A stretch of 64,000 nucleotides of DNA from assembly GCA_016178135.1 (NCBI GenBank), contig JACOTW010000003.1, positions 472-64,471 on the forward strand, given 5' to 3'. The stretch comes from Candidatus Saccharimonadota bacterium. GTDB taxonomy: Bacteria > Patescibacteriota > Saccharimonadia > Saccharimonadales > JACOTW01. Each line of letters begins with the position of its first letter. Position 1 is the stretch's first letter. The notes under the pieces are model-generated. The model was given only the letters and a program-made list of their open reading frames with translations. It searched no databases and was not told the origin of the DNA. Position numbers and translations under genes: made by a program. Shown piece by piece: positions 1-64,000 of this stretch.

Positions 1-13
1 GTCAAAGTTTCAA

Positions 14-571
14 GTGGCCGAAGAACTGGCCGCATTGATGGTGTTTTGTTGGCAGCTCGCCCCATCAACAGGCGACCTGAAAATTAATAATCAAAGTGAA
101 CGTGAAATTGCTCAATTAGTCGTAAAGAGCCTGCATGAACAAGCATCAAATGACAGCGACACGGCGCAAATACAATATTCTTGGGCTACGAAGAATGTTA
201 TGCGGACATTAGGTATGGCGATTGTAGCACTTCAAGACAAGGATTATGCGACTAGGGATTTTACGGTCAATTTCAATTCTTTGCTTCACGCGAGCGGTTC
301 AGCCAAGCCAGGAGGCAAGGGGATGATAAGGGGCTCTAATGACGACGAGCACCTACGTAAAATTAACCAATTAGCAGCATGCAAGGGTTGTAGTCCGGAG
401 ATGTTTCAACCGGAAACCGAAGCCTCGCCTATAATAGAAGAAGCAAAAAAAGTATGTAGTGGGTGTGGCGTAAGAGATGATTGCCTGGATTATGCAATTT
501 CACATAATGCAACGGGTATTTGGGGTGGTACAACCGATCAGGAAAGAAAAAACTTGGCAAAAAAACACTAA
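14..571 (+). CDS. WhiB-like (Wbl) Fe-S transcription factor with ~110-aa N-terminal extension; possibly 5'-partial at window edge
   Basis: C-terminus CKGC..(n)..CSGCGVRDDCLDYA...GIWGGTTDQER matches the 4-Cys + G[VI]WGG signature of WhiB family. Confidence 0.65.
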   Translation: MAEELAALMVFCWQLAPSTGDLKINNQSEREIAQLVVKSLHEQASNDSDTAQIQYSWATKNVMRTLGMAIVALQDKDYATRDFTVNFNSLLHASGSAKPGGKGMIRGSNDDEHLRKINQLAACKGCSPEMFQPETEASPIIEEAKKVCSGCGVRDDCLDYAISHNATGIWGGTTDQERKNLAKKH

Positions 572-572
572 A

Positions 573-700
573 TAGGACTTACGCACTTTCTTACCACACC
601 AGACTTAACCTATGTGGCTACAAACGGCCCATGTTCTCTCGGTGTAGCTATGGCTACCCCTCCAGAACCTGAACCGTTTTCGCTCACCCAGCTACACTTT
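573..700. repeat. Degenerate copy of the window-wide MITE-like palindromic repeat (variant subfamily, same as 11376-11520)
   Basis: taggacttacgcac...ggctacaaac...tctcggtgtagctatggctacc...gttttcgctc; aligns by eye with canonical copies and with 11376-11520. Confidence 0.6.
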
Positions 701-704
701 GGCA

Positions 705-733
705 TTGGCAACAAAGTGCGAAAGTCCTATAAA
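705..733 (+). promoter_or_regulatory. Recurring promoter-like box TTGGCA-17nt-TATAAA (core AAAGTGCGAAAGTCCTATA) upstream of leuS
   Basis: Same AAAGTGCGAAAGT(C/T)CTATA(T/A)AA box recurs at ~10897, ~36270(-), ~36411, ~45558; sigma70-like spacing here. Confidence 0.5.
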
Positions 734-771
734 AATAAGTTTACCATGTGATAAGGTGTTATTTGTAAACT

Positions 772-3708
772 ATGAAACGTTATAATCCTAAAGAAATCGA
801 GCCAAAGTGGCAAAAAGTTTGGGAAGATCGAAAGATCTATCAAGCCTCTGAAGATCCAGCTAAGCCTAAACGCTATGTGTTGGAATATTTTCCGTACCCC
901 AGTGGTGCGGCCATGCACGTTGGGCATGTACGCAATTACACCATAGGTGACGTTGTGGCACGTTTTTACCGGATGCGTGGCTACAATGTTATGCATCCGA
1001 TGGGTTGGGATGCATTTGGACTGCCCGCCGAAAATTACGCCATTAAAAACAACATTAGCCCCCAGCAAGCGATAGCCGAGAACACTACCAGGTTTAAGCA
1101 ACAGCTTATGCGGATGGGTTTTAGCTATGATTGGTCGCGCGAAATCAATAGCTCTGACCCCAGTTATTATAAGTGGACGCAGTGGTTTTTCAAGCTGTTG
1201 TTCGATCGCGGGCTGGCGTACCAAAAAGAATCTCCCCAGTGGTGGTGCGAAACGGACAAAACGGTATTGGCAAACGAGCAGGTAGAATCCGGCAAGTGCT
1301 GGCGTTGCGGCAATGAAGTGACCAAAAAATCTCTCAAACAATGGTTTTTCAAGATTACAGATTACGCCGATAGATTAGTAGAAGATTTGGAAGATTTGGA
1401 TTGGTCAGATGCGATCAAATCCATGCAACACAATTGGGTTGGACGGAGCAAGGGTGCCGAGATCACTTTTGCAGTAGAAACTAGCAAGCAGAAAACAGCA
1501 AAGGAAGAAAAAATCATCGTCTTTACGACTCGGGCCGATACTTTGTTTGGGGCAACCTTCATGGTACTAGCCCCCGAGCACCCATTGGTGATGAAAATTG
1601 CGAAAGATTCGCAAAAATCAGAGGTGGAAAAGTACGTTAAACAGGCCCAGGTAAAGAGCGACATTGAACGGCAAGACACTGACCGCGAGAAAACAGGTGT
1701 ATTTACCGGTGCTTATGCAATTAACCCCGCCAACAACGAGAAGATTCCAATCTGGATAGCAGACTATGTATTGTACGGTTACGGTACAGGGGCCATCATG
1801 GCTGTGCCGGCTCATGATGAACGTGACTTTGAGTTCGCCGTGAAGTTTGATCTTCCGATCCGACAGGTATTTATGGAGTCGGGAGATGACCCGGTCAATC
1901 CACCGCAAGAAAAATTCAAGATGATCAAACGCAAAACAGTTGTTGTCCACCTGAGAGATCGTTCATCCGGCAAGTATGCGTTGCTTAATTGGCACGGGAC
2001 ATTAGAGGGTATCACAACGGCGATAATGGGAGGTATTGATGAGGGCGAGACGGCAGAAAATGCCGCGCTGAGGGAGATATCAGAAGAAGCAGGGATACAT
2101 AATGCCAAGATTGTAAAAACTGCCAGATGGATAAGCGCAGCCACCTACTGTGCATCGCACAAACAAGTAAATAGAAAATCAATTTCTACGGCTGTCTTAG
2201 CAGAAGTCGATAACTTGTCAAAACAGACCGAGGTAGCTGATTATGAAAAAAAGACCCATACCCTCATCTGGGTTACAGGTGATGCCGTAGAAGAATCGCT
2301 AATACCGATTAACCAAAAGCAAATCTGGAGTTATTTACAAAACGAGACCGCACTAACAGGTGAAGGTGAAGTCATTAACTCAGGAGAGTATGATGGTCTA
2401 TTGACATCAGATATGCGGGAAAAGATCGTGGCTGATTTGGCCAAGAAAAAAGTCGGCAAGGAAGTCGTCAATTACAAAATGCGCGATTGGCTCATTAGTC
2501 GGCAACGGTATTGGGGGGCACCAATTCCTATCATTCATTGCCCTAAAGATGGTGCCGTGGCGGTGCCAGACGATCAGTTACCGGTGGAACTGCCAGAGGT
2601 CAAGAGCTATCAGCCGACTGGCGAGGGGGCTAGCGTGCTGGCTGGCGTGGAGGAATGGGTCAATACAACTTGTCCTAAATGTGGCGAACCAGCCAAAAGA
2701 GAAACAGACACCATGGACGGTTTTGCTTGCTCCAGCTGGTATTTCCTGCGTTTTGCCGATCCGCATAATGATGTAGAGCCATTTAGCCCCCAAAAAGCCA
2801 AGTTTTGGTTGCCGGTAGATGATTACATCGGTGGAGCCGAACACGCCGTGATGCATTTGCTGTATGCTCGTATGTGGACCAAGGTTATGTATGATGCTGG
2901 ACTTGTAGAATTCAAAGAACCGTTTACGGCACTCCGCAACCAAGGTATGATTTTAGCTCCTGATGGTCAAAAGATGAGCAAGTCCAAGGGTAATACTATT
3001 GAGCCAGATGAGTTATTAGATCAAGGTTATGGTGCGGATTCGGTGCGTCTCATGGAACTTTTTATAGGCCCATGGGATCAATCAGCAGCCTGGAGCGTTA
3101 AAGGTTTGGGCGGTACGTATCGTTTTTTGAATCGTGTGTGGACTATCTGTCAAGAGCATATGACAGAAGTTACTAAGCTAGAAACTGAAGATCAAACTCA
3201 AAAAGTAGAAAATCAGGATATTAGCAAAGAATTGCGACGGGCTGTTCATCAGGCAATTAAGCGGGTTAGTGTAGACTTGCACGATATGGGCTTCAATACG
3301 TCTATAGCTACGCTTATGGAATTGACTAACGAGCTATATAAACTTAAAAGAAGCTATCCGGTAGGTTCGGCTGAATGGCACGATGCTTTAAGTATTTTGT
3401 TGCAATTGTTGGCACCGTTCGCACCCCACATTACCGAGGAATTATGGCAACAGTTAGGTGGACAAACATCGATACATACCAGCTCGTGGCCATTATGGGA
3501 CGATGCCCTGTTGGTGAATAACATCATGAAAATTATTGTGCAGATCAATGGTAAGTTACGGGCTGAAATCCATATTGCCACTGGTGCAAGTGAGATACAA
3601 GTTCTAGATACCGCTAAGGCTAACGAACGAGTAGCAAGCTATCTTCAGGATCACAAAATCAAGAAATCTATATATGTACCAAATAGACTAGTGAATTTTG
3701 TAGTCTAG
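772..3708 (+). CDS. leuS: Leucyl-tRNA synthetase, 978 aa, carrying an extra Nudix-fold insertion
   Basis: N-terminal HMGH class-I motif region (PYPSGAAMHVGHVRNYTIGDV), KMSKS (QKMSKSKGN), overall LeuRS architecture. Confidence 0.95.
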   Translation: MKRYNPKEIEPKWQKVWEDRKIYQASEDPAKPKRYVLEYFPYPSGAAMHVGHVRNYTIGDVVARFYRMRGYNVMHPMGWDAFGLPAENYAIKNNISPQQAIAENTTRFKQQLMRMGFSYDWSREINSSDPSYYKWTQWFFKLLFDRGLAYQKESPQWWCETDKTVLANEQVESGKCWRCGNEVTKKSLKQWFFKITDYADRLVEDLEDLDWSDAIKSMQHNWVGRSKGAEITFAVETSKQKTAKEEKIIVFTTRADTLFGATFMVLAPEHPLVMKIAKDSQKSEVEKYVKQAQVKSDIERQDTDREKTGVFTGAYAINPANNEKIPIWIADYVLYGYGTGAIMAVPAHDERDFEFAVKFDLPIRQVFMESGDDPVNPPQEKFKMIKRKTVVVHLRDRSSGKYALLNWHGTLEGITTAIMGGIDEGETAENAALREISEEAGIHNAKIVKTARWISAATYCASHKQVNRKSISTAVLAEVDNLSKQTEVADYEKKTHTLIWVTGDAVEESLIPINQKQIWSYLQNETALTGEGEVINSGEYDGLLTSDMREKIVADLAKKKVGKEVVNYKMRDWLISRQRYWGAPIPIIHCPKDGAVAVPDDQLPVELPEVKSYQPTGEGASVLAGVEEWVNTTCPKCGEPAKRETDTMDGFACSSWYFLRFADPHNDVEPFSPQKAKFWLPVDDYIGGAEHAVMHLLYARMWTKVMYDAGLVEFKEPFTALRNQGMILAPDGQKMSKSKGNTIEPDELLDQGYGADSVRLMELFIGPWDQSAAWSVKGLGGTYRFLNRVWTICQEHMTEVTKLETEDQTQKVENQDISKELRRAVHQAIKRVSVDLHDMGFNTSIATLMELTNELYKLKRSYPVGSAEWHDALSILLQLLAPFAPHITEELWQQLGGQTSIHTSSWPLWDDALLVNNIMKIIVQINGKLRAEIHIATGASEIQVLDTAKANERVASYLQDHKIKKSIYVPNRLVNFVV
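1867..2400 (+). other. Nudix hydrolase domain inserted in-frame inside leuS (after the CP1/editing region AHDERDFEFAVKFDLPIRQV)
   Basis: Perfect Nudix box GGIDEGETAENAALREISEEAGI (GX5EX7REUXEEXGU); segment ~130 aa longer than the equivalent E. coli LeuRS linker. Confidence 0.7.
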
Positions 3709-3796
3709 TTCAGTAATTTTGTCGTTCTGGAGTTCTGGTTGAGTTTTTGGTCAAAATCAGCTAAACTTATCCTAAGTATATAGGAGTATTGTTTTC

Positions 3797-3940
3797 ATGG
3801 GTAAACCAAAAAAACGCACTAGCCCCCGCCGAACAGGTATGCGCCGTAGTCATTTAGTACTGGAATTGGCTCGTGCGGTTAATGCCAAATCACCAGTAAA
3901 AGTTCGCACCACTAAACGCGAAACAGGCAAAAATATATAG
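3797..3940 (+). CDS. rpmF: 50S ribosomal protein L32 (47 aa), missed by ORF track
   Basis: MGKPKKRTSPRRTGMRRSHLVL: RRxxMRRSH motif typical of L32; AGGAG RBS at 3783-3787. Confidence 0.7.
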   Translation: MGKPKKRTSPRRTGMRRSHLVLELARAVNAKSPVKVRTTKRETGKNI

Positions 3941-3999
3941 TTTCTAAGTTTGAAAATACTATATACTGGTAGTAGTTACTAAAAGAAAGACTTAACAAC

Positions 4000-4473
4000 G
4001 TGGCATCTAATCGTCATCTTGGCCGTATAATTGCACTTCAGACGCTCTATGAACAGGATTTTCGCAGTGAATGCGAAGATAAGGGCTTTAATCTGGTCGC
4101 GGTGCTTGAACGCAATATTGGCAGGTATCGTGATATGCTTGACGGTGGTGATTTTACTGAAAGTCTGGTTAATGGTGTCAACGCGAAAGAAGTCGAATTA
4201 AATAAGTTGCTTAAGCCCATAGCCCCAGAAAGACCAATTGATCAGATTGCTCGCATGGACCTTATAGTATTGCACATTGGCGTTTACGAACTTCTATACG
4301 AACAAGGTACACCGCCAAAAGTGGTTATTAATGAGGCAGTTGAGCTGGCAAAATCTTTTGGCGGAGATAATTCTTCAAAATTTATCAACGGCGTATTAGG
4401 TACGCTGCTAAAACAAATAGAAGCCACTAAATCTACACCCAAATCAGTTAAAATTAAGAAAGACAATAAATGA
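4000..4473 (+). CDS. nusB: Transcription antitermination factor NusB
   Basis: IALQTLYE..., C-terminal [13 protein letters not shown] motif typical of NusB. Confidence 0.85.
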
Positions 4474-4486
4474 ACACTAATACTCT

Positions 4487-4646
4487 ACTGGACTTACGCA
4501 AAGCTCCCTCATCCCCAGACCAACTAACCTCGGCTACAAACAGTTTTTCCTCTCTCGATGTACCTTCAGGTACCTCTCCTTCAGATAAAACTGTTTTCGC
4601 TCGAGCTGATTCGCCCTGGGAACGGGGGATTTTGCATAAGTCCAGT
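4487..4646. repeat. MITE-like palindromic repeat, canonical copy (orientation B)
   Basis: ctggacttacgcaaagctccc..ccccagaccaac...ctctcgatgtaccttcaggtacctctccttcag...gctcgagctga..cctgggaacggg..ttttgcataagtccagt; terminal inverted repeats and central hairpin. Confidence 0.9.
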
Positions 4647-4735
4647 TTAGAATCATATAAACTGGATCAGATTCGACACACTATTCATAATACATATTAC
4701 GCAAGACACTCTAGGCAAGCGCTCGAGGTACAATC

Positions 4736-5233
4736 ATGAAACGACCAAAGCCAATCCAAGGTTTTAAAAAATTTGTTACTGACCGTAAACCAGTAATTAA
4801 CGAGGTAGTTCGTGAACCAACCGCCGGTGGAGTGATTTTTAGACATAATGATAAAAATGAAATCGAAATTCTACTTATTCAAGATGCCAGAAATCGCTGG
4901 ACCATTCCAAAAGGTCATATTGAAGAAGGCGAATCAGCGAAGCAGACTGCTGAAAGGGAAATTCGCGAAGAGACAGGCTTGGAGGAAGTGAAGATTTTGA
5001 GCTGGCTTGGTAAAATTAATTTTCGCTACCGTCGTCAACAAAGCCTGGTGCTTATGACAACCGAAATTTTTCTAGTAAAGGCTCTTAACAGGACCGATAA
5101 AATAAAGCCTGAAGATTGGATGAACGATATTAAATGGTTCACGGCAACCGAGGCGCTTGATAAAATTGAATATGATGATATAGGCAAGTTGATGTTGTTA
5201 GGACTAAAAAAGATTAGACAGGACAAGTTTTAA
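4736..5233 (+). CDS. Nudix hydrolase (MutT family)
   Basis: Nudix box GHIEEGESAKQTAEREIREETGL. Confidence 0.85.
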   Translation: MKRPKPIQGFKKFVTDRKPVINEVVREPTAGGVIFRHNDKNEIEILLIQDARNRWTIPKGHIEEGESAKQTAEREIREETGLEEVKILSWLGKINFRYRRQQSLVLMTTEIFLVKALNRTDKIKPEDWMNDIKWFTATEALDKIEYDDIGKLMLLGLKKIRQDKF

Positions 5234-5234
5234 G

Positions 5235-5930
5235 ATGCAAGAAGCTTCCGTGTACTTAGCCTTTGCCAGAGACAAACTGGGAGTTACTTTTAATAATATT
5301 GAACTTTTGATTACGGCTTTTACGCACCGATCTTATGTCAATGAGCATCGTAAAACGGTTAAAGAGCATAATGAACGTTTGGAGTTTTTGGGTGATGCCG
5401 TACTCGAGCTGGTGGTTACGGAATATCTTTTTAATAATTTTATTGATCCAGAAGGTACACTTACGAATTGGCGCAGTGCGCTTGTTCGTACGGAGAGTAT
5501 TAGTGCTGCCGCTACTCGTCATGAGTTCGAGCCATTACTGCGCCTAAGTCGTGGTGAAAAAAGGGGTACATCACGTGCTCGAGCACAAATCCTAGCCAAT
5601 TGTTACGAATCCGTTATTGGAGCCATTTATATTGATCAGGGTTATGAGGCGGCGAAACGGTTTATAAAAGATAGTCTGTTGACGACATTCAAAGACATAC
5701 TAGAGACTGGTTCATGGATGGATCCAAAGTCTCATTTGCAAGAATTAGCTCAAAGCCAAGAAAATGCCACGCCAGTTTATAAGGTGCTTGAAGAAGAGGG
5801 GCCTGATCACGAGAAATTGTTTTCAGTTGGTGTATATGTTGATGGTAAGCTAAAGGGCGAGGGCCAAGGCCCCAGTAAACAAGCGGGGCAGGTTGCCGCC
5901 GCCGAAGCCGCCCTATTGACTTATAAATAA
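5235..5930 (+). CDS. rnc: Ribonuclease III
   Basis: RNase III signature ERLEFLGDAVLELVV plus C-terminal dsRBD-like region. Confidence 0.9.
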   Translation: MQEASVYLAFARDKLGVTFNNIELLITAFTHRSYVNEHRKTVKEHNERLEFLGDAVLELVVTEYLFNNFIDPEGTLTNWRSALVRTESISAAATRHEFEPLLRLSRGEKRGTSRARAQILANCYESVIGAIYIDQGYEAAKRFIKDSLLTTFKDILETGSWMDPKSHLQELAQSQENATPVYKVLEEEGPDHEKLFSVGVYVDGKLKGEGQGPSKQAGQVAAAEAALLTYK

Positions 5931-5961
5931 ACATTTTGATGCACGCCTCCGGCTCGCTTGA

Positions 5962-5991
5962 GACCTACTTTTACCAGCAGCAGTAAAAGTA
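5962..5991 (+). terminator. Stem-loop (cctacttttac/gtaaaagtagg) just after rnc; weak T-run, so terminator role uncertain
   Basis: 10-11 bp inverted repeat with 9-nt loop 30 nt downstream of rnc stop. Confidence 0.3.
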
Positions 5992-6206
5992 GGCAAAAAT
6001 GCCGCAGCTGCCGTCAGTTCTTGATGACTTCACAGTCAAAGCGCACAATGCTCGGAGAACTCACCATTTCTTTTATTACTTTAAGATGAGAAATAGCTTA
6101 ACAACTCCTCGCATCTAATTGTGCTTTTGACATTCAGGCTTCAGGAACTTACGGATGCTGGGGGAGGCCATGGAATGCGCTCCTGCTGAGCGCGCATTAG
6201 TAATTA

Positions 6207-6365
6207 ACTCGACTTACGCAAAACTCCTCCATCCCCAGATCGAATTCTATCGGCTGCAAACAGTTTTTCTGTCCTCGATGTAGCCACAGCTACCTCTCCG
6301 CCAGATAAAACTGTTTTCGCTCGAGATAATTCACTCTGAGAACGGACGATTTTGCGTAAGTCGAG
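6207..6365. repeat. MITE-like palindromic repeat (orientation B, 'ctcgac/gatcgaattctatcggctgcaaacag' subfamily)
   Basis: actcgacttacgcaaaactcctccatccccagatcgaa...gatgtagccacagctacctc...ctgagaacggacgattttgcgtaagtcgagt. Confidence 0.9.
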
Positions 6366-6372
6366 TTAATAC

Positions 6373-7218
6373 TTATTTCATTAATAACAGCCCAATCAGG
6401 GCAATGAGACAACCAAGTATTTTGCGCTTTATGTGGTCTCGCTCGTTTAACCAGAGGGCTGCGGCCCCAAAAATAACCACAATCTTGAAAGTTGTAACTG
6501 CCGAAACAATACTCAAGTTGCCCACAATATTTAATAGCGTTACCCAGGAGATGGCTTGTAAAAACTTTAATCCGCCAGTCACCAGGGTATCTTTTCGGTT
6601 GTAAGTGGAATGGCTGCGAGTCAACAAGGTTATAAATCCCAACCCCAAGCATTGTGACCACCAGCTCAACAAGGTTCCTGCAGTAAAACCGGTTGTTTTC
6701 ATAAGTGCGCGCTCAGCGCTCAAAAGTATTCCAAGCAGAACTCCACTTGCCAACATCATTAAAAAGTATTTATCAAACTTGAAACGGCCAAGCTGGTGGT
6801 TTTTGGATACAATAATAACAGATGCAAGTAGTAGAGTCGTTCCAATGACTTGCAAAGGCGTTAGACCTTCACCTAGGAATAGCGTAGCAATGATAATGGT
6901 AACTGGCGTGTAGATATTGACAATTATGTTGGTCACAGTGGCATCTACGTGTCGCTGAGCAGTGTAGTTGGTAATAAAGTACGCTGAACCAGCACCCGCG
7001 CAAGTCAAAGCTAATAAAACCAAATGGGCCGTGTTGCCATGAATCCGAAAAGGCGAGAATAATGGCAACATCAAGCCGAGAACGGCAATTATAAGAGTGG
7101 TATGAAATGCAAAGGAAATTTGGTTGTCCTGTTCGCGTTTGGTTGCCAGCCAGCGCCTTTGCAACGGAGAAGCCGAAGCGGCAACAAAATAAAAAAGGTA
7201 GGCGAACAGAGTCATCAT
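6373..7218 (-). CDS. EamA/DMT-superfamily membrane transporter (10-TM)
   Basis: Two-repeat hydrophobic architecture; LFLGEGLTPLQVIGTTLLLASVII-type EamA helix motifs. Confidence 0.55.
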   Translation of the reverse strand: MMTLFAYLFYFVAASASPLQRRWLATKREQDNQISFAFHTTLIIAVLGLMLPLFSPFRIHGNTAHLVLLALTCAGAGSAYFITNYTAQRHVDATVTNIIVNIYTPVTIIIATLFLGEGLTPLQVIGTTLLLASVIIVSKNHQLGRFKFDKYFLMMLASGVLLGILLSAERALMKTTGFTAGTLLSWWSQCLGLGFITLLTRSHSTYNRKDTLVTGGLKFLQAISWVTLLNIVGNLSIVSAVTTFKIVVIFGAAALWLNERDHIKRKILGCLIALIGLLLMK

Positions 7219-7231
7219 ATGAGCTTAGTAT

Positions 7232-7391
7232 ACTGGACCTGTCGCAAAATCGCCCGTTCCCAGGCTAAATCAGCTCGAGCTGGGAGTAGTTTGACCGAAG
7301 GAGAGGTAGCCATAGCTACATCGAGAGAAGACAGACCACTATCAGTCGATACCAGTTGGTCTGGGGATGGGGGAGCTTTGCATAAGTCCAG
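7232..7391. repeat. MITE-like palindromic repeat (orientation A), abutting the start of the 6373-7218 gene
   Basis: actggacctgtcgcaaaatcgcccgttcccaggc...ctgaaggagaggtagccatagctacatcgagagaag...ctggggatgggggagctttgcataagtccag. Confidence 0.9.
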
Positions 7392-7434
7392 CTGACATTG
7401 CGGGATAACTTGTGGGCTTTTTTGGGATTTTTTG

Positions 7435-7463
7435 TTGACAACAGGGGTGATTATCTGTAGAAT
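7435..7463 (+). promoter_or_regulatory. Sigma70-like promoter for rpsP: TTGACA-17-TAGAAT
   Basis: ttgaca acaggggtgattatctg tagaat ~40 nt upstream of rpsP ATG; RBS gggaaggaaa. Confidence 0.55.
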
Positions 7464-7504
7464 TACTTGGTTATCAATTAATTTTTAACAGGGAAGGAAA
7501 TTGA

Positions 7505-7942
7505 ATGTTAGTCATTCGTATGCAGCGTACTGGCCGTAAGGGTTACGCTCAATTCCGCGTTGTAGTCCAAGACTCGCGCCGGACCCCTACTAGTGGGCGG
7601 GTTGTAGCTTTGCTCGGAAGTCTTAATCCGCACACTAAACAGGCAATTATCAATAAAGAAAAAGCCGTTTTTTATATGGAACATGGTGCTCAGCCTTCAG
7701 ATAGAGTTGTTCAGCTTTTTCAGGCAGAGGGCATAAAATTGCCCGAATGGGTTAAGGCTGCAACTATCAAAAAACGTGAAATTCGTAACTCTGAAAAATT
7801 ACGCAAAAATCGTCCAGCCGAACCGGAAAAAGAGACCTCTAGTGATCAGTCAGCTAATAAATCGGAAGAAGTTAAATCAGACGCTGTTGAGATTGAAGCC
7901 GAAGATCAATCTACCGATACACCAGCTTCCAAACCCGAATAG
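7505..7942 (+). CDS. rpsP: 30S ribosomal protein S16 with acidic/Lys-rich C-terminal extension
   Basis: MLVIRMQRTGRKGYAQFRVVVQDSRRTPTSGRVVALLGSLNP matches S16 N-terminus. Confidence 0.9.
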   Translation: MLVIRMQRTGRKGYAQFRVVVQDSRRTPTSGRVVALLGSLNPHTKQAIINKEKAVFYMEHGAQPSDRVVQLFQAEGIKLPEWVKAATIKKREIRNSEKLRKNRPAEPEKETSSDQSANKSEEVKSDAVEIEAEDQSTDTPASKPE

Positions 7943-7972
7943 CCCACAATCATCATTCCACCATTCCAGCAT

Positions 7973-7997
7973 CATTCCAGGGGTACCCCCTGGAATG
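7973..7997. other. Perfect 11-bp-stem hairpin CATTCCAGGGG-TAC-CCCCTGGAATG immediately after rpsP
   Basis: Exact inverted repeat read directly; no downstream T-run. Confidence 0.5.
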
Positions 7998-8024
7998 ATG
8001 TAATGGTTGTGGTATGAAGTCTTA

Positions 8025-8065
8025 CTGGACCTGTCGCAAAACTCCCTCGTTCCCAGAGTGATTTT
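8025..8065. repeat. Solo terminal fragment of the MITE family
   Basis: tactggacctgtcgcaaaactccctcgttcccagag then breaks off. Confidence 0.6.
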
Positions 8066-8069
8066 ATAT

Positions 8070-8404
8070 TGACTGGACCTGTCGCAAAGCTCCCCCATCC
8101 CCAGACCAACTAATCTCGGCTGGTAGCGGTCTGTCTTCTCTCGATGTAGCAAAGAGCTAATTAACATCTATCTATCGGCTAAAATCTTCAGGTCTGCCAC
8201 TTTTATTCTGTTTTTTGTTTTCGGTTCGTACCGATAGGTACGACCAAAAGCCAAGAAAACAGAATAAAAATCATGCCAGCTGCTAAAGATTCGCTATCAA
8301 CGGATAGATGTTAATTAGCTCTAAGGCTACCTCTCCTTCAGGCAAACCATTCCCAAATCGAGCTGATTTAGCCTGGGAACGGGCGATTTTGCGACAGGTC
8401 CAGT
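8070..8404. repeat. MITE-like repeat (orientation B) interrupted by a nested ~170-bp palindromic insertion in its central loop
   Basis: Left part 8070-8150 and right part 8321-8404 together reconstitute a canonical copy (…gatgtagc | … | aaggctacctctccttcag…). Confidence 0.85.
8151..8320. repeat. Nested palindromic element with perfect 18-bp terminal inverted repeats (agctaattaacatctatc / gatagatgttaattagct) and imperfect long internal hairpin
   Basis: Terminal IRs exact; internal ttttattctgtttt...aaaacagaataaaa arms. Confidence 0.75.
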
Positions 8405-8447
8405 TGAGGCCAATAAATTAAAGAGACAATTTTGCATTATAACGTAC

Positions 8448-8479
8448 TTGACCAAAACCCTCGGGGGGGGGGGTAAACT
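8448..8479 (+). promoter_or_regulatory. Putative promoter with 11-G homopolymeric tract (8463-8473) between -35-like TTGACC and -10-like TAAACT: candidate slipped-strand phase-variation switch
   Basis: ttgacc aaaaccctc G11 t aaactc; spacer 20 nt as written, would be optimal (17) with G8; ~45 nt upstream of ATG 8519. Confidence 0.4.
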
Positions 8480-8518
8480 CACATATAAAGGATAAGCATA
8501 AAAAGGAATACATAGCTC

Positions 8519-10135
8519 ATGGCACGACTTCCCACTCCTGGTTCAGATAATGGTACATGGGGAGACATCCTTAATGGCTACCTCAGATCCTCCCATAATG
8601 AAGATGGTACTCTCAAGTCTGGGGTAGTTGGCGTAGGCCAACTACAAGACAACTCAGTTACCATCGCGAAACTAGACACCAGTACCAAAGCCTCACTAAT
8701 AAAGGCCGACAATGCCCTAAGTACCACAACAGCTGACGCGGATTACCTTAAGAAAATGGATGCTAGTACGACCTATGTTCCGCGGAACATCGACGGTGAG
8801 CTTGAGCTGATTTTGACCGGCAAGAACCGCACGACGTCAGCGGGTGACGAGGCGGTGCTACGCGGCAGTGATGTCGCCTCTGCGGTGCTGGACCTGTCGT
8901 CCAAGACCGGCACGGACGAAGCTCTCGGTTCGGCCTATGAGGCGGTTTCGTTCACCGTCCCTGCCGGTATCACTACGTTTGGTAGCGTGCGGCTGCGGAT
9001 CAAAAAGACCGGCACTATCGCCGACACTGGGACCTACGTGCAGGCAGCACTACACGCGGACAACGCTGGCAAGCCCGGCGCTGCGGTCGGTCTGAACAAC
9101 GCCGTGCAGCGGATCTATGGCGGACAGATCGAGACGACTTACACCGACTGCGAGTTCCTGCTAAGACTGACTGTTGCGACTCCCGGTACCCGTATGTGGG
9201 TTGTGTTGACCGTGGTGGTCAGTGGCGGCGGCACCCTCAGCATGGACAGCACTGTCGGAGTGGCATCGAGTGGCAATCTCGCCGAGAGTGCCGACGCGGT
9301 GACATGGACAAACAAAGACGTAGACGCCTACGTGCAGGTGTACGGGCAGAACGTTGCCGGAATCCAAGGTAACTCGACCAACTATGTAGCAATTCGTGGC
9401 GACTCAACCAACTACTTCGGCGGCTACTTCACTAGCAAACGCGGGACCGGCGTTTACGGCTTCTCGAACAACCACCGGGGTGTCGAGGGCAGTAGCGACC
9501 ATGGCCCGGCTGGGTATTTCGATAGCCGTGGCGGCTACGGTGTCGAGGCGGTTAGCACCAATAGCATCGCCGTCTACGGCAAGGCCGCTGGCGGCGGCGT
9601 GAAGGGTGAGAGTCCGTCGGCCTTCCCGGCGGTTCTGGGTGACAACATACTGAGCGGTCCGGGCGTGCAGGGCAAGACCGTCACGGGCATTGCCGGGCTG
9701 TTCGAGCAGTCGGGGTCTACGACCGCCGCCGTGTTGGTGTCAAAGCTCGGCACGGGCGCGACTGGCAACATGTGGGAGGGTCGCAACAGTGGCAGCACCC
9801 GTCGCGTGTCGTTCGACGTGAACGGGAATCTAAGCTTCGTTAGCAACGGCACGATCACCGCCGAGACTGGCTATCTACTACTCCAATGCTCGCAGACAAC
9901 TCAGGACATCTACTTCGGAGCAACGGGCGACACCGGCACGGTGCAGGCTCGCCGGTCAATAACGATGAGCGACGCGAAGAACCTTATTCTCGGCACTGGG
10001 ACCGGCACGAAAATCGGCACTGCGACGACGCAGAAGCTCGGCTTCTACAACGCGACGCCCATCGTGCAGCAGCCTAGGCCGACGGATGCGGCCAGTATCA
10101 TCACGCTTCTAACTACGCTCGGATTGTGCGCGTGA
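8519..10135 (+). CDS. Glycine-rich beta-repeat surface / phage-tail-fibre-like protein; chimeric base composition (low-GC 5' ~280 nt, GC-rich remainder)
   Basis: Repeated G-x-Y-G / YGxSxxxxGVEG units, no TM helices; abrupt rise in G+C from ~8800 through 10260 visible by eye. Confidence 0.45.
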   Translation: MARLPTPGSDNGTWGDILNGYLRSSHNEDGTLKSGVVGVGQLQDNSVTIAKLDTSTKASLIKADNALSTTTADADYLKKMDASTTYVPRNIDGELELILTGKNRTTSAGDEAVLRGSDVASAVLDLSSKTGTDEALGSAYEAVSFTVPAGITTFGSVRLRIKKTGTIADTGTYVQAALHADNAGKPGAAVGLNNAVQRIYGGQIETTYTDCEFLLRLTVATPGTRMWVVLTVVVSGGGTLSMDSTVGVASSGNLAESADAVTWTNKDVDAYVQVYGQNVAGIQGNSTNYVAIRGDSTNYFGGYFTSKRGTGVYGFSNNHRGVEGSSDHGPAGYFDSRGGYGVEAVSTNSIAVYGKAAGGGVKGESPSAFPAVLGDNILSGPGVQGKTVTGIAGLFEQSGSTTAAVLVSKLGTGATGNMWEGRNSGSTRRVSFDVNGNLSFVSNGTITAETGYLLLQCSQTTQDIYFGATGDTGTVQARRSITMSDAKNLILGTGTGTKIGTATTQKLGFYNATPIVQQPRPTDAASIITLLTTLGLCA

Positions 10136-10372
10136 ACACCGCTGCCCTCCTAGCGCTGATCGCCGAGCTGTACGACCGACTCATGGCATCAGAGGCTCGC
10201 GTCCGCGAGCTGGAAGAAAAACTCGTCGTTCGCTCCCAGGATGCCGACCAAACTAGCAACTAGTCGGCACCTATCCTCACTGTACGTTGCCGGAAAATTC
10301 CCACTAACAATGCGACAAAGCTGACACAAAAGTAGCGACACCCGTATACTTTCGTTTAGGTTACTAAACTAA

Positions 10373-10699
10373 ATGAAAGGAGTGTCGCTAATGCGTACAC
10401 TAACACAGTACGAAGTAGCTTGGAATATGCACCAGGCTGGCTCAACTATTGAGCAAATAACTAAGGTGGTAAGCAAGCACCGGGCCACTGTTTACCGTTG
10501 GTTAAAACAAATCAATCTGGCCGGCATCCGTAAGTTCCTTCGTCGTAAAGAAACCTGCAAGATCCGACGACCCAAAGCCCAAACTCCCGAGACAACCATC
10601 CAGAAGATCGTTGACATCCGTAATGAGTTCGGTTGGTGCGGAGCCAAGATACGCAAAGAACTAAAAGAAAACCACGGCATTAGTCTCGCCCTAAATTAA
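10373..10699 (+). mobile_element. Truncated IS481/IS3-type transposase N-terminal (HTH) fragment; IS remnant
   Basis: HRATVYRWLKQ...RRPKAQTPETTIQKIVDIRNEFGWCGAKIRKELKENHGISL resembles the HTH + 'RRPxxSPxxTP...I..LR....G...I...L' leader of IS481-family transposases; catalytic DDE part absent. Confidence 0.5.
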
Positions 10700-10888
10700 A
10701 AGGGTCTCACCCTTAACATCACCCTTAACAGGGAAGAATTTTGGTGATTAGTGCCAAATCAGTTAGAAGACAGTCTTCTACAGGAGTCTTTTAGTGTCAT
10801 ATATCAGCTAACTGATACTTTATTGTTTCTGTCTAGGAAACATTATTCATGAGCTAACGAATACTATTTGGGAAAGATTTTATATGAG

Positions 10889-10921
10889 CTAAGTCGTGTT
10901 GCTGTGAAAAAGTGCGAAAGT
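10889..10921 (+). promoter_or_regulatory. Recurring AAAAGTGCGAAAGTCCTATATAAT promoter-like box upstream of KH-protein gene
   Basis: Identical core to boxes at 705-733, 36399-36433, 45548-45583. Confidence 0.5.
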
Positions 10922-10966
10922 CCTATATAATAGTTTCTACAGCCAGTAATTGAGGAGTATCAAATC

Positions 10967-11374
10967 ATGAATAGTACCATAGACCAACAGTTCATAGAAT
11001 TTATTGTTAAATCACTTGTCAACAAGCCAGATGCTGTAAGTGTTGAGCGTCGTATTGACGAGAAGGGTGTATTGCTTGAACTTACCGTTGATCCTGAAGA
11101 CCTTGGCCGAGTAATCGGAAAGCGCGGGGCGACTGCTCAAAGTCTGCGAACTCTGCTCCGAGCTCTTGGCACCAAGAATGACGCACGTTACAACCTAAAA
11201 ATTGTTGATAATGGTGAACAACCCGTAGCAACATTACCATCTGATCAAGGTACGCCATCCCCCGTGAGCAATAATGATGAAGACGTGGATGTTGCTGAAG
11301 ATGATACAGATCAAAACAGTGTTGTAAGTAAAACCCGAAAAGAACTTGATGATCTGGACGACTTAGATATATAA
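10967..11374 (+). CDS. KH-domain RNA-binding protein (YlqC/UPF0109-like) of the rpsP-trmD operon, with acidic C-terminal tail
   Basis: VERRIDEKGVLLELTVDPEDLGRVIGKRGATAQSLRTLL KH-fold GxxG motif; conserved position between rpsP and trmD. Confidence 0.75.
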   Translation: MNSTIDQQFIEFIVKSLVNKPDAVSVERRIDEKGVLLELTVDPEDLGRVIGKRGATAQSLRTLLRALGTKNDARYNLKIVDNGEQPVATLPSDQGTPSPVSNNDEDVDVAEDDTDQNSVVSKTRKELDDLDDLDI

Positions 11375-11375
11375 T

Positions 11376-11520
11376 AGGACTTACGCACTTTTTCACACCA
11401 CCCCAGACCAATCCTACAGGGCTGTAAACTGTTTATCTACTGTCAGTGTAGCTATGGTTGCCACTCCAGAAGCTCAACAGTTTTCGCTCCAAGTAGGATT
11501 ACTCTGGAATTGGCGACAAA
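11376..11520. repeat. Degenerate MITE copy (variant subfamily, cf. 573-700) ending in a diverged promoter-box-like terminus
   Basis: taggacttacgcactttttcacaccaccccagaccaa...gtgtagctatggttgccactcc...cagttttcgctccaag...ctggaattggcgacaaagt. Confidence 0.6.
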
Positions 11521-11623
11521 GTACAAATAGTTACTACATTATCAGCCGCAACCTTCGGTTAAAAAACAAAAATAGTATGGGCTCATGCGAGCGATTCGTA
11601 AGAATCGGAGCCTTATGTGACAC

Positions 11624-11657
11624 AAAAACCCTGGTAACTCCAGGGTTTTTGTGTTTT
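11624..11657. terminator. Rho-independent terminator-like hairpin, palindromic with T-runs on both strands
   Basis: aaaaaccctgg-taact-ccagggttttt gtgtttt. Confidence 0.65.
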
Positions 11658-11668
11658 AATAGACCCTT

Positions 11669-12313
11669 ATGAAGATTCAGATCATCTCTTTGTTTCCAGA
11701 GATATTTAAACCAATTTTGAGTACTAGTATGCTTCGGAAAGCTCAGCAAAAGGGTCTAGTTGAGTTTTCTTATATTGATTTGCGGGATTACGGGATCGGA
11801 CCACGAAAAACCGTTGATGATACGCCTTACGGTGGTGGCGATGGCATGTTACTAATGATAGAACCCCTTGTCGGTGCGATTGAGGCGGCTAGGGTCAACG
11901 ACCCTGACGCTATGGTCATCTTACCTACTCCACGTGGCAAATTGTATAAGCAGTCTGATGCCAAGCGACTTGCTGCTAATGAAAAAGGCTTAATACTGGT
12001 TTGTCCCCGTTACGAAGGCTACGACGAGCGAGTTACTAATTGGGTTGACCAGCAATATTGCATAGGCAATTACATTCTAACTGGTGGTGAATTGCCGGCC
12101 ATGATAATCATTGATAGCGTGGTTCGTTTAATTCCTGGTGTACTGGGGGGAGAGTTTTCGGCTGAAGTTGAGTCTTTCCAGCAAGACGATAAAAGTATTG
12201 AATTTCCACAGTACACCCGCCCAGAGGATTTCAAGGGCATGAAGGTACCGAAAATCTTACTAAGCGGAAATCATACAAATATTCAGCAATGGCGGGACAA
12301 GCACGGAGTTTAA
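11669..12313 (+). CDS. trmD: tRNA (guanine37-N1)-methyltransferase
   Basis: MKIQIISLFPEIF..., GYDERV, SPOUT-fold TrmD motifs. Confidence 0.9.
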   Translation: MKIQIISLFPEIFKPILSTSMLRKAQQKGLVEFSYIDLRDYGIGPRKTVDDTPYGGGDGMLLMIEPLVGAIEAARVNDPDAMVILPTPRGKLYKQSDAKRLAANEKGLILVCPRYEGYDERVTNWVDQQYCIGNYILTGGELPAMIIIDSVVRLIPGVLGGEFSAEVESFQQDDKSIEFPQYTRPEDFKGMKVPKILLSGNHTNIQQWRDKHGV

Positions 12314-12314
12314 C

Positions 12315-12941
12315 ATGGGAGAAGTTATACAATTGCCACAACGACATGCGACCACCAAAGAATGGGGGGCTATCCAAGATGGTGCGAACATGGTTACTGA
12401 TTATCTCGAAGAACCCCGGATACAGTTAGTCTTGCCAAGTTCGGGGTATTCTATGCGACGTGTCAATGATATTGACGATCAACTTTATGCGCCAGGGCGT
12501 GAGGGAGTCAAGGATTTCGCCACGGGCTTTAGGGAGGTTATACGATTAGATCGTGATATATCTGTACGATCAGGAGTTGCATACGGCGCGTATTATGCGG
12601 GGAAATTGGTCCTGCCGAATGTTCTTATGCCTTTTGATCAGCCAAATGAGGAATTTGAAAATTTAGTGAAGGTTGTTTCACGGCAATGTCCAGAACCTGA
12701 CTTTCCGGTAATCGCCGAGGCTATAACAACAAGAGCGGCAGCAACACTTACCTTGCTGGCATTGTGGAGTAAGTTTAAATTCTCACAAGACGAACGCTCC
12801 TCATTAACGGGTCGTATATTGGCAGGCAAATTTCCTCCGGCAGAGCCAAACATAGCATCTGCTTTTAAGAATCGCCTGCCCGAAACAAAACTATTGCCTT
12901 TATTGAAAAAACCAATTCCTACTCGTCTCAATAGAGTATAA
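12315..12941 (+). CDS. Hypothetical protein (208 aa), translationally coupled to trmD
   Basis: Long ORF, 1-nt gap from trmD stop; no recognisable motif. Confidence 0.4.
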   Translation: MGEVIQLPQRHATTKEWGAIQDGANMVTDYLEEPRIQLVLPSSGYSMRRVNDIDDQLYAPGREGVKDFATGFREVIRLDRDISVRSGVAYGAYYAGKLVLPNVLMPFDQPNEEFENLVKVVSRQCPEPDFPVIAEAITTRAAATLTLLALWSKFKFSQDERSSLTGRILAGKFPPAEPNIASAFKNRLPETKLLPLLKKPIPTRLNRV

Positions 12942-12950
12942 TGATACTGT

Positions 12951-13111
12951 ACTGGACCTGTCGCAAAATCGCCCGTTCCCAGGGCAAATCAGCTCTAGTT
13001 TATAGTGGTTTGACTGAAGGAGAGGTAGCTTTAGCTACATCGAGAGAAGACAGACCGCTACCAGCCGAGATTAATTGGTCTGGGGATGGGGGAGCTTTGG
13101 GTAAGTCCAGT
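12951..13111. repeat. MITE-like palindromic repeat (orientation A)
   Basis: actggacctgtcgcaaaatcgcccgttcccagggcaaatcagctc...gtagctttagctac...ctggggatgggggagctttgggtaagtccagt. Confidence 0.9.
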
Positions 13112-13187
13112 GTAAGCTTAACAATTTTCGCTTCAAGCAGAATTACTCTGGAATTGGCGACAAAGTGTGAAGATAAAAGGGGGTAGC

Positions 13188-13577
13188 ATGTTTAGAATCA
13201 AACCGGTTTACGCGCATTGTGATTTGCCGTGCGGTGTTTATGATCCGGCGCAGGCTCGAATTGAGGCGCAGAGTGTATTGGCAATTCAGGAAAAATACGA
13301 AGGGTTGGATGCAGATAATAAAACGCGCGCTATAATTATCAAAGAACAGCGTGCCGAACTTGTCAAACATCATTTGTGGGTTTTATGGACTGATTATTTC
13401 AAGCCGGAGCATTTGGGTAAATATCCAGATCTACACGATAAATTTTGGAAAGCTACTAAGCAAGCCGGGGAATGTAAGCATCACAATGAACCGGTCGAGG
13501 GTAAAAAACTTTTGGAGATGATTGATGAAATTGCCGAAATTTTTTGGGCAACCAAAAAAACCGTTAATCATACGTAG
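13188..13577 (+). CDS. sodN: Nickel-containing superoxide dismutase precursor (NiSOD) with short N-terminal leader
   Basis: Leader MFRIKPVYA then HCDLPCGVYDPAQARIEAQ nickel-hook motif; rest closely resembles Streptomyces NiSOD (IKEQRAEL.KHH..VLW.DYFKP). Confidence 0.9.
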   Translation: MFRIKPVYAHCDLPCGVYDPAQARIEAQSVLAIQEKYEGLDADNKTRAIIIKEQRAELVKHHLWVLWTDYFKPEHLGKYPDLHDKFWKATKQAGECKHHNEPVEGKKLLEMIDEIAEIFWATKKTVNHT

Positions 13578-13851
13578 AGTGCATGGTCACAGTATGATTC
13601 CCGTCCTGCCTCCAGATACTCTGGTATGGGGGTGGATGTGGTTTAGGAGCCTAAAAACTGGCGATGTTGTGATGTTTGAACACGCCAATAAAGAAAAAAT
13701 TAAACGTATAGATCACTTTGAGGACGATAAACTGTACTTACTTGGCGATCACTTAGAAACTAGTACTGATAGCCGGCATTTTGGCTTGCTTGACAGAAGC
13801 GCGGTAAAAGCTAAAATATTTTGGCCACGTGTGGGACCGATCAACCGTTAG
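13522..13851 (+). CDS. sodX: NiSOD maturation peptidase SodX (S26 signal-peptidase family); start codon uncertain (overlaps sodN 3' end)
   Basis: GHSMIPVL catalytic-Ser motif, GDVVMF, small S26-like size, immediately downstream of sodN. Confidence 0.7.
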   Translation: MMKLPKFFGQPKKPLIIRRVHGHSMIPVLPPDTLVWGWMWFRSLKTGDVVMFEHANKEKIKRIDHFEDDKLYLLGDHLETSTDSRHFGLLDRSAVKAKIFWPRVGPINR

Positions 13852-13858
13852 TTTTGTT

Positions 13859-14015
13859 CGACTTACCCAAAGCTCCCCCATCCCCAGACCAACTAATCTC
13901 AAGCGGTAGCGGTCTGCCTTCTCTCGATGTAGCTATGGCTACCTCTCCTTCAGTCAAACCACTATCAGCTCGAGCTGATTTGCCTTGGGAGCGGATGATT
14001 TTGTGTTAGTCCAGT
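13859..14015. repeat. MITE-like palindromic repeat (orientation B; inverted relative to 12951-13111)
   Basis: cgacttacccaaagctcccccatccccagaccaactaatctc...gatgtagctatggctacctc...ccttgggagcggatgattttgtgttagtccagt. Confidence 0.9.
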
Positions 14016-15229
14016 TTAGTGTCTAGAAATACAGAATTTGCTAGATTATCAGCACATTGAGGACAACTTTCTTCCTCGTCATCTTCCGATAGCCAACGCT
14101 TAGTGGCGATAAGCCAGGGTTGAAAGTCATGATAAGCGATGAGATCAGCCAACCGCCGTAAAATCCAGCCAATTTTTCCATAAAGTCTAATATTTCCCCA
14201 GAGAACAGCGGCCCAATACTTGCCTACCGGAGTTATATAAATAGGTTTTTTGGCCACATAAGGCAGGGGTAATTTTTTGTCGGCTAGTCGTATTAAATTG
14301 TTGGTAACTGTTACGGCATCGTGCAGGGCGGTTTGTGCCATACCGGAATATGGAGTGTCGGCGCTATCACCTATCACATAGATACCTGGCTCGGCTTGCA
14401 AATATTGGTCAACACGAACCTTTTTATTGCTCGCTAGCTGAAACTGATTTTCGGTAAAGAATGGATTGTTGGCTACGCCAGCGGTCCAAATGACCGTGTG
14501 GCTACGGATGGGTTTACTATTGATTATTAACGAATCTATGGTTTGGGCTTGAGCAGGTGTTTTGAGGTATAGTTTGATGCCGAGTTTGCGGAGTCGCCGC
14601 GTAACCTTGGCAGACAAATCCTTTGGCAGGTTTGGCAATAGTCTTGGCGCGGCCTCGACAAGGTCAATATGAAATTCTCGAGGCTTCAGGCCATGCCTTA
14701 TGCATATTTGCTTTAAATAGGCTGGTAAAGCGCCGGCTAGTTCTACACCAGTTGGTCCGCCGCCAATAATTACGTAACTAAGATCTGGTCGGTGGTCATC
14801 GAACAATTGTTTGTGTAGATGATTTTTTATCTCCTCTGCCTCCTCTAACGATTTCATACTATAGGATAGTTCGCTAAGTCCATTGATTCCGAAATAATTT
14901 GTTACCAATCCGATGCTTAAAATCAAAGCATCATATGAAAAGATTTGTCCGTTTTTTGTTTTCAGGCTATGGATTTTTCGGTCAATCAATACGACTTTAT
15001 CGCGAACAATAGTGATGCGTTTTTCATTGAATACTTCCGCAAGCGGAATACTAGAAATTTTGCGCTTACCACCAGTAGCTGTGCGATAAAGAGCTGGATG
15101 GAAGTCAAAACTATCGCTATCGCTGATTAGGGTTATGTGAAAGCGACCATCTTCCGCAAGGCGCAGAGCGGATTTTACTCCGCCAAAACCTCCCCCAACT
15201 ATTACTATTTGATGTTTTTTACTGTTCAT
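14006..15229 (-). CDS. ndh: Type II NADH:quinone oxidoreductase (NDH-2); the longer ORF-track extension to 15469 reads through an upstream repeat
   Basis: MNSKKHQIVIVGGGFGG first dinucleotide-binding motif at the proposed start, second GGGPTGVE motif, NDH-2 length ~407 aa. Confidence 0.75.
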   Translation of the reverse strand: MNSKKHQIVIVGGGFGGVKSALRLAEDGRFHITLISDSDSFDFHPALYRTATGGKRKISSIPLAEVFNEKRITIVRDKVVLIDRKIHSLKTKNGQIFSYDALILSIGLVTNYFGINGLSELSYSMKSLEEAEEIKNHLHKQLFDDHRPDLSYVIIGGGPTGVELAGALPAYLKQICIRHGLKPREFHIDLVEAAPRLLPNLPKDLSAKVTRRLRKLGIKLYLKTPAQAQTIDSLIINSKPIRSHTVIWTAGVANNPFFTENQFQLASNKKVRVDQYLQAEPGIYVIGDSADTPYSGMAQTALHDAVTVTNNLIRLADKKLPLPYVAKKPIYITPVGKYWAAVLWGNIRLYGKIGWILRRLADLIAYHDFQPWLIATKRWLSEDDEEESCPQCADNLANSVFLDTKLD

Positions 15230-15304
15230 GATGCTTGTGGTTGATATATGATAAGTGTACAGGTTTGGTCTATGTTTTGCCAGCTTCTGTATGTAATTGG
15301 CATA

Positions 15305-15453
15305 TAGTCCCCGCAAAACAAATTCGTGGGTTTTTGAAGCAATGATCTTTGAGCCAAAAACTGACTTTTCCGAGAGAGACATATCCTTAGATACGTTGAA
15401 CGAGGAAAGGCGGTTTTGGGCCAAAGAGGGTGATTCGAAAAGGCGATATAATA
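15305..15453 (+). repeat. Second repeat family (~150 bp), near-identical copy at 60059-60205; encodes a shared stop-free N-terminal leader MIFEPKTDFS(E/Q)RDISLDTLNEERRFWAKEGDSK
   Basis: tagtccccgcaaaacaaattcgtgggtttttgaagcaatgatctttgagccaaaaactgacttttcc.agagagacatatccttagatacgttgaacgaggaaaggcggttttgggccaaagagggtgattcgaaaag almost identical at both loci. Confidence 0.85.
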
Positions 15454-15470
15454 ACGCAAACGACTCCATT

Positions 15471-16196
15471 ATGCGCGTCAGAAGTGTTAATTATGATGAT
15501 GGCCAGCCAAATGGTTTTATAGTTGAAATAATGCTTGAAAAGCAAGGTCAATCGTCACCAAAGTCAGAGGTGATTATTAATACTGGACATAGCGGACATA
15601 TTTTATTCAATGATATGAATAATCTGTTCGCAGCTAGGGAAATAGCTCGAGACTTATGGCTTGGCAATGGTTCTGAAATTGACCCTGAAATTAGCGACAT
15701 GGCTAGTTATTTATTGGTAGGTATTAACGATATCTTAAACGATCCTAAGATGGCATATGCTACAGATAAAAAGATTGATAATTACGAATATTTGGCAGAT
15801 TGTGCTATGCAATTAATGAATAATGAAGATCGTCCATCGCTTACAATATTATCTATCGAATACGTAAAGAAATTGTCAAACGGCGACATAATCACAATTA
15901 ACAAAAGCGAGGTTCTAGAGGACTATATGGAGCCGGACGACACTAATGACACTAATGACCGACCTGCATACCAGATTAGTTTAATTAAACATCTACATAA
16001 AACAAGGTATGATTACATGAAAAATATGGCTGGTAAGCGCTTGTTGTATGTAACAGGTACTGAACCTGTGAATTGGGGGGAAGATTTGTTCGAAAGCGGT
16101 GTTGCTGACACGGTATTATCTGATTTATATGATCCTACCCCAAGAACTCATGACGTTATGATGTTGTTGGGTGCCCTAAATGAGGTGTCGCTGTAG
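15471..16196 (+). CDS. Hypothetical acidic protein; true start uncertain (ORF is open from 15297 through the family-2 repeat)
   Basis: ORF continuity; no motif recognised. Confidence 0.35.
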   Translation: MRVRSVNYDDGQPNGFIVEIMLEKQGQSSPKSEVIINTGHSGHILFNDMNNLFAAREIARDLWLGNGSEIDPEISDMASYLLVGINDILNDPKMAYATDKKIDNYEYLADCAMQLMNNEDRPSLTILSIEYVKKLSNGDIITINKSEVLEDYMEPDDTNDTNDRPAYQISLIKHLHKTRYDYMKNMAGKRLLYVTGTEPVNWGEDLFESGVADTVLSDLYDPTPRTHDVMMLLGALNEVSL

Positions 16197-16240
16197 ATAT
16201 TATCGTTAATCTTCTGCCACCATGTTAAAATATTCATAAC

Positions 16241-17893
16241 ATGTCAAATATAAAAATTAAGCTAACGAAAATTCTTGATGGAGATGTATATGAAAATCGT
16301 CGAATACGGGACGATTATAGTCATGATGCCAGTATGTTTGAGCTTTTGCCCGACCTAGTAATTGCCCCAAAAACCAGTCAAGATATTAAAAATCTGGTTA
16401 AGTTTGTGTCTACGCATAAACCAGAACTGCCCGAATTATCCATAACTGCACGAGGTGCCGGTACGGACATGAGCGGCGGCGCCATCAATAACTCGATAAT
16501 TATCGATATGAAAAAATATTTTAATAACATAGGTGAAGTTACATACGAAACAGCTCAAGTCCAGCCCGGCGTTTACTATCGTGATTTTGAATCCGAAACG
16601 CTCAAATACGGCGCACTTTTGCCACCATTTCCAGCTAGCCGTGATTTGTGTACCGTTGGTGGCATGGTTGCTAATAATTCTGGTGGTGAAAAATCTTTGC
16701 AATATGGTAAAACCGAAAAATTCGTACTTGAACTAAAAGTAATTTTTGCTGACGGCAATGAATATATAGTAAAGCCTATTTCCGAGCCCGAACTACGTAA
16801 AAAAATGCTTCAACAGGATTTTGAAGGCAAGATTTATCGTGATATTTTTCAAATAGTGGATGACAATTATGACGCGATAAAAGCCGCTAGACCAAAAGTT
16901 AGCAAAGACTCCACAGGTTATCATTTATGGAATGTATGGGATAGAAAAACGGGTGTTTTTGACTTGAATCAATTAATAATCGGTTCGCAAGGTACATTGG
17001 GTATAGTGACGGATATAAAATTCCGGCTAGTGCCAGCACCTAAAAACTCTGGTACTTTAGTAGTTTTTTTAAGGGATATTGATCAGCTAGGCGATATTAT
17101 TAATCGGGTCATGAAGTATCAGCCGGCAGCTTTCGAGGGTTTTGATAATTACACCTTAATGCTTAGCTTCGTGCTGTTTTACTATTTCAATAAAACATTA
17201 GGCTGGTGGGGCACTATTAAGCTTGGCATTCAATTGATACCTGATGCATTGAAGCTGTTTAGGGGCATTCCAAAAATGGTTTTACTTATTGAATTTAATG
17301 GCGATACTCGGGAAGAGGTTGCGGCCAAAGTTCGAGCCTGCCATAAGGGGCTTGGTAAATATGGTAAAAAAGCCATGTTTGAAGAAGATAATACTGCTGC
17401 CAAGGCTCGAAAATTCTGGATAATGCGCCGCGAGAGTTTTAATTTGCTGCGCCAAAAAGTCAAAGACAAGCACACGGCACCGTTCATAGATGATCTGGTG
17501 GTTAATCCTGAACATTTACCGCGTTTTTTGCCTGAATTGCGAGCAATTTTAAAGCGTTATAAATTATTAGCTACGATTGCCGGGCATATGGGCGACGGTA
17601 ATTTTCATGTTATTCCACTAATGAAAATTGAAGATACAATGGAGCGCATTAAGATAGTACCAGCCATGCGTGAAGTTAATGAACTGGTCCTAAAATATGG
17701 CGGTAGTTTAAGCGGTGAACACAATGATGGCATGACTAGGGGGCCATGGCTAAATCAGATGTATGGACCTACGGTAATGGGCTATTTCGTTGCCGTCAAA
17801 CAAATTTTTGATCCACAAAATATTTTTAATCCACACAAAAAAACTGATGCTGATTGGGATTACAGTGCATCTAAAATCCGAAGTCATTTTTAA
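16241..17893 (+). CDS. FAD-linked oxidase (GlcD/D-lactate dehydrogenase-like; FAD_binding_4 + C-terminal oxidase domain)
   Basis: LSITARGAGTDMSGGAINNSIIIDM FAD-binding PCMH-type motif. Confidence 0.7.
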   Translation: MSNIKIKLTKILDGDVYENRRIRDDYSHDASMFELLPDLVIAPKTSQDIKNLVKFVSTHKPELPELSITARGAGTDMSGGAINNSIIIDMKKYFNNIGEVTYETAQVQPGVYYRDFESETLKYGALLPPFPASRDLCTVGGMVANNSGGEKSLQYGKTEKFVLELKVIFADGNEYIVKPISEPELRKKMLQQDFEGKIYRDIFQIVDDNYDAIKAARPKVSKDSTGYHLWNVWDRKTGVFDLNQLIIGSQGTLGIVTDIKFRLVPAPKNSGTLVVFLRDIDQLGDIINRVMKYQPAAFEGFDNYTLMLSFVLFYYFNKTLGWWGTIKLGIQLIPDALKLFRGIPKMVLLIEFNGDTREEVAAKVRACHKGLGKYGKKAMFEEDNTAAKARKFWIMRRESFNLLRQKVKDKHTAPFIDDLVVNPEHLPRFLPELRAILKRYKLLATIAGHMGDGNFHVIPLMKIEDTMERIKIVPAMREVNELVLKYGGSLSGEHNDGMTRGPWLNQMYGPTVMGYFVAVKQIFDPQNIFNPHKKTDADWDYSASKIRSHF

Positions 17894-17904
17894 TTATTTA
17901 CGTA

Positions 17905-18816
17905 CTAGGGCAACCATTTATCAAGCGAAATCAAGATAGAAAACAATACATTGACTATTAAGGATAGGTTAAACATACGACGAGCCCAGGCGATATTATC
18001 AGTAGCCTTGAATCCAGCCAGCGCAAAACGTAGCCAAAAAGTACTTACTAGGGTCATAATTATTAGATAAGTATAGCCAGCGTAGCCGAATATCGTTAAT
18101 CCACTTGAAGCTACGAAAAATGCCAGAATATAATAAAATATTTGTTTTTTGGCCTCTAAAATACCATTTTTTACGGTTAAGATTGGCAATTTGGCTGCGA
18201 CATAATCCTCTCTGCGGTAGATACCAATAGAGTAAAAGTGCGGCATTTGCCAGCAAACTAAAATGACGAACAGTAAAAAAGCCCCCCCGTCGAAGCGGTT
18301 AGTAACGGCTACGTATCCGGCGACTAAAGGTGCAGCGCCTGCCAGGCTGCCTATAACTGTACTGTGTATGGAGCGTCGCTTACTAATACCATAAGCAATC
18401 AAATATACTACAACCCCAAAAATACCCATGACGACGGTTCGCCAATTAGTAAATGAAGCCAAAATAATAAACCCCGATAAGCCCAAAAAGGTAGCAAATA
18501 TTAGAGCATTAACCGCGGGAATTGCGCCTGTTACTAGTGGTCGTTTTTTTGTTCTGGACATTTTTTTGTCTACGTCGCGATCTATGTAATTGTTAAAGAC
18601 GCAGCTTGACGCTATAACCAACGCAGTACCGGACAGGACTGCGGCCAGTAGCCCCCAATTAACATTGCCGCGAGCGGCTAGTAAAAAGCCGGCCGTGGCG
18701 GTAATTAGGTTGCCCCGAACAATACCTGGTTTGGTTAATTCATAATAGGACTTAAAATCCATTTTCTTAATGACGGTATATTCCTTCCTCTTTTTGTATA
18801 AATTTTTCAGTTTCAT
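17905..18816 (-). CDS. ctaB: Protoheme IX farnesyltransferase (heme O synthase, UbiA family)
   Basis: NNYIDRDVDKKMSRTKKRPLVTG prenyltransferase motif; position downstream of cyoABCD. Confidence 0.85.
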   Translation of the reverse strand: MKLKNLYKKRKEYTVIKKMDFKSYYELTKPGIVRGNLITATAGFLLAARGNVNWGLLAAVLSGTALVIASSCVFNNYIDRDVDKKMSRTKKRPLVTGAIPAVNALIFATFLGLSGFIILASFTNWRTVVMGIFGVVVYLIAYGISKRRSIHSTVIGSLAGAAPLVAGYVAVTNRFDGGAFLLFVILVCWQMPHFYSIGIYRREDYVAAKLPILTVKNGILEAKKQIFYYILAFFVASSGLTIFGYAGYTYLIIMTLVSTFWLRFALAGFKATDNIAWARRMFNLSLIVNVLFSILISLDKWLP

Positions 18817-19129
18817 CCGGGGACATTTGTCTATAATTTAGGTTATTCATAATCCACAACGAACCAAATACTAGGACGATAACAACTAGCCCGGCGAATA
18901 AAAAGGCCATCAAATTCCAGCGTGGCTTGGATTCTTGACCAAGATTCAGGAAGAATATTAATTGTACGAATAATTGAATGATTGCTAGGAAGATTATAGC
19001 TGCCTTAATAACTCCATGGGTGCCAAAAGTGTGTGCCGATAGGACGTGGTGATTAACCAGCCAATAGGCCAATGAAGTTAGAACGATAGAAGCTATATAT
19101 CCGATTAAACTCGACTTACCCAAAATCAT
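18767..19129 (-). CDS. cyoD: Quinol oxidase subunit IV (CyoD/QoxD-like); proposed ATG lies inside a MITE copy, longer ORF to 19297 is MITE read-through
   Basis: ~110-aa 3-TM protein following cyoC; ATGATTTTGGGTAAGTCGAG start is the MITE terminus. Confidence 0.6.
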   Translation of the reverse strand: MILGKSSLIGYIASIVLTSLAYWLVNHHVLSAHTFGTHGVIKAAIIFLAIIQLFVQLIFFLNLGQESKPRWNLMAFLFAGLVVIVLVFGSLWIMNNLNYRQMSPDETEKFIQKEEGIYRH

Positions 19130-19263
19130 CCGCTCCCAGAGTGAATTATCTCGAGCGAAAACTGTTTTGTCTGAAGGAGAGGTAGCCCTAGTTGCATCGA
19201 CAGAAGAAAAACTGTTTGCAGCCGATAGAATTCGATCTGGGGATGAAGGAGTTTTGGGTAAGT
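19110..19263. repeat. MITE-like palindromic repeat (orientation A) overlapping the 5' end of cyoD
   Basis: actcgacttacccaaaatcatccgctcccagagtgaattatctcgagcgaaaactgtttt...gtagccctagttgc...gatctggggatgaaggagttttgggtaagtt. Confidence 0.85.
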
Positions 19264-19298
19264 TGATTTTGTAGGGCTTGGATGAACGGCTAGACATA

Positions 19299-19868
19299 CT
19301 AGAGAACTCCCATTAGATAAACCATTGTAAATATAAAAATCCAGACAATATCCAAAAAGTGCCAGAACATACTAAAGGCAGTTAAGCGTCTGTTGGTTGA
19401 TGATATTATGCCGCGTTGATAAATTTGTGCCATCAAAACAGTGGCCCAAATCAAGCCGATTGTAATGTGTAAGCCGTGTGTTCCTACCAGAGTAAAGAAG
19501 GCCGACAAAAAGCCACTACGCTGCCAGCCATATCCTTCGCTAATAAGTTTTGAAAATTCACTTATTTCTAACCCCAAAAAGGTTAAACCGAGTAAAGAGG
19601 TAGTCATCAGCCAAAGGAGTACTCTAGCACTATTACCACGTCGCGCCGCCAATATCATGAGGCTACTAGTGAAACTGCTGGTTAATAAGATTATTGTCTC
19701 GCTCAATACAAACGGCAATTTGAAAATATCATTTCCAGACGGCCCACCGTAAGTGTTATTTCTAAGGACTGCAAAAGTAGCGAACAGGCTGGCGAACAAC
19801 ACACAGTCAGTCATTAAGTAAATCCAAAATCCAAAAGTTGATCTATCATCTGACTTGTGCTGAATCAT
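19299..19868 (-). CDS. cyoC: Cytochrome bo3-type quinol oxidase subunit III
   Basis: 5-TM heme-copper oxidase subunit III pattern ([21 protein letters not shown]...). Confidence 0.85.
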
Positions 19869-21895
19869 GCGTGTTCCTTACTTTCGTTTATCATGATCTC
19901 AGCGACTGTTATGGTTAGCTCTGTATCGTCATCAGACAGGCGCTGGATCAGGCATATCAACCCGCCAATAAAGCCAACAGCCGCCAACCACCAGATATGC
20001 CAAATAATACTAAAACCAGCCACCAGACTAAAACCAGCCACAAACAAACCCGCACCGGTATTTTTAGGCAATTTAATATCTTTATATTGTGGTTTTTGAT
20101 CGTTGTCGGCAGTTTTTTTCATCGCCCAAAAGGCATCGCGTTCATTAACTTTGGGTATAACGGCAAAATTGTAGAATGGTGGTGGTGAAGTAGTTGACCA
20201 TTCCAGGGTACGACCATCCCACGGGTCGCCTGTTTTATCAAATTCACGTTTTCCAACCAGAGAATCCAGTTTGATTAAAATTGTTCGTCCAACTGAACGT
20301 AACAGTGGTTTATTCCAGGTGGTTTGCAAATCAAAGACACTGACAATAATTTGCAATATTTGCAGCCCTACGCCAATTATTATACACAGCCCGCCAATGG
20401 CCGACACGATAAATAAAGATTGCCAACCTAACGTTGCGTCATAATGATCAAGGCGCCTGGTGGCTCCCATTAAACCAAGAACGTAGAGTGGCATAAAGGC
20501 TAGTAGGAAGCCAATAATCCAAAACCAAAAAGCTAATCGTCCAACGCGTTCATTTAGAATAATTCCAGTAAACTTTGGAAACCAATAAGCCAGACCAGCA
20601 AAAAAACCAAACAAAACACCGCCGATAATCATATTATGAAAATGAGCTACCAGAAATAGACTATTATGAACCTGGAAATCAATGGCTGGCACGGACATCA
20701 AGACGCCAGTTGCGCCACCAATAGTAAAAGTCATCACGAAGCCTAAAAACCATAACATAGGCGTAGTAAATCGAATCCGACCACGGAACATAGTAAACAA
20801 CCAGTTAAATATCTTGACGCCAGTTGGAATGGCTATAATCATTGTCATAATGCCAAAGAACGCATTGACATCAGCTCCGGCACCCATGGTAAAGAAATGG
20901 TGAACCCAGACAATAAACGACAAAAAAGTAATCCCGCCTAGTGCTCCGACCATTGACTTATAACCAAATAATCTTTTACTGGAAAAAGTAGCCACAACCT
21001 CTGAAAATATACCAAACGCTGGCAAGACCAGAATATAAACTTCCGGATGTCCCCAGGCCCATATCAAATTAATATACATCATGGCATTACCGCCCCCGCC
21101 AGACGTGAAAAAATGCATGCCCAATAAGCGATCTAGTGATAGCATGGCAAGCGTGGCTGTTAAGATTGGAAAAGCAAATAGGACCAGCATCATACTGCCT
21201 AGGACGCTCCATATAAAGATGGGCATTTTCATTAGTGTCATGCCTGGCGCGCGTAGTTTGATGATCGTGACTAAGAAATTAATGCCAGACATCAAGCTAC
21301 CTATACCGGCAATTTGCAGGCTCCATATCCAATAATCCACACCTACACCTGGACTGAAGTCTATACCAGATAAAGGTGGGTAGGCCAGCCAGCCAGCGGC
21401 TGAAAATTCACCAACAACTAACGAAGAGTTTATTAGTAATATACCAGCAATGTATAACCAAAAACTAAGTGAATTGAGGAATGGAAAAGCTACATCACGA
21501 GAGCCAATTTGCAAGGGTACGATCAGGTTAAGTAGCCCAAACATAAAACCCATGGCAACAAAGAAGATCATTATTGTTCCGTGTGCCGAGAAAACTTGCT
21601 GAAAAGTATCAGTACTAATTATGCCATGCGATCCGCCCACCGATGTTGCTTGCTGAATTCGCATCATGGCCGCGTCAGCCGCACCACGGAGTAGCATGAG
21701 TGTAGCGGCAATGATATACATTACACCAATACGTTTCGGATCTAGTGATGTTAGCCATTCTCTCCAAAGCCATTTCCACTTTTTGAAATATGTTAGTAGT
21801 ACAATAATGGCCAAAATTGATAATAAGCCGCCGATTATACCGCCAGTTGTGATTGGATCATGTTTGAAGGCCTCTAAAGTTAATCTTCCAAACAT
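19865..21895 (-). CDS. cyoB: Cytochrome bo3-type quinol oxidase subunit I (heme-copper oxidase catalytic subunit)
   Basis: [30 protein letters not shown] and His ligand motifs of HCO subunit I. Confidence 0.95.
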
Positions 21896-21898
21896 TGC

Positions 21899-22792
21899 CT
21901 ACATACTCCCGTCATTTGATGAGTTTAATTTATGGGTATGTGGTCCAAATTTGTTTATAACTGATTGATATAGGTTGTCATTAAGTAACGAATATGACGT
22001 AACTGGGTTGTTTAGACTTGGTGTGGCCAAGTGGGCGTAGGCATTCATGTCTAAACGCTGCCTTGTTTGTTGGCTATCCGCTACCCACCTTTCAAAATCA
22101 TCCAATGAAGATGCTTGAGCGGTAAAATTCATGCTGGCGTGACCCATACCGCTTAAATTTGCTGAAACGCCTCGAAAAGTACCGATTTGAGTAGCCAAAA
22201 GATGCAATCTTGTTGACATCCCACTCATTGCGTATATTTGCCCACCTAATTCTGGAATCCAAAAAGAATTCATCGGAGCATCGGCAGTTAGTTCAAAATT
22301 TAGTGGTGTGTCTACCGGAAATCGGACTTGGTTGATAGTTGCTATGCCCTGTTCAGGATAAATAAATAGCCATTTCCACTGCAGGGCAACAACCTGAATA
22401 GTTAAAGGTTTTTTGTTAACCGATATGGCTCGCATTGGATCCAGGTCATGGGAGCTACGCCACGTTACAACTGATAGGATCAAAATAACAATCAGCGGAA
22501 TGCCCCACCAAGCCACCTCCAGATACCTGTTATTATCCCACTCCGGAGAATATTTGGCATTTTTGTTAGAAGCCCTGTAATGCCATGTAATGCCTATGGT
22601 GAGCAAGAAAACTGGCGCAATCACGAACAAGCTTAACAGAACAGCAAACATTATTAATTGGCGTTGTTCAAATGCGATAAAGCCTTTTGGGGATAGCACA
22701 GATATATTGTTGCCACCAAGCATAAAAACGCCACCAATGATAACGGTCATGGCTAATAATATAAAAACGGGCAGTTTATGACCCTGGCGCAT
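21899..22792 (-). CDS. cyoA: Cytochrome bo3-type quinol oxidase subunit II
   Basis: N-terminal 2-TM + cupredoxin-like domain, operon position upstream of cyoB. Confidence 0.85.
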   Translation of the reverse strand: MRQGHKLPVFILLAMTVIIGGVFMLGGNNISVLSPKGFIAFEQRQLIMFAVLLSLFVIAPVFLLTIGITWHYRASNKNAKYSPEWDNNRYLEVAWWGIPLIVILILSVVTWRSSHDLDPMRAISVNKKPLTIQVVALQWKWLFIYPEQGIATINQVRFPVDTPLNFELTADAPMNSFWIPELGGQIYAMSGMSTRLHLLATQIGTFRGVSANLSGMGHASMNFTAQASSLDDFERWVADSQQTRQRLDMNAYAHLATPSLNNPVTSYSLLNDNLYQSVINKFGPHTHKLNSSNDGSM

Positions 22793-22894
22793 CCCTCACC
22801 CCAATCTATGGTTATTCCTACACAAGCTTATATGATTGATAACGAGTTGGCAATCAGCAGGTTCGGGGTTTAAAGCACAGGGATTGGTCGGCGA

Positions 22895-24346
22895 ATGGAT
22901 TTTATTCGTGTAAGTCCGGTAAACTATCAATACATGAAAGTTACGATCGTTACATGCTACAAAGATCCTGATTATGTACGGGCTCGTACTTTGCGTGCGG
23001 GCTTGGCTGCCAATGCGGGAGTTGAGATGACTATCGTAAAAAACAAACATAAAAATATCTTGCGCTATCCAGAGACTATTATCCGACTAGTCATTGACCG
23101 CATTAACAATAGACCAGATGCTTATATCTTGACGTTTCGCGGTTACGAAATATTGCCTTTTTTACAGCTAATCGCTTGGTCAAAACCAATTATATTTGAT
23201 GAATTTATCAATCCGTTGGAATGGTTGGCGGAGCCACGGCACGAAAAATGGGTAGGGCTGATTCCTAAAAAGGCCCTGAAGAAGTTTTACGTCGCTTTGC
23301 TTGGGCGTTGTCGTTTTATCCTGGCTGATACTCAAGCGCACGCCGATTACAGCGTCAAATTAAGCGGTCAGCAAACAAATGTACTGGACTCACCCAAAAC
23401 CCCTCGTTCCCAGGGCGAATCAGCTCGAGCGAAAACAGTTTTATCTGAAGGAGAGGTAGCCTTAGCTACATCGAGAGAAGAAAAACCGTTTGTAGCCGAT
23501 AGAATTCGATCTGGGGATGAGGGAGTTTTCGACAGGTCCAGTAAATACTGGGCAATACCTGTCGGTACTGACGAGACGGTTTTTGATTATAAACTGGACT
23601 TACGCAAAATCGCCCGTTCCCAGGGCAAATCAGTTCGAGTTGGAAGTGGTTTTACCGAAGGAGAGGTAGCCATATCTACATTGAAAGAAGGCAGACCACT
23701 ACCAGCCGAGATTAGTTGGTCTGGGGATGGGGGAGTTTTGCGTAAGTCCAGTAAAGTTCGGGTTTTAGAAAAATACTTCCAAGTATTTTATTACGGCAAC
23801 ATGTTACCCCTTCATGGACTGGAATATGTTTTGGAAGCGGCTGTTTTATTGAAAAATAATCAAAACATAAAGTTTTTGATCGTTGGGGGCAACAGTAGAA
23901 CAGTTAAAATGATAAAAAACGCGCAACAACAAGGAGCAAAAATTAAGTATCAGAACTGGATTCCATTTGAAGAATTACCAAAAGTTATTGCCACTTCTAG
24001 TTTATGTTTAGGCGGGCCATTTGGTAAAACAAATCAAGCACAAAAAGTAATTACAGGTAAAACTTACCAGTTTTTAGCCAGCGGTGCGGCTACGTTGATT
24101 GGCAATACAGAAGCCAGTGCTTTGTTTATTGATAAGAAAAATAGCTTAGTTGTGCCGCTAGCCGATCCGCTAGCTCTAGCTACGACCATTGATTGGGCTT
24201 ATCAGCACCGGCAACAACTTCCGGCAATTGGTCAAGCCGGCAACAGGCTTTATCAGGAAAACTTTTCGGTGCGTATTATTACTGGCGAATTGTCAGCTAT
24301 TTTGACCAAACTTGCTTCTGGCATGAGTAATAATCGCCATCACTAA
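22895..24346 (+). CDS. GT-B glycosyltransferase (GT4-like) whose inter-domain region carries two in-frame MITE insertions
   Basis: C-terminal GT1/GT4-type domain (…FLASGAATLIGNTEAS…VPLADP…); ORF stays open across 23383-23752. Confidence 0.55.
   Translation: MDFIRVSPVNYQYMKVTIVTCYKDPDYVRARTLRAGLAANAGVEMTIVKNKHKNILRYPETIIRLVIDRINNRPDAYILTFRGYEILPFLQLIAWSKPIIFDEFINPLEWLAEPRHEKWVGLIPKKALKKFYVALLGRCRFILADTQAHADYSVKLSGQQTNVLDSPKTPRSQGESARAKTVLSEGEVALATSREEKPFVADRIRSGDEGVFDRSSKYWAIPVGTDETVFDYKLDLRKIARSQGKSVRVGSGFTEGEVAISTLKEGRPLPAEISWSGDGGVLRKSSKVRVLEKYFQVFYYGNMLPLHGLEYVLEAAVLLKNNQNIKFLIVGGNSRTVKMIKNAQQQGAKIKYQNWIPFEELPKVIATSSLCLGGPFGKTNQAQKVITGKTYQFLASGAATLIGNTEASALFIDKKNSLVVPLADPLALATTIDWAYQHRQQLPAIGQAGNRLYQENFSVRIITGELSAILTKLASGMSNNRHH
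23383..23542. repeat. MITE-like repeat (orientation A) inserted in-frame in the glycosyltransferase ORF
   Basis: actggactcacccaaaacccctcgttcccagggcgaatcagctcgagcgaaaacagtttt...gtagccttagctac...ctggggatgagggagttttcgacaggtccagt. Confidence 0.9.
23593..23752. repeat. MITE-like repeat (orientation A), second tandem in-frame copy in the same ORF
   Basis: actggacttacgcaaaatcgcccgttcccagggcaaatcagttcgag...gtagccatatctac...ctggggatgggggagttttgcgtaagtccagt. Confidence 0.9.
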
Positions 24347-25486
24347 CAGTAGTCCTAGTAATATTAAGTAGATTCCGCGGTCGAGTATATTGGCGGCGAC
24401 TATGGTGTCGCTGTTGATGTGGTGCGAGCGTTGCGAGAAAAATAAAAATGATTCGCGAAACCCTAGAGCTCCTGGGGTTAACGAAACGAACAAAGCAAAG
24501 TTAGCAGCTCCTGTATATGTCAAAACTTGGGAAAAAGAAACCGACACATTAGTAGCACGAATCTCAAAAAAATAGATAGTTGCCACAAGACTTATTTGTA
24601 ATAGTGTGAAAAGTGCTAATTTACTTGCCAGAATACCTTTTTTAGAAATTGTCATTGTTTTACTCGACCCACCCAAAACCTCCCCACCCCCAGATGGAAT
24701 TCTGTCGGTTGCGAACAGTTTTTCTTCTCTAGATGTAGCTAAGGCTACCTCTCTTTCAGACAAAACAGTTTTCGCTCGAACTGATTCACTCTGGGAATGG
24801 ACGATTTTGTGTGAGTCGAGGTTGTTTTTCTTAAAATAAAACAAAACTCCAAAGATGCCTGCCCCAAATATTAACAAAAATAGTACACTGTGCCATGAAG
24901 ATTGACTACCAAAAAATAGAAATGAGGCACTAATAAAGGCAAAAAAAGCGTAATAAAGTAAAGTTGCTCCAGAGTAGGCTTTTAGACTAACGCCATGTTG
25001 TTTTTTTAAATAAACCGCCCGAAACCCGGGCCCGCTCTGTAGTGGTCCAAAAAAATTGACTATCGATGAGTAAATAGTCAGCAACGAGTTTTCTTTTAGA
25101 GACAACTTAACTCCACAAAGCCTAAGAATCGTATCGTAGACAAGAATTAGCGATGCAATTGTTAATACATACAAACCGAGTATTAATATCAGGGTACCTA
25201 CGTTTATTTGTCGTAATTGATCAATAACGCCTGAATGAGTTTTGAGATAGTAAAAAAAAGTTCCCAAAGTTAGAGCTAGGACACTAATACCAAGAAAACG
25301 TTTTAACCATCCTATACTCGACTTACTCAAAATCCCTCCATCCCCAGATCGAGTTCTATCGGCTGCAAACAGTTTTTTCTTTCTAGATGTACCTTCAGGT
25401 ACCTCCCCTTCAGATGAGACAGTTTTCGCTCGAGCTAATTCACTCTGGGAACGGACGATTTTGCGTAAGTTGAGTATAACCACCAA
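24293..25486 (-). CDS. Polytopic membrane protein (lysyl-PG-synthase-TM/flippase-like, UPF0104-type) with two in-frame MITE insertions; start uncertain
   Basis: Multiple TM helices, ...SLTPGALGFRE... motif; ORF continuous through repeats 24662-24820 and 25316-25475. Confidence 0.4.
   Translation of the reverse strand: MVVILNLRKIVRSQSELARAKTVSSEGEVPEGTSRKKKLFAADRTRSGDGGILSKSSIGWLKRFLGISVLALTLGTFFYYLKTHSGVIDQLRQINVGTLILILGLYVLTIASLILVYDTILRLCGVKLSLKENSLLTIYSSIVNFFGPLQSGPGFRAVYLKKQHGVSLKAYSGATLLYYAFFAFISASFLFFGSQSSWHSVLFLLIFGAGIFGVLFYFKKNNLDSHKIVHSQSESVRAKTVLSEREVALATSREEKLFATDRIPSGGGEVLGGSSKTMTISKKGILASKLALFTLLQISLVATIYFFEIRATNVSVSFSQVLTYTGAANFALFVSLTPGALGFRESFLFFSQRSHHINSDTIVAANILDRGIYLILLGLLLVMAIITHARSKFGQNS
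24662..24820. repeat. MITE-like repeat (orientation B) in-frame inside membrane-protein ORF
   Basis: actcgacccacccaaaacctccccacccccagatggaattctgtcggttgcgaacag...gatgtagctaaggctacctc...ctgggaatggacgattttgtgtgagtcgag. Confidence 0.85.
25316..25475. repeat. MITE-like repeat (orientation B) at the 5' end of the 24293-25486 ORF
   Basis: actcgacttactcaaaatccctccatccccagatcgagttctatcggctgcaaacag...gatgtaccttcaggtacctc...ctgggaacggacgattttgcgtaagttgagt. Confidence 0.9.
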
Positions 25487-25537
25487 CCTACATTAACATA
25501 ATTTACATGCTCCAGTGTGTTAGTGTGATTTAATAAG

Positions 25538-27367
25538 ATGATGTTGAAGCAGCAGGAGAAAAAACGTGAAATTATTGATGTTGTCGCACGACTGTTGAGC
25601 TCGCGAAAATTTTTCTATATAACGATTGTTTTTTTTGTTTTTCAGGCAGCCTGGATAGCTTTGTCCGGACTTTATCCTATGGCTTTTGATGAGAATACTC
25701 ATCTTGGAATTATCAGGATATATGCTAATCATCTTTCACCTTTTTGGTCGAGACAGCCGGAAGGTACTGTTGTGTTAGGGGCTATTACTCGCGATCCCTC
25801 GTATTTTTACCATTACATTATGAGTTTTCCGTATAGGCTGATTGATGATGTTTTTCGCACGGAAATGTCCCAAGTGTTGGTACTTAGATTTATTAGTATA
25901 GTCTTTTTTGTTTGTGGCCTATTGCTTTATCGTCGGGTTCTCAAATACAGCAAAGCATCAGATCTAACTGTCAATGTCGTAATGGCGCTTTTGGTATTAA
26001 CGCCGGTTGTGCCATTTTTGGCTGCTCAAATCAATTACGACAATTTGATATTTGCACTTTGCGGACTGATTATCTTGCTAACATTGCAAATATCGGAAAG
26101 ACTTAACTGGACTTACGCGAAATCGCTCGTTCCTGGGGATAATCAGCTCGAGCGAGAACAGTCTCATCTGAAAGAGAAGCGCGTAAAGGTGCATCGAAAG
26201 AGAGAAAACTGTTTGCAGCCGAGGTTAGTCGGTCTGGGGATGAGGGAGCTTGCGACAGATCCAGTTGAACAGGGTCAAATTGACGCCAAACGAATCCTAT
26301 TGGTAATTATAGTTGGCTTGTTTGCCAGTATTGTGAAATATGCGTTTTTGCCAATTTTTATTGCAGTTTTAGTATGGTTAAGTTTTGATTTGAAGAAATA
26401 TGGTGGTGGTGCGATATTTAGACTGTTTGTGAATTCTTTTCGGAAGATTGTATGGCCAGTCAAAACCATACTTGTCATATTATTGATTATTGGAGCCGGA
26501 TTATTTACGGAACGCTACGGCATAAATACGCTACGCTACCATACGCCCACACCGGAATGCGACCAAGTTCTAAGTATTGAACAGTGCTTAGAATACGGAC
26601 CGTGGAGACGAAATTATCTCACCCATCAAGACAAAATCAACGGAAAACTTACTGTCAATAATGCTAGTGACCCTATTTCTTATACACTCAAAACATGGGC
26701 TGAAACAATGGTTTATAAATTGTTTTTTGTGAGTAATGGGCCGGCGAGTCAGTTTTGGATTGGTAATCCACTACCTGTACCGCTTGCTTTAGCCACGGGG
26801 TTTGGGATTGTTGGGGTTCTCTTGGCTTTGTGCTGGCAGAGAGAGTTACGCAAAAAATATAAACTGGGTCTTTTTGGTTTATTGACGGGTGTTTATGTAA
26901 TGGTTTTATGGGGTCAGAATTACATGGATTTTTTGCATATTGGTTATCCGTTTGCTATACAAGGACGATATTTGCTACCTATTTTGCCATTCGTATATCT
27001 TATATTAGTTCTAGCTATGAAGGCTCAACGACACACGAGTTTCGCACTTAGCCATTGCCCCAGATCACACCTGAACGGCTACAAACTTCCATCCCTCACT
27101 CAGCATAACTACAGTTATGCCTCCCTCGGATTAAAAGTTTTCGCTTGTTCAGTTGCAACCTGGCATCAACGGCTAAGTGCGAAACTCGTGCGACAGCTAA
27201 AAATAGGATTGGCGGTTACGATTTTGTTTATTTTGTTTATTCAGGGCGGTGGTCTGGTAACTTATATTGTTCGGAGTGACCAAACATGGTATTGGCCCAA
27301 TCAAACGATCGTGAATATCAATGATACCGCCCGCAAAATTCTTAAAACGTTTATTATTGGTTCTTGA
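25538..27367 (+). CDS. Large polytopic membrane protein, possible GT-C-fold glycosyltransferase (Pmt/ArnT-like); carries in-frame repeat insertions
   Basis: >12 predicted TM helices; first-loop AFDENTH (DE-type motif); adjacency to GT2 Ppm-like gene. Confidence 0.35.
   Translation: MMLKQQEKKREIIDVVARLLSSRKFFYITIVFFVFQAAWIALSGLYPMAFDENTHLGIIRIYANHLSPFWSRQPEGTVVLGAITRDPSYFYHYIMSFPYRLIDDVFRTEMSQVLVLRFISIVFFVCGLLLYRRVLKYSKASDLTVNVVMALLVLTPVVPFLAAQINYDNLIFALCGLIILLTLQISERLNWTYAKSLVPGDNQLEREQSHLKEKRVKVHRKRENCLQPRLVGLGMRELATDPVEQGQIDAKRILLVIIVGLFASIVKYAFLPIFIAVLVWLSFDLKKYGGGAIFRLFVNSFRKIVWPVKTILVILLIIGAGLFTERYGINTLRYHTPTPECDQVLSIEQCLEYGPWRRNYLTHQDKINGKLTVNNASDPISYTLKTWAETMVYKLFFVSNGPASQFWIGNPLPVPLALATGFGIVGVLLALCWQRELRKKYKLGLFGLLTGVYVMVLWGQNYMDFLHIGYPFAIQGRYLLPILPFVYLILVLAMKAQRHTSFALSHCPRSHLNGYKLPSLTQHNYSYASLGLKVFACSVATWHQRLSAKLVRQLKIGLAVTILFILFIQGGGLVTYIVRSDQTWYWPNQTIVNINDTARKILKTFIIGS
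26105..26265. repeat. MITE-like repeat (orientation A, diverged) in-frame inside membrane-protein ORF (read in a third frame)
   Basis: actggacttacgcgaaatcgctcgttcctggggataatcagctcgagcgagaacagtctc...ggtctggggatgagggagcttgcgacagatccagt. Confidence 0.85.
27034..27190. repeat. Variant palindromic element with 24-bp perfect terminal IR (cacgagtttcgcacttagccattg / caatggctaagtgcgaaactcgtg) and MITE-like core; in-frame in the same ORF
   Basis: IR read directly; core ggctacaaac...aaaagttttcgct resembles MITE interior; the right arm recurs inside the mosaic copy at 45301-45452. Confidence 0.7.
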
Positions 27368-28298
27368 GGTATGATCGTTTGGCGAGTTCCAATTGGTCTT
27401 CGGCAAGAATTCGGTTGGTTCTGGTGAGATCTGCCAAGACTCCTAGTACAAATGCCAAAAAAGCCCCAATCAATAATATGGCACCAAGAACTAATGATTG
27501 CAGATGGCTACCTGGTCGACTATCAATCATAAACCATACGTAACGAATGAATGGAATAAGTCCCAGGGCTAACAGTGTGCCACCTAGACTAAGGAACACT
27601 GCATACGGCCTATACATTGTGTAGGCTCGAATGATTGCCATCGCGGACTGAAAGACGTGCTCCCGCGTAGACTTAAACAGACGTGATTCGCGAGTTTTCG
27701 GATTGGTCGTAATAGGTATGGAGGTGATTGCCAGCTGTTTATTGCCGGCTTGAATTATGGTCTCCATGCAGTAGCTGAATCTTGTTATGGTGTTGAGTTT
27801 TATAATTGCTTCGCGTGAATATGCTCTAAAGCCGCTGGCAGCATCGGGTATGTCAGTTCCGGCAGCAATGTTGACGATTCGACTCCCCAGTTTTTGTAAG
27901 ATTTTTTTAAAAGGCGAAAAATGTGCAATGCGATCTGTTTGGCGATTTGCTACGACGATATCTGCTCGTCCTTCGATAATTGGTTGTATAAGGTTTCCGA
28001 TTTCGCCACTTGGGTATTGGTTGTCCCCATCGGTGTTAACCACGATATCTGCGCCCATTTCCAAGGCTTTTAGAACGCCATCGTGAAATGATTGTCCAAG
28101 TCCCATATTGCGCGTGTGCCGTACAAAGTGGTTGATGCCTAGTTGCCGAGCAACCTTGATGGTGTCATCAGTTGAGCCGTCATCAATAATCAATATTTCA
28201 ATTGTATCAATTCCTGCGATTTTTTTAGGTATGTCGTGCAGAACAAGCGACAGTGTTTTTGCCTCATTAAGACAGGGAATTTGAATAACTAATTTCAT
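27354..28298 (-). CDS. GT2 glycosyltransferase, polyprenol-phosphate mannose/glucose synthase-like (DPM1/Ppm1-type) with C-terminal TM helices
   Basis: IPCLNEAKTL...IIDDGSTDDT...VNTDGDNQYP motifs (DxD, GT-A fold). Confidence 0.75.
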   Translation of the reverse strand: MKLVIQIPCLNEAKTLSLVLHDIPKKIAGIDTIEILIIDDGSTDDTIKVARQLGINHFVRHTRNMGLGQSFHDGVLKALEMGADIVVNTDGDNQYPSGEIGNLIQPIIEGRADIVVANRQTDRIAHFSPFKKILQKLGSRIVNIAAGTDIPDAASGFRAYSREAIIKLNTITRFSYCMETIIQAGNKQLAITSIPITTNPKTRESRLFKSTREHVFQSAMAIIRAYTMYRPYAVFLSLGGTLLALGLIPFIRYVWFMIDSRPGSHLQSLVLGAILLIGAFLAFVLGVLADLTRTNRILAEDQLELAKRSYLKNQ

Positions 28299-28336
28299 TT
28301 ATAACTTTCTTTGGAGTGATGTACTCGATCTGGTTT

Positions 28337-28410
28337 GGCTTCGGGACTAGGATTCGAACCTAGATTGCTGGGACCAGAACCCAGTGTCCTACCGTTAGAC
28401 GATCCCGAAT
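28337..28410 (-). tRNA. tRNA-Gln (anticodon CUG), CCA encoded
   Basis: Reverse complement folds as cloverleaf: acceptor ttcggga/tcccgaa, D gtct/ggac, anticodon stem ctggg/cccag with loop ttCTGgt, T-arm ctagg-ttcgaat-cctag, discriminator G, CCA. Confidence 0.85.
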
Positions 28411-28413
28411 GAT

Positions 28414-28624
28414 TCATTCGACCTAAAAACTCCTCCATACCTAGACCGAATCCCATCGGTTATACCGGACTGACGAAAAACTCCCCCATCCCCAGACCAA
28501 CTAATCTCGGCTGATAGCGGTCTGTCTTCTCTCGATGTAGCTAAGGCTACCTCTCCTTCAGTCAAACCACTCCCAACTCGAGCTGATTTGCCCTGGGAAC
28601 GGGCGATTTTGCGACAGGTCCAGT
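28414..28624. repeat. Partial MITE fragment (28414-28469) followed by full MITE-like copy (orientation B, 28470-28624)
   Basis: …aaaaactcccccatccccagaccaactaatctcggctgatagcggtctg…gatgtagctaaggctacctc…cctgggaacgggcgattttgcgacaggtccagt. Confidence 0.9.
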
Positions 28625-28686
28625 ATAAACAATTTATCTTACATGGAAACTATTATTCCCCATTGTCGAAGATTTTAACAGATTAG

Positions 28687-29865
28687 CTAAAACAAGTCTA
28701 AGCCGTTTATTTCTGGGGGTAAAAAACCTTCGGGGTGTTTGAAGCCGGCTTTCCATTTAGTACCTTTGCCATAGCCCAGATCTTTCATGAGTTGGGTAGG
28801 TGCGTTGCGGAGATGAATTGGTACAGGAAGGTTGGGGTAATTTTTGGCGGTCTCTATGGCTTTATACATGGCGTTAGCTACGGCTCGTGACTTTTCACAT
28901 TTAGCAAGTACGGTAGCGCAGTGAAACAGATTGAATTGACATTCCGGCAAGCCAGTGCGTTCGACTGCCAAAAAAGTTGAAACAGCCAGATTCAAGGCTG
29001 CCGGTGCGGCAATACCGATGTCTTCGCTGGCGAAAATTACCATGCGTCTAGCGATAAATTTTGGATCTTCACCAGCTTGTATCATTCGTGCCATGTAGTA
29101 AAGGGCGGCATTAGGGTCATTGCCACGCAATGATTTTATAAAGGCACTGATTATGTTGTAGTGATTTTCTCCTTGCTTGTCATAGTCTGGAGCGCGCTTC
29201 TGAGCGGCCATAACTACTACTTCTGGTGTAATTGTGCCGTTGGTTAAACTTAATGCTAGCTCCAGATTGCCTAGGGCAATGCGGGCATCGCCACCCGATA
29301 GCTCGGCTATTAGATCAATACTGCGAATGGGTAAGCGTTTGGCAGTGATTTTTTCTGTCTTGGTGGCTTGTTTGATGATTTTAATAATTTCGGTTTTATC
29401 CAGAGGGTTTAATACTAGTACGCGCGAGCGACTAAGTAATGGTGCGATAACCTCGAAGCTGGGATTTTCAGTTGTTGCACCGATTAGTATTATGGTACCA
29501 GTTTCTACATGGGGTAAAAAGGCATCTTGTTGGGTTTTGTTGAAGCGATGAATCTCATCTACGAATAAAATAGTGCGTATACCCAGCCGCTGATTTTGTT
29601 GAGCACGATCAATAACCTTTGTTATGTCAGCTTTGCCGGAGGTTACGGCACTAAGTTCGGTGAATTCGACATCCAGCTCATTGGCCAGTATGCGAGCCAG
29701 GGTGGTTTTGCCAGAGCCAGGCGGTCCCCAGAGAATCAGGCTTGCGGGCTTATTTTTGGTAATAATTTCATGAACTATAGCCCCAGGAGCCAATAAGTGC
29801 TCCTGGCCGACCATCTGCTTTAATTTATCCGGCCGCATTCGTTCGGCCAACGGTCTTCTGTCCAC
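28687..29865 (-). CDS. rarA: Replication-associated recombination protein A (AAA+ ATPase RarA/MgsA)
   Basis: Walker A GPPGSGKTT, Walker B ILFVDEIHRFNK, sensor/arginine-finger region, C-terminal MgsA helical domain. Confidence 0.9.
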   Translation of the reverse strand: MDRRPLAERMRPDKLKQMVGQEHLLAPGAIVHEIITKNKPASLILWGPPGSGKTTLARILANELDVEFTELSAVTSGKADITKVIDRAQQNQRLGIRTILFVDEIHRFNKTQQDAFLPHVETGTIILIGATTENPSFEVIAPLLSRSRVLVLNPLDKTEIIKIIKQATKTEKITAKRLPIRSIDLIAELSGGDARIALGNLELALSLTNGTITPEVVVMAAQKRAPDYDKQGENHYNIISAFIKSLRGNDPNAALYYMARMIQAGEDPKFIARRMVIFASEDIGIAAPAALNLAVSTFLAVERTGLPECQFNLFHCATVLAKCEKSRAVANAMYKAIETAKNYPNLPVPIHLRNAPTQLMKDLGYGKGTKWKAGFKHPEGFLPPEINGLDLF

Positions 29866-29908
29866 CCTAACAGTATACCGGTTTTACTTAATACAACTAA
29901 AGTCCTGT

Positions 29909-30121
29909 CTACTCACCACCTTTTTGGACATAACCCTTCACAAACTCTTCAGCATTTTCTTCTAGTACTTCATCAATCTCATCCAGTAAACCGTCAAGTT
30001 CTTCTTTAATACCGGCACCCTTTGTGGCTGTTTCACCAACGCTATGCACTTGGTCTTCATTGGTTTCCTCTTCTCTACGGCGCTCTGGTGTTGGTACTCG
30101 TTTTTGTATACGTTCTGCCAT
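29909..30121 (-). CDS. pup: Prokaryotic ubiquitin-like protein Pup homolog (70 aa) ending in GGE
   Basis: C-terminal LLDEIDEVLEENAEEFVKGYVQKGGE aligns almost residue-for-residue with mycobacterial Pup (LLDEIDDVLEENAEDFVRAYVQKGGQ); strong RBS GGGAGG. Confidence 0.8.
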   Translation of the reverse strand: MAERIQKRVPTPERRREEETNEDQVHSVGETATKGAGIKEELDGLLDEIDEVLEENAEEFVKGYVQKGGE

Positions 30122-30248
30122 AGTTTGAGCCTCCCTTATGTTTATGAATCCAAAACCAGTATAACACCAGTTTCACACTTTTTCATTTGCCCGCGATTGG
30201 CAACGCGCATGTATAATACATAATATATATAAAAAAAAGGGGGGACAT

Positions 30249-30881
30249 GTGGCTGACCTAAAAGTAACCAAAACAGGAGTTAATTCAAAAATGATACAAA
30301 TTGGTAGCAAGAAATTGATGCTGGCATCACTAGTATTAATCTTGACTATAGCGATTGGTGGTGGTGCCTACTGGTGGCGTGATAAACAGGCCAAAGACGA
30401 TCGAGCTAAAAATGATAATGAAATTGTACAATTGCGACAAAAAGTGGCCAACCTAGAAAAACAACTAATTGATTCTAAGGCTAAATTGGCTACGGAGAAG
30501 CCAGTCGTTACAAATACAGCCCTTAATCAGGCCATGATAGACAATGTCAAAGCCGTTTTTGCTACCGGTAACACGCAGCCACTGGAGGGTTACATGACCG
30601 CCAAAGTAACGGTTATTATTGCTGCTTCAGAGGGTTTGGGTGAGCGTACTGCAGCGCAAGCGACCGCCGACATCACGTCCTATGTAGGTGGTGCCACTGA
30701 TGCTTGGAATTTTTCATTGCCGACAGCTACTATTAACGCCTACAAGAGTGGTGATTACGGCCAGTATTTTCCAGATGGTGCGTTGGTAGGTAAGTCAAAC
30801 AACATGGTTATTTCGTTTACGTTTAACGATGTGGGTAAAATTAGTACGGTTTTTATGACTAATAGTGCGCAACTTCTTTAA
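30249..30881 (+). CDS. Hypothetical membrane-anchored protein (single N-terminal TM, coiled-coil, extracytoplasmic domain); likelier start ATG 30291
   Basis: Hydrophobic LMLASLVLILTIAIGGGAYWW segment; RBS caggag before 30291. Confidence 0.4.
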   Translation: MADLKVTKTGVNSKMIQIGSKKLMLASLVLILTIAIGGGAYWWRDKQAKDDRAKNDNEIVQLRQKVANLEKQLIDSKAKLATEKPVVTNTALNQAMIDNVKAVFATGNTQPLEGYMTAKVTVIIAASEGLGERTAAQATADITSYVGGATDAWNFSLPTATINAYKSGDYGQYFPDGALVGKSNNMVISFTFNDVGKISTVFMTNSAQLL

Positions 30882-31259
30882 ATGATAAATATTGATGACC
30901 GGCAGTTTGAAGAATTCATAAATCAGGCAATGGACGAGTTGCCACGACAGTATATAGAGAAGCTGGACAATGTTGCTATTATTTATGAAGATGAGCCCAC
31001 TACTGAACAGCGACAGAAATTGCGTTTACGTTGTGATCAGGATTTATACGGCTTGTATGAAGGTATCCCCCTGACCAGACGTGGCGTTGGCTATAATCTG
31101 GTACTGCCAGATAAGATCACAATCTTCAAAAAAGCCATCTTGATGAGTGCCCATGACTTGCATCAGGTCAAAGCCCAAGTTAAACATACGTTGTGGCATG
31201 AAATCGCCCATTATTATGGTCTGGATCATGCTAGAATTCATTATTTGGAGCAAAAGTGA
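30882..31259 (+). CDS. Small HExxH zinc-metalloprotease-like protein (minimal MMP-like/COG3824-type)
   Basis: HEIAHYYGLDH motif near C-terminus. Confidence 0.45.
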   Translation: MINIDDRQFEEFINQAMDELPRQYIEKLDNVAIIYEDEPTTEQRQKLRLRCDQDLYGLYEGIPLTRRGVGYNLVLPDKITIFKKAILMSAHDLHQVKAQVKHTLWHEIAHYYGLDHARIHYLEQK

Positions 31260-31345
31260 TGGAGCAAAAGTGACACAAATCCTTAATTTGCTCATATAGC
31301 CATTCATCATGGAAACTTTTGTACTTTATAATAATTAGCGAGTAA

Positions 31346-31457
31346 ACTGGATTTGTCGCAAAATCGCTTGTTCCCAGAGCGAAAGTTCTATTTTATCTGA
31401 AGGTACATCGACCTGTTTGTCAGTTTGGGGATGATGGAATTTTGCGACAGGTCCAGT
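31346..31457. repeat. Shortened (~112 bp) MITE derivative (orientation A)
   Basis: actggatttgtcgcaaaatcgcttgttcccagagcgaaagttc...gtttggggatgatggaattttgcgacaggtccagt. Confidence 0.8.
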
Positions 31458-32251
31458 ACAATGTTCACAGTAATAGAAAGGCCTTCAAATTGGCAGATTA
31501 CAGACATGTTATTTTCTTTTCACTAGTTGGCGGAGTTTTTTCGTTAATCGGTGGAATTATATTATTGAGCAAAGAAAAATACGCCCAAGCATTAGCAAAA
31601 TACGCTACGCCGTTTGCGGCGGGGGCGTTATTGGCAGCTGTATTTTTGGATCTTATCAAAGAAGGTTTACAGGAATCCAATGCCAATACGGTGCTGACTT
31701 CGGCGTTGATTGGAATAGTAGTATTCTTTTTTGCGGAGCGGTTTTTGCATTGGTTTCACCACCATCATCAGCACGATGGCGCACCCGATGCCAGCGTTTC
31801 TTTGATAATTATTGGCGATACACTTCATAATGCGCTAGATGGGATAGCTATCGCGGCGGCATTTTTGGTCAGTATCCCAACTGGAATTGTTACGACATTT
31901 GCGGTGGCGGCCCATGAAATACCGCAGGAAATTGGTGATTTTGGCTTGTTATTACACAAGGGGCTGTCCCGAAAACGAGTGCTACTTGTCAATGTCTTGA
32001 GTGCCTTAGCAACTACCATGGCTGCCGTGCTGACGTTTTGGCTGGGCAGTGCTGACAGATTGCCGATAGGTGTTCTATTGGGACTGAGCGCCGGTCTATT
32101 GCTATACATTGCCATGAGCGATATTATCCCTGAAATCCATGAGCGATCAGACAACCAAAGACTGTTCGAGTGGCAACCGATTTTGCTCATGATTGGGGCA
32201 CTGGTTGTGGCCGTTTGCATCAATTTGGCACAACGATTTATTTCTGGATAG
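31442..32251 (+). CDS. ZIP-family divalent metal transporter (ZupT-like); start uncertain (possible TTG at 31442 or 31484)
   Basis: His-rich loop HHHHQHDG, HNALDG and HEIPQEIGDF ZIP signature helices. Confidence 0.75.
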   Translation: MRQVQYNVHSNRKAFKLADYRHVIFFSLVGGVFSLIGGIILLSKEKYAQALAKYATPFAAGALLAAVFLDLIKEGLQESNANTVLTSALIGIVVFFFAERFLHWFHHHHQHDGAPDASVSLIIIGDTLHNALDGIAIAAAFLVSIPTGIVTTFAVAAHEIPQEIGDFGLLLHKGLSRKRVLLVNVLSALATTMAAVLTFWLGSADRLPIGVLLGLSAGLLLYIAMSDIIPEIHERSDNQRLFEWQPILLMIGALVVAVCINLAQRFISG

Positions 32252-32266
32252 AGTACAATATTGTAG

Positions 32267-33343
32267 ATGATTGTAGTGGTTATTATTTTGGGGGTTTTGA
32301 ATGTGGGGTTATTGCTGTTTTTGATTGCTAAAAAGTCAAATGCTTCTGAAAGTGGTTCGGCGCAAATGCTCAAGGCTGATCTGACAGAGCTCAATAAAGG
32401 AGTTTTGGAATTAAAGGATTCTCTGAACGATAAAATTAGCGACAAGTTGGATAAAAGCCAAAAGCACATTAGTGATAGTATCCAGCGCCAGTTCGAACAA
32501 TCGGCCAAAATTATCACCGATATATCCGGTCGTTTGACTAAACTGGACGAGACAAACAAGCGGGTTGTAGATGTGGCGGATGAGCTAAAGAGCCTCCAAA
32601 ATGTGCTTCAAAATCCCAAACAGCGAGGAGTTTTGGGGGAGTTTTATCTAAAGCAAATACTCGAAAATATGTTACCGCCGGGGACTTTCGAATTGCAATA
32701 TCGCTTGGCGGAAGGGCTGGTGGTGGATGCCGTGATCAAGCTAGATGATAAGTTTTTGCCGATAGACAGCAAGTTTTCATTGGAAAATTACAACCGTTTA
32801 GTAGAAGCTAAGCCCGCCGAGCGTCCAGCGCTGGAAAAATTATTCAAAGAAGATCTCAAAAAACGTATTGATGAAACCGCCAAATATATTTTGCCCAAAA
32901 AAGGCACGCTGGAACAGGCGTTGATGTTTATCCCTAGCGAGGCAATTTATTATGATTTGTTGGCCAATAAGGTTGGAGTAGGTGGCGTGAACGGCCGGGA
33001 TTTGATGCATTATGCCGCCGTAGACAAGCGCGTAACGGTGGTTGGCCCGAGTACGTTATCCGCCATGTTGCAGATTGTTTCCCAGGGATTAAATAGTCTG
33101 GAAATTCAAAAAGACACCGAGCTCATCCGCAATAACGTCGAGCAATTGGGCAAACACCTTAAAAATGTCGACGGCTATTTTATCAGACTAGGCAATTCAC
33201 TCGGCGCGACTGTCGGGCATTTCAATAGCGCCCATAAAGAACTAGGCAAAGTCGATAAAGACGTGATAAAGATCAGTGGTGGCACAACACAAGTCGAACC
33301 CATTTTACTTGACCGACCAACTGTCGGGGAGGACATAGACTGA
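32267..33343 (+). CDS. rmuC: DNA recombination protein RmuC
   Basis: N-terminal TM + coiled-coil, RmuC core (…QRGVLGEFYLKQILENMLPPGTFELQY…). Confidence 0.8.
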   Translation: MIVVVIILGVLNVGLLLFLIAKKSNASESGSAQMLKADLTELNKGVLELKDSLNDKISDKLDKSQKHISDSIQRQFEQSAKIITDISGRLTKLDETNKRVVDVADELKSLQNVLQNPKQRGVLGEFYLKQILENMLPPGTFELQYRLAEGLVVDAVIKLDDKFLPIDSKFSLENYNRLVEAKPAERPALEKLFKEDLKKRIDETAKYILPKKGTLEQALMFIPSEAIYYDLLANKVGVGGVNGRDLMHYAAVDKRVTVVGPSTLSAMLQIVSQGLNSLEIQKDTELIRNNVEQLGKHLKNVDGYFIRLGNSLGATVGHFNSAHKELGKVDKDVIKISGGTTQVEPILLDRPTVGEDID

Positions 33344-33933
33344 TGAAAAACTGGACTATTGAAAAAGCATATCCGTACGTATTGCTCGTCACTGGGTTTT
33401 TGGGGCTAGTTGCTTCATTCATCCTGACCTATGACAAAATCATGATCCTGAAAGACCCTAATTTCATCCCTGACTGCAATATTAATCCAATTTTCAGCTG
33501 TGGTTCGGTCATGAGCAAGCCACAAGCTGAAGTATTCGGCATGCCCAACACGCTATTTGGGATAATCGCATTTAGCGTAATTGTAACCATAGCGGTCGCA
33601 ATGTTGTTCGGCGCAAAGTTTAAGCCGCTATTTTGGAAACTGCTTTTCGCTGGAACTTTGGCGGGGCTTGCTGGCGTTATCTATCTATTTTTCCAGGGGA
33701 TATACCGTATAAATGCCATTTGTCCTTATTGCGCTATGACCTGGGTCGTGGTCGTGGCGTTAGTCGTTTATACGTTTGTCTGGAATATAAAGCAAAAATA
33801 CATGACAGTGCCAAAAACTTTTGAGCAGTCGGCCAAGTTTGTTGTCCAAAACCACATCGGTGTCCTTGTGGTTATATATCTAATAATTCTTGGTTTAGTA
33901 TTGCAGCATTTTTGGTGGTATTTTGGTAGCTAG
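33343..33933 (+). CDS. Vitamin K epoxide reductase (VKOR) family membrane protein
   Basis: Loop cysteine pair CNINPIFSC and active-site CPYC in TM helix; ~5 TM helices. Confidence 0.7.
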   Translation: MKNWTIEKAYPYVLLVTGFLGLVASFILTYDKIMILKDPNFIPDCNINPIFSCGSVMSKPQAEVFGMPNTLFGIIAFSVIVTIAVAMLFGAKFKPLFWKLLFAGTLAGLAGVIYLFFQGIYRINAICPYCAMTWVVVVALVVYTFVWNIKQKYMTVPKTFEQSAKFVVQNHIGVLVVIYLIILGLVLQHFWWYFGS

Positions 33934-35270
33934 CCTTTGGTGCGCAATAGGTCAATTGCCAGGGCGGCGGTCCAGGAGAAGTTTTGAACGCCATCAGCAG
34001 TACCGGTTAGAGGATCAAAGTATTCGCTAAAACCCGATTTGGCCACTAGCTCAATGGTAGATTCTTGTAAGGCGGCAGCGTGATCTTTGAACCCCATACG
34101 GTTTAAGCCATCAATAATAAGCCAGTTGGTATTAATCCATGTCGGTCCCTGCCAGTAGGCCCCAGAATTAAACCAGGTAGAATTTATGGGTACACTTGGC
34201 ACCGGAAAGGCGGGTCCAAACAGATGTTGATTTTCTAACATTTTAACAAGGGTGTTGGCGCGTTCCTGGCTGATAGTACCTGCATACAAAGGTATTAACG
34301 CAGCTATACTGGGCTCTTTTAGCATTGTGTGCGTAACAAAATTTCGTGAATAATACTGGCTACTGTACGGATCCCATAGCTGTTCCAGGGCGGCTTCTGT
34401 TTTTTGCATTGAATCTAATAATTCATGAGGTAAATCAAATCGTATAGTTTTAGCCATATGCACTAAATGCTGGTTGGCCCTAATGAAAATACAGTTGAAA
34501 GTTAGATCTTCTATAGCGAATAAAGAGTGAGTTAGGACACGGCTAATATCGTAACGTTTACGTCTAAGTCGTCGTTGTGTGCTGTATAGGGCTAGTGCGT
34601 CTATTGTGTCCAGTCGTTGTTCGGCTGGTACATAATGAGTATCGCGCCGGAACATAGTTATCAAGAATTCGAGATGTAATTTCTTTATCAGAGTAATCCA
34701 GCCCGCCATTTGATGGTCATGCAGTTCGCTCATCCATGGTGGTGTATTATCAAGACCGGTTTCCCATGGGTGGATTTGTAATGCCAGACCTTCATTATGC
34801 GGATCGCGCTCTTTATACAGCCACTGGTGATGCTTGATCAGTGCTGGTAACACAGTCCTATACCAAGTACGTCGTTCTGGTAGGCTTAGTTTTTTACCGA
34901 TTTGTACAGCTGCTTCTGCTAAAACTGGTGGCTGGGTGATACCACTAGTATTGACGTCATCTGGTGAATATGGACTTAGCCAGCCACGCCAGATATTTTT
35001 GTCTCGAGCATGAACTTGATCGCTCAAAATATTATGCGGGATCATTCCGTTGCTCCATTGGCCACGTAACAGGCTTAATAACTCGGTTTTTGCTCGTTCA
35101 ACATCTAAATGACGTAATCCTATAGCTACAAAACAACTATCCCATAACCATTGATGAGGATAAAGGCCTTTGGCAGGTACAGTATAAGAACCCTGATCGT
35201 TCATTTCCAGTACTGTTTTAGCGGCTTCCAAGATAGTAGTTGATTTGGTATCCGACGATTGGTTTTTCAT
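33930..35270 (-). CDS. (alpha/alpha)6-barrel glycoside hydrolase (GH63/mannosyl- or glucosylglycerate-hydrolase-like, debranching-type)
   Basis: YPHQWLWDSCF…, IHPWETGLDNTPPW, C-terminal GFSEYFDPLTG…WTAALAIDLL motifs typical of six-hairpin glycosidases. Confidence 0.5.
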   Translation of the reverse strand: MKNQSSDTKSTTILEAAKTVLEMNDQGSYTVPAKGLYPHQWLWDSCFVAIGLRHLDVERAKTELLSLLRGQWSNGMIPHNILSDQVHARDKNIWRGWLSPYSPDDVNTSGITQPPVLAEAAVQIGKKLSLPERRTWYRTVLPALIKHHQWLYKERDPHNEGLALQIHPWETGLDNTPPWMSELHDHQMAGWITLIKKLHLEFLITMFRRDTHYVPAEQRLDTIDALALYSTQRRLRRKRYDISRVLTHSLFAIEDLTFNCIFIRANQHLVHMAKTIRFDLPHELLDSMQKTEAALEQLWDPYSSQYYSRNFVTHTMLKEPSIAALIPLYAGTISQERANTLVKMLENQHLFGPAFPVPSVPINSTWFNSGAYWQGPTWINTNWLIIDGLNRMGFKDHAAALQESTIELVAKSGFSEYFDPLTGTADGVQNFSWTAALAIDLLRTKG

Positions 35271-35295
35271 ACTATACAGTATACCGGACTTATGT

Positions 35296-35793
35296 TTAGC
35301 GATAATTGGTAAAGCTTAATGGGAAATTAAAATCTTTGGATTTAATTAATTGCATGATGGCCTGAAGCTCATCTTTGCTGTTGCTGGTGACTCGAACAGT
35401 GTCGCCCTGAATCAAGGGTTTTGCTTTTGGAAAATTGTCGCGAAGCAAGACAGTCAGCTGTTTAGCCTTTTCCCGATCAAGTCCTTGAATAAACGGCACT
35501 TCTTTGGTAGTTTTTAGATTAGATTCGACAGATTCCTTGGATGTGTCCAAAACTTTTTGATTCTGTTCGCGAGCAGCTAGTTTCTTGCGAATAATGTCTA
35601 GGATAGCATCAATTTGCCACTCGCCGCTACCAGTTACTTTGAGTCCGCTTTTAGCATCATTAAGCCATTCAATTGCCGCAGGAGTACCCTTAAAATCATA
35701 ACGACTATCCATCTCTCGCTTAGTCTGGTCAAAGACGTTGTTCATCTCTGCTTTATCATATTCACTAACTATATCAAAAGAAAAATTCGTCAT
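35296..35793 (-). CDS. yajQ: YajQ-family nucleotide-binding protein (UPF0234)
   Basis: FSFDIVSEYDKAEMNNVFDQTKREMDSRYDFKG matches YajQ N-terminus. Confidence 0.85.
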   Translation of the reverse strand: MTNFSFDIVSEYDKAEMNNVFDQTKREMDSRYDFKGTPAAIEWLNDAKSGLKVTGSGEWQIDAILDIIRKKLAAREQNQKVLDTSKESVESNLKTTKEVPFIQGLDREKAKQLTVLLRDNFPKAKPLIQGDTVRVTSNSKDELQAIMQLIKSKDFNFPLSFTNYR

Positions 35794-35796
35794 AGT

Positions 35797-36258
35797 TTAG
35801 GATAATTTAAGGGGTATCCCTTCCTTCTTAGCGATTGCTTGCGCCCAATTGACAATCGCTTGAAGCTTGTTTTGCATTTCGCGGAGTTCTATTTCGGTAA
35901 TATTCGGCAGTCTTTTTTCAATTTCTAGCAATCGGTCTAAAATTTCTTTGATATCATTGGTTTGGGCTTTTTGTTCGTTAGCTATATGGTCTACGGTTAT
36001 CTTCAGTTTGGTATACTGCCTCTCCAATCCGGCAATACGATTTACTAAACTGCCAACATTACCCTCTATATTTCCCATTCTAGTTTCCAACCCATCCATC
36101 CGACCATCCAACCCATCCATCCGATCTTCAAGTTTGCCCATGCGATTATCTAAACGGATAAAACCATCACTGGTCATCTGCATACTTTCTTGCAGAAGCT
36201 CCAGAATGTCATCGTTTGTTACAGGTTTTTGAGGCATAGCAACTATATTATAAGTCAT
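35797..36258 (-). CDS. Hypothetical coiled-coil protein with RMDGLxGRMDGLETRMGNIEG repeats; start at MTYNIV
   Basis: ORF with promoter-box copy (36266-36290, minus strand) ~8 nt upstream of ATG. Confidence 0.4.
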   Translation of the reverse strand: MTYNIVAMPQKPVTNDDILELLQESMQMTSDGFIRLDNRMGKLEDRMDGLDGRMDGLETRMGNIEGNVGSLVNRIAGLERQYTKLKITVDHIANEQKAQTNDIKEILDRLLEIEKRLPNITEIELREMQNKLQAIVNWAQAIAKKEGIPLKLS

Positions 36259-36295
36259 TCGGTTGCTATATAGAACTTTCGCACTTTTACGTCGC

Positions 36296-36376
36296 AACAG
36301 ACCACAGCTGACTGACTGCAAACTGTCTGTATTCTCTCGATGTACCTACGGGTACCCTTCAAGAATCCAAACAGTT
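36296..36376. repeat. Degenerate central fragment of the MITE family
   Basis: gctgcaaactgtctgtattctctcgatgtacctacgggtacccttcaagaatccaaacagttttcgt. Confidence 0.6.
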
Positions 36377-36398
36377 TTCGTACCAATCATCTGTACTC

Positions 36399-36433
36399 TG
36401 TTATCAATGCAAAAGTGCGAAAGTCCTATATAA
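36399..36433 (+). promoter_or_regulatory. Recurring CTGTTATCaATGcAAAAGTGCGAAAGTCCTATATAAT promoter-like box upstream of pheS (very short leader)
   Basis: Same box as 45548-45583 over ~35 nt; TATAAT ends 11 nt before pheS ATG. Confidence 0.5.
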
Positions 36434-36443
36434 TACATACCAA

Positions 36444-37481
36444 ATGAGTTATCAGAATAATAAAATTACGGAAGTTGCCGAGGCACTAAAAAAACGCTTT
36501 GAGGAGCTTCAGATAAAATCTGACATCTTAAAAGCTATTGAGCTCAAAGCTCTGTACGCAGAAATACCTAGTCTGGCCGCAGAAGAACGGGCGATGTTTG
36601 GTAAAGAGATCAATGACCTAAAAGCAGAGCTAGAGGACATGGTGGCAGCTCATAAAAATCAAGCAGAAGAGCTACCGTCAATTGATGTCACGGCACCATT
36701 TGACACTAATCTATCCCCAGAGAAGCGGCCAGCATTACTTGGTCCAGAGCTGGGTAGCAAACACCCCTTGATGACTGAAATGGAACTGGTTTTGGACATC
36801 TTCTATCGCATGGGCTTCAATGCTATAGAATCACGCCAGTTAGATGATGATTTTCACATGTTTGGTAGTCTAAATTTCCCAGAAGGTCATCCAGCACGCG
36901 ATGACTACGATACATTTATGACAACCGAAGGCCTGATTGCCCCCGCTCATACAAGCACTATGCAGAACCGTGTGCTCAAAAAATACATTGGAAATCTAGA
37001 AAAGGACGGCCCGATTGCTGTTATTATTCCTGGTCGAGTATTTAGGAACGAAGATCTTGATGCTCGCCACGAGCATACCTTTTATCAGCTCGAAGGTGTT
37101 TATGTAGGCAAAGGTATCCATGCCGGGAACCTAATCGCGACTCTCAAAACATTTCTGCAAGAGTATTACCAGAAAGAACTAGATGTAAAAACCCAACCGT
37201 TTTACTTTCCATTTACAGAGCCAAGTTTTGAATTTGCGCTTAGTTGTCCATTTTGTGACAAAAAAGGCTGCCATGTATGTAGCTACAGCGGCTGGATTGA
37301 GCTACTCGGCTGCGGCATGATTCACCCGAACGTGCTGAAGATGGCCGGCATCGACCCTAACACCTACACCGGATTTGCCTGGGGTTGTGGTATCGACCGA
37401 TTGGTGATGATGAAATATGACATCGAAGATATCCGGCACTTTGAGTCCGGCAAGTTAGAATTCCTGAGGCAATTCTCATGA
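36444..37481 (+). CDS. pheS: Phenylalanyl-tRNA synthetase alpha subunit
   Basis: Class II motifs (FRNEDLDARHEHTFYQLEG, FTEPSFEF, GFAWGCGIDRLVM). Confidence 0.95.
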   Translation: MSYQNNKITEVAEALKKRFEELQIKSDILKAIELKALYAEIPSLAAEERAMFGKEINDLKAELEDMVAAHKNQAEELPSIDVTAPFDTNLSPEKRPALLGPELGSKHPLMTEMELVLDIFYRMGFNAIESRQLDDDFHMFGSLNFPEGHPARDDYDTFMTTEGLIAPAHTSTMQNRVLKKYIGNLEKDGPIAVIIPGRVFRNEDLDARHEHTFYQLEGVYVGKGIHAGNLIATLKTFLQEYYQKELDVKTQPFYFPFTEPSFEFALSCPFCDKKGCHVCSYSGWIELLGCGMIHPNVLKMAGIDPNTYTGFAWGCGIDRLVMMKYDIEDIRHFESGKLEFLRQFS

Positions 37482-37819
37482 AAATTGTTGATAAAATTTC
37501 AGTAACTGAGCTTAAGGAAATGGCTAAGAAGATGGATGGCAATATAGTAAAAGCCGACATAGACATAGTCAGGAAAATAGTGATTGTTGATATGCCTATG
37601 CACTTTGAAGGTGAGCAAGAGTTGCTGGAGCAGGGCTCAAAGCAAAAAGATATTTGGGGCATTAACCTGGTACCGGCACAGTATGGATCGGACGGGTTTA
37701 TTCTGTTTGACTCCATGATAAACATCAAAGTTCATCATAATAACCCTTCGATGGATATTAAATCAGCAGAAATCCGGTCGCAAATAAAAGCTATTATTGA
37801 CGAGGTGACCCATGAGTAA
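37478..37819 (+). CDS. Hypothetical protein (113 aa) inserted between pheS and pheT
   Basis: ATGA overlap with pheS stop. Confidence 0.4.
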   Translation: MKIVDKISVTELKEMAKKMDGNIVKADIDIVRKIVIVDMPMHFEGEQELLEQGSKQKDIWGINLVPAQYGSDGFILFDSMINIKVHHNNPSMDIKSAEIRSQIKAIIDEVTHE

Positions 37820-38126
37820 TTACCATACGCAGGCGTTAGCCAACGCCGATATCTTCACTATTATGGGCTCTATTTATGCAGAAGTAGCACGCTATGATTC
37901 GGCAATTGCCGCTAACCGGCCCCAGCAAGCTGTGCAAGCTATCGAGAGGGCACGGGAAATTATTGACTTTTCTCAATCTTTGGGGCAAATAACTAGCGCA
38001 CAAAAACAAGAGGTCAAGACTTTTAGCAATGTTTTGGCAAAGCGGACAGCCAAGAGCTATAAAACAAATCTTGACGATTATTTACTACCTTTTGCCGTAG
38101 CAGCAAGAATGAGGCAATTCAAATGA
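37812..38126 (+). CDS. Hypothetical helical protein (104 aa)
   Basis: Overlapping start/stop with neighbours. Confidence 0.4.
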   Translation: MSNYHTQALANADIFTIMGSIYAEVARYDSAIAANRPQQAVQAIERAREIIDFSQSLGQITSAQKQEVKTFSNVLAKRTAKSYKTNLDDYLLPFAVAARMRQFK

Positions 38127-38560
38127 ACAGGTATGACTATATGATTGCCGGTAGATGGCGAAATCATGAGAACATACGCCCACTTCTGGAGGGATTGCGC
38201 AAAGCCGGCAAGAAAGTCTACTGCTTTTTAGACAATGCTTACGACGGTAATGGGGTCTTTATAGACAAAACTGGTAATGGCGTTGAGGATTTTATGACAA
38301 AGCTTGAGACCACAGAAGATTGGCAGACTAACTCTACTTTTCGTAAGATTTATGAGAATGATATGAACGGGCTACAAGAATCCAAAGAATTTATTTTAGT
38401 TTTTCCGGCTGGGTTGGCGGCACATATGGAGCTTGGTGTAGCATTTGGCGGGGGCAAAAAATGTTACGGGATTGGAGAGCCCGAGAAGTACGAAACTTTA
38501 TATCTAATGTTTGACAAGATTTTCCCTGATTCAAAATCATTCTTGGAGTATGCCAAATGA
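38123..38560 (+). CDS. Hypothetical Rossmann-like protein, possibly nucleoside 2-deoxyribosyltransferase-like
   Basis: YDYMIAGRWRNHEN…VFPAG…ELGVAFGGGKK pattern; weak. Confidence 0.3.
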   Translation: MNRYDYMIAGRWRNHENIRPLLEGLRKAGKKVYCFLDNAYDGNGVFIDKTGNGVEDFMTKLETTEDWQTNSTFRKIYENDMNGLQESKEFILVFPAGLAAHMELGVAFGGGKKCYGIGEPEKYETLYLMFDKIFPDSKSFLEYAK

Positions 38561-41073
38561 AAATATCTTTGAATTGGGTTAAGGAATACACCAGGGTTGA
38601 TTTGTCAGTCGATGAGCTGGTGAAGAAAATTGGGGCACAGCTGGGTGCGGTTGAGGAAGTCATAGACCTCGGTAAAAAATACCAGGGAATTGTTATAGCC
38701 AAAGTCATCACGTGTGAAAAGCATCCCAATGCTGACAAACTGAGCGTCTGTACTATTGACGACGGGGGTATTACACCCAATGTCAAGAGGGATGAAAACG
38801 GCCATGTGGAAGTAGTTTGTGGAGCGCCAAATGTGGCCGCGGGGCAGACCGTTGCGTGGCTGCCGCCTGGCACAACCGTACCGAGTACGCACGACAAAGA
38901 ACCGTTTGTGCTGGAGGCCCGTGAGCTACGCGGCGTGATCAGTAATGGCATGATCGCCAGCGCCCACGAACTGGCGATTAGTGATGACCATAACGGTATT
39001 GTAGTTTTGAATGACGAGCTGAAGCCTGGCAGTAGTTTTGTGGAAGCATTCAAGCTGAACGATTACATCATCGACATAGAAAACAAGATGTTCACTCACC
39101 GGCCTGACTTGTTTGGTCAGCTTGGAGTAGCTCGAGAAATTGCTGGAATTACCCACCAACAATTCAAATCCCCTAACTGGTATGTCAATGTTTTACAAAA
39201 TGTTTTGAATCAAGACGGCCAGATTATTCCGTTAGAGGTCAAAAACACCTTACCAGAATTAGTCTCACGTTTTATGGCGGTGGCTGTAAGCAATATAGAG
39301 GTAAAACCAAGCCCTATTTGGTTACAGAGCTACTTAAGCCGAGTCGGAATTCGGCCAATTAATAACGTCGTAGATATTACCAACTACATCATGATGGAAA
39401 CGGCTCAACCGCTTCATGCCTATGACGCCGACAAGCTGCGACAAGTAGCAAGTAGCAAGGATCAAGTGGCAAAACTGGAAACCAGAAAGTCGCGAAAGGG
39501 CGAAAAGTTACGCTTACTTGGTGGCAAAGAAATAGAATTCGAAGACGATTCGACTATTGTCATCACGTCTGGTGATGTGCCAGTTGGCATCGGCGGAGTG
39601 ATGGGCGGGGCAGACACCGAGGTGGATGAAAATAGCAAGAATATTGTGCTGGAATGTGCCAATTTCGACATGTACTCTATACGGCGCACAGCTATGAGAT
39701 ACGGTTTGTTTACCGATGCTGTCACTAGGTTCAACAAGGGCCAGTCACCCCTGCAAAATGATAGAGTATTGGCCAAGACTGTTAGCATGCTTTGTGAACT
39801 AGCTGGTGGCAAGATTGCCAGTACCGTTCAAGATGTAAACAATGGCCTACCATCACCTAAATCCGTAGCGGTTGACGCGCAGTTTATTAACTCTCGTCTT
39901 GGCCTTAACCTAGATGGCAATGAAATGGCTAGTTTGCTGCGAAACGTTGAGTTTGAAGTAGAGATACGCAATACAACTGCCGGAGCCGGACTTGATGTTA
40001 TTGCACCTTTCTGGCGCACTGATATTGAGATTCCTGAGGATATTGTTGAAGAAATTGGCCGGCTGTATGGCTACGACCATTTGCCGGTAGTCTTGCCAGT
40101 AAGGAGTATCACGCCCCCTAAGCGCGACGAGCTGCTAGACCTCAAAGCCAAAATCCGCGATGTCCTAAGTACGGCTGGCGCGAACGAAGTGCTCACCTAT
40201 AACTTTGTCCATGGGGACTTGATGAGTAAAGTGGGGCAGGACCGATCGCATGCTTTTGAGCTTAGTAATGCGCTTAGTCCGGATTTACAGTATTTTCGTA
40301 CAGGCTTGACATCAAGTTTGCTTGATAAGGTTCATCCAAACATCAAAGCTGGTTTCGATAAACTTGCAATCTTTGAGCTAAATAAAGTTCATTACAAAGA
40401 TGAATGGGAGCCTGATGAGCCAGATATACCGCTGGAGGATAATCACCTAGCTTTAGTTGTCGCATATGATGTTAAGAGTCAGCCAAGTGGCGCTCCGTAT
40501 TATCACGCCCGTAAATACCTGGACCAAGTAGCGCGGGGGTTTGTTAATAGCCTGGTGCCACTTGAGAAATTTGACTTAAGCAAAGACGAATGGGGTCGAC
40601 AGCTGACGGCGCCCTACGAGCCAAAACGCTCAGCGGTTATTGTTAAAGATGACCAGATATGGGGTGTTGTTGGTGAATTTAAGTCGTCTGTGCGTAGAGC
40701 CCTGAAACTACCAGCTTATATTGCTGGTCTAGAGATAAATCTCGGTGTTGCGGCGGTCTATAAGCCCAAATATCGTCCCTTATCGCGTTTCCCTAAAGTC
40801 GAACAAGACATCACGCTCAAAGTCCCAAGCGAAGTGGCACACGGTGAAGTCGCCACTTTGCTTGAGAGCGAACTCGTTACTCGGAAAAATCTAGTATATG
40901 AACTCGTGCCACTAGATATTTATCAGTCCGAGAAAGACCCGGGTCACAAAAACCTGACATTCCGCCTAATAATTGCTTCATACGAAAAAACTATGGTAGC
41001 CCCTGAAGTCAATGGTTTGCTAGATGAAATGGCAGGCTTAGCTAAAGATAAATTGGGTGCGGAGCGAATTTAA
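38557..41073 (+). CDS. pheT: Phenylalanyl-tRNA synthetase beta subunit
   Basis: tRNA-binding N-domain, B3/4, B5, class-II-like core, FDX-like C-terminal domain; 838 aa. Confidence 0.95.
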   Translation: MKISLNWVKEYTRVDLSVDELVKKIGAQLGAVEEVIDLGKKYQGIVIAKVITCEKHPNADKLSVCTIDDGGITPNVKRDENGHVEVVCGAPNVAAGQTVAWLPPGTTVPSTHDKEPFVLEARELRGVISNGMIASAHELAISDDHNGIVVLNDELKPGSSFVEAFKLNDYIIDIENKMFTHRPDLFGQLGVAREIAGITHQQFKSPNWYVNVLQNVLNQDGQIIPLEVKNTLPELVSRFMAVAVSNIEVKPSPIWLQSYLSRVGIRPINNVVDITNYIMMETAQPLHAYDADKLRQVASSKDQVAKLETRKSRKGEKLRLLGGKEIEFEDDSTIVITSGDVPVGIGGVMGGADTEVDENSKNIVLECANFDMYSIRRTAMRYGLFTDAVTRFNKGQSPLQNDRVLAKTVSMLCELAGGKIASTVQDVNNGLPSPKSVAVDAQFINSRLGLNLDGNEMASLLRNVEFEVEIRNTTAGAGLDVIAPFWRTDIEIPEDIVEEIGRLYGYDHLPVVLPVRSITPPKRDELLDLKAKIRDVLSTAGANEVLTYNFVHGDLMSKVGQDRSHAFELSNALSPDLQYFRTGLTSSLLDKVHPNIKAGFDKLAIFELNKVHYKDEWEPDEPDIPLEDNHLALVVAYDVKSQPSGAPYYHARKYLDQVARGFVNSLVPLEKFDLSKDEWGRQLTAPYEPKRSAVIVKDDQIWGVVGEFKSSVRRALKLPAYIAGLEINLGVAAVYKPKYRPLSRFPKVEQDITLKVPSEVAHGEVATLLESELVTRKNLVYELVPLDIYQSEKDPGHKNLTFRLIIASYEKTMVAPEVNGLLDEMAGLAKDKLGAERI

Positions 41074-41076
41074 TCC

Positions 41077-42912
41077 ATGAAGTTATTCAAGAAATTTATC
41101 AGCGCCTTGGCGCTGTGCTTGTTAGTTGGCCTTAGCTTGTCTTCGGTGGTATATGGCGATACCAACGCATTCATGATCACTAATTTTTCTGCTGATTACT
41201 ACCTGTCTAAAGATGATCCCCAGGGTAGCATGCGTGTGGTTGAGCAATTGGACGTTAATTTTACAGATAATAATCACGGCATACTTAGGGCTATACCAAA
41301 CAGCTACAAGGGTCAATATCTAAAACTACACATCAATAATGTATCCTCTAAAACTGGCGCACCCAGTGACTTTACGACCTACGGGCAGAATGGCAACACG
41401 GTTTTAAAAATAGGCGACCCCGACAGAACTGTTACTGGGGTCCAGCAGTACACCATAGATTACACTGTCCAGAATGTAATTACTTTTTACAATGACCATG
41501 ATGAGCTGTACTGGGATATAAATGGCGATCAGTGGGGGCAATCTTTTCTGGGTGTTACCGCCAATTTTCATTTGCCAAGTGGCTTGGAGGTAAAAGGTCA
41601 AAAATGCTTTGCTCCTGATTTAGATGGGACAGACAATGCTTGCTCCATAACAAATAGTTCCGACAAGGTAACAACAAGAACATACGGTAGTTTGGGACCC
41701 AGAAAGACACTGACTGTAGTTTTGGCCTTCCCTAGAGGTTATTTCGTCGCTCCGACCTTCAAAGATAAATTAGTTGATTTTCTAAATGGTTTCTGGAAAA
41801 TTGGCGCGCTACCGCTATTTACCCTGATTGTTGGTCTTGTTCTCTGGTTAAAGTTTGGGCGAGATGCTAAAGGCAGGGGCGTAATAATTGCAGAATATGA
41901 TGCTCCAGACGGTCTAAGCCCGCTTGAAGTTGGGGCTATTGCAGATTTTAAGGTAGATAATCGCGATATTTCTGCCACCGTGATAGATCTAGCCATCAGA
42001 AAGTATATTCGAATTATCGAAGAAGACAAAAAAAGTATATTCAAGAAAAATAAAAAATATTCGTTCGAGTTGATGGAGGATATACCGGACTCGCATAAAA
42101 TTGACAACCTAAAACCTCACGAATTAACTTTGCTACAAGGCATTTTTATTGACTTTGATACTATTGCACTAGCCGGCAAAAATGGTTACATGGCAAAAGG
42201 TCTGGCGGTTGGCCTAGATAGCTTAAAAACGAAGTTTTATATCACAGTCAAGAACATTCGTGATGATGTAGGCAAAAACCTAAAAACCAACGGATATTTT
42301 GCCTGGAATTCCGTCAAGTATGCCTCCATTATAGGAGGCTATTCTATATTTTCATATATTATGGCTGGGATAATTTTGTCGCAGTTATTTTCAAATTTCG
42401 AAAGCCTGGGCTTAGTTGTCGGACCGGGGTTGATCCTTAGTGTCACTATGATGATCGTTATAATAATTATATTCGTAAAAATAATGCCCAGCAGAACGTC
42501 CAAGGGCGTCCAGGTCAAAGAACATGCCGAAGGTCTTAAGCTGTATTTAGAGACTGCCGAAAAAGACCGTTTAGCCATGTTACAGTCTCCAGATGCACCC
42601 TATGCTGCAAAATCTTCCGATCCAAAACGAACTGTAGAACTTTTTGAAAAACTTTTACCATACGCCATAGTATTGGGGGTGGAAAAGCAGTGGGCCAAAC
42701 AATTCGAATCTATCTACACGACACCACCGGATTGGTATAGCGGTAACTGGACTACATTTAATGCCGTTTATCTGACTTCTAGTTTAAGTACTAGTATATC
42801 GGCAATGGGCGCCAATTTTAGCTCTCCCAGCAGTTCGGGAAGTAGTGGTTTTTCGGGCGGTGGCGGTTTTTCGGGTGGCGGAGGTGGTGGCGGTGGCGGT
42901 GGCGGTTGGTAG
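41077..42912 (+). CDS. DUF2207-type membrane protein with signal peptide, extracytoplasmic domain, TM helices and C-terminal Gly-rich tail ending GGW
   Basis: C-terminal SSGSSGFSGGGGFSGGGGGGGGGGGW tail characteristic of DUF2207 family. Confidence 0.6.
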   Translation: MKLFKKFISALALCLLVGLSLSSVVYGDTNAFMITNFSADYYLSKDDPQGSMRVVEQLDVNFTDNNHGILRAIPNSYKGQYLKLHINNVSSKTGAPSDFTTYGQNGNTVLKIGDPDRTVTGVQQYTIDYTVQNVITFYNDHDELYWDINGDQWGQSFLGVTANFHLPSGLEVKGQKCFAPDLDGTDNACSITNSSDKVTTRTYGSLGPRKTLTVVLAFPRGYFVAPTFKDKLVDFLNGFWKIGALPLFTLIVGLVLWLKFGRDAKGRGVIIAEYDAPDGLSPLEVGAIADFKVDNRDISATVIDLAIRKYIRIIEEDKKSIFKKNKKYSFELMEDIPDSHKIDNLKPHELTLLQGIFIDFDTIALAGKNGYMAKGLAVGLDSLKTKFYITVKNIRDDVGKNLKTNGYFAWNSVKYASIIGGYSIFSYIMAGIILSQLFSNFESLGLVVGPGLILSVTMMIVIIIIFVKIMPSRTSKGVQVKEHAEGLKLYLETAEKDRLAMLQSPDAPYAAKSSDPKRTVELFEKLLPYAIVLGVEKQWAKQFESIYTTPPDWYSGNWTTFNAVYLTSSLSTSISAMGANFSSPSSSGSSGFSGGGGFSGGGGGGGGGGGW

Positions 42913-42946
42913 CGCAAATTATCGATAGCGTGGTAATCTTTTACTG

Positions 42947-44722
42947 ATGAAGTATCTTTGGAGGATAATTAAATTTACCAGTTCGCTGAAGCGATACTAT
43001 TTGGCTATTTCCGTTATGACTATTTTGCTGGCGATTATGAGTCAACTCGTGCCGCTATTTACCAAGGCTGCTATTGATCAAGTAACTAAAAACGGTGGTC
43101 AAACAAACGTAGGCTTGGTTGCCCTCTACGCTTTTTTAATATTCTTAACAGATATTGGTCAATCGTTGTTCTCTAATATTAGTGGCTATTGGGGTGATAT
43201 TTTATCAGTCAAACTAAGGCAGTTTATGAGTAATAAATATTATGAACATTTGCTAAGTTTGCCACAGCGTTATTTTGACACTGAACTGACAGGTACGATT
43301 ATTAATCGTATGAATCGAGGCATTCAGGATATCAGTGACTTTATCCAGGTGTTTAGTAATAATTTTTTGCAGTTTATATTTAGTACTATTTTTACATTGG
43401 CGATCGTAGCTTACTATGCTTGGCCCGTAGCTCTTATGCTGGCGATGCTTTACCCTATATTTATTTGGATGACTGCCAAAACCAGCCATAAATGGCAGTT
43501 TTATCAAAGAAAAATCAACCAAGATATTGATATAGCTAGTGGTCGGTTCGCGGAAAGTATCGGACAGGTCAGGGTCGTAAAGAGTTTTATCCAAGAAGCC
43601 AGGGAGCTGAAGTTTTTTGATCAACAATTTCGTAAGGCTACGAAAACCGTTACTCCGCAGAGTCGTTACTGGCATGAGCGTGATAATCTACGCCGTACCA
43701 TATTGTCAGTAATCTTTTTCTTTGTATTTGTGTTTATTTTTGTGGAAACGGCTCGCGGTCGGTATAGCGTCGGTACCATGGTTTTGCTTATACAGTATTC
43801 TATGCTCATACGCATACCAATCTTTAGTATTAGCTTTTTAGTTGATCGTACCCAGCGAGCAGTAGCTAATAGTAAGGAGTATTTCGAGGTCATGGAACAG
43901 CAGCCGGATTTCACTGACAAACCAGGTGCAATGAAGCTGAAAGTTAAAGAAGGCCGGATTGATTTTGATAACGTTTCATTCAGCTATGACCTTAAACAGC
44001 CAGTCCTTAAAAATATAAATCTTGCTATTGCGCCGGATACAAAAGTTGCGTTAGTTGGTGAAAGCGGTGAAGGTAAAACAACCTTGACGAACCTATTATT
44101 GCGTTTTTACGAGCCAGAAAAAGGTCAGATACTTATAGATGATCAAAATATTAATGATGTTACTCAAGCCAGTTTACGTCAGCAAATCGGTGTTGTTTTT
44201 CAGGATTCAGCATTATTCAGCGGTACTATAAAGGAAAATATTTGTTATGCTAAGCCGAGCGTAACGGATGATCAGCTTCTTGCTGCTGCTAAAGCGGCTA
44301 ATGCTCATGAGTTTATTGAAAAATTACCGAACGGTTATGACACAGAGATTGGTGAACGCGGACTTAAACTGTCAGGTGGTCAAAAACAACGCATAGCTAT
44401 TGCACGTGCAATACTGAAAGACGCGCCAATATTAGTGCTGGATGAAGCAACCAGTAGTCTTGATAGTAAAAGCGAAAATATGGTTCAGCAGGCATTGGAA
44501 CGTCTCATGCGTGGACGCACCACTATCATTATTGCGCATCGGTTGAGCACTATTCAGAACGTAGATCAAATTATTACTATTAGAAATGGATGTATTGATG
44601 AAGTTGGTACGCCTAGTAAGCTTGCCCATAGCGGCGGAATCTACGATCAATTATTAAAATTACAACATGGGCAAACAGAGACAACCAAGAAGAAGCTTAA
44701 AGAGTTTGAAATTGCTGCCTAA
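42947..44722 (+). CDS. ABC exporter, fused permease/ATPase (MsbA-like)
   Basis: 6-TM N-domain; Walker A GESGEGKTT, signature LSGGQKQRIAIARA, Walker B ILVLDEATS. Confidence 0.9.
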   Translation: MKYLWRIIKFTSSLKRYYLAISVMTILLAIMSQLVPLFTKAAIDQVTKNGGQTNVGLVALYAFLIFLTDIGQSLFSNISGYWGDILSVKLRQFMSNKYYEHLLSLPQRYFDTELTGTIINRMNRGIQDISDFIQVFSNNFLQFIFSTIFTLAIVAYYAWPVALMLAMLYPIFIWMTAKTSHKWQFYQRKINQDIDIASGRFAESIGQVRVVKSFIQEARELKFFDQQFRKATKTVTPQSRYWHERDNLRRTILSVIFFFVFVFIFVETARGRYSVGTMVLLIQYSMLIRIPIFSISFLVDRTQRAVANSKEYFEVMEQQPDFTDKPGAMKLKVKEGRIDFDNVSFSYDLKQPVLKNINLAIAPDTKVALVGESGEGKTTLTNLLLRFYEPEKGQILIDDQNINDVTQASLRQQIGVVFQDSALFSGTIKENICYAKPSVTDDQLLAAAKAANAHEFIEKLPNGYDTEIGERGLKLSGGQKQRIAIARAILKDAPILVLDEATSSLDSKSENMVQQALERLMRGRTTIIIAHRLSTIQNVDQIITIRNGCIDEVGTPSKLAHSGGIYDQLLKLQHGQTETTKKKLKEFEIAA

Positions 44723-44756
44723 ATCCAGTACACTGGGACTATCTAGAAAGGGTTAG

Positions 44757-45293
44757 ATGGCAAAAACAAAACCATATGAACGTATTTTTGCGTTGACCGC
44801 TGCCTTAGTTTTTTTGACTACCACAGTCGCGATTAGTTTAGTGGTGGTGTGGCAGGCAAGACAAGATAACAAAGACAGCCAAACGGCTATTTCACAACAA
44901 GGGTCATTAAAGGAGGCTAAATTGGAAGGCACTAAATTAGCAGGCTTCACGCCGATAGACAAGGTAGAACAATTACAAATTTCTGATTTGCAGGTAGGCA
45001 CTGGAGCAGAAGTCAAAGAGGGTGCCACGGTAACGGCGCACTACACCGGAGCGTTAGCCAAAAACGGTACTATTTTTCAAAGCTCGCACGATGGCGCTAA
45101 TCAGCCAGTAGAATTTCCTTTGAATGGCGTAATTGCTGGCTGGACAAAGGGAGTGCCCGGCATGAAAGTAGGTGGCACGCGACGCTTAATTATTCCGGCC
45201 AGTTTAGCTTACGGAGAAAGTTCACCATCGGCAAATATCCCCCCAAACTCCGACCTAGTTTTTGATATAGAATTAACTGCGATCAAAAATTAA
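44757..45293 (+). CDS. FKBP-type peptidyl-prolyl cis-trans isomerase with N-terminal membrane anchor
   Basis: VTAHYTGALAKNGTIFQSSHD…GWTKGVPGMKVGGTRRLIIPASLAYGE FKBP motifs. Confidence 0.85.
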   Translation: MAKTKPYERIFALTAALVFLTTTVAISLVVVWQARQDNKDSQTAISQQGSLKEAKLEGTKLAGFTPIDKVEQLQISDLQVGTGAEVKEGATVTAHYTGALAKNGTIFQSSHDGANQPVEFPLNGVIAGWTKGVPGMKVGGTRRLIIPASLAYGESSPSANIPPNSDLVFDIELTAIKN

Positions 45294-45300
45294 AATTACG

Positions 45301-45452
45301 GAGATTCTATACTCGACTTACCCAAAATTGTCCGTTTCCAGAGTGAATTATCTCGAGCGAAAACTGTTTTCGCTCATCCAGCTGGAACCAAGGCATCAAT
45401 GGCTAAGTGCGAAACTCGTGTCCGGGAACGGGCGATTTTGCGTAAGTCCAGT
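45301..45452. repeat. Mosaic MITE copy: A-type left arm, B-type right arm, core replaced by the 27034-type IR segment
   Basis: actcgacttacccaaaattgtccgtttccagagtgaattatctcgagcgaaaactgttttcgctc…caatggctaagtgcgaaactcgtg…ccgggaacgggcgattttgcgtaagtccagt. Confidence 0.8.
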
Positions 45453-45547
45453 AAATACAAAAACACAACATGTAGCGTATTGCATAAGTATCAAAACGCT
45501 ATACAATAAGTCTTGCAAGCTTTTTTATAGGGCTTACGCATTACCCT

Positions 45548-45583
45548 GTTATCTATGTAAAAGTGCGAAAGTTCTATATAAAA
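45548..45583 (+). promoter_or_regulatory. Recurring CTGTTATCtATGtAAAAGTGCGAAAGTTCTATATAAA promoter-like box upstream of glutaredoxin-like gene
   Basis: Near-identical to 36399-36433 box. Confidence 0.5.
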
Positions 45584-45627
45584 AATTAACAAACAACGTA
45601 AAAGTATCAAAAGAAAGGGTAAATATC

Positions 45628-45876
45628 ATGGTTAAAAATATCACAGTTTTCACTACTAACACTTGCGCCTACTGTGGCATGGTTAAGAAGTGGCTTGGTG
45701 CCAAAGGCTTTACTTATGAGGAAGTTAATCTAGATCAAAACCCCGATCGACAACAAGAAGCGTTTGAAATGAGTGGTGCTTTGTCTGTACCAGTAACCAT
45801 AATAACAAAACATGACGATAGCCGTGAAGTAGTCATAGGTTACAATTTGGCCAAACTAGCTCCCGCAATAGCCTAA
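45628..45876 (+). CDS. Glutaredoxin-like protein (NrdH/Grx family, CxxC = CAYC)
   Basis: ITVFTTNTCAYCGMVKKWL thioredoxin-fold N-terminus; RBS aaagggtaa; the ORF-track start 45328 is upstream read-through. Confidence 0.75.
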   Translation: MVKNITVFTTNTCAYCGMVKKWLGAKGFTYEEVNLDQNPDRQQEAFEMSGALSVPVTIITKHDDSREVVIGYNLAKLAPAIA

Positions 45877-45881
45877 GATTT

Positions 45882-46829
45882 ATGAATGAAACTGAAATAC
45901 ACGATGTAGTTATAGTTGGGGCTGGTCCAGCGGCTTTATCGGCGGCGATTTACACGACACGTGAGGATATAGATACGGTATTGTTTGAAAAAGGTGTTAT
46001 TGGCGGTTTGGCCGCAGTTACCGATTGGATTGATAATTATCCTGGCTTTCCAAAAGGTATTGCCGGACTAGAATTGGCGGATGGTCTACGCGAACAAGCC
46101 GAGAGATTCGGTGCGGATATTCGCCTTGGAGAGGTTACAAAAATTATTAACAAGGGGGAGTATAAACAGCTAAATACAACCGAGGGCGAAATTAAAGCCA
46201 GGGCGGTTCTCATAGCTACAGGTAGTGACTACAAGAAGCTAGGCATTCCTGGAGAGCAAGAATATTATGCCCGTGGCGTTCACTATTGCGCAACTTGTGA
46301 CGGCGCTTTTTATCGCGATAAAAAATTAGTTGTAGTGGGCGGTGGTAACTCGGCCGTTCAAGAAGCAATGTTTTTGACTAAATTTGCCAGCCACATTGAT
46401 TTATTAGTTCGTGGTCCAGAGATGCGCGCCAGCGAGATTTTGCAGCATGAACTGAAAAAACAAAAAGATAAAATAACCGTACACTTAAATATTACGACTG
46501 ATCAAATAATTGGAGTTGACGGCAAGGTAGTTAAGGTTATTGGTACAAATATTAAAAGCAATCAACAAATAGAATTTTCAACGGACGGTGTTTTTGTATT
46601 TATTGGTCTTTTGCCGAATACGGCATTCTTGAAAGATTCCAAAATTGAGCTTGATCAAATAGGTATGGTCAAAACCAATTCCGATCTAGAAACTGCCGTG
46701 CCTGGTGTTTTTGCCGCTGGCGATGTGCGTTCTGGTGCAACTATGCAAATAGCAAGCGCCACTGGTGAGGGCGCCACAGCGGCTCTGATAATCCGCAAAT
46801 ACCTAGAAGGTAAAACAGTCGAGCAATAA
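45882..46829 (+). CDS. trxB: Thioredoxin-disulfide reductase
   Basis: GAGPAALSAAIY FAD motif, redox-active CATCDG, NADPH GGGNSAVQEA motif. Confidence 0.9.
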   Translation: MNETEIHDVVIVGAGPAALSAAIYTTREDIDTVLFEKGVIGGLAAVTDWIDNYPGFPKGIAGLELADGLREQAERFGADIRLGEVTKIINKGEYKQLNTTEGEIKARAVLIATGSDYKKLGIPGEQEYYARGVHYCATCDGAFYRDKKLVVVGGGNSAVQEAMFLTKFASHIDLLVRGPEMRASEILQHELKKQKDKITVHLNITTDQIIGVDGKVVKVIGTNIKSNQQIEFSTDGVFVFIGLLPNTAFLKDSKIELDQIGMVKTNSDLETAVPGVFAAGDVRSGATMQIASATGEGATAALIIRKYLEGKTVEQ

Positions 46830-46835
46830 ACGCTC

Positions 46836-46946
46836 GTACCTAGACTCTCAAGGGCGCTCTTTCACCTATGAAATTACTTGCTTATGGCAGGTAATTTCAA
46901 GGGAAGCGCTTGCCGACCCTTTCGAGTTCTAGGTACTCACCTTATT
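46836..46946. other. Nested long-range hairpins between convergent trxB and FNR-like genes (possible bidirectional terminator / structured RNA)
   Basis: Outer arms gtacctagactctcaagggcgct / agcgcttgccgaccctttcgagttctaggtac; inner gaaattacttgc-ttat-ggcaggtaatttc. Confidence 0.45.
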
Positions 46947-46949
46947 CGA

Positions 46950-47663
46950 TTATATGGATGGGTAGCCGGGGAAGTAGTCGGTGACGAGCCGACTGTTTGA
47001 GACGCCCTTTTCCTGAAGTTCGTCCACAAAAGTTTCGGTCATTGGTTCCGGGCCAGAGATAAATATTAGGCAGCCAGGCAGCTTTTTGGCATAGCTCAGA
47101 ATATTCTGAGTTGTAAGTCGCCTACCCACCACAGGAGTGAATTCTAACCCATATTTTACAAATAAATCCTGAAAGGCAAGTTCCTCAGGTTCATTGACAG
47201 CGTAAACAAGATGAATTTTGCGTTTTTCACTTGTGTCGGACAGCCATTTTACTATGCTGTGAAATGGCGTGATGCCAATACCACCAGCAATAAAAAGTAA
47301 GGGTATGGTTTTGTCTTTTGGTAGCACGAAATCGCCCATTGGGTCAGCCAGATTTAGCGTGGCGCCAGGCTTCAGCGAAGAGAGAGCCTTTTTGAAGCTG
47401 CTACCGTTTTCACTGGCAAATTTTGTGGTGATGCTTACCATGTCATCGGTTGGCGAAGAAGAGATGGTGAACCACCGTTTGTCACCGCGCTGGTCTACTT
47501 TTTCGTGCGACAAATGTATCTGAGTATATTGACCAGCTATATGCTTAGGGTGACGATCCTCTGGCTTGAACCAAAACGTCTTGATATTTTTTGCAGTTGA
47601 TTCTGCGTGGTCGAACATCACTCTCATCAGGAGTATAGTGTACAACACATAATGGCTAACCAA
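46950..47663 (-). CDS. Ferredoxin/flavodoxin-NAD(P)+ reductase-like oxidoreductase (FAD-binding + NAD-binding domains)
   Basis: RWFTISSSP (RxYS FAD motif), GGIGITPFHSIV NAD(P)-binding motif. Confidence 0.65.
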   Translation of the reverse strand: MVSHYVLYTILLMRVMFDHAESTAKNIKTFWFKPEDRHPKHIAGQYTQIHLSHEKVDQRGDKRWFTISSSPTDDMVSITTKFASENGSSFKKALSSLKPGATLNLADPMGDFVLPKDKTIPLLFIAGGIGITPFHSIVKWLSDTSEKRKIHLVYAVNEPEELAFQDLFVKYGLEFTPVVGRRLTTQNILSYAKKLPGCLIFISGPEPMTETFVDELQEKGVSNSRLVTDYFPGYPSI

Positions 47664-47755
47664 GCTGGATTGGCATAATGCCGCCAGTTATCGCTCGCTT
47701 AAGCTCGTAAAAGCAGCCAGGAAAGACCTAGACTGGATTTTATTAGAAAAATATG

Positions 47756-47783
47756 TTGACGTATAGTAAAAATCATGTATAAT
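47756..47783 (+). promoter_or_regulatory. Sigma70-like promoter TTGACG-16-TATAAT upstream of 47853 gene
   Basis: ttgacg tatagtaaaaatcatg tataat; RBS aaaggag before ATG 47853. Confidence 0.55.
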
Positions 47784-47852
47784 ATATTTTGATAAACCTG
47801 GGAAGCAAATATAACTAGGTTTTGGGCGGTTCGTAATAAAGGAGTTTCTTAG

Positions 47853-48656
47853 ATGACAATTAGCGGCTTACTAAATAAACCACAAACACCCGAAGGTCAA
47901 CTATACTTGGCCGGTACTCCTGATATTGCCGAAGCAATAGGCGTCACACTAGACGCCTACCGTGAACTTGGCTATACACCAAATGTAGATGACGCAACCC
48001 GAACCATGACTGAGGATTTTAACAGTAATGTCAAACTTGGCTACAATGGCCGATTGTTTGTGCCAGCACCCCAGGAAGTTAGCTTTGATCAATTGCTTGC
48101 CGCAGCTGAAGGCAAGCGTCCAAAAAACGTCCAGCCTATCTACAGGTACGCGAATCTTTGGACACCTGGCACTGAGCCCATGAGCTACACCGATGAAGAC
48201 CTAAACCAAGCTCCCATTGAAACAGTTGGTCGCATAGCATTGTTTAATGCAGACACTAACACCGGCCTAGACCCAATTTTGCACCACCCAGACACTCCAT
48301 ATGACTATAAACATGCCAAACTAGGCGAAGCAACCCAACTACAAAAAATCACCAAAGATATAGCGGAGTTCGAAGCAAAGCATACTGGCTATAATCTTTT
48401 GAGCCTAGACCACCGCGACTTTGCGTTGCTGGCCTTGATGGACCGCATTAGAGGTGTCAAGAAAGTTAAACTTGAGGATCAGATTCTTAGTAAAGGCATT
48501 ATGCGAACTGATAAACTAGGCCGAAGGTCTGTGGACGGCGGCTCGGTTGTCGGCGACGTGTACTCGTACGTCGGTCGGCTGGACTTGCGCGAGTCGAGTG
48601 GCGGCGCGTATCCGTACACTGGCGTCGGTCTCTCGGCGGAGCCAACTAAAGTTTAG
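47853..48656 (+). CDS. Hypothetical protein (267 aa) whose last ~45 codons are sharply GC-rich
   Basis: Intact ORF with good promoter/RBS; compositional jump at ~48520-48650 (gccgaaggtctgtggacggcggctcggttgtcggcgacg…). Confidence 0.45.
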   Translation: MTISGLLNKPQTPEGQLYLAGTPDIAEAIGVTLDAYRELGYTPNVDDATRTMTEDFNSNVKLGYNGRLFVPAPQEVSFDQLLAAAEGKRPKNVQPIYRYANLWTPGTEPMSYTDEDLNQAPIETVGRIALFNADTNTGLDPILHHPDTPYDYKHAKLGEATQLQKITKDIAEFEAKHTGYNLLSLDHRDFALLALMDRIRGVKKVKLEDQILSKGIMRTDKLGRRSVDGGSVVGDVYSYVGRLDLRESSGGAYPYTGVGLSAEPTKV

Positions 48657-48836
48657 GCTTTAGCTTTTGTAATTCTTTTTCTCTTTTCTTTTTTTATGTA
48701 GCGTAGTATAAGGTTTGTCCTTTGTATTGCCGCATACGGCGGTAGTTGGTGGGTCAGTTCTGTTGATAACCGGTAATTCATGCATGGTACAATTATGGCA
48801 TACCACTGGAAAATGTATAATGCAGGAGGAGAAAAT

Positions 48837-49370
48837 ATGACAGATTTTAATAAGGTTTTAGATGCGGGCGATGTGGTGAACGGGGTTATAAATACTGTTA
48901 TTGAGATCCCCAAATGGTCAACACTGAAAATTGAATGGAATCGTGAACTGGCTATTTTTGAGCTAGACAGGGTGGAACCGAGTATTTTTGCTAAGCCTAC
49001 TAATTATGGTTTTATCCCGCAAACGTTGGACGAAGATGGTGATGAACTGGATACGTTGGTACTCACTAACGATCCTATACCCACAGGTGTTTACTTGAAA
49101 GCCAAAGTTATTGGCGTTTTGAAGTTTGAAGATGATAGCGAAATGGATCACAAGATTGTATGTGTGCCAGCCGATGATCGAAACACCGACGATGCTATAA
49201 AAACATTTGATGATCTACATGATCGCTGGAAGCAAAAAATCGAACATCACTTTACTCATTACAAAGACCTCAAAAAACCCGATAGTACCAAAGTCCTAGG
49301 ATGGGGTGATGCCAATGATGCCACAAAAATCATCAATGAATGCATCGAGCGTTACAAACAAGGAGTCTAG
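48837..49370 (+). CDS. ppa: Inorganic pyrophosphatase (family I)
   Basis: IEIPKWS…KIEW…DGDELDTLVL…DHKIV family-I PPase motifs; RBS aggagga. Confidence 0.85.
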   Translation: MTDFNKVLDAGDVVNGVINTVIEIPKWSTLKIEWNRELAIFELDRVEPSIFAKPTNYGFIPQTLDEDGDELDTLVLTNDPIPTGVYLKAKVIGVLKFEDDSEMDHKIVCVPADDRNTDDAIKTFDDLHDRWKQKIEHHFTHYKDLKKPDSTKVLGWGDANDATKIINECIERYKQGV

Positions 49371-49374
49371 TACC

Positions 49375-49794
49375 GTGAAGGGTGCCCATGTAGTCGTCAA
49401 GATGCTACTACGAAACACTGGAGGCAACATTCTGCTTTTGCGTCGCAGTGCTACTGATACGCGTCGGTCCTTGGAGTGGGATTTACCTGGCGGGATGGTA
49501 GAAGAAGGTGAAGATTTCGTAACTGGGGTTGTACGAGAAACCAAGGAGGAGACCGGGTTAACAGTCCAAGCGAATACTGTACGCCTGGTGTATACGCATA
49601 CAGCTATGCGGGATTCTGGCAATGTTTGCTGGTTATTTTTTGTATGTTCGGGTAACACAACAGATGTAACAATTAGCTATGAGCATGATCAAGCAAAATG
49701 GGTTACCCTTCTGGAAGGCATAGAAATGATCAAGTATGATCTGCAAAGAAACTTTCTAATATATTTGAAGGATAATAAGTTGTTGGTCGAATAG
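49375..49794 (+). CDS. Nudix hydrolase (GTG start proposed)
   Basis: Nudix box GGMVEEGEDFVTGVVRETKEETGL. Confidence 0.75.
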   Translation: MKGAHVVVKMLLRNTGGNILLLRRSATDTRRSLEWDLPGGMVEEGEDFVTGVVRETKEETGLTVQANTVRLVYTHTAMRDSGNVCWLFFVCSGNTTDVTISYEHDQAKWVTLLEGIEMIKYDLQRNFLIYLKDNKLLVE

Positions 49795-49869
49795 TTGTTG
49801 CACTAAGGTAATTAACCCCGTACAATAATATTTGATTATGCTAATACTTAAACAGGGTGGGCAGAACAG

Positions 49870-50901
49870 ATGAAAACAAGAATTGCAATAAATGGGTTTG
49901 GTCGTATCGGCCGTATGGCTTTTAGGATAGGTTTTGAGCGCACAGACCTGGATATAGTGGGCATAAATGATTTAACGGATACAAAAACCCTTGTTCATCT
50001 CTTAAAACATGACACTAACTATGGTGAATATGATCACAAACTAGATTTTGACGATAAAAATATCATTGTTGATGGTAAAAAAATTCCAGTTTTTGCCGAA
50101 AAAGATCCCAGCATGTTGCCCTGGAAGGATCTAAAAGTAGACGTGGTTATTGAATCTACGGGGCGTTTTACGACTGGCGAAGCTGCCAGCGCGCACATAA
50201 AAGCGGGGGCCAAAAAAGTGGTCATTTCCGCGCCAGCTAAGGGCGAAGACGTTCAAACGCTAGTTATTGGCGCGAATGAAGACAAGCTAAGCGAAGCTGG
50301 CGATATCATTAGTAATGCCAGCTGCACAACCAATAGCGTGGCTGCGGTCATGGATATTATGGACCAGGAATTTGGAGTTGAAAAAGCTATGTTAACTACC
50401 GTGCATAGCTATACGGCTAGTCAGTCGTTGCAGGACGGTCCGGGTAAGGATTTAAGGGAAGCTCGTGCTGCGGCACAGAACATAGTTCCGACAACTACTG
50501 GTGCAGCCATTGCCGTTGCCCTAACAGTCCCTTCTCTTAAGAATAAGTTTGATGGTATGAGCGTACGTGTTCCAACTTCAGTAGTTAGTCTTAGTGATGT
50601 TACTATGTTGCTTAAGCGTAATACGACCAAGGAAGAAATCAACCAGTTATTTAAGAAGTTAGTCAAAGAGCCTTTTTATATGGGCATATTAAATGTTACT
50701 GAAGAGCCGTTGGTGAGTAGTGATTTTGTCGGCAGTAGCTACTCTGGTATAGTCGATTTGCTTTTAACGAACGTTGTGGCTGGCAATTTAGCCAAGGTCG
50801 TGGTCTGGTATGACAATGAGTGGGGTTATAGTAATCGACTAGTAGAACAAGTGGCTGACGTAGGTAAATATTTGCATGGGCAAGAACAAGCAAAAGAATA
50901 A
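49870..50901 (+). CDS. gap: Glyceraldehyde-3-phosphate dehydrogenase
   Basis: INGFGRIGR NAD motif, ASCTTN catalytic Cys region. Confidence 0.95.
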   Translation: MKTRIAINGFGRIGRMAFRIGFERTDLDIVGINDLTDTKTLVHLLKHDTNYGEYDHKLDFDDKNIIVDGKKIPVFAEKDPSMLPWKDLKVDVVIESTGRFTTGEAASAHIKAGAKKVVISAPAKGEDVQTLVIGANEDKLSEAGDIISNASCTTNSVAAVMDIMDQEFGVEKAMLTTVHSYTASQSLQDGPGKDLREARAAAQNIVPTTTGAAIAVALTVPSLKNKFDGMSVRVPTSVVSLSDVTMLLKRNTTKEEINQLFKKLVKEPFYMGILNVTEEPLVSSDFVGSSYSGIVDLLLTNVVAGNLAKVVVWYDNEWGYSNRLVEQVADVGKYLHGQEQAKE

Positions 50902-50949
50902 TTACCATACAAAACACGCTGTTAATTATCTATTTTCAGGGATTTATTC

Positions 50950-51393
50950 ATGAAAATCTTTATTGGTACCGATCATAATGGCTATAATTTGCGGGATGAC
51001 TTGGTAAGGCATCTTAAGCAAGCTGGTCATGAAGTAATAGATGATGGTGATAGCAACATAGACTCTAATGATGATTTTCCGATTTTTGCTGGCAAAGTTG
51101 CGGCTAACTTACTAGCTAGCGATGATCCTGACGCACGAGGTATTCTAATTTGCGGCAGTGGACAGGGTATGTGTATGGCCGCCAATCGTTTCAAGGGAAT
51201 TCGTGCGGCTTTGTTGTATGATCGTGAATCGGCTAAATCATCCAGGAATGATGATGATAGCAATGTAGCTTGCCTGCCATCGCGAGCACTTGAAAATAAG
51301 AAAGCATTGGAAATTATTGATATTTGGCTTAGTACACCATTTGCGGCTGCTAGTCGTTTTATGCGACGCATAAAAGAAATGGACGAGCTATAG
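50950..51393 (+). CDS. rpiB: Ribose-5-phosphate isomerase B (RpiB/LacAB family)
   Basis: MKIFIGTDHNGYNLRDDL…ILICGSGQGMCMAANRFKGIRAAL. Confidence 0.85.
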   Translation: MKIFIGTDHNGYNLRDDLVRHLKQAGHEVIDDGDSNIDSNDDFPIFAGKVAANLLASDDPDARGILICGSGQGMCMAANRFKGIRAALLYDRESAKSSRNDDDSNVACLPSRALENKKALEIIDIWLSTPFAAASRFMRRIKEMDEL

Positions 51394-51405
51394 TATGATT
51401 GGTGT

Positions 51406-52896
51406 ATGACGGTTATATGTTCAACAGTTCTAGCCAAAGAGCCGGATGATTTTAGAGAGCAAATGGAGCGAATTGCTACATTTGCCGAGCGTATTCAGAT
51501 TGATTTAACTGATGGTTTGTTTGCTGGTCCCAAATCAATTGATATAGATAAGGTTTGGTGGCCACATGGCGTAAAGGCCGATCTTCATCTGATGTATCAT
51601 AGGCCGGACTTGTTCATGGATAAAATAATAAAGCTTAGACCACACATGGTAATCGTTCATTCTGAAGCCGAGGGTGATTTGATTAAAATGGCTCAAAAAT
51701 TACAATCTCAAGATATTAAGTTTGGTCTGGCCTTGCTAAAAGATACGGAACCGGAAACCATTAAACCAATATTAGATAACATAGATCATGTTTTAATTTT
51801 TTCTGGCAATCTGGGTCATTTTGGAGGACACACGGATTTTAGTTTATTGAAAAAAGTCAAACGGCTTAAGAACTGGAAGCCGGAACTAGAAATTGGCTGG
51901 GACGGTGGTATTACAGATAAGAATGCTCAAAAACTTATTGATGGTGGCATTGACGTACTGAATGTTGGTGGATTTATTCAAAACAATTCCAGTCCAGAGA
52001 ATGCTTATGCTACACTAAAGACGATAGTTGGAACAGATATGAAACAAAAACTAACCATTGAAGAGCTTGAACTAAAAGCCAACGCAATCCGCGAAGACAT
52101 CATTAAGATGTTAGAAGCGGCAGGCAGTGGCCATAGTGCTGGACCTTTGGGCTTGGCTGATATTTTTACGGCTTTATATTTTGATGTCATGAAATATGAT
52201 CCAAAAAGACCTGATTGGAATGACCGAGATATTTTATTATTAAGCAATGGCCACTGCGTGCCAGTGCAGTACGCAACTATGGCGCATGCTGGTTACTTTG
52301 ATCGCAAGGAGCTGATGACACTGCGGAAGTTCGGGTCAAGATTGCAGGGTCATCCCGAACGAGAGAAATTGCCTGGACTAGAAAATACCAGCGGGCCGCT
52401 GGGTTGCGGATTGAGCCAAGCTGCTGGAATGGCATTGGCAATGCGTATGAATAAGGATCATCACCGCTGGATTTATGTGGTAATGGGTGATGGCGAGCAG
52501 GATGAGGGCAATGTTTGGGAAGCTGCCATGTTGGCCGCCAAATACAAACTGAACAACATTATTGCTATTACTGACAGAAACAACATTCAAATTGATGGAC
52601 CGACCGAAACAGTGATGCCGTTAGAAGATTTGAAAGCAAAATGGGAAGCCTTTGGTTGGCACGTTATAGAGATAGATGGTAACAATATAGATGCCGTGAT
52701 TGATGCCTGCGCTATGGGCCGGGCAATCGTAGAGAAGCCAGTGATGATTATTGCCCATACTATTCCTGGCAAAGGCGTGGATTTTATGGAATATGATTTT
52801 CATTGGCATGGCTCTCCGCCAAATCACGAACAAGCCGTGAAGGCTTTGCATGAAATTCGAACATTACAAGGCAAGATAAGGAGCGAGCATGAATAG
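51406..52896 (+). CDS. Fusion: ribulose-phosphate 3-epimerase-like TIM barrel (N-terminal ~200 aa) + transketolase N-terminal (TPP/PP-binding) half
   Basis: N-part: IQIDLTDGLFAGP…HLMYHRP…VIVHSEA…GWDGGI (Rpe-like); C-part: GSGHSAGPLGLADIFTAL…GHPE…GPLGCGLSQAAGMALA…GDGEQDEGNVWEA (TK N-half). Confidence 0.7.
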   Translation: MTVICSTVLAKEPDDFREQMERIATFAERIQIDLTDGLFAGPKSIDIDKVWWPHGVKADLHLMYHRPDLFMDKIIKLRPHMVIVHSEAEGDLIKMAQKLQSQDIKFGLALLKDTEPETIKPILDNIDHVLIFSGNLGHFGGHTDFSLLKKVKRLKNWKPELEIGWDGGITDKNAQKLIDGGIDVLNVGGFIQNNSSPENAYATLKTIVGTDMKQKLTIEELELKANAIREDIIKMLEAAGSGHSAGPLGLADIFTALYFDVMKYDPKRPDWNDRDILLLSNGHCVPVQYATMAHAGYFDRKELMTLRKFGSRLQGHPEREKLPGLENTSGPLGCGLSQAAGMALAMRMNKDHHRWIYVVMGDGEQDEGNVWEAAMLAAKYKLNNIIAITDRNNIQIDGPTETVMPLEDLKAKWEAFGWHVIEIDGNNIDAVIDACAMGRAIVEKPVMIIAHTIPGKGVDFMEYDFHWHGSPPNHEQAVKALHEIRTLQGKIRSEHE

Positions 52897-53884
52897 CGTC
52901 GTACATTTAATACCAGATACTCTTGCTAATGATATAATTTCTGAGCCAATTAGGAAGGGTTTTGGACGCGGATTATTAGCAGCTGGCAAATTAGATGAAA
53001 ATGTCGTGGCAGCTTGTGCTGACTTGGTTGAATCTACCCAAATTAGTTTGTTTGCCAATGAATTTCCTGAACGTTTTGTAGAAATTGGTGTGGCTGAACA
53101 AAACCTGGTGACGGTTGGTTCCGGTTTGGCAGCCATGGGTAAGATACCGTTTGTAAGTAGCTATGCTGCATTTAGTCCTGGTAGAAATTGGGAACAAATT
53201 AGAACAACAATTTGTCTTAATAATCGACCTGTTAAAATTGTTGGTTCACATGCCGGCATATCCGTTGGACCAGATGGTGCAACTCACCAAATGCTGGAAG
53301 ATATTGCCTTGATGCGTAGTTTGCCTAATATGGTGGTGATTGCTCCTGGCGATAGTGTGGAGTCCGAAAAAGCCACCCTAGCCATGGCTAAAGATAAGCG
53401 GCCTAATTATTTGCGCTTAGCTCGCGAAGCTTCACCTGTATTTACTACTAAAGATACGCCGTTTGAAATTGGTCGGGCATACGTTTTTGAGCCAGGTAAT
53501 GACGTAACAATAATCGCCACGGGCGTAATGACTTACCATGCGTTAGTGGCTGCCCAAAAAATATTTAAAGATGGTATAGACGTGGAAGTAATCCATTGCC
53601 CAACCATCAAGCCACTAGATACAGAGACAATTTTAAAAAGTGTTCGTAAAACTGGTGCAGTTGTAACTTGTGAAGAAGCGCAAATAAATGGCGGACTTGG
53701 TGGTGCCGTGGCTGAACTATTAGGCGAAGAATATCCGGTGCCACTGAAACGGATTGGCATAAAAGATCATTTTGGCGAATCAGGTAACGCGGCAGAACTG
53801 ATGGAGCATTTTGGTTTGACCGCTACTCATATAGCATTGGCAGCGCATGAAATTATTGAGAAAAAAGGAGCAAAACATGGATAA
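52889..53884 (+). CDS. Transketolase C-terminal half (pyrimidine-binding + C-terminal domains); split transketolase
   Basis: …VGSHAGISVGPDGATHQMLEDIALMRSLPNMVVIAPGD… Pyr-domain motifs; overlaps upstream gene by 8 nt. Confidence 0.85.
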   Translation: MNSVVHLIPDTLANDIISEPIRKGFGRGLLAAGKLDENVVAACADLVESTQISLFANEFPERFVEIGVAEQNLVTVGSGLAAMGKIPFVSSYAAFSPGRNWEQIRTTICLNNRPVKIVGSHAGISVGPDGATHQMLEDIALMRSLPNMVVIAPGDSVESEKATLAMAKDKRPNYLRLAREASPVFTTKDTPFEIGRAYVFEPGNDVTIIATGVMTYHALVAAQKIFKDGIDVEVIHCPTIKPLDTETILKSVRKTGAVVTCEEAQINGGLGGAVAELLGEEYPVPLKRIGIKDHFGESGNAAELMEHFGLTATHIALAAHEIIEKKGAKHG

Positions 53885-54908
53885 ACATAAGCTTGGAGAA
53901 ACGGCTAAATATTTAGCAAGTAAGGGTATACTGGCTGCTGATGAAAGTAACGCTAGCTGCCAAAAGCGTTTTGATGCTGTTGGAATAGAGTGTACAGAAG
54001 AGAATCGACGACTGTATCGACAGATATTGATAACTTCACCCCAGGCCAAAGAATCTTTAAGCGGTATAATTTTTTTTGACGAAACTTTTTGGCAAAAAAC
54101 CAACGAAGGTAAACCTTTTAGGGAATTCGTAGAAGAACAAGGGATTTTGCCTGGAATTAAAGTTGATGAAGGGCTTGTAGATTTGCCAGGTTTTGATGGC
54201 GAGAAAATCAGCAAGGGGCTTGATACTCTACCAGAAAGAATTAGTAAATATGCTGAAGCTGGTGCCAAGTTTGCTAAATGGCGTTCGGTAATTACCATTA
54301 GCGAAGCAATACCGACGCAAGAGTGTATTGGCGCGAACGTTTATGTACTGGCAAGATACGCGCGAATTTGTCAGGACGCCGGTATAGTCCCCATGGTAGA
54401 GCCAGAAATATTGTTTGACGGAACGCATTCAATTGAGAATTGCCAAGAGGTTATGATACGTACATTAGATGCTCTGTTTTACACTATGCGGGCTTTTCGC
54501 GTACATTTACCCGGTGCGATACTAAAAACCAGCATGATCTTGCCCGGTAAAGATTCTGGTAAACCCATTGACTATGTTGATGTTGCCGAGCGAACCGTCA
54601 AAGTTTTGCATGAACATGTGCCTGATGAACTTGGCGGTGTAGTATTTCTAAGTGGCGGGCAAACGTCTGACGATGCTTTTGCTAATCTTAGCCAAATTGT
54701 CCAAAAAGGTCCACATCCTTGGGGTATTACTTTTTCCTATTCTCGAGCTTTGCAAGACCCAGTCCTGCAAGCCTGGGCGCAGCATAGTACTACTGATCCG
54801 TCAGAACTGTTTGCCGAGCAACTTAAAAAGGCTTCGGTAGCTCATGCGGGAAAATTTAAGGCAACTAAAAAAGATGAAAGTTTCGTAAGCCATAGTCAGG
54901 ATTTATAA
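53877..54908 (+). CDS. fba: Fructose-bisphosphate aldolase, class I (eukaryotic-type glycolytic family)
   Basis: GILAADESNASCQKRFDAVGIECTEENRRLYRQ matches class-I FBA N-terminus; Schiff-base Lys region present. Confidence 0.75.
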   Translation: MDKHKLGETAKYLASKGILAADESNASCQKRFDAVGIECTEENRRLYRQILITSPQAKESLSGIIFFDETFWQKTNEGKPFREFVEEQGILPGIKVDEGLVDLPGFDGEKISKGLDTLPERISKYAEAGAKFAKWRSVITISEAIPTQECIGANVYVLARYARICQDAGIVPMVEPEILFDGTHSIENCQEVMIRTLDALFYTMRAFRVHLPGAILKTSMILPGKDSGKPIDYVDVAERTVKVLHEHVPDELGGVVFLSGGQTSDDAFANLSQIVQKGPHPWGITFSYSRALQDPVLQAWAQHSTTDPSELFAEQLKKASVAHAGKFKATKKDESFVSHSQDL

Positions 54909-55876
54909 TGTCAGATTTTATGCCAAAAATTATCTGTATAGGTGCGGCAGTTCAGGATGTTTTTTTACGGGGCAAAATCTTCTTGCCCCAACATGAGGCA
55001 GATGGTGATGTTGAAGAATTCAAACTTGGCTCTAAAAACGAAGTGGAAGAAGTCATATTTAGTACCGGCGGCGGCGCCACTAATGCTGCGGTTACGTTTG
55101 CACGCCAAGGTTTCCGGTCTTATTACATGGGAAAGGTTGGCACCGATATCGCTGGTACGGCGGTGCTTGACGCTCTTAGCAAGGATCAGGTAGATACTTC
55201 TATGACATCTGTCGTACAGGATACCGGAACGGGCTATTCGGTATTATTGCTTGCTCCAAGTGGCGAGCGGACTATTTTAACTTATCGTGGTGCCTCAACC
55301 CATTATGGAATACAGACGCAAGATTTTCATAATATAGAACCTGACTGGATTTATTTGAGCTCTTTGGATGGCAATTTCGCTGCGATGGAAGTTATTTTTG
55401 AATATGCTAACCAGCACAATATTAAGATCGCCATGAATCCAGGCACAAAAGAGCTTGAACAAGCTGATAGGTTGCGCCAATTTTTACCACAATTAACGGT
55501 TTTGAGCGTTAACAAAGAAGAGGCCAAGACACTTTTTTCAGGCAACACACTGATTGATCTGGTCAAAGCGGCTAATGCGATTGTGCCATATGTAATCGTA
55601 ACTGACGGACCCAGTGGCGAGGCGGCTGGTGATGGGGTCAAGATTATAACAGGGGGCATATATGAAGATGTACCGGTTATCGACAGGACTGGCGCCGGCG
55701 ATGCTTTTAGTAGTGGATTCGTGGCTATGATAGCAAGTGGCGAGTCGCTCGAACAGGCCGTACGTTTTGCTTGTGCCAATTCCACAGGAGTAGTCAGTGC
55801 AATAGGTGCCAAGACAGGTATTTTGCATAAAGGCGTACAACTCCACGATATGCCACTACAATCGGAAAATATCTAG
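54908..55876 (+). CDS. PfkB-family carbohydrate kinase (ribokinase/phosphofructokinase-B type)
   Basis: C-terminal DRTGAGDAFSSGF anion-hole/ATP motif; N-terminal GAAVQDVF. Confidence 0.75.
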   Translation: MSDFMPKIICIGAAVQDVFLRGKIFLPQHEADGDVEEFKLGSKNEVEEVIFSTGGGATNAAVTFARQGFRSYYMGKVGTDIAGTAVLDALSKDQVDTSMTSVVQDTGTGYSVLLLAPSGERTILTYRGASTHYGIQTQDFHNIEPDWIYLSSLDGNFAAMEVIFEYANQHNIKIAMNPGTKELEQADRLRQFLPQLTVLSVNKEEAKTLFSGNTLIDLVKAANAIVPYVIVTDGPSGEAAGDGVKIITGGIYEDVPVIDRTGAGDAFSSGFVAMIASGESLEQAVRFACANSTGVVSAIGAKTGILHKGVQLHDMPLQSENI

Positions 55877-55925
55877 TCTTATAGGCATAAGCGTGATAAA
55901 TTAAGGGTGGGTATAAAAAGTAAAT

Positions 55926-57182
55926 ATGTCGAAACATTTGAGTGAATTACTGGGCGCAACGGAGCCAATGTTTACCATTGCCCTCAAACAACTTGAGCAG
56001 GCAAGTGGTAATTTTAGCGTGGATGTTCGTTTAACGGCTGAAATTATTGGCAAAGTACACCTAAAAACTCGTGAACTTGGGCTTGATCCAAAAGATACTA
56101 CCGGCAAAGAGCTGTACCAAGCCTTATTAAATCTTGTTGAAAAACACGATGAGTTTTTGGTAAAAAGAATTGGCGGTACAAATCCAAGGGATGTGCAAGA
56201 TCTTATACCAAGAATGAAGAAGGCTATAGAAGAACTTGACGTTCCCAAAAAAGCTTGGGTCATAAAGCATAGCGTAGCTAAGCAATTATTAAAAAATATG
56301 CCACCTAGAACAGTCATGAGACACCTCGGTTATCGTTCAGTAGACTCTATGTTAAAACGCGAGAATCTGGCCGAAATATATGGCAGCCTAAGGTTCGCTG
56401 AAAGTCCGGAATGGCTTAATAAATTTATCCAAACATATAAAAAACTTAAACCGAGTGATTTTGAAACTCGTGAAATCGAGTTTGTGCAACTTGGTTCCGA
56501 GCGGTGGGGCAAACTAACAGCTGCTTTTACTCACAAAAAACTACATAACATTACTCACCTAAAAGAATTAGGCGTTATCTTGCTTTTGCCGATGCCGATG
56601 GTCGAATTGCGGGGCTTGACTATCTTCGCCTTCCCACTACTCATCCATTACATTAATGAGATTCGTCTCTATAGTACATTTTTTAAGTTTAAACAGGTTA
56701 AATCAAATTTTTCAGAGATTTTGATAGATACTCTTATAGCCGATCCGGGTAACCATACCATAATGGCTGGTCAGCAAGTTCATTGGCGAGTTATTCAGCG
56801 TTATTTTGCCCGTCTGGAAAATGAATATCATCCAGAGATTTTTGAACCACACGTACAACCAGAAGATCTTCATTGGCGCAAAGCAGAGGAAGTGCTATTC
56901 AAAATGGAGCCAGCACTACACTTTTGGTATGACATGGATTATGTGGCTGTTATGCATGCCGGGCGTCCGTTGCCTATAAGTCTACTGGATATAGCCGCGG
57001 ACTTTATAAACGACAAGCCTTACGAACAAAGAGCAATCTATCATTTTCGTGATTCGTTATGGAATGAAATATTCGTTCGCTATATGGGTCAAAAAACGCT
57101 GGAAAATCAAATTCTTAGACAGTTAGATAATGAAATGATTGCTCCAGAATCCATTGCTACCAGCTTGAGGTTTCAAAAATGA
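55926..57182 (+). CDS. Hypothetical protein (418 aa), operonic with downstream LOG-family gene
   Basis: ORF with ATGA overlap to 57179 gene; no motif recognised. Confidence 0.4.
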   Translation: MSKHLSELLGATEPMFTIALKQLEQASGNFSVDVRLTAEIIGKVHLKTRELGLDPKDTTGKELYQALLNLVEKHDEFLVKRIGGTNPRDVQDLIPRMKKAIEELDVPKKAWVIKHSVAKQLLKNMPPRTVMRHLGYRSVDSMLKRENLAEIYGSLRFAESPEWLNKFIQTYKKLKPSDFETREIEFVQLGSERWGKLTAAFTHKKLHNITHLKELGVILLLPMPMVELRGLTIFAFPLLIHYINEIRLYSTFFKFKQVKSNFSEILIDTLIADPGNHTIMAGQQVHWRVIQRYFARLENEYHPEIFEPHVQPEDLHWRKAEEVLFKMEPALHFWYDMDYVAVMHAGRPLPISLLDIAADFINDKPYEQRAIYHFRDSLWNEIFVRYMGQKTLENQILRQLDNEMIAPESIATSLRFQK

Positions 57183-57823
57183 GCCCGGAAATGCCCGGTC
57201 GCAAACACGTTATGCAATATTCCATTTGTGTTTCTGGGGCGCACAACGGGGAGACAGTCGAGAAATCAGCACTGTTAGCGGAGCGACTAGGAGAGGCAAT
57301 TGCTAAGAGAGGGCATATTTTGACAACAGGGGCAACCGTCGGGTTGCCGTATCACGCGGCTACAGGCGCCAAAAAAGCCAATGGCATAAGTATAGGTTTC
57401 TCGCCAGCTGGAAGTTTGCGGGAGCACTTGCGCAAATACCGTCTACCATATCATTGTTTTGATTTTATAAATTTTACCGGACTGAAATATGTTGGACGCG
57501 ACCTGTATCTAGTCCAATCCAGTGACGCCGTAATAACAGTCGGCGGTGGATTCGGTAGTTTGCACGAATTTACATCGGCCCTGGAATCAGGTAAGCCCTG
57601 CGGAATATTAATGGGTAGTGGCGGTACGGCCGACCTGATACCGCAGTTAATGGAAATACTGGAACCTCCGCAAAAAAACCTGGTTATTTATTCTGACAAC
57701 CCAGAAGATCTAGTCAATAAAATAATAACCATATTGAATAAAAATTACACAGACATAAGAGATCAGATTGCCCATGACGAGCACTGGTTCTTAGACACAA
57801 ACGCCAAGCAAACCAAGGGCTAA
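57179..57823 (+). CDS. LOG/TIGR00725-family Rossmann-fold nucleotide-binding protein
   Basis: VGGGFGSLHEFTSAL (PGGxGTxxE-like LOG motif), GATVGLPY. Confidence 0.55.
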   Translation: MSPEMPGRKHVMQYSICVSGAHNGETVEKSALLAERLGEAIAKRGHILTTGATVGLPYHAATGAKKANGISIGFSPAGSLREHLRKYRLPYHCFDFINFTGLKYVGRDLYLVQSSDAVITVGGGFGSLHEFTSALESGKPCGILMGSGGTADLIPQLMEILEPPQKNLVIYSDNPEDLVNKIITILNKNYTDIRDQIAHDEHWFLDTNAKQTKG

Positions 57824-57956
57824 CTTTTAGTACTTACTTCAGCTTAGGCACTCCCGCCGAACTATAGACTGCCATTGGGTGCGACCCAATAGTATCAATA
57901 TCAGTAATATGGGGTAATTTTTGTTGGGGGAGGTGAAACGAGTGTATGATTAGTAA

Positions 57957-59921
57957 ATGAGTCGATTTAGTCTTGAGTCAGATTATCAGCCTACCGGTGA
58001 TCAACCGGTAGCTATTGCTAAATTGACAAAAAATCTTGAGAAAGACGTTAAAGAGCAGGTTTTGTTAGGGGTTACGGGTTCGGGGAAAACATTTTCTATG
58101 GCCAATGTGATTCAGAACGTACAAAAACCAACACTTGTACTTAGTCATAATAAAACCTTAGCAGCGCAGTTGTATGGTGAATTTAAACGTTTCTTTCCAA
58201 ACAATGCGGTGCATTATTTTGTGAGCTATTTTGACTACTATCAGCCTGAAGCCTACATTGCCCGCTCTGATACTTTCATAGAAAAGGATTCTCAAATTAA
58301 CGAAGAAATAGATCGCTTACGGCACGCGGCAACCGATGCCCTATTAAGCCGAAAGGATGTAATAATTGTTGCTAGTGTGAGCTGTATTTATGGTATTGGC
58401 TCGGTTGAGGATTATGATAATCTTGCGGTTAATTTGAAACGAGGAGAGAGGCGCATTCGAGATAAGCTTCTTAGGCAACTTACAGACATACAGTATCGAC
58501 GCAACGATGTAGATTTTCATCGAGGCGTGTTTAGGGTACGAGGAGATGTAGTTGATGTTTTTCCGGCAGGCGAGGAAGTGGCGTATAGAATTGAATTCTT
58601 TGGTGAAGAAATTGATAAAATTACCAAAATCGATCCACTAACCGGTGAAATTATAGCCAACATTGACACGTTCAAAATATTTCCAAGTTCGCACTACGTT
58701 ACACCCCAAGAAAAATTAAAAATGGCTTTAGGTAAAATTGAACGCGAGCTTGACGAAAGGTTAAATTTGTTTAAGCAGACCGGTAAGTTGCTTGAAGCTC
58801 AACGGCTGGAACAACGTACTCGTTTTGACTTGGAAATGATGGAAGAAACTGGTTTTGTGAAAGGAATTGAAAATTATAGTCGCTATCTGACAAATCGTGA
58901 GCCTGGCGAGCAACCAGCCACTTTGTTGGACTATTTTCCGGATGATTTCTTGATGTTTGTTGACGAATCACACATGACCATTCCACAGATTCGTGGAATG
59001 TACAACGGCGATCGGGCACGCAAGGAAGTGTTAGTGGAGCATGGTTTTCGCCTCCCCAGCGCGCTGGATAATCGCCCGTTAACATTTACAGAATTCGAAA
59101 AGCACATAAATCAAGTCGTGTATGTGAGCGCAACGCCCGCACAGTATGAAATATCCCGTAGTCCAGAACCAGTTCAGCAGGTTATTAGACCGACTTGGTT
59201 GGTCGATCCGAAGATTGAAGTCCGGGCAATTGATGGGCAAATTGATGATTTAATTGGTGAAATTAGGGCAACGGTCGCCAAGCATCAACGTGTTTTGGTT
59301 ACGACTCTGACCAAAAGAATGTCCGAGGACTTGACCGAATATCTCAAGGAATTAAACATCAAAGTTACTTATTTGCACAGTGATGTGGATACGCTGGACC
59401 GGACTGACATTTTGCGTGATTTACGATTGGGGGTCTATGACGTGGTGGTTGGTATCAATTTGTTACGCGAAGGTTTGGACTTGCCAGAAGTTAGCTTGGT
59501 GGCGATTTTGGATGCTGACAAAGAAGGCTTTTTGCGAAGCGAGCAGGCACTTATACAAACAGTAGGCAGGGCGGCTAGACATCTTGATGGCAGAGTAATT
59601 ATGTACGCCGACCATATAACTGGCAGTATGCAGCGGACCCTGGATGAGACAGATCGTCGTCGTGCAATACAGCTTGCCTACAATAAGACTCACAATATTA
59701 CACCCACTGGCATATCTAAAACTGTAGAAAAAGGTATGCGACCAGATCTGCCAGAAGAAGCCAAAACAGCAAAACTTAACCTCAATAAAATTCCAAAAGA
59801 CGAGTACAAACATTTGATCAAAGACCTAACCGCCCAAATGGAACTGGCCTCCGCCAACCTAGAATTCGAAAAAGCCGCCGAACTCCGCGACATCATTGAG
59901 GATATCAAAAACAAATCTTAA
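57957..59921 (+). CDS. uvrB: Excinuclease ABC subunit B
   Basis: Walker [10 protein letters not shown], helicase motifs, beta-hairpin region, C-terminal UvrC-interaction coiled coil (…[12 protein letters not shown]…). Confidence 0.95.
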
Positions 59922-60058
59922 AACCGTGGATTTTCTAATGCCAGATTCACTCTTACGATATCAATGCCCGAATGTACTTAGTTAGACCTTGATGATTGTA
60001 ACCCAACAGGTTTTTCTGGACGACGTCTATATTGGACGTACCGTAAAAAGAAGGTATA

Positions 60059-60205
60059 GTCCCCGCAAAACAAATTCGTGGGTTTTTGAAGCAATGATCT
60101 TTGAGCCAAAAACTGACTTTTCCCAGAGAGACATATCCTTAGATACGTTGAACGAGGAAAGGCGGTTTTGGGCCAAAGAGGGTGATTCGAAAAGTGCGGT
60201 TTTTC
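60059..60205 (+). repeat. Second copy of repeat family 2 (see 15305-15453), forming the 5' region/N-terminal leader of hicB
   Basis: ~97% identity by eye to 15305-15453. Confidence 0.85.
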
Positions 60206-60408
60206 AGGAAGAAATCGCAGGAGGATTTTCGGTATGGGTGCCTGATTTGCCTGGTTGTGCATCTCAAGGCGAAACTTTAGAAGAAGCACTCAAAAATATT
60301 AAGGAAGCCATAGAGCTTTACCTGGAAGATAGCCCAGCCACCGAAGACGCGACCGACTATAACTATAGACGTCAGTTCGTGGTGCCCGTCAGACTAGCAC
60401 ATGCCTAA
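60094..60408 (+). CDS. hicB: HicB-family antitoxin (type II TA); start uncertain, ATG 60094 lies within repeat family 2
   Basis: …GGFSVWVPDLPGCASQGETLEEALKNIKEAIELYLED… HicB/UPF0150 core. Confidence 0.7.
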   Translation: MIFEPKTDFSQRDISLDTLNEERRFWAKEGDSKSAVFQEEIAGGFSVWVPDLPGCASQGETLEEALKNIKEAIELYLEDSPATEDATDYNYRRQFVVPVRLAHA

Positions 60409-60625
60409 ACTACCTCAAGTATCCGCAGCCGACTTAACGCATGCGTTTCGTAAGATGGGTTTTGTGAAAATCGGACAAAAAGGTAGCCACATTAAAATGC
60501 GTGACACACATGGACGAACAGCGATTATCCCCAACCATAAGAGTATTAAGCCCGGTACACTGAAGAAGGGTATATTAAACCCACTTGGCATTACTGTAGA
60601 GGAACTTATAAAACATTTAAAGTAA
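60401..60625 (+). CDS. hicA: HicA-family mRNA interferase toxin
   Basis: …LTHAFRKMGFVKIGQKGSHIKMRDTHGRTAIIPNHKSIKPGTLKKGILNPLGITVEELIKHLK matches HicA (YcfA-like dsRBD fold); overlaps hicB by 8 nt. Confidence 0.8.
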   Translation: MPKLPQVSAADLTHAFRKMGFVKIGQKGSHIKMRDTHGRTAIIPNHKSIKPGTLKKGILNPLGITVEELIKHLK

Positions 60626-60815
60626 TACCGTGGTGTAATCCTATTCGCAACCTATAGCAATCCCAAAACAAAACACACATTTTGAGACGTGCCTTGACGG
60701 CCCAAAATTGTCATTCCTCATTCACAGTATCTACCGATATGCTTTGTCGCAAAACAGTCATTTTTAGTCTACCTAGGGCTCATCTAAATTTCGTCATTTC
60801 GTTATGGGATGGCTA

Positions 60816-60882
60816 TAACCGCCCAAATGGAACTAGCCTCCGCCAACCTAGAATTCGAAAAAGCCGCCGAACTCCGCGACAT
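60816..60882 (+). repeat. 67-bp direct repeat duplicating the uvrB 3' end (59827-59893; 1 mismatch), bounding the hicBA cassette; continues as a diverged alternative UvrB C-terminus (…RDIVTDIKSKL*)
   Basis: taaccgcccaaatggaact(g/a)gcctccgccaacctagaattcgaaaaagccgccgaactccgcgacat present at both positions. Confidence 0.85.
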
Positions 60883-60942
60883 TGTGACAGACATAAAATC
60901 CAAACTCTAAAAGGTATCTTGGTAGACACTTATTATATAGGC

Positions 60943-61102
60943 TGGACCTGTCGCAAAACTCCTCCATCCCCAGATCGAATTATATCGGCTGCAAACAGTT
61001 TTTCTTCTCTCAATGTAGCTACGGCTACCTCTCCGCCAGATAAAACTGTTTTCGCTCGAGATAATTCACTCTGGGAACGGACGATTTTGCGACAGGTCCA
61101 GT
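60943..61102. repeat. MITE-like palindromic repeat (orientation B)
   Basis: ctggacctgtcgcaaaactcctccatccccagatcgaattatatcggctgcaaacag…caatgtagctacggctacctc…ctgggaacggacgattttgcgacaggtccagt. Confidence 0.9.
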
Positions 61103-61185
61103 AGACATATCAGATCGAATTATATATCGGGTATACTTACGGAATTTCGGAAGTCCTGTACAGCTCTGTTATACTAGGAGAACGT

Positions 61186-61479
61186 ATGGCGAAATTGTCT
61201 AAAGATGATGTATTAAAATTGGCTCGATTGGCTCGCTTGCAGTTAAGTGATGGCGAGGTTGATCAGTTTAGACAAGAAATTGAGGCGATATTAGGCTATG
61301 TTGAACAGCTTGGGGAGGTAGATTTGACTGACTTTGAGCCGACCAATCAAGTAACGGGGCTGACAAATGTTATGAGACCGGATGTAATTAAAAACTATGG
61401 GGTGACTCCCAGAGAGTTGCTGAAGAATGCTCCAGCTACTCAGGAGGGTCATATCAAAGTCAGAAGGATGCTGACTTGA
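61186..61479 (+). CDS. gatC: Asp-tRNA(Asn)/Glu-tRNA(Gln) amidotransferase subunit C
   Basis: LSKDDVLKLARLARLQLSDGEVDQF…LGYVEQL GatC pattern; ATGA overlap with gatA. Confidence 0.85.
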   Translation: MAKLSKDDVLKLARLARLQLSDGEVDQFRQEIEAILGYVEQLGEVDLTDFEPTNQVTGLTNVMRPDVIKNYGVTPRELLKNAPATQEGHIKVRRMLT

Positions 61480-62906
61480 GCCAGTGGCAATCGATTACTA
61501 AGCTAGCAAATGACGTTCAATCTGGCAGGACCAGCGCGAGTGCCTTGGTTGATCAGGCGCTTCAGACAATTGAAGACAAAAAAGAGTTTAACGCCGTAAT
61601 TGTGTCGATTACCGAGCGCGCAAGAGAGCGCGCCAAAAATATTGATAATCGGGTAACCAATGGTGAAACAATTGGCAGACTAGCTGGCGTTCCGTTTATT
61701 GCCAAAGATAATTTTTTGACATTTGGTTCAGACACTACCGCTGCCAGTAATATACTAAAAGGTTTCAAGGCTCCTTATCAGTCGACCGCCATTGAAAGAT
61801 TGGAAGCGGAAGGGGCGATTTGCGTTGCCAAGGCTAATCTGGACGCTTTCGCGCATGGCTCATCAACCGAAAATAGTGATTTTATGACGACCAAAAATCC
61901 TCATGATCCTACCCGTGTGCCCGGCGGCTCTTCTGGTGGATCGGCGGCGGCGGTTATTTTAGATATGGCGCCATTCGCCCTCGGCACGGACACCGGTGGC
62001 TCTATCCGTTTGCCAGCGTCCTTTTGTGGTGCCGTTGGCTATAAGCCAACTTACGGTTTGGTTTCACGTAGCGGTGTTGTGGCTATGGCGAGTAGCACGG
62101 ACGTGATTGGGCCATTGACTCGGACGGTAGAGGATGCGGCTCTGGTTTTGGATGTCATGGCCGGTAAAGATGCCTTAGATTCAACCACGATTGATCGTGA
62201 TCCGACCAGTTACCAAACATCTACTACCAACTACAAATTGGCTAATGCCAAAATCGGTGTTATTCGTGAATATATGGCCGAGGGGCTTGATCCTGGCGTA
62301 AAAAAACAAATTGAAAACGCTATTGAAAAACTGAAAGTTGCCGGAGCTACAGTTAGTGAAATCAGTCTGCCATCACTTCCACTGGCGTTAGCTTGTTATT
62401 ACATAATCATGCCGGCAGAAGTTAGTAGTAACTTGTCGCGCTATGATGGTCAGCGTTATGGATTTTCACACCCCAAAGCAACGTCTTTAGACGATAGTTA
62501 TAATTGGTCTAGAACAGAGGGGTTTGGCAGAGAAGCCAAGCGACGGATTATGATCGGTACTTATGTTTTAAGTAGTGGCTATTACGATGCTTACTATAAA
62601 AAAGCTCAACAACTACGCACTAAGCTGATTGACGAGTTTAGCCAGGCTTTTCGTACGGTTGATTTTATGATTGGCCCAACAGCGCCTACACCTGCGTTTG
62701 AGATCGGGCAAAATATTAGCGATCCGCTCAAAATGTACCTAACGGATATTATGACGGTCGCCGCTAATTTAGTAGGTCTACCAGCAATCAGTATTCCGAT
62801 TGGCCAGATTGATGGTTTACCGATTGGGTTGCAACTTATGGCTGCCCAAAATAAAGATCGGCATTTACTTGGACTAGCTAAAGCAACTGAAGGGATTTTG
62901 AGTTGA
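61476..62906 (+). CDS. gatA: Asp-tRNA(Asn)/Glu-tRNA(Gln) amidotransferase subunit A (amidase signature family)
   Basis: GGSSGGSAAAV amidase signature, Ser-cisSer-Lys triad region. Confidence 0.9.
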   Translation: MSQWQSITKLANDVQSGRTSASALVDQALQTIEDKKEFNAVIVSITERARERAKNIDNRVTNGETIGRLAGVPFIAKDNFLTFGSDTTAASNILKGFKAPYQSTAIERLEAEGAICVAKANLDAFAHGSSTENSDFMTTKNPHDPTRVPGGSSGGSAAAVILDMAPFALGTDTGGSIRLPASFCGAVGYKPTYGLVSRSGVVAMASSTDVIGPLTRTVEDAALVLDVMAGKDALDSTTIDRDPTSYQTSTTNYKLANAKIGVIREYMAEGLDPGVKKQIENAIEKLKVAGATVSEISLPSLPLALACYYIIMPAEVSSNLSRYDGQRYGFSHPKATSLDDSYNWSRTEGFGREAKRRIMIGTYVLSSGYYDAYYKKAQQLRTKLIDEFSQAFRTVDFMIGPTAPTPAFEIGQNISDPLKMYLTDIMTVAANLVGLPAISIPIGQIDGLPIGLQLMAAQNKDRHLLGLAKATEGILS

Positions 62907-63343
62907 ATACAGGAGTTTTAATTATGATTGCTACAGGAGGCGTTTTATTGTTTATTGGCGGATTGTTGATATTGCGACGTATGCCCAAAAAACTGAAACC
63001 GGAATATTTTACTGCAAACTGGCGAGAGCTTCAATCACTATGCGGTGATAGAGCTACTTGGCCACTGGCGCTCTTAGATGCTGATAAGTTACTCGATACA
63101 GCACTAAAGCGTCGACGATTTAAAGGTAAAAGTATGGGTGAGCGTATGGTTTCCGCGCAACGAGTTTTGACGGAAAACGACAGTGCTTGGTATGCCCACA
63201 ATCTAGTAAAAAAAATTGTCGCACGGCCCAATGCTAAATTATTGAAAAGAGATGTAAAACTTGCACTTATGGGTTTCAGACGAGCCTTAAGAGATTTGGG
63301 AGCACTACCAAATGAACACGAGGTAAAAAATGAAAAGTTCTAA
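62903..63343 (+). CDS. Hypothetical N-terminally membrane-anchored protein inserted between gatA and gatB
   Basis: ATGA overlap with gatA; TM segment GVLIMIATGGVLLFIGGLLIL. Confidence 0.4.
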   Translation: MNTGVLIMIATGGVLLFIGGLLILRRMPKKLKPEYFTANWRELQSLCGDRATWPLALLDADKLLDTALKRRRFKGKSMGERMVSAQRVLTENDSAWYAHNLVKKIVARPNAKLLKRDVKLALMGFRRALRDLGALPNEHEVKNEKF

Positions 63344-63361
63344 TGGGACCTGGAGAACTAA

Positions 63362-64000
63362 ATGATTTCAGACAAAGTGCAAAAACAATACACTCCAACC
63401 ATTGGGATTGAGTGCCATGTTCAACTTAAAACTAAAACTAAACTGTTTTCGGCGGCCGGCAATGACGCGCGAGAAGCGCTACCTAATACTTTGATAAGTC
63501 ATATTGATCTTGGTATGCCGGGTGCATTACCGGTTTTAAATGAAAAAGCCGTTGAACTGGGGATGAGGGCTGCTTTTGCACTAAATACAAAACCGCAGAA
63601 ATTAAGCACTTTTGATCGTAAACATTATTTTTATCCTGATTTGCCTACGGGTTATCAGATAACTCAATTTTATAATCCGATAATCAAAGGCGGTCATGTC
63701 ATAGTCAATGTAGATGGCAAGGAAATTAAGGTTAATATACACGAGGCCCATTTGGAGGCAGATGCTGGTAAAAGCATTCATCCGACCGGAAAAGACTATA
63801 GTTTAATAGACCTTAATCGTGTTGGTACGCCACTACTTGAGATTGTCTCCGAGCCTGACATGCATAGTGCCTTAGAGGCCAAGGCTTATGCCAAAGAACT
63901 TTATCTGCTTATGCGTTATGCCGAGGTGTCTGATGCTAATTTGTTTTATGGCAACATGCGTTTTGATGTAAACGTATCTATTAGTACTGATACCAATAAA
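63362..64000 (+). CDS. gatB: Asp-tRNA(Asn)/Glu-tRNA(Gln) amidotransferase subunit B, 3'-truncated by window end
   Basis: MISDKVQKQYTPTIGIECHVQLKTKTKLFS… GatB N-terminus; frame open to 64000 (not in ORF track because no stop). Confidence 0.85.
   Translation, partial: MISDKVQKQYTPTIGIECHVQLKTKTKLFSAAGNDAREALPNTLISHIDLGMPGALPVLNEKAVELGMRAAFALNTKPQKLSTFDRKHYFYPDLPTGYQITQFYNPIIKGGHVIVNVDGKEIKVNIHEAHLEADAGKSIHPTGKDYSLIDLNRVGTPLLEIVSEPDMHSALEAKAYAKELYLLMRYAEVSDANLFYGNMRFDVNVSISTDTNK

Follow-up and report, generated by a model that had tools for sequence, protein, structure and literature searches.

The window, i.e. the whole 64-kb stretch of Saccharibacteria DNA that was analysed, contains sodN, the gene of a nickel superoxide dismutase (NiSOD), followed by sodX, the gene of an S26-type maturation peptidase. 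The two genes are flanked by two copies of a MITE, which are referred to as copy A and copy B. The positions of these and the other features are presented in Table 1.

Based on its translation, SodN consists of a leader, MFRIKPVYA, which is followed by the Ni hook (HCDLPCGVYDPAQA...). Residues 10–18 (HCDLPCGVY) fit the Ni-hook motif H-C-x-x-P-C-G-x-Y, and this motif is found in 81 of the 81 SodN sequences compared. The protein matches Pfam Sod_Ni (PF09055; 4e-44, 150.6 bits with a cut-off of 25) and NCBIfam TIGR02753 sodN (157.5 bits with a cut-off of 90). Mature NiSOD chains of Streptomyces taken from the PDB (1t6u, 1q0d and others) align with it from H10 onwards (E = 4e-40), and the leader is therefore nine residues long; it is predicted to be cleavable and to end directly before His1. 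By gene identification the product of sodN is a NiSOD, for which Ni binding and dismutase activity are predicted. A NiSOD with this leader and an N-terminal Ni hook that needs processing is what the original prediction had described, and the Pfam, TIGR02753 and PDB comparisons bear it out.

Concerning sodX, the reading frame opens at TTG 13522, has its first ATG at 13525 and ends at 13851. Its start overlaps the 3′ end of sodN by 53 nt; the overlap is kept in relatives, and sodX is found directly downstream of sodN in 67 of 71 related non-actinobacterial loci. SodX contains RRVHGHSMIPVL and IKRI, with the catalytic Ser in GHSM and the Lys in IKRI; these Ser/Lys dyad motifs (GxSM ... KR) are conserved in an alignment of the window protein and five relatives. 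There are matches to Pfam Peptidase_S26 (38.9 bits, cut-off 22.9) and S24, while the best NCBIfam match is TIGR02754 (NiSOD maturation protease); its score of 50.7 bits does not reach the cut-off of 63.25, and the match covers profile positions 2–88 of 90. The assignment of the gene after sodN to the S26-type maturation peptidases, also part of the original prediction, is upheld by these family matches and motifs. NiSOD is synthesised with a leader, which SodX, a Ser/Lys peptidase, removes. In the window, SodX would cut SodN between Ala9 and His10, and the freed N-terminal His-Cys-x-x-Pro-Cys-Gly-x-Tyr hook would bind Ni and dismutate superoxide. With NDH-2 and the cyo oxidase, whose genes lie close by, SodN and SodX would form an oxygen-tolerance kit.

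The Streptomyces sodN/sodX system (PDB 1T6U, 1Q0D; TIGR02753/TIGR02754) and the window have in common an identical Ni hook, removal of the leader directly before His1 (predicted for the window protein) and an adjacent S26-type peptidase with Ser/Lys motifs. They differ in the leader, which has only nine residues in the window, and in SodX, which in the window stays below the TIGR02754 cut-off. There is also a difference in gene order: in the window sodX overlaps sodN and runs in the same direction, whereas the actinobacterial loci that were examined have it upstream of sodN, on the other strand and in divergent orientation. The arrangement is thus not as in Streptomyces, contrary to what had been proposed. 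Nor is NiSOD foreign to Saccharibacteria, since hundreds of their genomes have it. It has already been reported in soil Saccharibacteria, namely T. rhizospherense (Starr et al. 2018, PMC6031116), which belongs to the same phylum and possesses the same oxygen-handling kit as the window (NiSOD, NDH-2, and cytochrome bo3 oxidase with heme O synthase). That report covers the presence of the NiSOD gene only, and contains no description of the conserved trmD–sodN–sodX placement or of MITE insertions.

Table 1. Genes and MITE copies of the window discussed in the text, with the evidence for each
Feature	Position	Strand	Evidence
MITE copy, intergenic (nusB / NUDIX)	4487-4646	-	nhmmer 8e-50
MITE copy just 3′ of EamA gene	6207-6366	-	nhmmer 3.4e-37
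MITE copy upstream of rpsP	7231-7391	+	nhmmer 4.3e-52
MITE copy split by nested second MITE type	8072-8404	-	nhmmer matches to two halves
Degenerate MITE, sister subfamily, between KH gene and trmD	11377-11525	-	nhmmer 1.6e-9
trmD	11669-12313	+	Pfam tRNA_m1G_MT 4e-52; conserved upstream neighbour of sodN in Saccharibacteria
Lineage-specific 208-aa ORF between trmD and sodN	12315-12941	+	no recognisable family
MITE copy A (subfamily 1)	12950-13111	+	nhmmer 1.5e-54
Older MITE remnant, sister subfamily, directly upstream of sodN	13114-13166	-	90.6% identity to 11470-11522
sodN, nickel superoxide dismutase precursor (129 aa)	13188-13577	+	Pfam, TIGR02753, PDB alignment
sodX, S26-type NiSOD maturation peptidase (108 aa from ATG)	13525-13851	+	Pfam, NCBIfam, motifs
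MITE copy B	13858-14015	-	nhmmer 3.9e-51
ndh2 (type II NADH dehydrogenase-like flavoprotein)	14006-15226	-	Pfam Pyr_redox_2 5e-39; convergent with sodX
MITE copy read as N-terminal extension of cyoD ORF	19109-19264	+	nhmmer 9e-40, translation
MITE copy in-frame in GT1 glycosyltransferase (first insert, 54 aa)	23382-23542	+	nhmmer, translation, alignment
MITE copy in-frame in GT1 glycosyltransferase (second insert, 53 aa)	23593-23752	+	nhmmer, translation, alignment
MITE copy in-frame, middle of LPG_synthase_TM-family membrane protein	24662-24820	-	nhmmer, translation; one Pfam match spans insert
MITE copy at N-terminus of LPG_synthase_TM-family ORF	25316-25475	-	nhmmer, translation
MITE copy inside 609-aa DUF2142-like membrane-protein ORF	26106-26265	+	nhmmer, translation
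MITE copy between tRNA-Gln and AAA ATPase gene	28464-28625	-	nhmmer
MITE copy with internal deletion, upstream of ZIP transporter gene	31346-31457	+	nhmmer
MITE copy with diverged interior, upstream of glutaredoxin gene	45311-45452	+	nhmmer
MITE copy	60942-61103	-	nhmmer 5.7e-41

Copies A and B are inverted repeats of ~160 bp, about 88–90% identical; their inverted arms (12964-13107 and 13860-14003) are 144 nt each, 90% complementary and separated by 752 nt. The opposite orientation of two MITE copies around sodN–sodX, as described originally, is confirmed, and the coordinates given for them were right within 1–2 bases. Copy A starts 9 bp past the stop codon of the 208-aa ORF, ends 76 bp before the ATG of sodN and lies in sense orientation relative to that gene. 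Its closest copy is the one at 28464-28625 (92%) and not copy B (87–88%). The remnant between copy A and sodN matches 11470-11522, the terminal part of the degenerate copy located between the KH gene and trmD. Copy B occupies the entire sodX–ndh2 intergenic space (a 154-bp spacer), has a degenerate inner TIR (TTCGAC) and, according to the alignment of the Ndh2 C-terminus, contributes the final ~3 codons of ndh2 together with its stop codon. Among close strains, GCA_040960765.1 has both copies, and GCA_040960095.1 has copy A. In GCA_040960765.1, which is a 99.9%-identical strain, the interior of copy B is that of subfamily 2, and the copy is only 77.7% identical to copy A. The close strains yielded no empty site for copy A or copy B, so the order of events rests on the species-level comparison only. 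Gene conversion of copy B from copy A was considered and is unsupported: the two are 87.9% identical, and the window holds no donor above 90%.

The MITE is a ~160-bp palindromic, hairpin-forming element with no transposase and with TIRs of 17–19 bp (ACTGGACnnnCGCAAAATC). Matches to the TIR number 17 in the window, with 1.8 expected. There are ~17 copies in the window and ~11 in another contig of 20 kb (L089), which to judge by its HY003_ locus tags probably comes from the same assembly; across both, the copies fall into two main subfamilies, and the density in the sampled DNA is about one copy per 2–4 kb. The element has proliferated throughout this genome, and its small size, TIRs and multiple dispersed copies substantiate the earlier identification of the repeats flanking sodN–sodX as MITEs. 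One copy is interrupted by a second, nested MITE type (8150-8318; TIR TAGAGCTAATTAACATCTATC), and in GCA_040960765.1 the copy upstream of rpsP carries a nested second element as well. At 15 of 32 element ends TA adjoins CTGGAC/GTCCAG, and four of the 16 copies examined have it at each end (23382, 25316, 28464, 45311); a 54-codon insert corresponds to 160 + 2 nt. The frequent TA flanks suggest mobilisation in trans of the IS630/Tc1-mariner type, and we infer a TA target duplication and an IS630-type transposase.

Neither an intact transposase nor an autonomous parent with matching TIRs was found in the window, which contains a truncated IS630-like HTH ORF of 108 aa (10373-10699). A 612-bp IS630-like segment does not qualify as the parent: it has only one stretch resembling a right end (10903-10925), which matches the left end of the copy at 11377, and no left end. 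A metagenome scan with the MITE core (a 30-mer with 6 N) gave only two contigs and no autonomous parent; one contig contains a true family member (Hainich groundwater) and the other a sister element. The search with the MITE-encoded peptide gave only eight short ORFs. Since each of these comes either from the same genome or from a tiny contig, they provide no support for the presence of the family in an independent lineage. In the Rfam search of the whole window the only match was tRNA-Gln; the repeat is therefore not a described RNA family.

Looking at the gene neighbourhood, the pair is found at the tail of a ribosome-biogenesis gene string, rpsP–KH–trmD. Upstream of sodN and on the same strand, trmD is found in 64 of 71 related Saccharibacteria/CPR (non-actinobacterial) loci, and S16–KH–trmD in 58 of these 71. 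After sodX, ndh2 on the minus strand and an FAD oxidase are present in five relatives (L017, L040, L045, L056, L060), as in the window. The relatives have compact junctions precisely at the positions which the MITEs occupy in the window: the sodX–ndh2 junction, at the site of copy B, ranges from -14 to +14 bp, with the trmD–sodN and sodX–ndh2 junctions of L017 measuring 29 and 14 bp, respectively, and the sodX and ndh2 ORFs of L040 overlapping by 4 bp. Neither blastn nor nhmmer found the MITE in 870 kb of related loci. The order and strands of the genes (trmD+ sodN+ sodX+ ndh2-) equal those of the MITE-free relatives, and an inversion of the segment between the arms was therefore rejected. The 208-aa ORF between trmD and sodN is identical in close strains; it has no Pfam or PHROG match and no tblastn match in 80 related loci. 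PHROGs and Pfam searches with a 299-aa and a 538-aa ORF were likewise without a match.

In a neighbour-joining tree of ~125 residues, constructed without support values, the window SodN lies inside the Saccharibacteria cluster, with the actinobacterial sequences apart; nesting within Actinobacteria, which the original prediction had named as a point to check, is not what the tree gives. The GC3 of sodN (0.40) and sodX (0.41) is typical of the genome (window mean 0.408 +/- 0.068) and does not point to a foreign origin either. Saccharibacteria and actinobacterial SodN are 68–74% identical, a level at which an old transfer of sodN between the two phyla is likely. The locus with the most similar SodN (L002, 87%) has sodN–sodX in a different neighbourhood, which indicates that, within the phylum, the module has at least now and then changed its place or been exchanged.

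Vertical descent of SodN, the same neighbours and the absence of repeats in relatives, which the original prediction had named as findings against it, are thus what the comparison gave. We consider it very probable that sodN–sodX is a resident, vertically inherited module and that the two inverted repeats are separate MITE insertions and not its carriers. Given the MITE-free synteny, the compact junctions, the nesting of SodN and the native GC3, copies A and B would be late insertions which entered a resident operon separately. One copy would have landed between the 208-aa ORF and sodN, and another on the ndh2 stop codon, in the tiny spacer between sodX and ndh2.

The insertions may have been independent and subsequently co-opted, with copy A serving as a structured 5′ leader or processing site of the sodN–sodX mRNA and copy B as a bidirectional hairpin terminator or stabiliser between sodX and ndh2; we regard this as unlikely. 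The sense-oriented copy A would form an RNA hairpin of 160 nt (-72.2 kcal/mol, z = -7.2), whereas copy B, which is sense-oriented relative to ndh2, has no more tendency to fold on the + strand than shuffled sequence has (z = -1.9). In the family as a whole the hairpin is conserved (37 pairs, nine with compensatory changes), but compensatory changes in the TIRs are expected from transposase recognition too. Similarly, 11 of ~16 copies are sense-oriented relative to the nearest transcript, but elsewhere the element also lies within coding sequence or in antisense orientation. Such roles have precedents among MITE hairpins (review PMC10969869); however, the scan for promoters and terminators around sodN–sodX gave nothing beyond chance in or beside the MITEs, neither a promoter-like feature nor a T-tract terminator, and the relatives function without the MITE.

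Very unlikely, in our assessment, is the original proposal that sodN–sodX was acquired or moved in the manner of a composite transposon, the two inverted copies acting as outer ends for a transposase supplied in trans and the genes between them inserting or moving as a unit. The MITE-free synteny with trmD in 64 of the 71 relatives, with the ndh2 side included, and the Saccharibacteria nesting and native composition of the genes contradict it, although exactly two genes are indeed bracketed, by two members of one family whose outer TIRs are intact, and mobilised MITE-flanked DNA has precedents (review PMC10969869). Two inverted copies flanking cargo genes are also what composite transposons and MITE-flanked units (Tn5-type; MITE-mobilised integrons) have in common with the window; unlike in those, the cargo here occupies its ancestral locus, between unmatched arms, and no duplication bounds the unit. 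The arms are only 87–88% identical, copy A being closer to a copy elsewhere, and in the sister strain GCA_040960765.1 they belong to different subfamilies. On the outside, copy A is bordered by TA on its left and copy B by TT on its right (+ strand), with no clean duplication, but these flanks may have decayed. An IS630-like transposase fragment lies 2.3 kb upstream; within the window, however, this 108-aa HTH fragment is all there is of a transposase. The different context of sodN–sodX in L002 would fit a mobile unit, but close strains keep the layout of the window. Furthermore, inverted pairs at such spacing are expected by chance: there are six adjacent inverted pairs in the window, with gaps of 630–1424 bp (0.6–1.5 kb), while random placement of the copies gives 2.6–3.2 such pairs and a probability of 0.95 for at least one, so the bracketing of sodN–sodX is not significant. 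That a short-read assembler threaded the repeats into a repeat-rich metagenome bin is hardly credible: Logan contigs (L086, L088) break 30 bp into copy A, and copy B differs in its interior, though not in its termini, between two assemblies, but the copies occupy the same positions in independent assemblies (A and B in GCA_040960765.1, A in GCA_040960095.1), their unique flanks are continuous, and the ndh2 frame ends inside copy B consistently with its homologues.

Apart from the late insertions around sodN–sodX, the MITE is found in-frame inside several genes, adding 162 nt (54 codons). One of its frames is open in 14 of 15 full-length copies, and the encoded peptide includes ...SEGEVALATSREE.... 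The two inserts in the glycosyltransferase (54 and 53 aa) are absent from all seven aligned homologues of ~350–360 aa; the protein has 483 aa here, while the 119 other homologues listed mostly have 350–390 aa. In the cyoD ORF, the Pfam COX4_pro match starts at residue 64. In form and insertion habit, the element is like the Rickettsia palindromic elements (RPEs; review PMC10969869): both are ~150–160 bp, palindromic, hairpin-forming and present in many intergenic and intragenic copies, and both have an open frame which adds a conserved peptide and leaves the host ORF unbroken. Unlike the RPEs, the MITE is found in a CPR episymbiont and has clear 17–19-bp TIRs and frequent TA flanks, suggesting IS630/Tc1-mariner ancestry. 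With somewhat more confidence than doubt, we regard it as a frame-preserving palindromic element which has expanded to several percent of a ~1-Mb Saccharibacteria genome, is tolerated in operons, enzymes and membrane proteins, and apparently swaps interiors between copies.

NiSOD and its protease are a normal, conserved and already reported part of Saccharibacteria from aerobic environments, and the transposon-like bracket around sodN–sodX is a by-product of repeat density. With one MITE every few kilobases, short operons will often appear 'bracketed', and such arrangements should be read with caution. The locus belongs to a streamlined CPR genome that has undergone a MITE burst, and clean in-frame insertions are present in a glycosyltransferase, a flippase-like membrane protein and the cyoD ORF. 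Together with the strain-level differences in MITE interiors, these make a tractable case for studying the tolerance of mobile DNA, and the gain of peptide segments, in reduced genomes. If the host proteins are still functional, the MITE would amount to a protein-remodelling element of the RPE type within the Candidate Phyla Radiation; new hairpin leaders and terminators, including those around sodN–sodX, could arise from it as well.

The original prediction of a nickel superoxide dismutase gene, with a leader and a nickel hook, holds. SodN matches Pfam Sod_Ni at 4e-44 and reaches 157.5 bits against the NCBIfam sodN equivalog model (cut-off 90). Mature Streptomyces NiSOD chains from crystal structures align with SodN starting at H10 (E about 4e-40); therefore residues 1-9 are a leader, the removal of which is needed to expose the nickel hook. 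The call of sodX is also right: the protein matches Pfam Peptidase_S26 and S24, carries the GHSMIPVL (Ser) and IKRI (Lys) motifs found in S24/S26 peptidases, and has as its top NCBIfam family TIGR02754 (NiSOD maturation protease), matched over the whole profile length at 50.7 bits, short of the 63.25 cut-off. By analogy with the maturation mechanism established for NiSOD generally, SodX would cut off the nine-residue leader of SodN, the freed His1 amine, Cys2 and Cys6 would bind Ni, and the processed enzyme would then remove superoxide. The layout does not follow Streptomyces, as had been claimed: in the actinobacterial loci compared sodX lies upstream on the opposite strand, whereas in the window it is co-directional and overlaps sodN.

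Features of the sodN-sodX neighbourhood and of the MITE-bearing genes in the window
Feature	Position	Strand	Remarks
Second small palindromic element, about 170 bp	8150-8318		TIR TAGARCTAATTAACATCTATC; nested in central loop of MITE copy 8072-8404
538-aa ORF	8519-10135	+	G+C 0.59, GC3 0.69, in 43% G+C genome
IS630-like HTH ORF, truncated, 108 aa	10373-10699		within 612-bp segment 10286-10897
208-aa ORF	12315-12941	+	trmD/sodN junction; no detectable family
MITE copy A	12950-13111	+	end-to-end alignment of repeat units
Older MITE remnant, 53 bp	13114-13166		adjoins copy A, upstream of sodN
sodN	13188-13577	+	129-aa ORF, N-terminus MFRIKPVYA-HCDLPCGVYDPAQA
sodX	ATG 13525, stop 13851	+	53-nt overlap with sodN
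MITE copy B	13858-14015	-	end-to-end alignment of repeat units
299-aa ORF	15297-16196	+	ndh2/FAD oxidase junction; no detectable family
cyoE-cyoD-cyoC-cyoB-cyoA, complete cluster	17905-22792	-	adjoins NDH-2, FAD-linked oxidase, NiSOD
cyoD ORF	18767-19297	-	MITE-encoded N-terminal extension
GT1 glycosyltransferase, 483 aa	22895-24346	+	two in-frame MITE copies
LPG_synthase_TM-family protein	24293-25486	-	two in-frame MITE copies
DUF2142-like membrane protein	25538-27367	+	one in-frame MITE copy

The best-matching relatives place the window in a Saccharibacteria (TM7) genome, and for that phylum the module is ordinary and had been reported before. NDH-2 is encoded in the window too, along with the cyo cluster, and the same oxygen-handling (aerobic) kit was described in a rhizosphere Saccharibacteria genome, nickel SOD included (PMC6031116).

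A scan of one genome per species gave 564 SodN-encoding stretches, the best 80 of which were used (71 from Saccharibacteria or other CPR and nine actinobacterial). Among the 71 non-actinobacterial loci of these best 80, trmD lies upstream of sodN on the same strand in 64, the full S16-KH-trmD-sodN order is found in 58, and sodX is directly downstream and co-directional in 67. Five loci (L017, L040, L045, L056 and L060) then carry an opposite-strand ndh2 and the FAD-linked oxidase, just as in the window. The junctions in L017 measure 29 bp (trmD-sodN) and 14 bp (sodX-ndh2), and L040 has a 4-bp overlap between the sodX and ndh2 ORFs. The 154-bp sodX-ndh2 spacer of the window consists wholly of MITE copy B, from which ndh2 also takes its final three codons and its stop; the rest of the Ndh2 C-terminus can be aligned with the L017 protein. 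No member of the MITE family was found by blastn or nhmmer in 870 kb of related loci. The sodN-sodX segment has the same orientation as in these MITE-free relatives, so that no flip between the inverted arms has taken place.

In a neighbour-joining tree the SodN of the window is placed deep inside the Saccharibacteria sequences, and not within Actinobacteria, which form their own cluster. The composition of the two genes is native, as the GC3 of sodN (0.40) and sodX (0.41) equals the window mean (0.408 +/- 0.068; window G+C 43%). The picture is one of vertical inheritance with the same neighbours, in relatives without flanking repeats, which is the result that the note had set as refuting its proposal. 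The most similar SodN among the best 80 of 564 (L002, 87%) is encoded in an unrelated neighbourhood, beside a SodX which is far more divergent (35%); therefore the module has likely been relocated or exchanged occasionally within the phylum. Identities of 68-74% to the SodN of Acidimicrobiia and other Actinobacteria would fit an old inter-phylum transfer in either direction. In L062, the complete CPR chromosome OY970378.1, a 60-bp inverted repeat unrelated to the MITE (474-533 and 6785-6844, 88% identity) surrounds the whole S16-KH-trmD-sodN-sodX stretch.

The repeat flanking the module is a MITE, as predicted, and its two copies form an inverted pair with 144-nt arms at 90% complementarity. 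The unit is about 160 bp long, with TIRs of 17-19 bp (ACTGGAC(C)TnnCGCAAAATC ... GATTTTGCGnnAGTCCAGT) that have 17 matches in the window against 1.8 expected. It is palindromic end to end and folds into a single long hairpin (copy A: -72 kcal/mol, z = -7.2), in which 37 pairs are conserved across 21 copies, nine with compensatory changes. IS630/Tc1-mariner elements make a TA duplication, and the TA dinucleotide adjoining CTGGAC/GTCCAG at 15 of the 32 element ends is consistent with this type, short of proof. A profile search of the 64-kb window found about 17 copies, with 15 lying in the first 32 kb; another contig, apparently of the same assembly, has about 11 more within 20 kb. The repeat matches no known family in Rfam, an autonomous parent element was looked for and not found, and our literature search found no description of MITEs in Saccharibacteria. 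A sister repeat sharing just the central part has copies at 27034-27190, 616-726 and 36277-36362; the first shares 84.7% identity with part of metagenome contig Ga0209541_10059603, beside ribosomal protein genes.

The bracketing of sodN-sodX by inverted copies carries no meaning. Six adjacent MITE pairs in the window are inverted, their inner gaps being 630-1424 bp. When as many copies are placed at random, 2.6-3.2 such pairs are expected, and 95% of trials yield one or more. Copies A and B are not a matched pair: copy A is closer to 28464-28625 (92% identity) than to copy B (87-88%). With such pairs expected by chance, unmatched arms and a locus conserved without the MITE, the composite-transposon reading is unsupported.

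Concerning close strains, a 654-kb contig of GCA_040960765.1 agrees with the window at 99.9% identity across most of 1.9-34 kb and carries both copies, and GCA_040960095.1 carries copy A; an empty site was not found at this strain level. Copy B in GCA_040960765.1 has the same idiosyncratic termini as in the window (TTCGAC..., ...GTGTTAGTCCAGT) but a subfamily-2 interior, with about 35 differences in 125 bp (window 13872-13996 vs L083 785-940) and only 77.7% identity to copy A. The window holds no donor above 90% identity. The difference reflects either conversion between MITE copies or assembler mis-threading (a chimera); under both, the locus does not keep a matched inverted pair as a stable feature. 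The ndh2 tract 14022-15442 diverges by about 1.5% from the sister strain, against about 0.12% elsewhere. With copy B at one end and a 181-bp indel (15442/15443) at the other, it resembles a tract of recombination edged by repeats.

The MITEs at sodN-sodX are most likely passengers, one having inserted in the spacer upstream of sodN, beside the remnant of an older copy, and the other on the ndh2 stop codon. It is possible that their hairpins have a regulatory side effect on the flanked genes, but a promoter and terminator scan around the module gave no feature backing such a role. ORFs run through copies A (12941-13186, 81 aa) and B (13821-14009, 62 aa), the former called as a gene in public annotations (L085 and L087); both are by-products of the open frames of the MITE.

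In the surrounding region, the true outlier in composition is the 538-aa ORF, whose 100% identity to HY003_01905 makes GCA_016196105.1 the probable assembly of the window. It separates rpsP from the KH gene, a pair that is adjacent in relatives, and has a MITE and an IS630-like fragment beside it. Neither Pfam nor PHROG gives it a family, and it has one other full-length homologue only (74% identity), many matches being confined to the N-terminal ~40 residues. The 612-bp segment is present in the window and Logan contig L088, and is replaced by 15 bp in GCA_040960765.1 and Logan contig L086; a MITE-like right end follows it at 10903-10925. The second palindromic element also lies within the loop of the MITE copy upstream of rpsP in GCA_040960765.1 (L085 5423-5597), a copy uninterrupted in the window (7231-7391), which suggests either a loop-specific target with recent mobility or an assembly difference. 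The junctions that hold the 299- and 208-aa ORFs are compact in relatives, and a weak MITE fragment is found at 15357-15422. Just upstream of trmD lies a perfect hairpin, rich in G+C and with a T run after it (11625-11660, aaaaaccctggtaactccagggtttttgtgtttt), which would be a terminator-like signal within the otherwise conserved KH-trmD string. A 70-aa called gene at about 29909-30121 (-) (L083 17015-17227) has a precomputed Pfam match to the prokaryotic ubiquitin-like protein family (Pup), which is characteristic of Actinobacteria. On L089, a contig apparently of the same assembly, a 727-aa tyrosine recombinase (Phage_integrase, 12883-15066) is split by an intein that contains a LAGLIDADG endonuclease domain.

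The frame of the MITE is open in 14 of the 15 full-length copies, and several copies lie in-frame inside genes. The GT1 glycosyltransferase has two segments, of 54 and 53 aa, that coincide exactly with its two MITE copies and are absent from all seven aligned homologues (~350-360 aa). An insert of 54 codons corresponds to 160 nt with a 2-nt duplication added. Between the two inserts the conserved motif KxxxxPVxTDExxF is kept in frame, and the NCBI annotation gives the 483-aa protein as intact. A single Pfam LPG_synthase_TM match also runs across an insert. In-frame insertion is known from Rickettsia palindromic elements (review PMC10969869), which the MITE resembles in sitting in-frame inside ORFs, here in a CPR genome. 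The MITE family is new and belongs to an already known kind of element; its habit of in-frame insertion, like that of the Rickettsia elements, merits a separate look.

Follow-up and report, generated by a model that had tools for sequence, protein, structure and literature searches.

How can a mobile repeat settle again and again inside conserved protein-coding genes and leave them open from start to stop? The question is raised by a single 64-kb stretch of DNA (the window) from a metagenome-assembled genome of Candidatus Saccharibacteria (TM7; CPR), the genomes of CPR and Saccharibacteria being usually called streamlined and poor in mobile DNA. A preliminary description of the window had proposed that MITE copies sit in frame within a run of envelope genes, much as palindromic elements do in Rickettsia. 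Our analysis favours, with a probability of roughly 0.85, a non-autonomous palindromic MITE that proliferated in this genome and whose in-frame copies are the survivors of a selective filter.

Central to this reading is the anatomy of the element. Searching the 64 kb with nhmmer reveals 13 full-length copies of family 1, in both orientations, together with partial, chimeric and interrupted ones (Table 1). The family-1 core measures 158 nt (CTSGACTTACGC…GCGTAAGTCSAG; 158-160 nt across the full-length copies) and ends in terminal inverted repeats (CTSGACTTACGCAAAATC… and …GATTTTGCGTAAGTCSAG); on either side stands a direct repeat of the 4-bp target, which is A/T-rich and of the TWWA type (TAAA, TATA, TTAA, TGTA). 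The flanks agree at all four positions in five copies (TTAA, TGTA, TAAA, TATA and TATA, with variable middle bases) and at three of four in six further copies, the duplication being imperfect in most. A longer inverted repeat bordered by a TA duplication of 2 bp is the less favoured alternative. Core plus duplication come to a net gain of 162 nt (54 codons) per insertion, and deleting the core plus one flank from the glycosyltransferase gene or from ORF2 brings the host sequence back to orthologue length. The whole element pairs end to end as a hairpin, giving an RNA stem of about 55-60 bp per copy, and 11 of 44 stem pairs carry compensatory changes between subfamilies. Pairwise divergence among the copies amounts to 20-40%, and the insertions are therefore not very recent.

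Inverted repeats, a 4-bp duplication, insertion in both orientations, stop-bearing intergenic copies (two have stops in all six frames) and hairpin covariation identify the repeats as mobile at the DNA level. They share with prokaryotic MITEs a small size without a transposase gene, terminal inverted repeats, a target-site duplication and dispersed copies in both orientations. The MITE superfamily makes up about 4-5% of the 64-kb stretch. Rfam has no family for the element, Pfam recognises no domain on the 54-aa peptide that is the sole product of its open frames, and the genes of the window and of about 6 kb beyond it include no transposase or autonomous element; a transposase encoded outside the window would presumably act in trans.

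Table 1. Element copies and the genes that carry them, with positions in the window.
Feature	Position	Core	Strand	Remarks
Family-1 copy, intergenic	4484..4649	158 nt	-	between nusB and NUDIX genes
Family-1 copy, intergenic	6204..6369		-	exact TTAA/TTAA duplication; stops in all six frames
159-nt subfamily copy, intergenic	7229..7395	159 nt	+	CCTGTCGC end; net insertion not a multiple of 3
159-nt subfamily copy, intergenic	12948..13114	159 nt	+	exact TGTA/TGTA duplication
Family-1 copy, 3' end of NDH-2-like ORF 14006-15469(-)	13853..14018	13857-14014	-
cyoD, 176-aa ORF	18767..19297		-	family-1 copy in N-terminal region, read antisense, frame a1
Family-1 copy inside cyoD	19106..19271	19110-19267, 158 nt	+	one end degenerate
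GT4-family glycosyltransferase	22895..24346		+	Pfam Glyco_trans_1_4; hosts two MITE insertions
Glycosyltransferase insertion 1, family 1	23380..23545	23384-23541, 158 nt	+	flanks TGTA, TAAA
Glycosyltransferase insertion 2, family 1	23590..23755	23594-23751, 158 nt	+	exact TAAA/TAAA duplication
ORF2, flippase-like / LPG_synthase_TM membrane protein	24293..25486		-	Pfam PF03706; P0121
Family-1 copy, inner loop of ORF2	24659..24824	24663-24820, 158 nt	-	frame s1
Family-1 copy, N-terminal in ORF2	25313..25478	25317-25474, 158 nt	-	exact TATA/TATA duplication
ORF3, DUF2142-like polytopic membrane protein	25538..27367		+	P0241
Family-1 copy in ORF3	26103..26268	26107-26264, 158 nt	+	flanks TTAA, TTGA
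Family-3 palindromic element, last loop of ORF3	27029..27195	27034-27190, 157 nt	+	in frame
159-nt subfamily copy, intergenic	28461..28627	159 nt	-	adjoins tRNA gene; exact TATA/TATA duplication
160-nt copy, intergenic	60938..61105	160 nt	-

Seven elements lie within genes, namely six of family 1 (two in the glycosyltransferase, two in ORF2, one each in ORF3 and cyoD) and one of family 3. The proposal that copies are accommodated without breaking the host is borne out by the glycosyltransferase, ORF2 and ORF3, each a continuous ORF that corresponds to one annotated protein (P0001, P0121 and P0241). The four consecutive host genes of the preliminary description, on the other hand, are in fact three: the fourth, a GT2 gene (27354-28298), has no insert, and cyoD lies four genes away. 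The glycosyltransferase product is 100% identical to P0001, annotated as a Candidatus Saccharibacteria glycosyltransferase, and has 483 aa where its homologues have about 355. Its first insertion occupies aa ~163-216 (the alignment places the query-only segment at aa 161-214), while the second falls in the interdomain linker, with query-only segments at aa 231-288 and an RNA hairpin of -88.7 kcal/mol (z = -10.9); both are read in frame s1. Two copies had rightly been counted here, but they are not tandem, for 48 nt of host sequence with conserved codons (…YWAIPVGTDETVFDY…) separate them and they belong to different subfamilies.

Both copies described for ORF2, a protein of about 396-397 aa against some 290 aa in its homologues, are likewise present. 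One falls in a loop, with hydrophobic segments 196-220 and 284-304 to either side, and the other, also in frame s1, follows directly on codon 4, between MVVI and GWLKRF; the orthologues begin M-x-x and continue with the conserved N-terminus. ORF3 (about 608-609 aa; homologues about 500 aa) contains, as described earlier, a canonical copy and a variant element, and thus insertions from two MITE families. The canonical copy has hydrophobic segment 167-189 before it and 247-286 after it and is read in frame s2, being the sole copy in which s2 is free of stops. The family-3 element has 24-nt terminal inverted repeats and a 5-bp CGACA/CGACA duplication, so that 157 + 5 nt again make a net 162 nt, and its RNA hairpin reaches -72.3 kcal/mol (z = -10.1).

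Comparison with orthologues, a check that the preliminary description had put forward, bears out the insertions. Aligned with dozens of orthologues, the glycosyltransferase, ORF2 and ORF3 contain, at the very coordinates of the elements, stretches of about 51-54 aa that are present in the query alone, the lengths of about 355, 290 and 500 aa hold across hundreds of homologues, and the syntenic loci L001-L004 of distant Saccharibacteria contain no copy. Structure prediction, proposed in the same place, agrees: in AlphaFold models of the glycosyltransferase and ORF3, the host folds have pLDDT >90 and the inserts 35-73, as low-confidence loops. The glycosyltransferase fold stays above 90 outside its inserts, of which the first scores 35-47, and ORF3 (mean pLDDT 89.3) dips at its inserts only. 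The peptides that the elements add have a hydrophilic character (GRAVY -0.2 to -1.0), lie between hydrophobic segments and range in pI from 5.3 to 10.6. All seven intragenic elements are stop-free in the host frame and sit in loops, linkers or termini.

It is now possible to outline how such a distribution could have arisen. With about 88% of the genome coding, insertions would mostly land in genes. Where the target T falls on the third codon position, as in about one-third of insertions, the host ORF would stay open and gain a peptide, hydrophilic and about 54 aa long. Selection would then purge frameshifts, stops and hits in structured regions, leaving survivors in loops, linkers and termini. 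The numbers are in keeping with such a filter, since 7 of the 14 full-length elements lie in coding sequence, where random insertion would place 88% (p = 4.6e-4), and the ORF is preserved in 7 of 7 intragenic elements where about one-third would be expected for each (p ~4.6e-4). Moreover, the 158-nt core is found in all six intragenic family-1 copies, and the four copies of the 159/160-nt subfamily are all intergenic. The in-frame pattern is best explained by a net length divisible by three, one open frame in each orientation, and selection. From the integrity of the ORFs and their conservation we infer translation through the element; the GT4, flippase-like, DUF2142-like and CyoD proteins would remain functional, with the added peptide exposed at the surface as a mostly unstructured loop. 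In the mRNA, the stem (about 55-60 bp) could influence translation or serve as a target of RNase III, which the genome encodes.

The element is not confined to this window. A second assembly, GCA_040960765.1, is 99.88% identical and has the ORFs intact; the two differ by two indels, both at a 140-nt repeat, and across about 37 kb show no presence/absence polymorphism of copies. Gene-plus-insert sequences recur in GCA_040960765.1, in GCA_040960095.1 and in an NCBI record with locus tag HY003_02000; neighbouring parts are carried by Logan assemblies from separate runs. Copies also occur beyond the window and in one more metagenome. With the s1 peptide as a profile, 80 proteins match among 1.84 billion representatives; internal matches, in other assemblies, fall among others in DnaX (annotated as Saccharibacteria), DHFR, a DUF1361 protein, another orthologue of the glycosyltransferase and a TlyA/FtsJ-type methyltransferase whose domain resumes past the insert.

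Could the element have been adapted to coding regions, its multiple-of-three length and open frames being themselves selected and some peptides or hairpins serving envelope biogenesis? Two sequence-distinct families each add exactly 162 nt, the covariation of the stem indicates that the hairpin is maintained, the inserts cluster in three neighbouring envelope genes, and a distant glycosyltransferase orthologue has an independent insertion in the same linker. In a broader form, at least two MITE families would have converged on 162 nt and open frames, fitted to life within coding sequence where the genome has almost no intergenic space, with some loops or hairpins co-opted to vary the surface or for control through RNase III in an episymbiont. 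Against adaptation speak the open frames themselves. The consensus has two, s1 and its mirror a1, one per orientation and in the same phase; the three stop-free frames claimed earlier exist across copies, but s2 is open in one copy and not in the consensus. Among random palindromes of the same composition, 23% have at least two open frames, so that the supposed depletion of stop codons is not statistically unusual and does not indicate adaptation of the element to coding regions. The low confidence of the peptides in the models, their varied charge and at least one family-2 copy that adds 161 nt (by direct reading) also speak against it. The family-3 insert, furthermore, holds 5 of the 23 SNPs that distinguish the window from GCA_040960765.1, three of the five non-synonymous, a cluster which suggests that the peptide may be a neutral passenger rather than functional. 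We regard adaptation as unlikely, and the convergent form as no likelier.

The same SNP cluster could also be taken as a sign that the insertions inactivated their hosts and that the ORFs are recent pseudogenes, kept open by the multiple-of-three length and a chance lack of stops. With one open frame per orientation and 162 nt, about one-third of insertions would indeed stay open by chance, yet all seven intragenic elements do so, at p ~5e-4 in the absence of selection. In spite of the divergence among the copies, the window proteins keep every invariant column in alignments of 74 and 70 sequences. In the part of ORF3 outside the family-3 insert, three synonymous changes and one non-synonymous change separate the two assemblies. 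The inserts avoid structured regions, and copies of a length that is not a multiple of three occur outside genes only. Inactivation of the hosts is thus quite improbable.

The proteins might also escape the extra residues after transcription, by processing of the hairpin or by re-initiation, and mature without the 54 aa. The stem and the encoded RNase III make this conceivable, and cyoD offers a case in point. The E. coli CyoD has 109 aa and its homology to the cyoD product begins at aa 61; the internal ATG 19129, preceded by GGGAG, lies in the terminal repeat of the element and would give a CyoD of normal length. The preliminary description, which took the cyoD start from a copy terminus, was right about the location of this ATG, but the ORF continues open through the copy to ATG 19297, which stands 1 nt past the cyoC stop with GGGAG 9 nt upstream, and the source annotation is the 176-aa product. 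An in-frame insertion is therefore no less likely than translation beginning at ATG 19129. For the internal insertions, a downstream start could not restore the N-terminal half, and RNase III would cut the mRNA rather than splice it. Moreover, no intragenic copy has a stop in the host frame, not even that read in s2, as translation through the element predicts. Bypass is therefore very improbable. That the inserts are artefacts of the assembly, repeat copies having been misjoined into genes, is scarcely credible: the genome is indeed a MAG and the two indels fall at a repeat, but identical gene-plus-insert sequences occur in independent records, the copies differ from one another and have their own flanking duplications, and exact 54-codon stop-free inserts are not expected seven times.

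The inserts also have practical consequences. They inflate protein lengths and spawn dozens of spurious small ORFs in databases, and the annotation of CPR proteins, their assignment to orthologues and the prediction of their structures could be led astray. At the same time, they mark loops that tolerate insertions of 54 aa.

How does the element compare with known systems? In enterobacteria, intragenic ERIC/IRU elements, and in Anabaena PCC 7120, MITEs, are small mobile palindromes that contain open frames and occasionally fuse in frame with ORFs (Delihas 2007; Wolk et al. 2010; both as cited in PMC10969869). Those insertions are sporadic, whereas about half of the window copies are intragenic. 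The Correia elements of Neisseria (NEMIS/CREE), likewise palindromic MITEs, are about 100-160 bp long, duplicate an A/T target and are transcribed as long hairpins that RNase III can process (reference 28 of PMC5896051); they have a TA (2 bp) duplication and 26-bp terminal repeats, are mostly intergenic and act on the expression of neighbouring genes. The element described here resembles them in palindromic form and size, and in having RNase III encoded in its genome, but its flanks co-vary over 4 bp, unlike the TA of Correia elements, and its terminal sequence is different. QMITE1 and QMITE2 of Coxiella burnetii have inverted and direct repeats, overlap annotated genes, to which they give stop codons or C-terminal residues, and occasionally lie in frame in ORFs (PMC5896051). 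The copy that closes the NDH-2-like ORF, contributing its last three codons and the stop (…TKLD), is of this kind. In Coxiella, however, mostly hypothetical ORFs and gene ends are affected, and here mostly the interior of conserved enzymes and membrane proteins with many orthologues.

The closest parallel is with the Rickettsia palindromic elements (RPEs), as the preliminary description had argued from its in-frame copies; the seven copies, the orthologues free of them, their sites in loops, linkers and termini and the conserved host residues sustain that comparison. RPEs are palindromic, about 150 bp long and reside in a small gene-dense genome (Ogata et al. 2000, 2002, as summarised in PMC10969869). 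About half of their copies lie in frame in genes, each adding a conserved peptide at a site compatible with the host fold, and no associated transposase is known. The saccharibacterial element shares the palindromic form and size, the small gene-dense genome, the roughly one-half share of intragenic in-frame copies and the fold-compatible sites. It differs in its host, which belongs to Saccharibacteria/CPR and not to the Alphaproteobacteria, in the clear terminal inverted repeats and 4-bp duplication of a textbook MITE, and in its high local density, with seven in-frame insertions in 64 kb. With a host outside the Rickettsiales, it is treated here as an analogue of the RPEs rather than a member. 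The open-access literature, as had been supposed, yielded no report of such elements in Saccharibacteria, Patescibacteria or CPR, which does not prove that none exists. Conserved enzymes and membrane proteins thus appear to have been remodelled by a MITE without being destroyed, the RPE phenomenon being repeated in an unrelated lineage of reduced genomes, and this suggests that in-frame colonisation of genes could be a general outcome wherever palindromic elements with a length that is a multiple of three meet gene-dense genomes.

The repeat that enters the genes described here is a palindromic MITE, family 1, of which an HMM built on four copies detects 13 full-length ones, in both orientations, in 64 kb, besides one interrupted and one internally deleted copy (see table) and a chimera (45312-45451). 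Alignment of the copies gives a core, CTSGACTTACGCAAAATC…GATTTTGCGTAAGTCSAG, of 158 nt in nine copies, 159 nt in three and 160 nt in one, one end of the longer copies being the 'CCTGTCGC' variant with an additional base. The 4-base flanks are direct repeats, exact in five copies (TTAA, TGTA, TAAA, TATA, TATA) and agreeing at three of four bases in six others. Since the two middle bases differ among copies and agree within a copy, we read the flanks as a 4-bp target-site duplication at a TWWA-like site, which together with the 158-nt core brings a canonical insertion to 162 nt, or 54 codons. Over its full length the element pairs into a hairpin, with energies of -88.7 kcal/mol for RNA (z = -10.9) and -44 kcal/mol for DNA (z = -10.0), and compensatory double changes across copies at 11 of 44 stem pairs indicate that the palindrome has been maintained; the repeat is thus an element at the level of nucleic acid and not a protein module that was duplicated. 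A described RNA family was rejected as its identity, a Rfam scan of the whole window having matched a single tRNA and not the element, and its peptide matches no Pfam domain.

As the preliminary description had proposed, copies lie inside genes whose ORFs stay unbroken. The genes are those of a GT4 glycosyltransferase (GT), a flippase-like LPG_synthase_TM protein (ORF2), a DUF2142-like protein (ORF3) and CyoD; the first three match the public records P0001 (483 aa), P0121 (396 aa) and P0241 (608 aa, HY003_02000) exactly, all three assigned there to 'Candidatus Saccharibacteria bacterium'. The comparison with orthologues that it called for, made with a script over the alignments, returned at every site a segment of 51-54 aa present in the query only. 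Homologues of GT are all about 350-365 aa long (alignments including one of 74 sequences), a length that GT attains when 54 aa are removed after '…YSVKLSGQQTN' and again after '…PVGTDETVFDY', in the linker preceding the C-terminal Rossmann domain; KLSGQQTN(K)YWAIPVGTDE aligns with RLTGVEKAKFKSVPVSTDE of the protein record P0002. These two copies had been taken for a tandem pair, but 48 nt separate them and each is of another subfamily, so that they are two independent insertions. In ORF2 (homologues about 290 aa), one copy follows codon 4 immediately (MVVI-54 aa-GWLKRF…) with a perfect TATA duplication, and the other occupies a loop rich in Lys, with hydrophobic segments 196-220 and 284-304 on either side. 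ORF3 (homologues about 500 aa) carries a family-1 copy between hydrophobic segments 167-189 and 247-286, and a separate element, family 3, in its last loop. The series of four consecutive genes with inserts does not hold, given that the fourth neighbour, GT2 (27354-28298), has none.

The cyoD ORF is open right through its copy, read in antisense, from an ATG at 19297, situated 1 nt past the stop of cyoC and preceded at 9 nt by GGGAG, and homology to E. coli CyoD starts at residue 61. The start at ATG 19129 suggested earlier, within the terminal repeat of the element, may be the one used; the source annotation has the 176-aa product. A different outcome is seen in the NDH-2-like (Pyr_redox_2) ORF 14006-15469(-), which runs into the family-1 copy 13857-14014 and takes from it the final three codons and stop (…TKLD-stop).

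The distribution of copies is what purging of disruptive insertions predicts. While about 88% of the non-element sequence of the window is coding, only half of the full-length elements, 7 of 14, are within CDS (binomial p = 4.6e-4), and all seven preserve the ORF, where about one phase in three would be expected (p about 4.6e-4). The six intragenic family-1 copies are all of the 158-nt type, and the four copies of 159 or 160 nt, a frame-shifting length, are all intergenic. Such a pattern implies selection on the host genes, which should then be functional. Mean hairpin energies are -70.6 kcal/mol for intragenic (n=6) and -78.6 kcal/mol for intergenic copies (n=7), numbers judged too small to show that hairpins are weaker inside genes.

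The family-1 consensus with its flanks has stops in four frames and is open in the sense frame s1 (KLDLRKIVRSQGESARAKTVLSEGEVA.ATSREEK…SGDGGVL.KSS) and its antisense mirror a1 (LLDL.KTPPSPD…SSLDVA.ATSPSDKTVFARADS.WER.IL.KSS). Four insertions are read in s1, that of cyoD in a1 and the family-1 copy of ORF3 in a second sense frame, s2, which is free of stops in this family-1 copy only. The 159/160-nt copies keep the s1 peptide with a shifted frame label, and stops close all six frames of two intergenic copies (6208-6365 and 13857-14014). The claim of three stop-free frames is thus true across copies and fails for the consensus, with its two. Nor does stop-codon depletion count as a sign of adaptation: at least two open frames occur in 23% of random perfect palindromes of the same composition and in 9% of random shuffles. 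Two mirror open frames are thus unremarkable, and the three-frame openness was rejected as evidence of adaptation. Post-insertion selection on the s2 copy in ORF3 was likewise set aside; most of the s2 stops are already absent from subfamily variants in existence, which makes the purging filter sufficient.

Other repeat families accompany family 1. Family 3 (27034-27190) has 24-nt terminal inverted repeats with CGACA on both sides, and its 157 nt plus a 5-bp duplication again make 162 nt; this increment, common to two families, may, though with low probability, reflect element-level adaptation. Family 2, whose copies in the window (573, 11375, 36271, 45505) are every one intergenic, ends in TAGGACTTACGCACTTT…AAAGTGCGAAAGTCCTA and shares the terminal GGACTTACGCA with family 1, because of which one transposase may mobilise both; no transposase was found among the genes of the window and about 6 kb beyond. 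A WhiB-like ORF (14-571) has its stop codon in the TAAA that borders the 573 copy. At 8067-8407, a second palindromic element of ~165 nt (about 8155-8320), with ends GAGCTAATTAACATCTATC… and …GATAGATGTTAATTAGCTC, splits a family-1 copy at its centre; here one MITE sits within another, the inner one representing an additional repeat family. Part of a family-1 end lies at 8021-8061. The G+C content of 8001-10000 is 55%, against about 43% elsewhere, and the ORF 8519-10135 (538 aa) has no Pfam match. The copy 45312-45451 is a chimera with the ends of family 1 and an interior containing the family-3 right arm (GGCTAAGTGCGAAACTCGTG); the ORF over it (45328-45876, 182 aa) was discarded as spurious rather than an in-frame case, a glutaredoxin-like gene beginning at ~45637.

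Coordinates and records of repeat copies, s1-profile matches and other features
Feature	Position or record	Remark
Family-1 copy	8067-8407	interrupted at centre; HMM match
Family-1 copy	31347-31456	internally deleted; HMM match
Family-2 copy	573-729	TAAA flanks; boundaries read directly
Family-2 copy	36271-36428	TATA flanks; boundaries read directly
Family-2 copy	11375-about 11530	adjoins stop of KH-domain gene
Family-2 copy	45505-45584	
DnaX, Saccharibacterium	P0388	s1-profile match in longer protein
S4+FtsJ methyltransferase	P0391	domain match runs on across insert
DHFR	P0397	insert precedes last strand
DUF1361 protein	P0409	s1-profile match
Lysozyme-domain protein	P0389	s1-profile match
Epimerase	P0368	seems disrupted past insert
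Family-3 insert SNPs	27054, 27093, 27103, 27146, 27187	versus GCA_040960765.1
Aerobic-set genes and RNase III	5235-5930; 17905-22792; L005 115-504 and 17015-17227	

In the family alignments of 74 and 70 sequences, the window proteins keep every invariant column. Structure prediction, another check that had been proposed, gives well-modelled host folds with low-confidence inserts. In the AlphaFold model of GT (mean pLDDT 83.2) both Rossmann domains exceed 90, the inserts reach 35-64 and the short conserved strand separating them about 91; that of ORF3 (mean 89.3) drops only at 190-245 and 498-551, where the low confidence may be due in part to a lack of homologues that align. The inserts are hydrophilic peptides (GRAVY -0.18 to -1.00) of varied charge (pI 5.3-10.6).

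A second assembly, GCA_040960765.1, has the P0001 gene on a contig that is 99.88% identical over 15443-34346, and Logan contigs of two sequencing runs are 100% or 99.97% identical to the window. Of the 23 SNPs in these 18.9 kb, the family-3 insert (157 nt) has five, of which three are non-synonymous, and the rest of ORF3 has three synonymous changes and one non-synonymous change. This gathering of SNPs suggests that the insert is evolving as a passenger that its host tolerates; the gathering may stem from relaxed constraint, from gene conversion among copies or from mis-mapping of reads during polishing. No MITE presence/absence polymorphism separates the two assemblies over the roughly 37 kb compared. 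Their two indels, of 181 and 116 nt, are both at a different 140-nt repeat (15303-15442 and 60055-60194, 99% identical; related coordinates L005 2368-2548 and L010 12243-12358 and 21657-21800), GCA_040960765.1 having the additional segment right after each copy. The 116-nt segment covers a hicB-like gene start. The gaps point either to a further element, mobile or recombinogenic, or to a collapse of the assembly at the repeat. Upstream of 15442, identity falls to 97.5%.

Beyond the window, a profile of ten s1 peptides found only 80 matches among 1.84 billion representative proteins, mostly ORFs of <125 aa that we read as spurious calls over element copies; longer proteins are listed in the table. 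P0436, a GT orthologue on a 2.2-kb JGI contig and about 50% identical, carries the MITE peptide in that interdomain linker too, about five residues away from the position in GT. As closer GT orthologues lack the insert, this suggests that insertion was independent and has recurred at a site permissive for it. Searching with a structured DNA pattern recovered one copy in JGI metagenomes, intergenic and beside an Hsp20 gene (L007), and none in IMG/VR, where 16 matches to a 16-mer were dismissed as chance (0/16 matched the element HMM); plasmid and phage collections gave zero matches. On these searches, the family is rare and lineage-restricted.

The gene content fits an aerobic, soil-type Saccharibacterium, with a cyoABCD-type oxidase operon, with genes for Pup, Ni-SOD and RNase III, and with numerous housekeeping genes. 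The bo3-type oxidase operon is complete, with a UbiA-family gene, and together with RNase III, Ni-superoxide dismutase and the Pup homologue constitutes what is, for a CPR genome, an actinobacteria-like aerobic set. A duplicate of the uvrB 3' end (UVR-domain coding part and stop, 59827-59923) lies about 1 kb downstream at 60816-60912, with 86% identity and adjoining the MITE copy 60942-61101.

MITE-borne ORFs fused in frame to host genes have been described before: among the ~150-bp Rickettsia palindromic elements (RPEs), almost half of the copies from three families lie inside ORFs in a fold-compatible manner, and ERIC, Coxiella QMITE1 and Anabaena MITEs are likewise listed (PMC10969869). QMITE copies provide stops, C-terminal residues or in-frame segments (PMC5896051). 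Full-text literature searching found nothing relevant on MITEs in Saccharibacteria, Patescibacteria or CPR. The observation is confirmed and the RPE-like interpretation supported, with corrections to the counts and to the tandem and stop-free claims. We rate such behaviour as already known; the phylum is new for it and the local density notable, which is of relevance for CPR genome biology and annotation. Like the Rickettsia RPEs, the element sits in-frame in ORFs; it has full MITE anatomy and is set apart from the RPE families on the ground of its host, and, like the Coxiella QMITEs, it provides a gene end through the copy at 13857-14014.

Follow-up and report, generated by a model that had tools for sequence, protein, structure and literature searches.

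Pupylation is regarded as a pathway of Actinobacteria in which the tag is encoded alongside its ligase, depupylase, and unfoldase. The genes of the PPS locus lie close to one another (PMC8223512). A C-terminal Glu marks the ligation-competent form of Pup, as opposed to a C-terminal Gln, and a subset of Actinobacteria has lost prcAB and kept pupylation (PMC8223512). A further modifier, UBact, is mentioned in two papers (PMC7203096 and PMC11354881). In 4/4 of the canonical loci that we used for reference, all from Acidimicrobiia (L012, L135, L136, and L137), dop directly precedes pup and prcB-prcA directly follow it, and mpa and/or pafA come within a few kb wherever the contig is long enough. 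By contrast, the pup gene examined here belongs to an organism that is not an actinobacterium, and none of these partners occurs within about 30-40 kb on either side of it. It lies on a 64 kb stretch of a Saccharibacteria genome (the window), whose features are collected in Table 1. The literature that we searched contains no study that connects Saccharibacteria or Patescibacteria to pupylation.

Table 1. Features of the 64 kb window, with positions counted from its first nucleotide.
Feature	Position	Strand	Remarks
pup	29909..30121	(-)	ATG start, 70 aa, C-terminus GGE; product MAERIQKRVPTPERRREEETNEDQVHSVGETATKGAGIKEELDGLLDEIDEVLEENAEEFVKGYVQKGGE
Shine-Dalgarno AAGGGAGG	30130..30137	(-)	8 nt upstream of pup ATG; read directly off the sequence
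Promoter-like site	30158..30186	(-)	ATGAAA, 17 nt, TG-TATACT (extended -10); consensus match only
Gap from pup stop to longest rarA start	29866..29908	(-)	43 bp
rarA/mgsA, AAA+ recombination-associated ATPase	28687..29865	(-)	Pfam MgsA_C (160 bits), AAA_assoc_2, AAA
Full hairpin-repeat copy	28460..28625	(-)	with partial copies at 31346-31460 brackets the rarA-pup-unk210-zincin block
Repeat copies	4487-4656, 6207-6356, 7231-7391, 12950-13115, 13860-14023, 19121-19263, 23380-23542, 23593-23752, 24646-24809, 25313-25465, 26106-26251, 28460-28625, 60954-61103
Partial repeat copies	8023-8404, 31346-31460, 36325-36356, 45424-45453
Leucyl-tRNA synthetase	772-3708	(+)	978 aa; NUDIX hydrolase domain, residues 392-506, about 1945-2289
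Gly/Thr/Ser-rich ORF	8519-10135	(+)	538 aa; only elevated-GC stretch, 0.50 vs 0.43
Nickel superoxide dismutase	13167-13577	(+)
cyoABCD-cyoE-type quinol oxidase operon	17905-22792	(-)	complete
VKOR	33343-33933	(+)
Ribulose-phosphate 3-epimerase fused to split transketolase N-terminal half	51406-52896	(+)	496 aa
Transketolase C-terminal half	52889-53884		next gene after the epimerase fusion

The length of the encoded protein fits the small size of Pup (about 60-70 aa), and a Pfam scan matched its residues 13-70 to the Pup family (PF05639) with 74.9 bits (E=9.7e-21; family cutoff of 27 bits). In a phmmer search against the PDB, residues 37-70 aligned to M. tuberculosis Pup (E=6e-11), specifically to the Pup chains of the Mpa complexes 3M91, 3M9D, and 7PX9, while residues 43-70 aligned to the 28-residue Pup fragment bound to Dop in 7OY3 and residues 44-70 to the Pup segment bound to PafA in 4BJR. 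By these alignments, the window Pup has the conserved C-terminal stretch through which Pups bind PafA, Dop, and the coiled coil of Mpa. All of the columns that are invariant in an alignment of this protein with nine other Pups (alignment A3) are kept (20/20), and its C-terminal end reads ...YVQKGGE. The protein passes every sequence test for a Pup, and its identity is not new, since database pipelines already label the gene as such: the identical protein is named 'ubiquitin-like protein Pup [Candidatus Saccharibacteria bacterium]' at NCBI (MBI1856919.1 and MBI3338053.1). A preliminary description of this DNA had called the gene a clear Pup homolog with a ligation-ready C-terminal Glu, and both statements are borne out. 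Its further statement that the C-terminal 35 residues are almost identical to those of mycobacterial Pup holds as strong similarity; identities over residues 37-70 number only 25/34 to the GGE construct 3M91 and 24/34 to the native GGQ Pup of 7PX9, and 'almost identical' therefore overstates the likeness.

None of the genes for PafA, Dop, Mpa/ARC, or the proteasome was found in the 64 kb window or in the ~6 kb past its right end (L139). These searches comprised a Pfam scan of 44 ORFs, essentially all of the long non-overlapping ones of the window; tblastn of Mpa, Dop, PrcB, PrcA, and PafA from a canonical Acidimicrobiales operon (L012) against the window; and a six-frame HMM search of the window with PafA/Dop, Mpa, and PrcAB models and heuristic filters off, neither of the latter two giving a proteasome match with E below 0.1. 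For pafA (PF03136), as for dop, there was no Pfam, tblastn, or HMM match in either the window or L139. Two large Pfam-less ORFs (8519-10135 and 55926-57182) were considered as divergent ligases and rejected on the results of the PafA/Dop HMM and a permissive Pfam scan. The absence of pafA, dop, and prcAB within ±15 kb, as first reported, is thus confirmed and now extends to at least 30 kb on one side of pup and 40 kb on the other, the stretch searched amounting to about 70 kb of a 654 kb contig. In sum, this is a genuine, intact, actinobacterial-type Pup that is solitary over about 70 kb of a Saccharibacteria genome, and its locus fails the defining PPS feature, which is linkage to pafA, dop, mpa, and prcAB.

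Saccharibacteria are found together with Actinobacteria, and contamination of MAG bins can occur, so that a fragment of an actinobacterial contig might have been mis-assembled or mis-binned into a Saccharibacteria MAG; the assignment of a second pup to Saccharibacteria, on a 7.7 kb contig with a GC of 0.54 (L010), is indeed by binning alone. For the window, the junctions between pup and the Saccharibacteria genes are the same on ten contigs drawn from NCBI and Logan assemblies, which represent different assemblers and several sequencing runs, and the largest of which measures 654,487 bp (GCA_040960765.1). All ten are >99% identical, with zero differences in pup, and the window itself is a strain variant that shares 99.26% identity with the 654,487-bp contig and matches several Logan contigs at 100%. 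The GC of pup (0.437) equals that of the genome (0.434), and a neighbouring stretch shares 84.5% identity with a named Saccharibacteria MAG. A chimera is excluded by the agreement in junctions between independent assemblies and in GC between pup and the genome, and we find an artefact of assembly or binning barely credible.

Among more than 7,900 Pup sequences retrieved, the nearest to the window Pup (P0002-P0004) are 66-68% identical to it, and P0003, P0004, and P0015 are encoded in canonical loci, with dop immediately upstream, prcB-prcA downstream, and mpa or pafA where the contig reaches. The window Pup has the same family, length, and GG[EQ] end as the canonical actinobacterial Pups (M. 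tuberculosis Rv2111c and those of the four Acidimicrobiia loci), as well as the same C-terminal segment for PafA, Dop, and Mpa binding and a similar N-terminal MAER.QKR.P motif; its identity is 66-68% to the Pups of L135 and L137, 59% to that of L012, and 57% to that of L136. Such relatives point to a donor of actinobacterial, Acidimicrobiia-like type. Relative to P0003, about half of the N-terminal residues differ, compared to 4/32 in the C-terminal half, as is the case among functional Pups. A host-derived origin, one of the possibilities raised in the preliminary description, is supported by these nearest relatives in actinobacterial dop-pup-prcBA loci and by the restriction of the hosts of cultured Saccharibacteria to Actinobacteria (PMC11659515). 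Only two Saccharibacteria-named Pups occur among the best 240 matches of two protein searches. The Pup of the 7.7 kb contig L010 (P0038, Saccharimonadales) is encoded between unrelated genes, again solitary and with no partners on the contig; its identity is 56% to the window Pup and 65% to the same actinobacterial Pups, and its nearest relatives are Acidimicrobiia. Since P0038 is no closer to the window Pup than to actinobacterial Pups, a single ancestral capture is not supported.

We hypothesize, and consider rather likely, that pup was captured from Actinobacteria, that its product is still a canonical Pup, and that its ligase is supplied in trans. The capture would have been a horizontal one from the host phylum of the cultured Saccharibacteria. 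The putatively disordered C-terminal half (residues ~37-70) would dock on PafA/Dop/Mpa-type proteins, and the side chain of the terminal Glu would be joined to lysines by a PafA-type ligase supplied in trans, with no prior deamidation by Dop. Counting against this explanation, pup was found in one species-level lineage only, and relatives with a RarA 64-72% identical to that of the window have no pup beside rarA. The agreement in GC, moreover, may stem from a donor whose GC was already similar and not from amelioration.

The gene is resident in this genome, and the signals around it make it probably translatable. In addition to its strong Shine-Dalgarno sequence, the promoter-like site scores 9/12 consensus positions plus TG in a consensus scan and falls within a 127-bp divergent intergenic region. 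No terminator-like site was found in the gap between pup and the longest form of rarA, the NCBI-called start of which is 71 nt after pup, and co-transcription of the two genes is possible. The preliminary description was correct in placing pup beside rarA, the downstream same-strand gene being identified by its MgsA_C match. This arrangement is specific to one species-level population: in a metagenome scan with RarA, 0/80 other rarA loci, spanning 745 kb, encoded a Pup, and none encoded pupylation or proteasome partner genes. At the three closest of these loci, pup is absent beside rarA and the flanking synteny is not shared, and L055 and L056 have only rarA in common with the window locus.

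An alternative given the position of pup, which precedes the co-oriented rarA by 43-71 bp with no intervening terminator, is a ligase-independent role in the epibiont, in which Pup would be a non-covalent, disordered ligand or regulator of an AAA+ protein such as RarA. Canonical Pup does bind the AAA+ unfoldase Mpa non-covalently (3M91 and 7PX9). However, the RarA encoded here is an ordinary protein of AAA, AAA_assoc_2, and MgsA_C domains that has neither the Pup-binding coiled coil nor the OB domains of Mpa, and we rejected it as an Mpa-like partner because their similarity is generic to AAA+ proteins (26% over 103 aa; 15.8 bits). The lack of pup at the other rarA loci argues against such a role as well, and strict conservation of the GGE ligation end would go unexplained if there were no ligase. 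We regard this alternative as quite improbable, and rarA is probably an incidental neighbour.

A dispersed repeat of ~165 bp occurs about once per 3 kb in the window. Its copies have terminal inverted repeats and invariant cores (GGAGAGGTAGC and TCTGGGGATG), form two subfamilies, and fold into one long hairpin of 47 pairs (-48 kcal/mol), 7 of which show compensatory changes. An Rfam search of the window returned tRNA only, so that the element belongs to no described RNA family; it is MITE-like and may have driven rearrangements between relatives. On a contig of a related MAG (L017; ZIP and RmuC with 87% and 96% aa identity, respectively), gene order differs, and the contig itself ends at a repeat copy beside the zincin gene. 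Some copies lie inside ORFs, namely an LPG-synthase-like ORF at 24293-25486 (-) (residues ~3-58 and ~221-275), a DUF2142-like ORF at 25538-27367 (+) (~185-243), and a CyoD-like ORF at 18767-19297 (-), and the peptides that they encode match repeat copies of other MAGs. These may be in-frame insertions reminiscent of Rickettsia palindromic elements, or else over-extended ORF calls. The repeat core is also found on two contigs of 53-63 kb (L016 and L018; JACOXZ010000001.1 and JACOXZ010000010.1) from a groundwater MAG labelled Candidatus Liptonbacteria, which reflects either an element that crosses CPR lineages or mis-binned Saccharibacteria DNA. In the 105 kb retrieved by means of the repeat core, within a collection of species-representative genomes, from three related Saccharibacteria MAGs and this 'Liptonbacteria' MAG, neither Pup nor its partners were found.

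Elsewhere in the window are housekeeping genes, along with the cyo-type quinol oxidase operon and the genes for Ni-SOD and VKOR. These three form an oxygen-adapted set, partly of actinobacterial flavour, that is unusual for a reduced CPR genome. The NUDIX insertion of the leucyl-tRNA synthetase sits after the editing domain, an unusual architecture. The Gly/Thr/Ser-rich ORF at 8519-10135 has no Pfam or PHROGs match and possibly encodes a surface or adhesin-like protein of foreign origin; a resemblance to actinophage tail fibres was considered and found no support in PHROGs.

Two versions of the preferred explanation, capture with a ligase supplied in trans, differ in where that ligase resides. 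In the first, which is the conservative one, the genome itself has a distant gene for PafA, and perhaps also for Dop and ARC, the locus having become scattered. The repeats would be a means of such scattering, since they are recombinogenic, abundant, and bracket the pup block, and recombination between dispersed copies is perhaps how it came about. The stretch read amounts to about 70 of the 654 kb, and such genes would lie in the other ~585 kb of the contig or on other contigs of the genome; on prior expectation, we consider this version possible. In the second, which is more novel, the genome has no ligase and Pup acts on the machinery of the actinobacterial host.

Solitary pup genes also occur in phages and viruses. 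On a phage contig from Logan (L011) that encodes a tail tube, a tape measure, and Dit, a 76-aa Pup (P0031; L011:10001-10231) follows just after the endolysin gene, and a pattern-based scan of IMG/VR identified 23 viral contigs (L032-L054) with a full-length pup that ends in GGE or GGQ. These 24 carriers account for about 16 distinct Pups and range in GC from 0.32 to 0.70, the IMG/VR contigs from 0.38 to 0.70, and several of the viral flanks encode a head or portal-type protein, a primase, a ribonucleotide reductase, or a phage-only family. Within the flanks of up to 10 kb that were retrieved for L011 and the 23 IMG/VR loci, there is no Mpa, Dop, PrcAB, or PafA, and a scan with PafA/Dop motifs found no PafA/Dop relatives in 2.9 million IMG/VR viral contigs. 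PHROGs holds no Pup family, deposited phage genomes yielded nothing when searched by tblastn with Pup (possibly on account of the low-complexity filter), and the literature searched contains no relevant paper on a phage-encoded Pup. In each carrier checked, the GC of pup tracks that of the resident genome. The window Pup is 68% identical to cellular Pups, compared to 56% or less to any phage Pup. We considered whether the carriers are phages of Saccharibacteria and rejected the idea, as they share no genes with the Saccharibacteria sequences beyond pup save two weak matches of 24-37% identity. A lone pup thus recurs in genomes that depend on the machinery of another cell, and pup has repeatedly been captured by itself.

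Separately, one 159 kb GenBank record from human faeces labelled 'Bacteriophage sp.' (MT835496.1) matches PafA in two places, the better of them (43724-45079) with 47% identity over 99% of the query, and is the only record with a PafA match among 50,697 phage records. It is either a jumbo phage that carries a ligase or a mislabelled actinobacterial contig.

Given that Saccharibacteria grow on Actinobacteria and are able to lyse them, pup could be a neutral passenger, that is, recently acquired host or phage DNA that has not decayed and has no function in the Saccharibacterium. Its restriction to one >99%-identical population, its absence beside rarA in the closest relatives available, the lack of partner genes within about 70 kb, and the rarity of Pup in the phylum are all in keeping with this. 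Phage Pups span such a range of GC that a GC-matched donor is conceivable. On the other hand, the ORF is intact with every family-invariant position kept, the ribosome-binding and promoter-like signals are in place, and the nearest of >7,900 Pups is only 68% identical, which implies either long residence or an unsampled donor. Small parasitic genomes are also generally thought to lose useless DNA quickly, which counts against a passenger, and we judge this explanation rather improbable. A decaying transferred fragment, the fallback offered in the preliminary description, is disfavoured by the intact invariant positions, the strong Shine-Dalgarno sequence, and the native composition.

Returning to capture with a ligase supplied in trans, the version in which the ligase is that of the host is favoured by the recurrence of captures limited to pup and by the parallel with phages. 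Here Pup would either supply the host with additional tag in ligatable form or compete for Mpa/Dop, which is how the lone pups of phages must act. Its weakness is that a 70-aa cytoplasmic protein with no signal peptide needs a route into the host cytoplasm, and none is known; we place it on the unlikely side. Extending this idea, we also consider, as an unlikely reading, that a lone ligation-ready pup is a weapon shared by parasites of Actinobacteria, both phages and at least one Saccharibacterium. The carriers would bring only the tag and exploit the PafA, Dop, and Mpa of the host, perhaps flooding or redirecting its pupylome or blocking Mpa and Dop. If this were true, a Saccharibacterium would deliver a cytoplasmic protein to its host in a cross-cell hijack of a bacterial ubiquitin-like system.

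The novelty lies in the setting: a conserved pup without linked partners in a bacterium that lives as an obligate epibiont on Actinobacteria, and lone pups borne by phages as well. Together these solitary genes break the picture of a co-encoded pathway. If the genome has a distant pafA, transfer from the host would have brought pupylation into the candidate phyla radiation. If it has none, the tag must be put to use by the enzymes of another organism, which would make it the equivalent in bacteria of the ubiquitin that viruses encode and might also testify to proteins passing from the epibiont into its host. More generally, parasites of Actinobacteria may borrow the tagging machinery of their hosts.

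Among known systems, the proteasome-less Actinobacteria resemble the window in having no proteasome gene near pup, but they keep pafA, dop, and arc in the locus, whereas the window neighbourhood is without ligase, depupylase, and unfoldase as well. They correspond to the proteasome-independent role suggested in the preliminary description. UBact, which Lehmann et al. 2017 reportedly described as a Pup-like modifier of some Gram-negative and candidate phyla, is likewise a Pup-related tag outside Actinobacteria that is said to occur in some candidate-phylum genomes. Its C-terminal signature differs, and it is accompanied by PafA, Dop, Mpa, and proteasome homologues of its own; set against these features, the window protein is not UBact, being a standard Pfam Pup with a QKGGE end, actinobacterial nearest relatives, and no partners nearby. 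The lone pups of phages resemble the window gene in that each is full-length, partnerless, and conserved in its C-terminal half, in a carrier that depends on another cell. They differ in that a phage Pup is made in the host cytoplasm with the host PafA at hand, whereas the Saccharibacterium is a separate cell. Eukaryotic viruses encode ubiquitin as well, e.g. the v-ubi of baculoviruses. Fold and enzymology are unrelated in that case and we claim no homology; the likeness is one of how the system works, in which the modifier comes from the parasite and the conjugation enzymes from the host.
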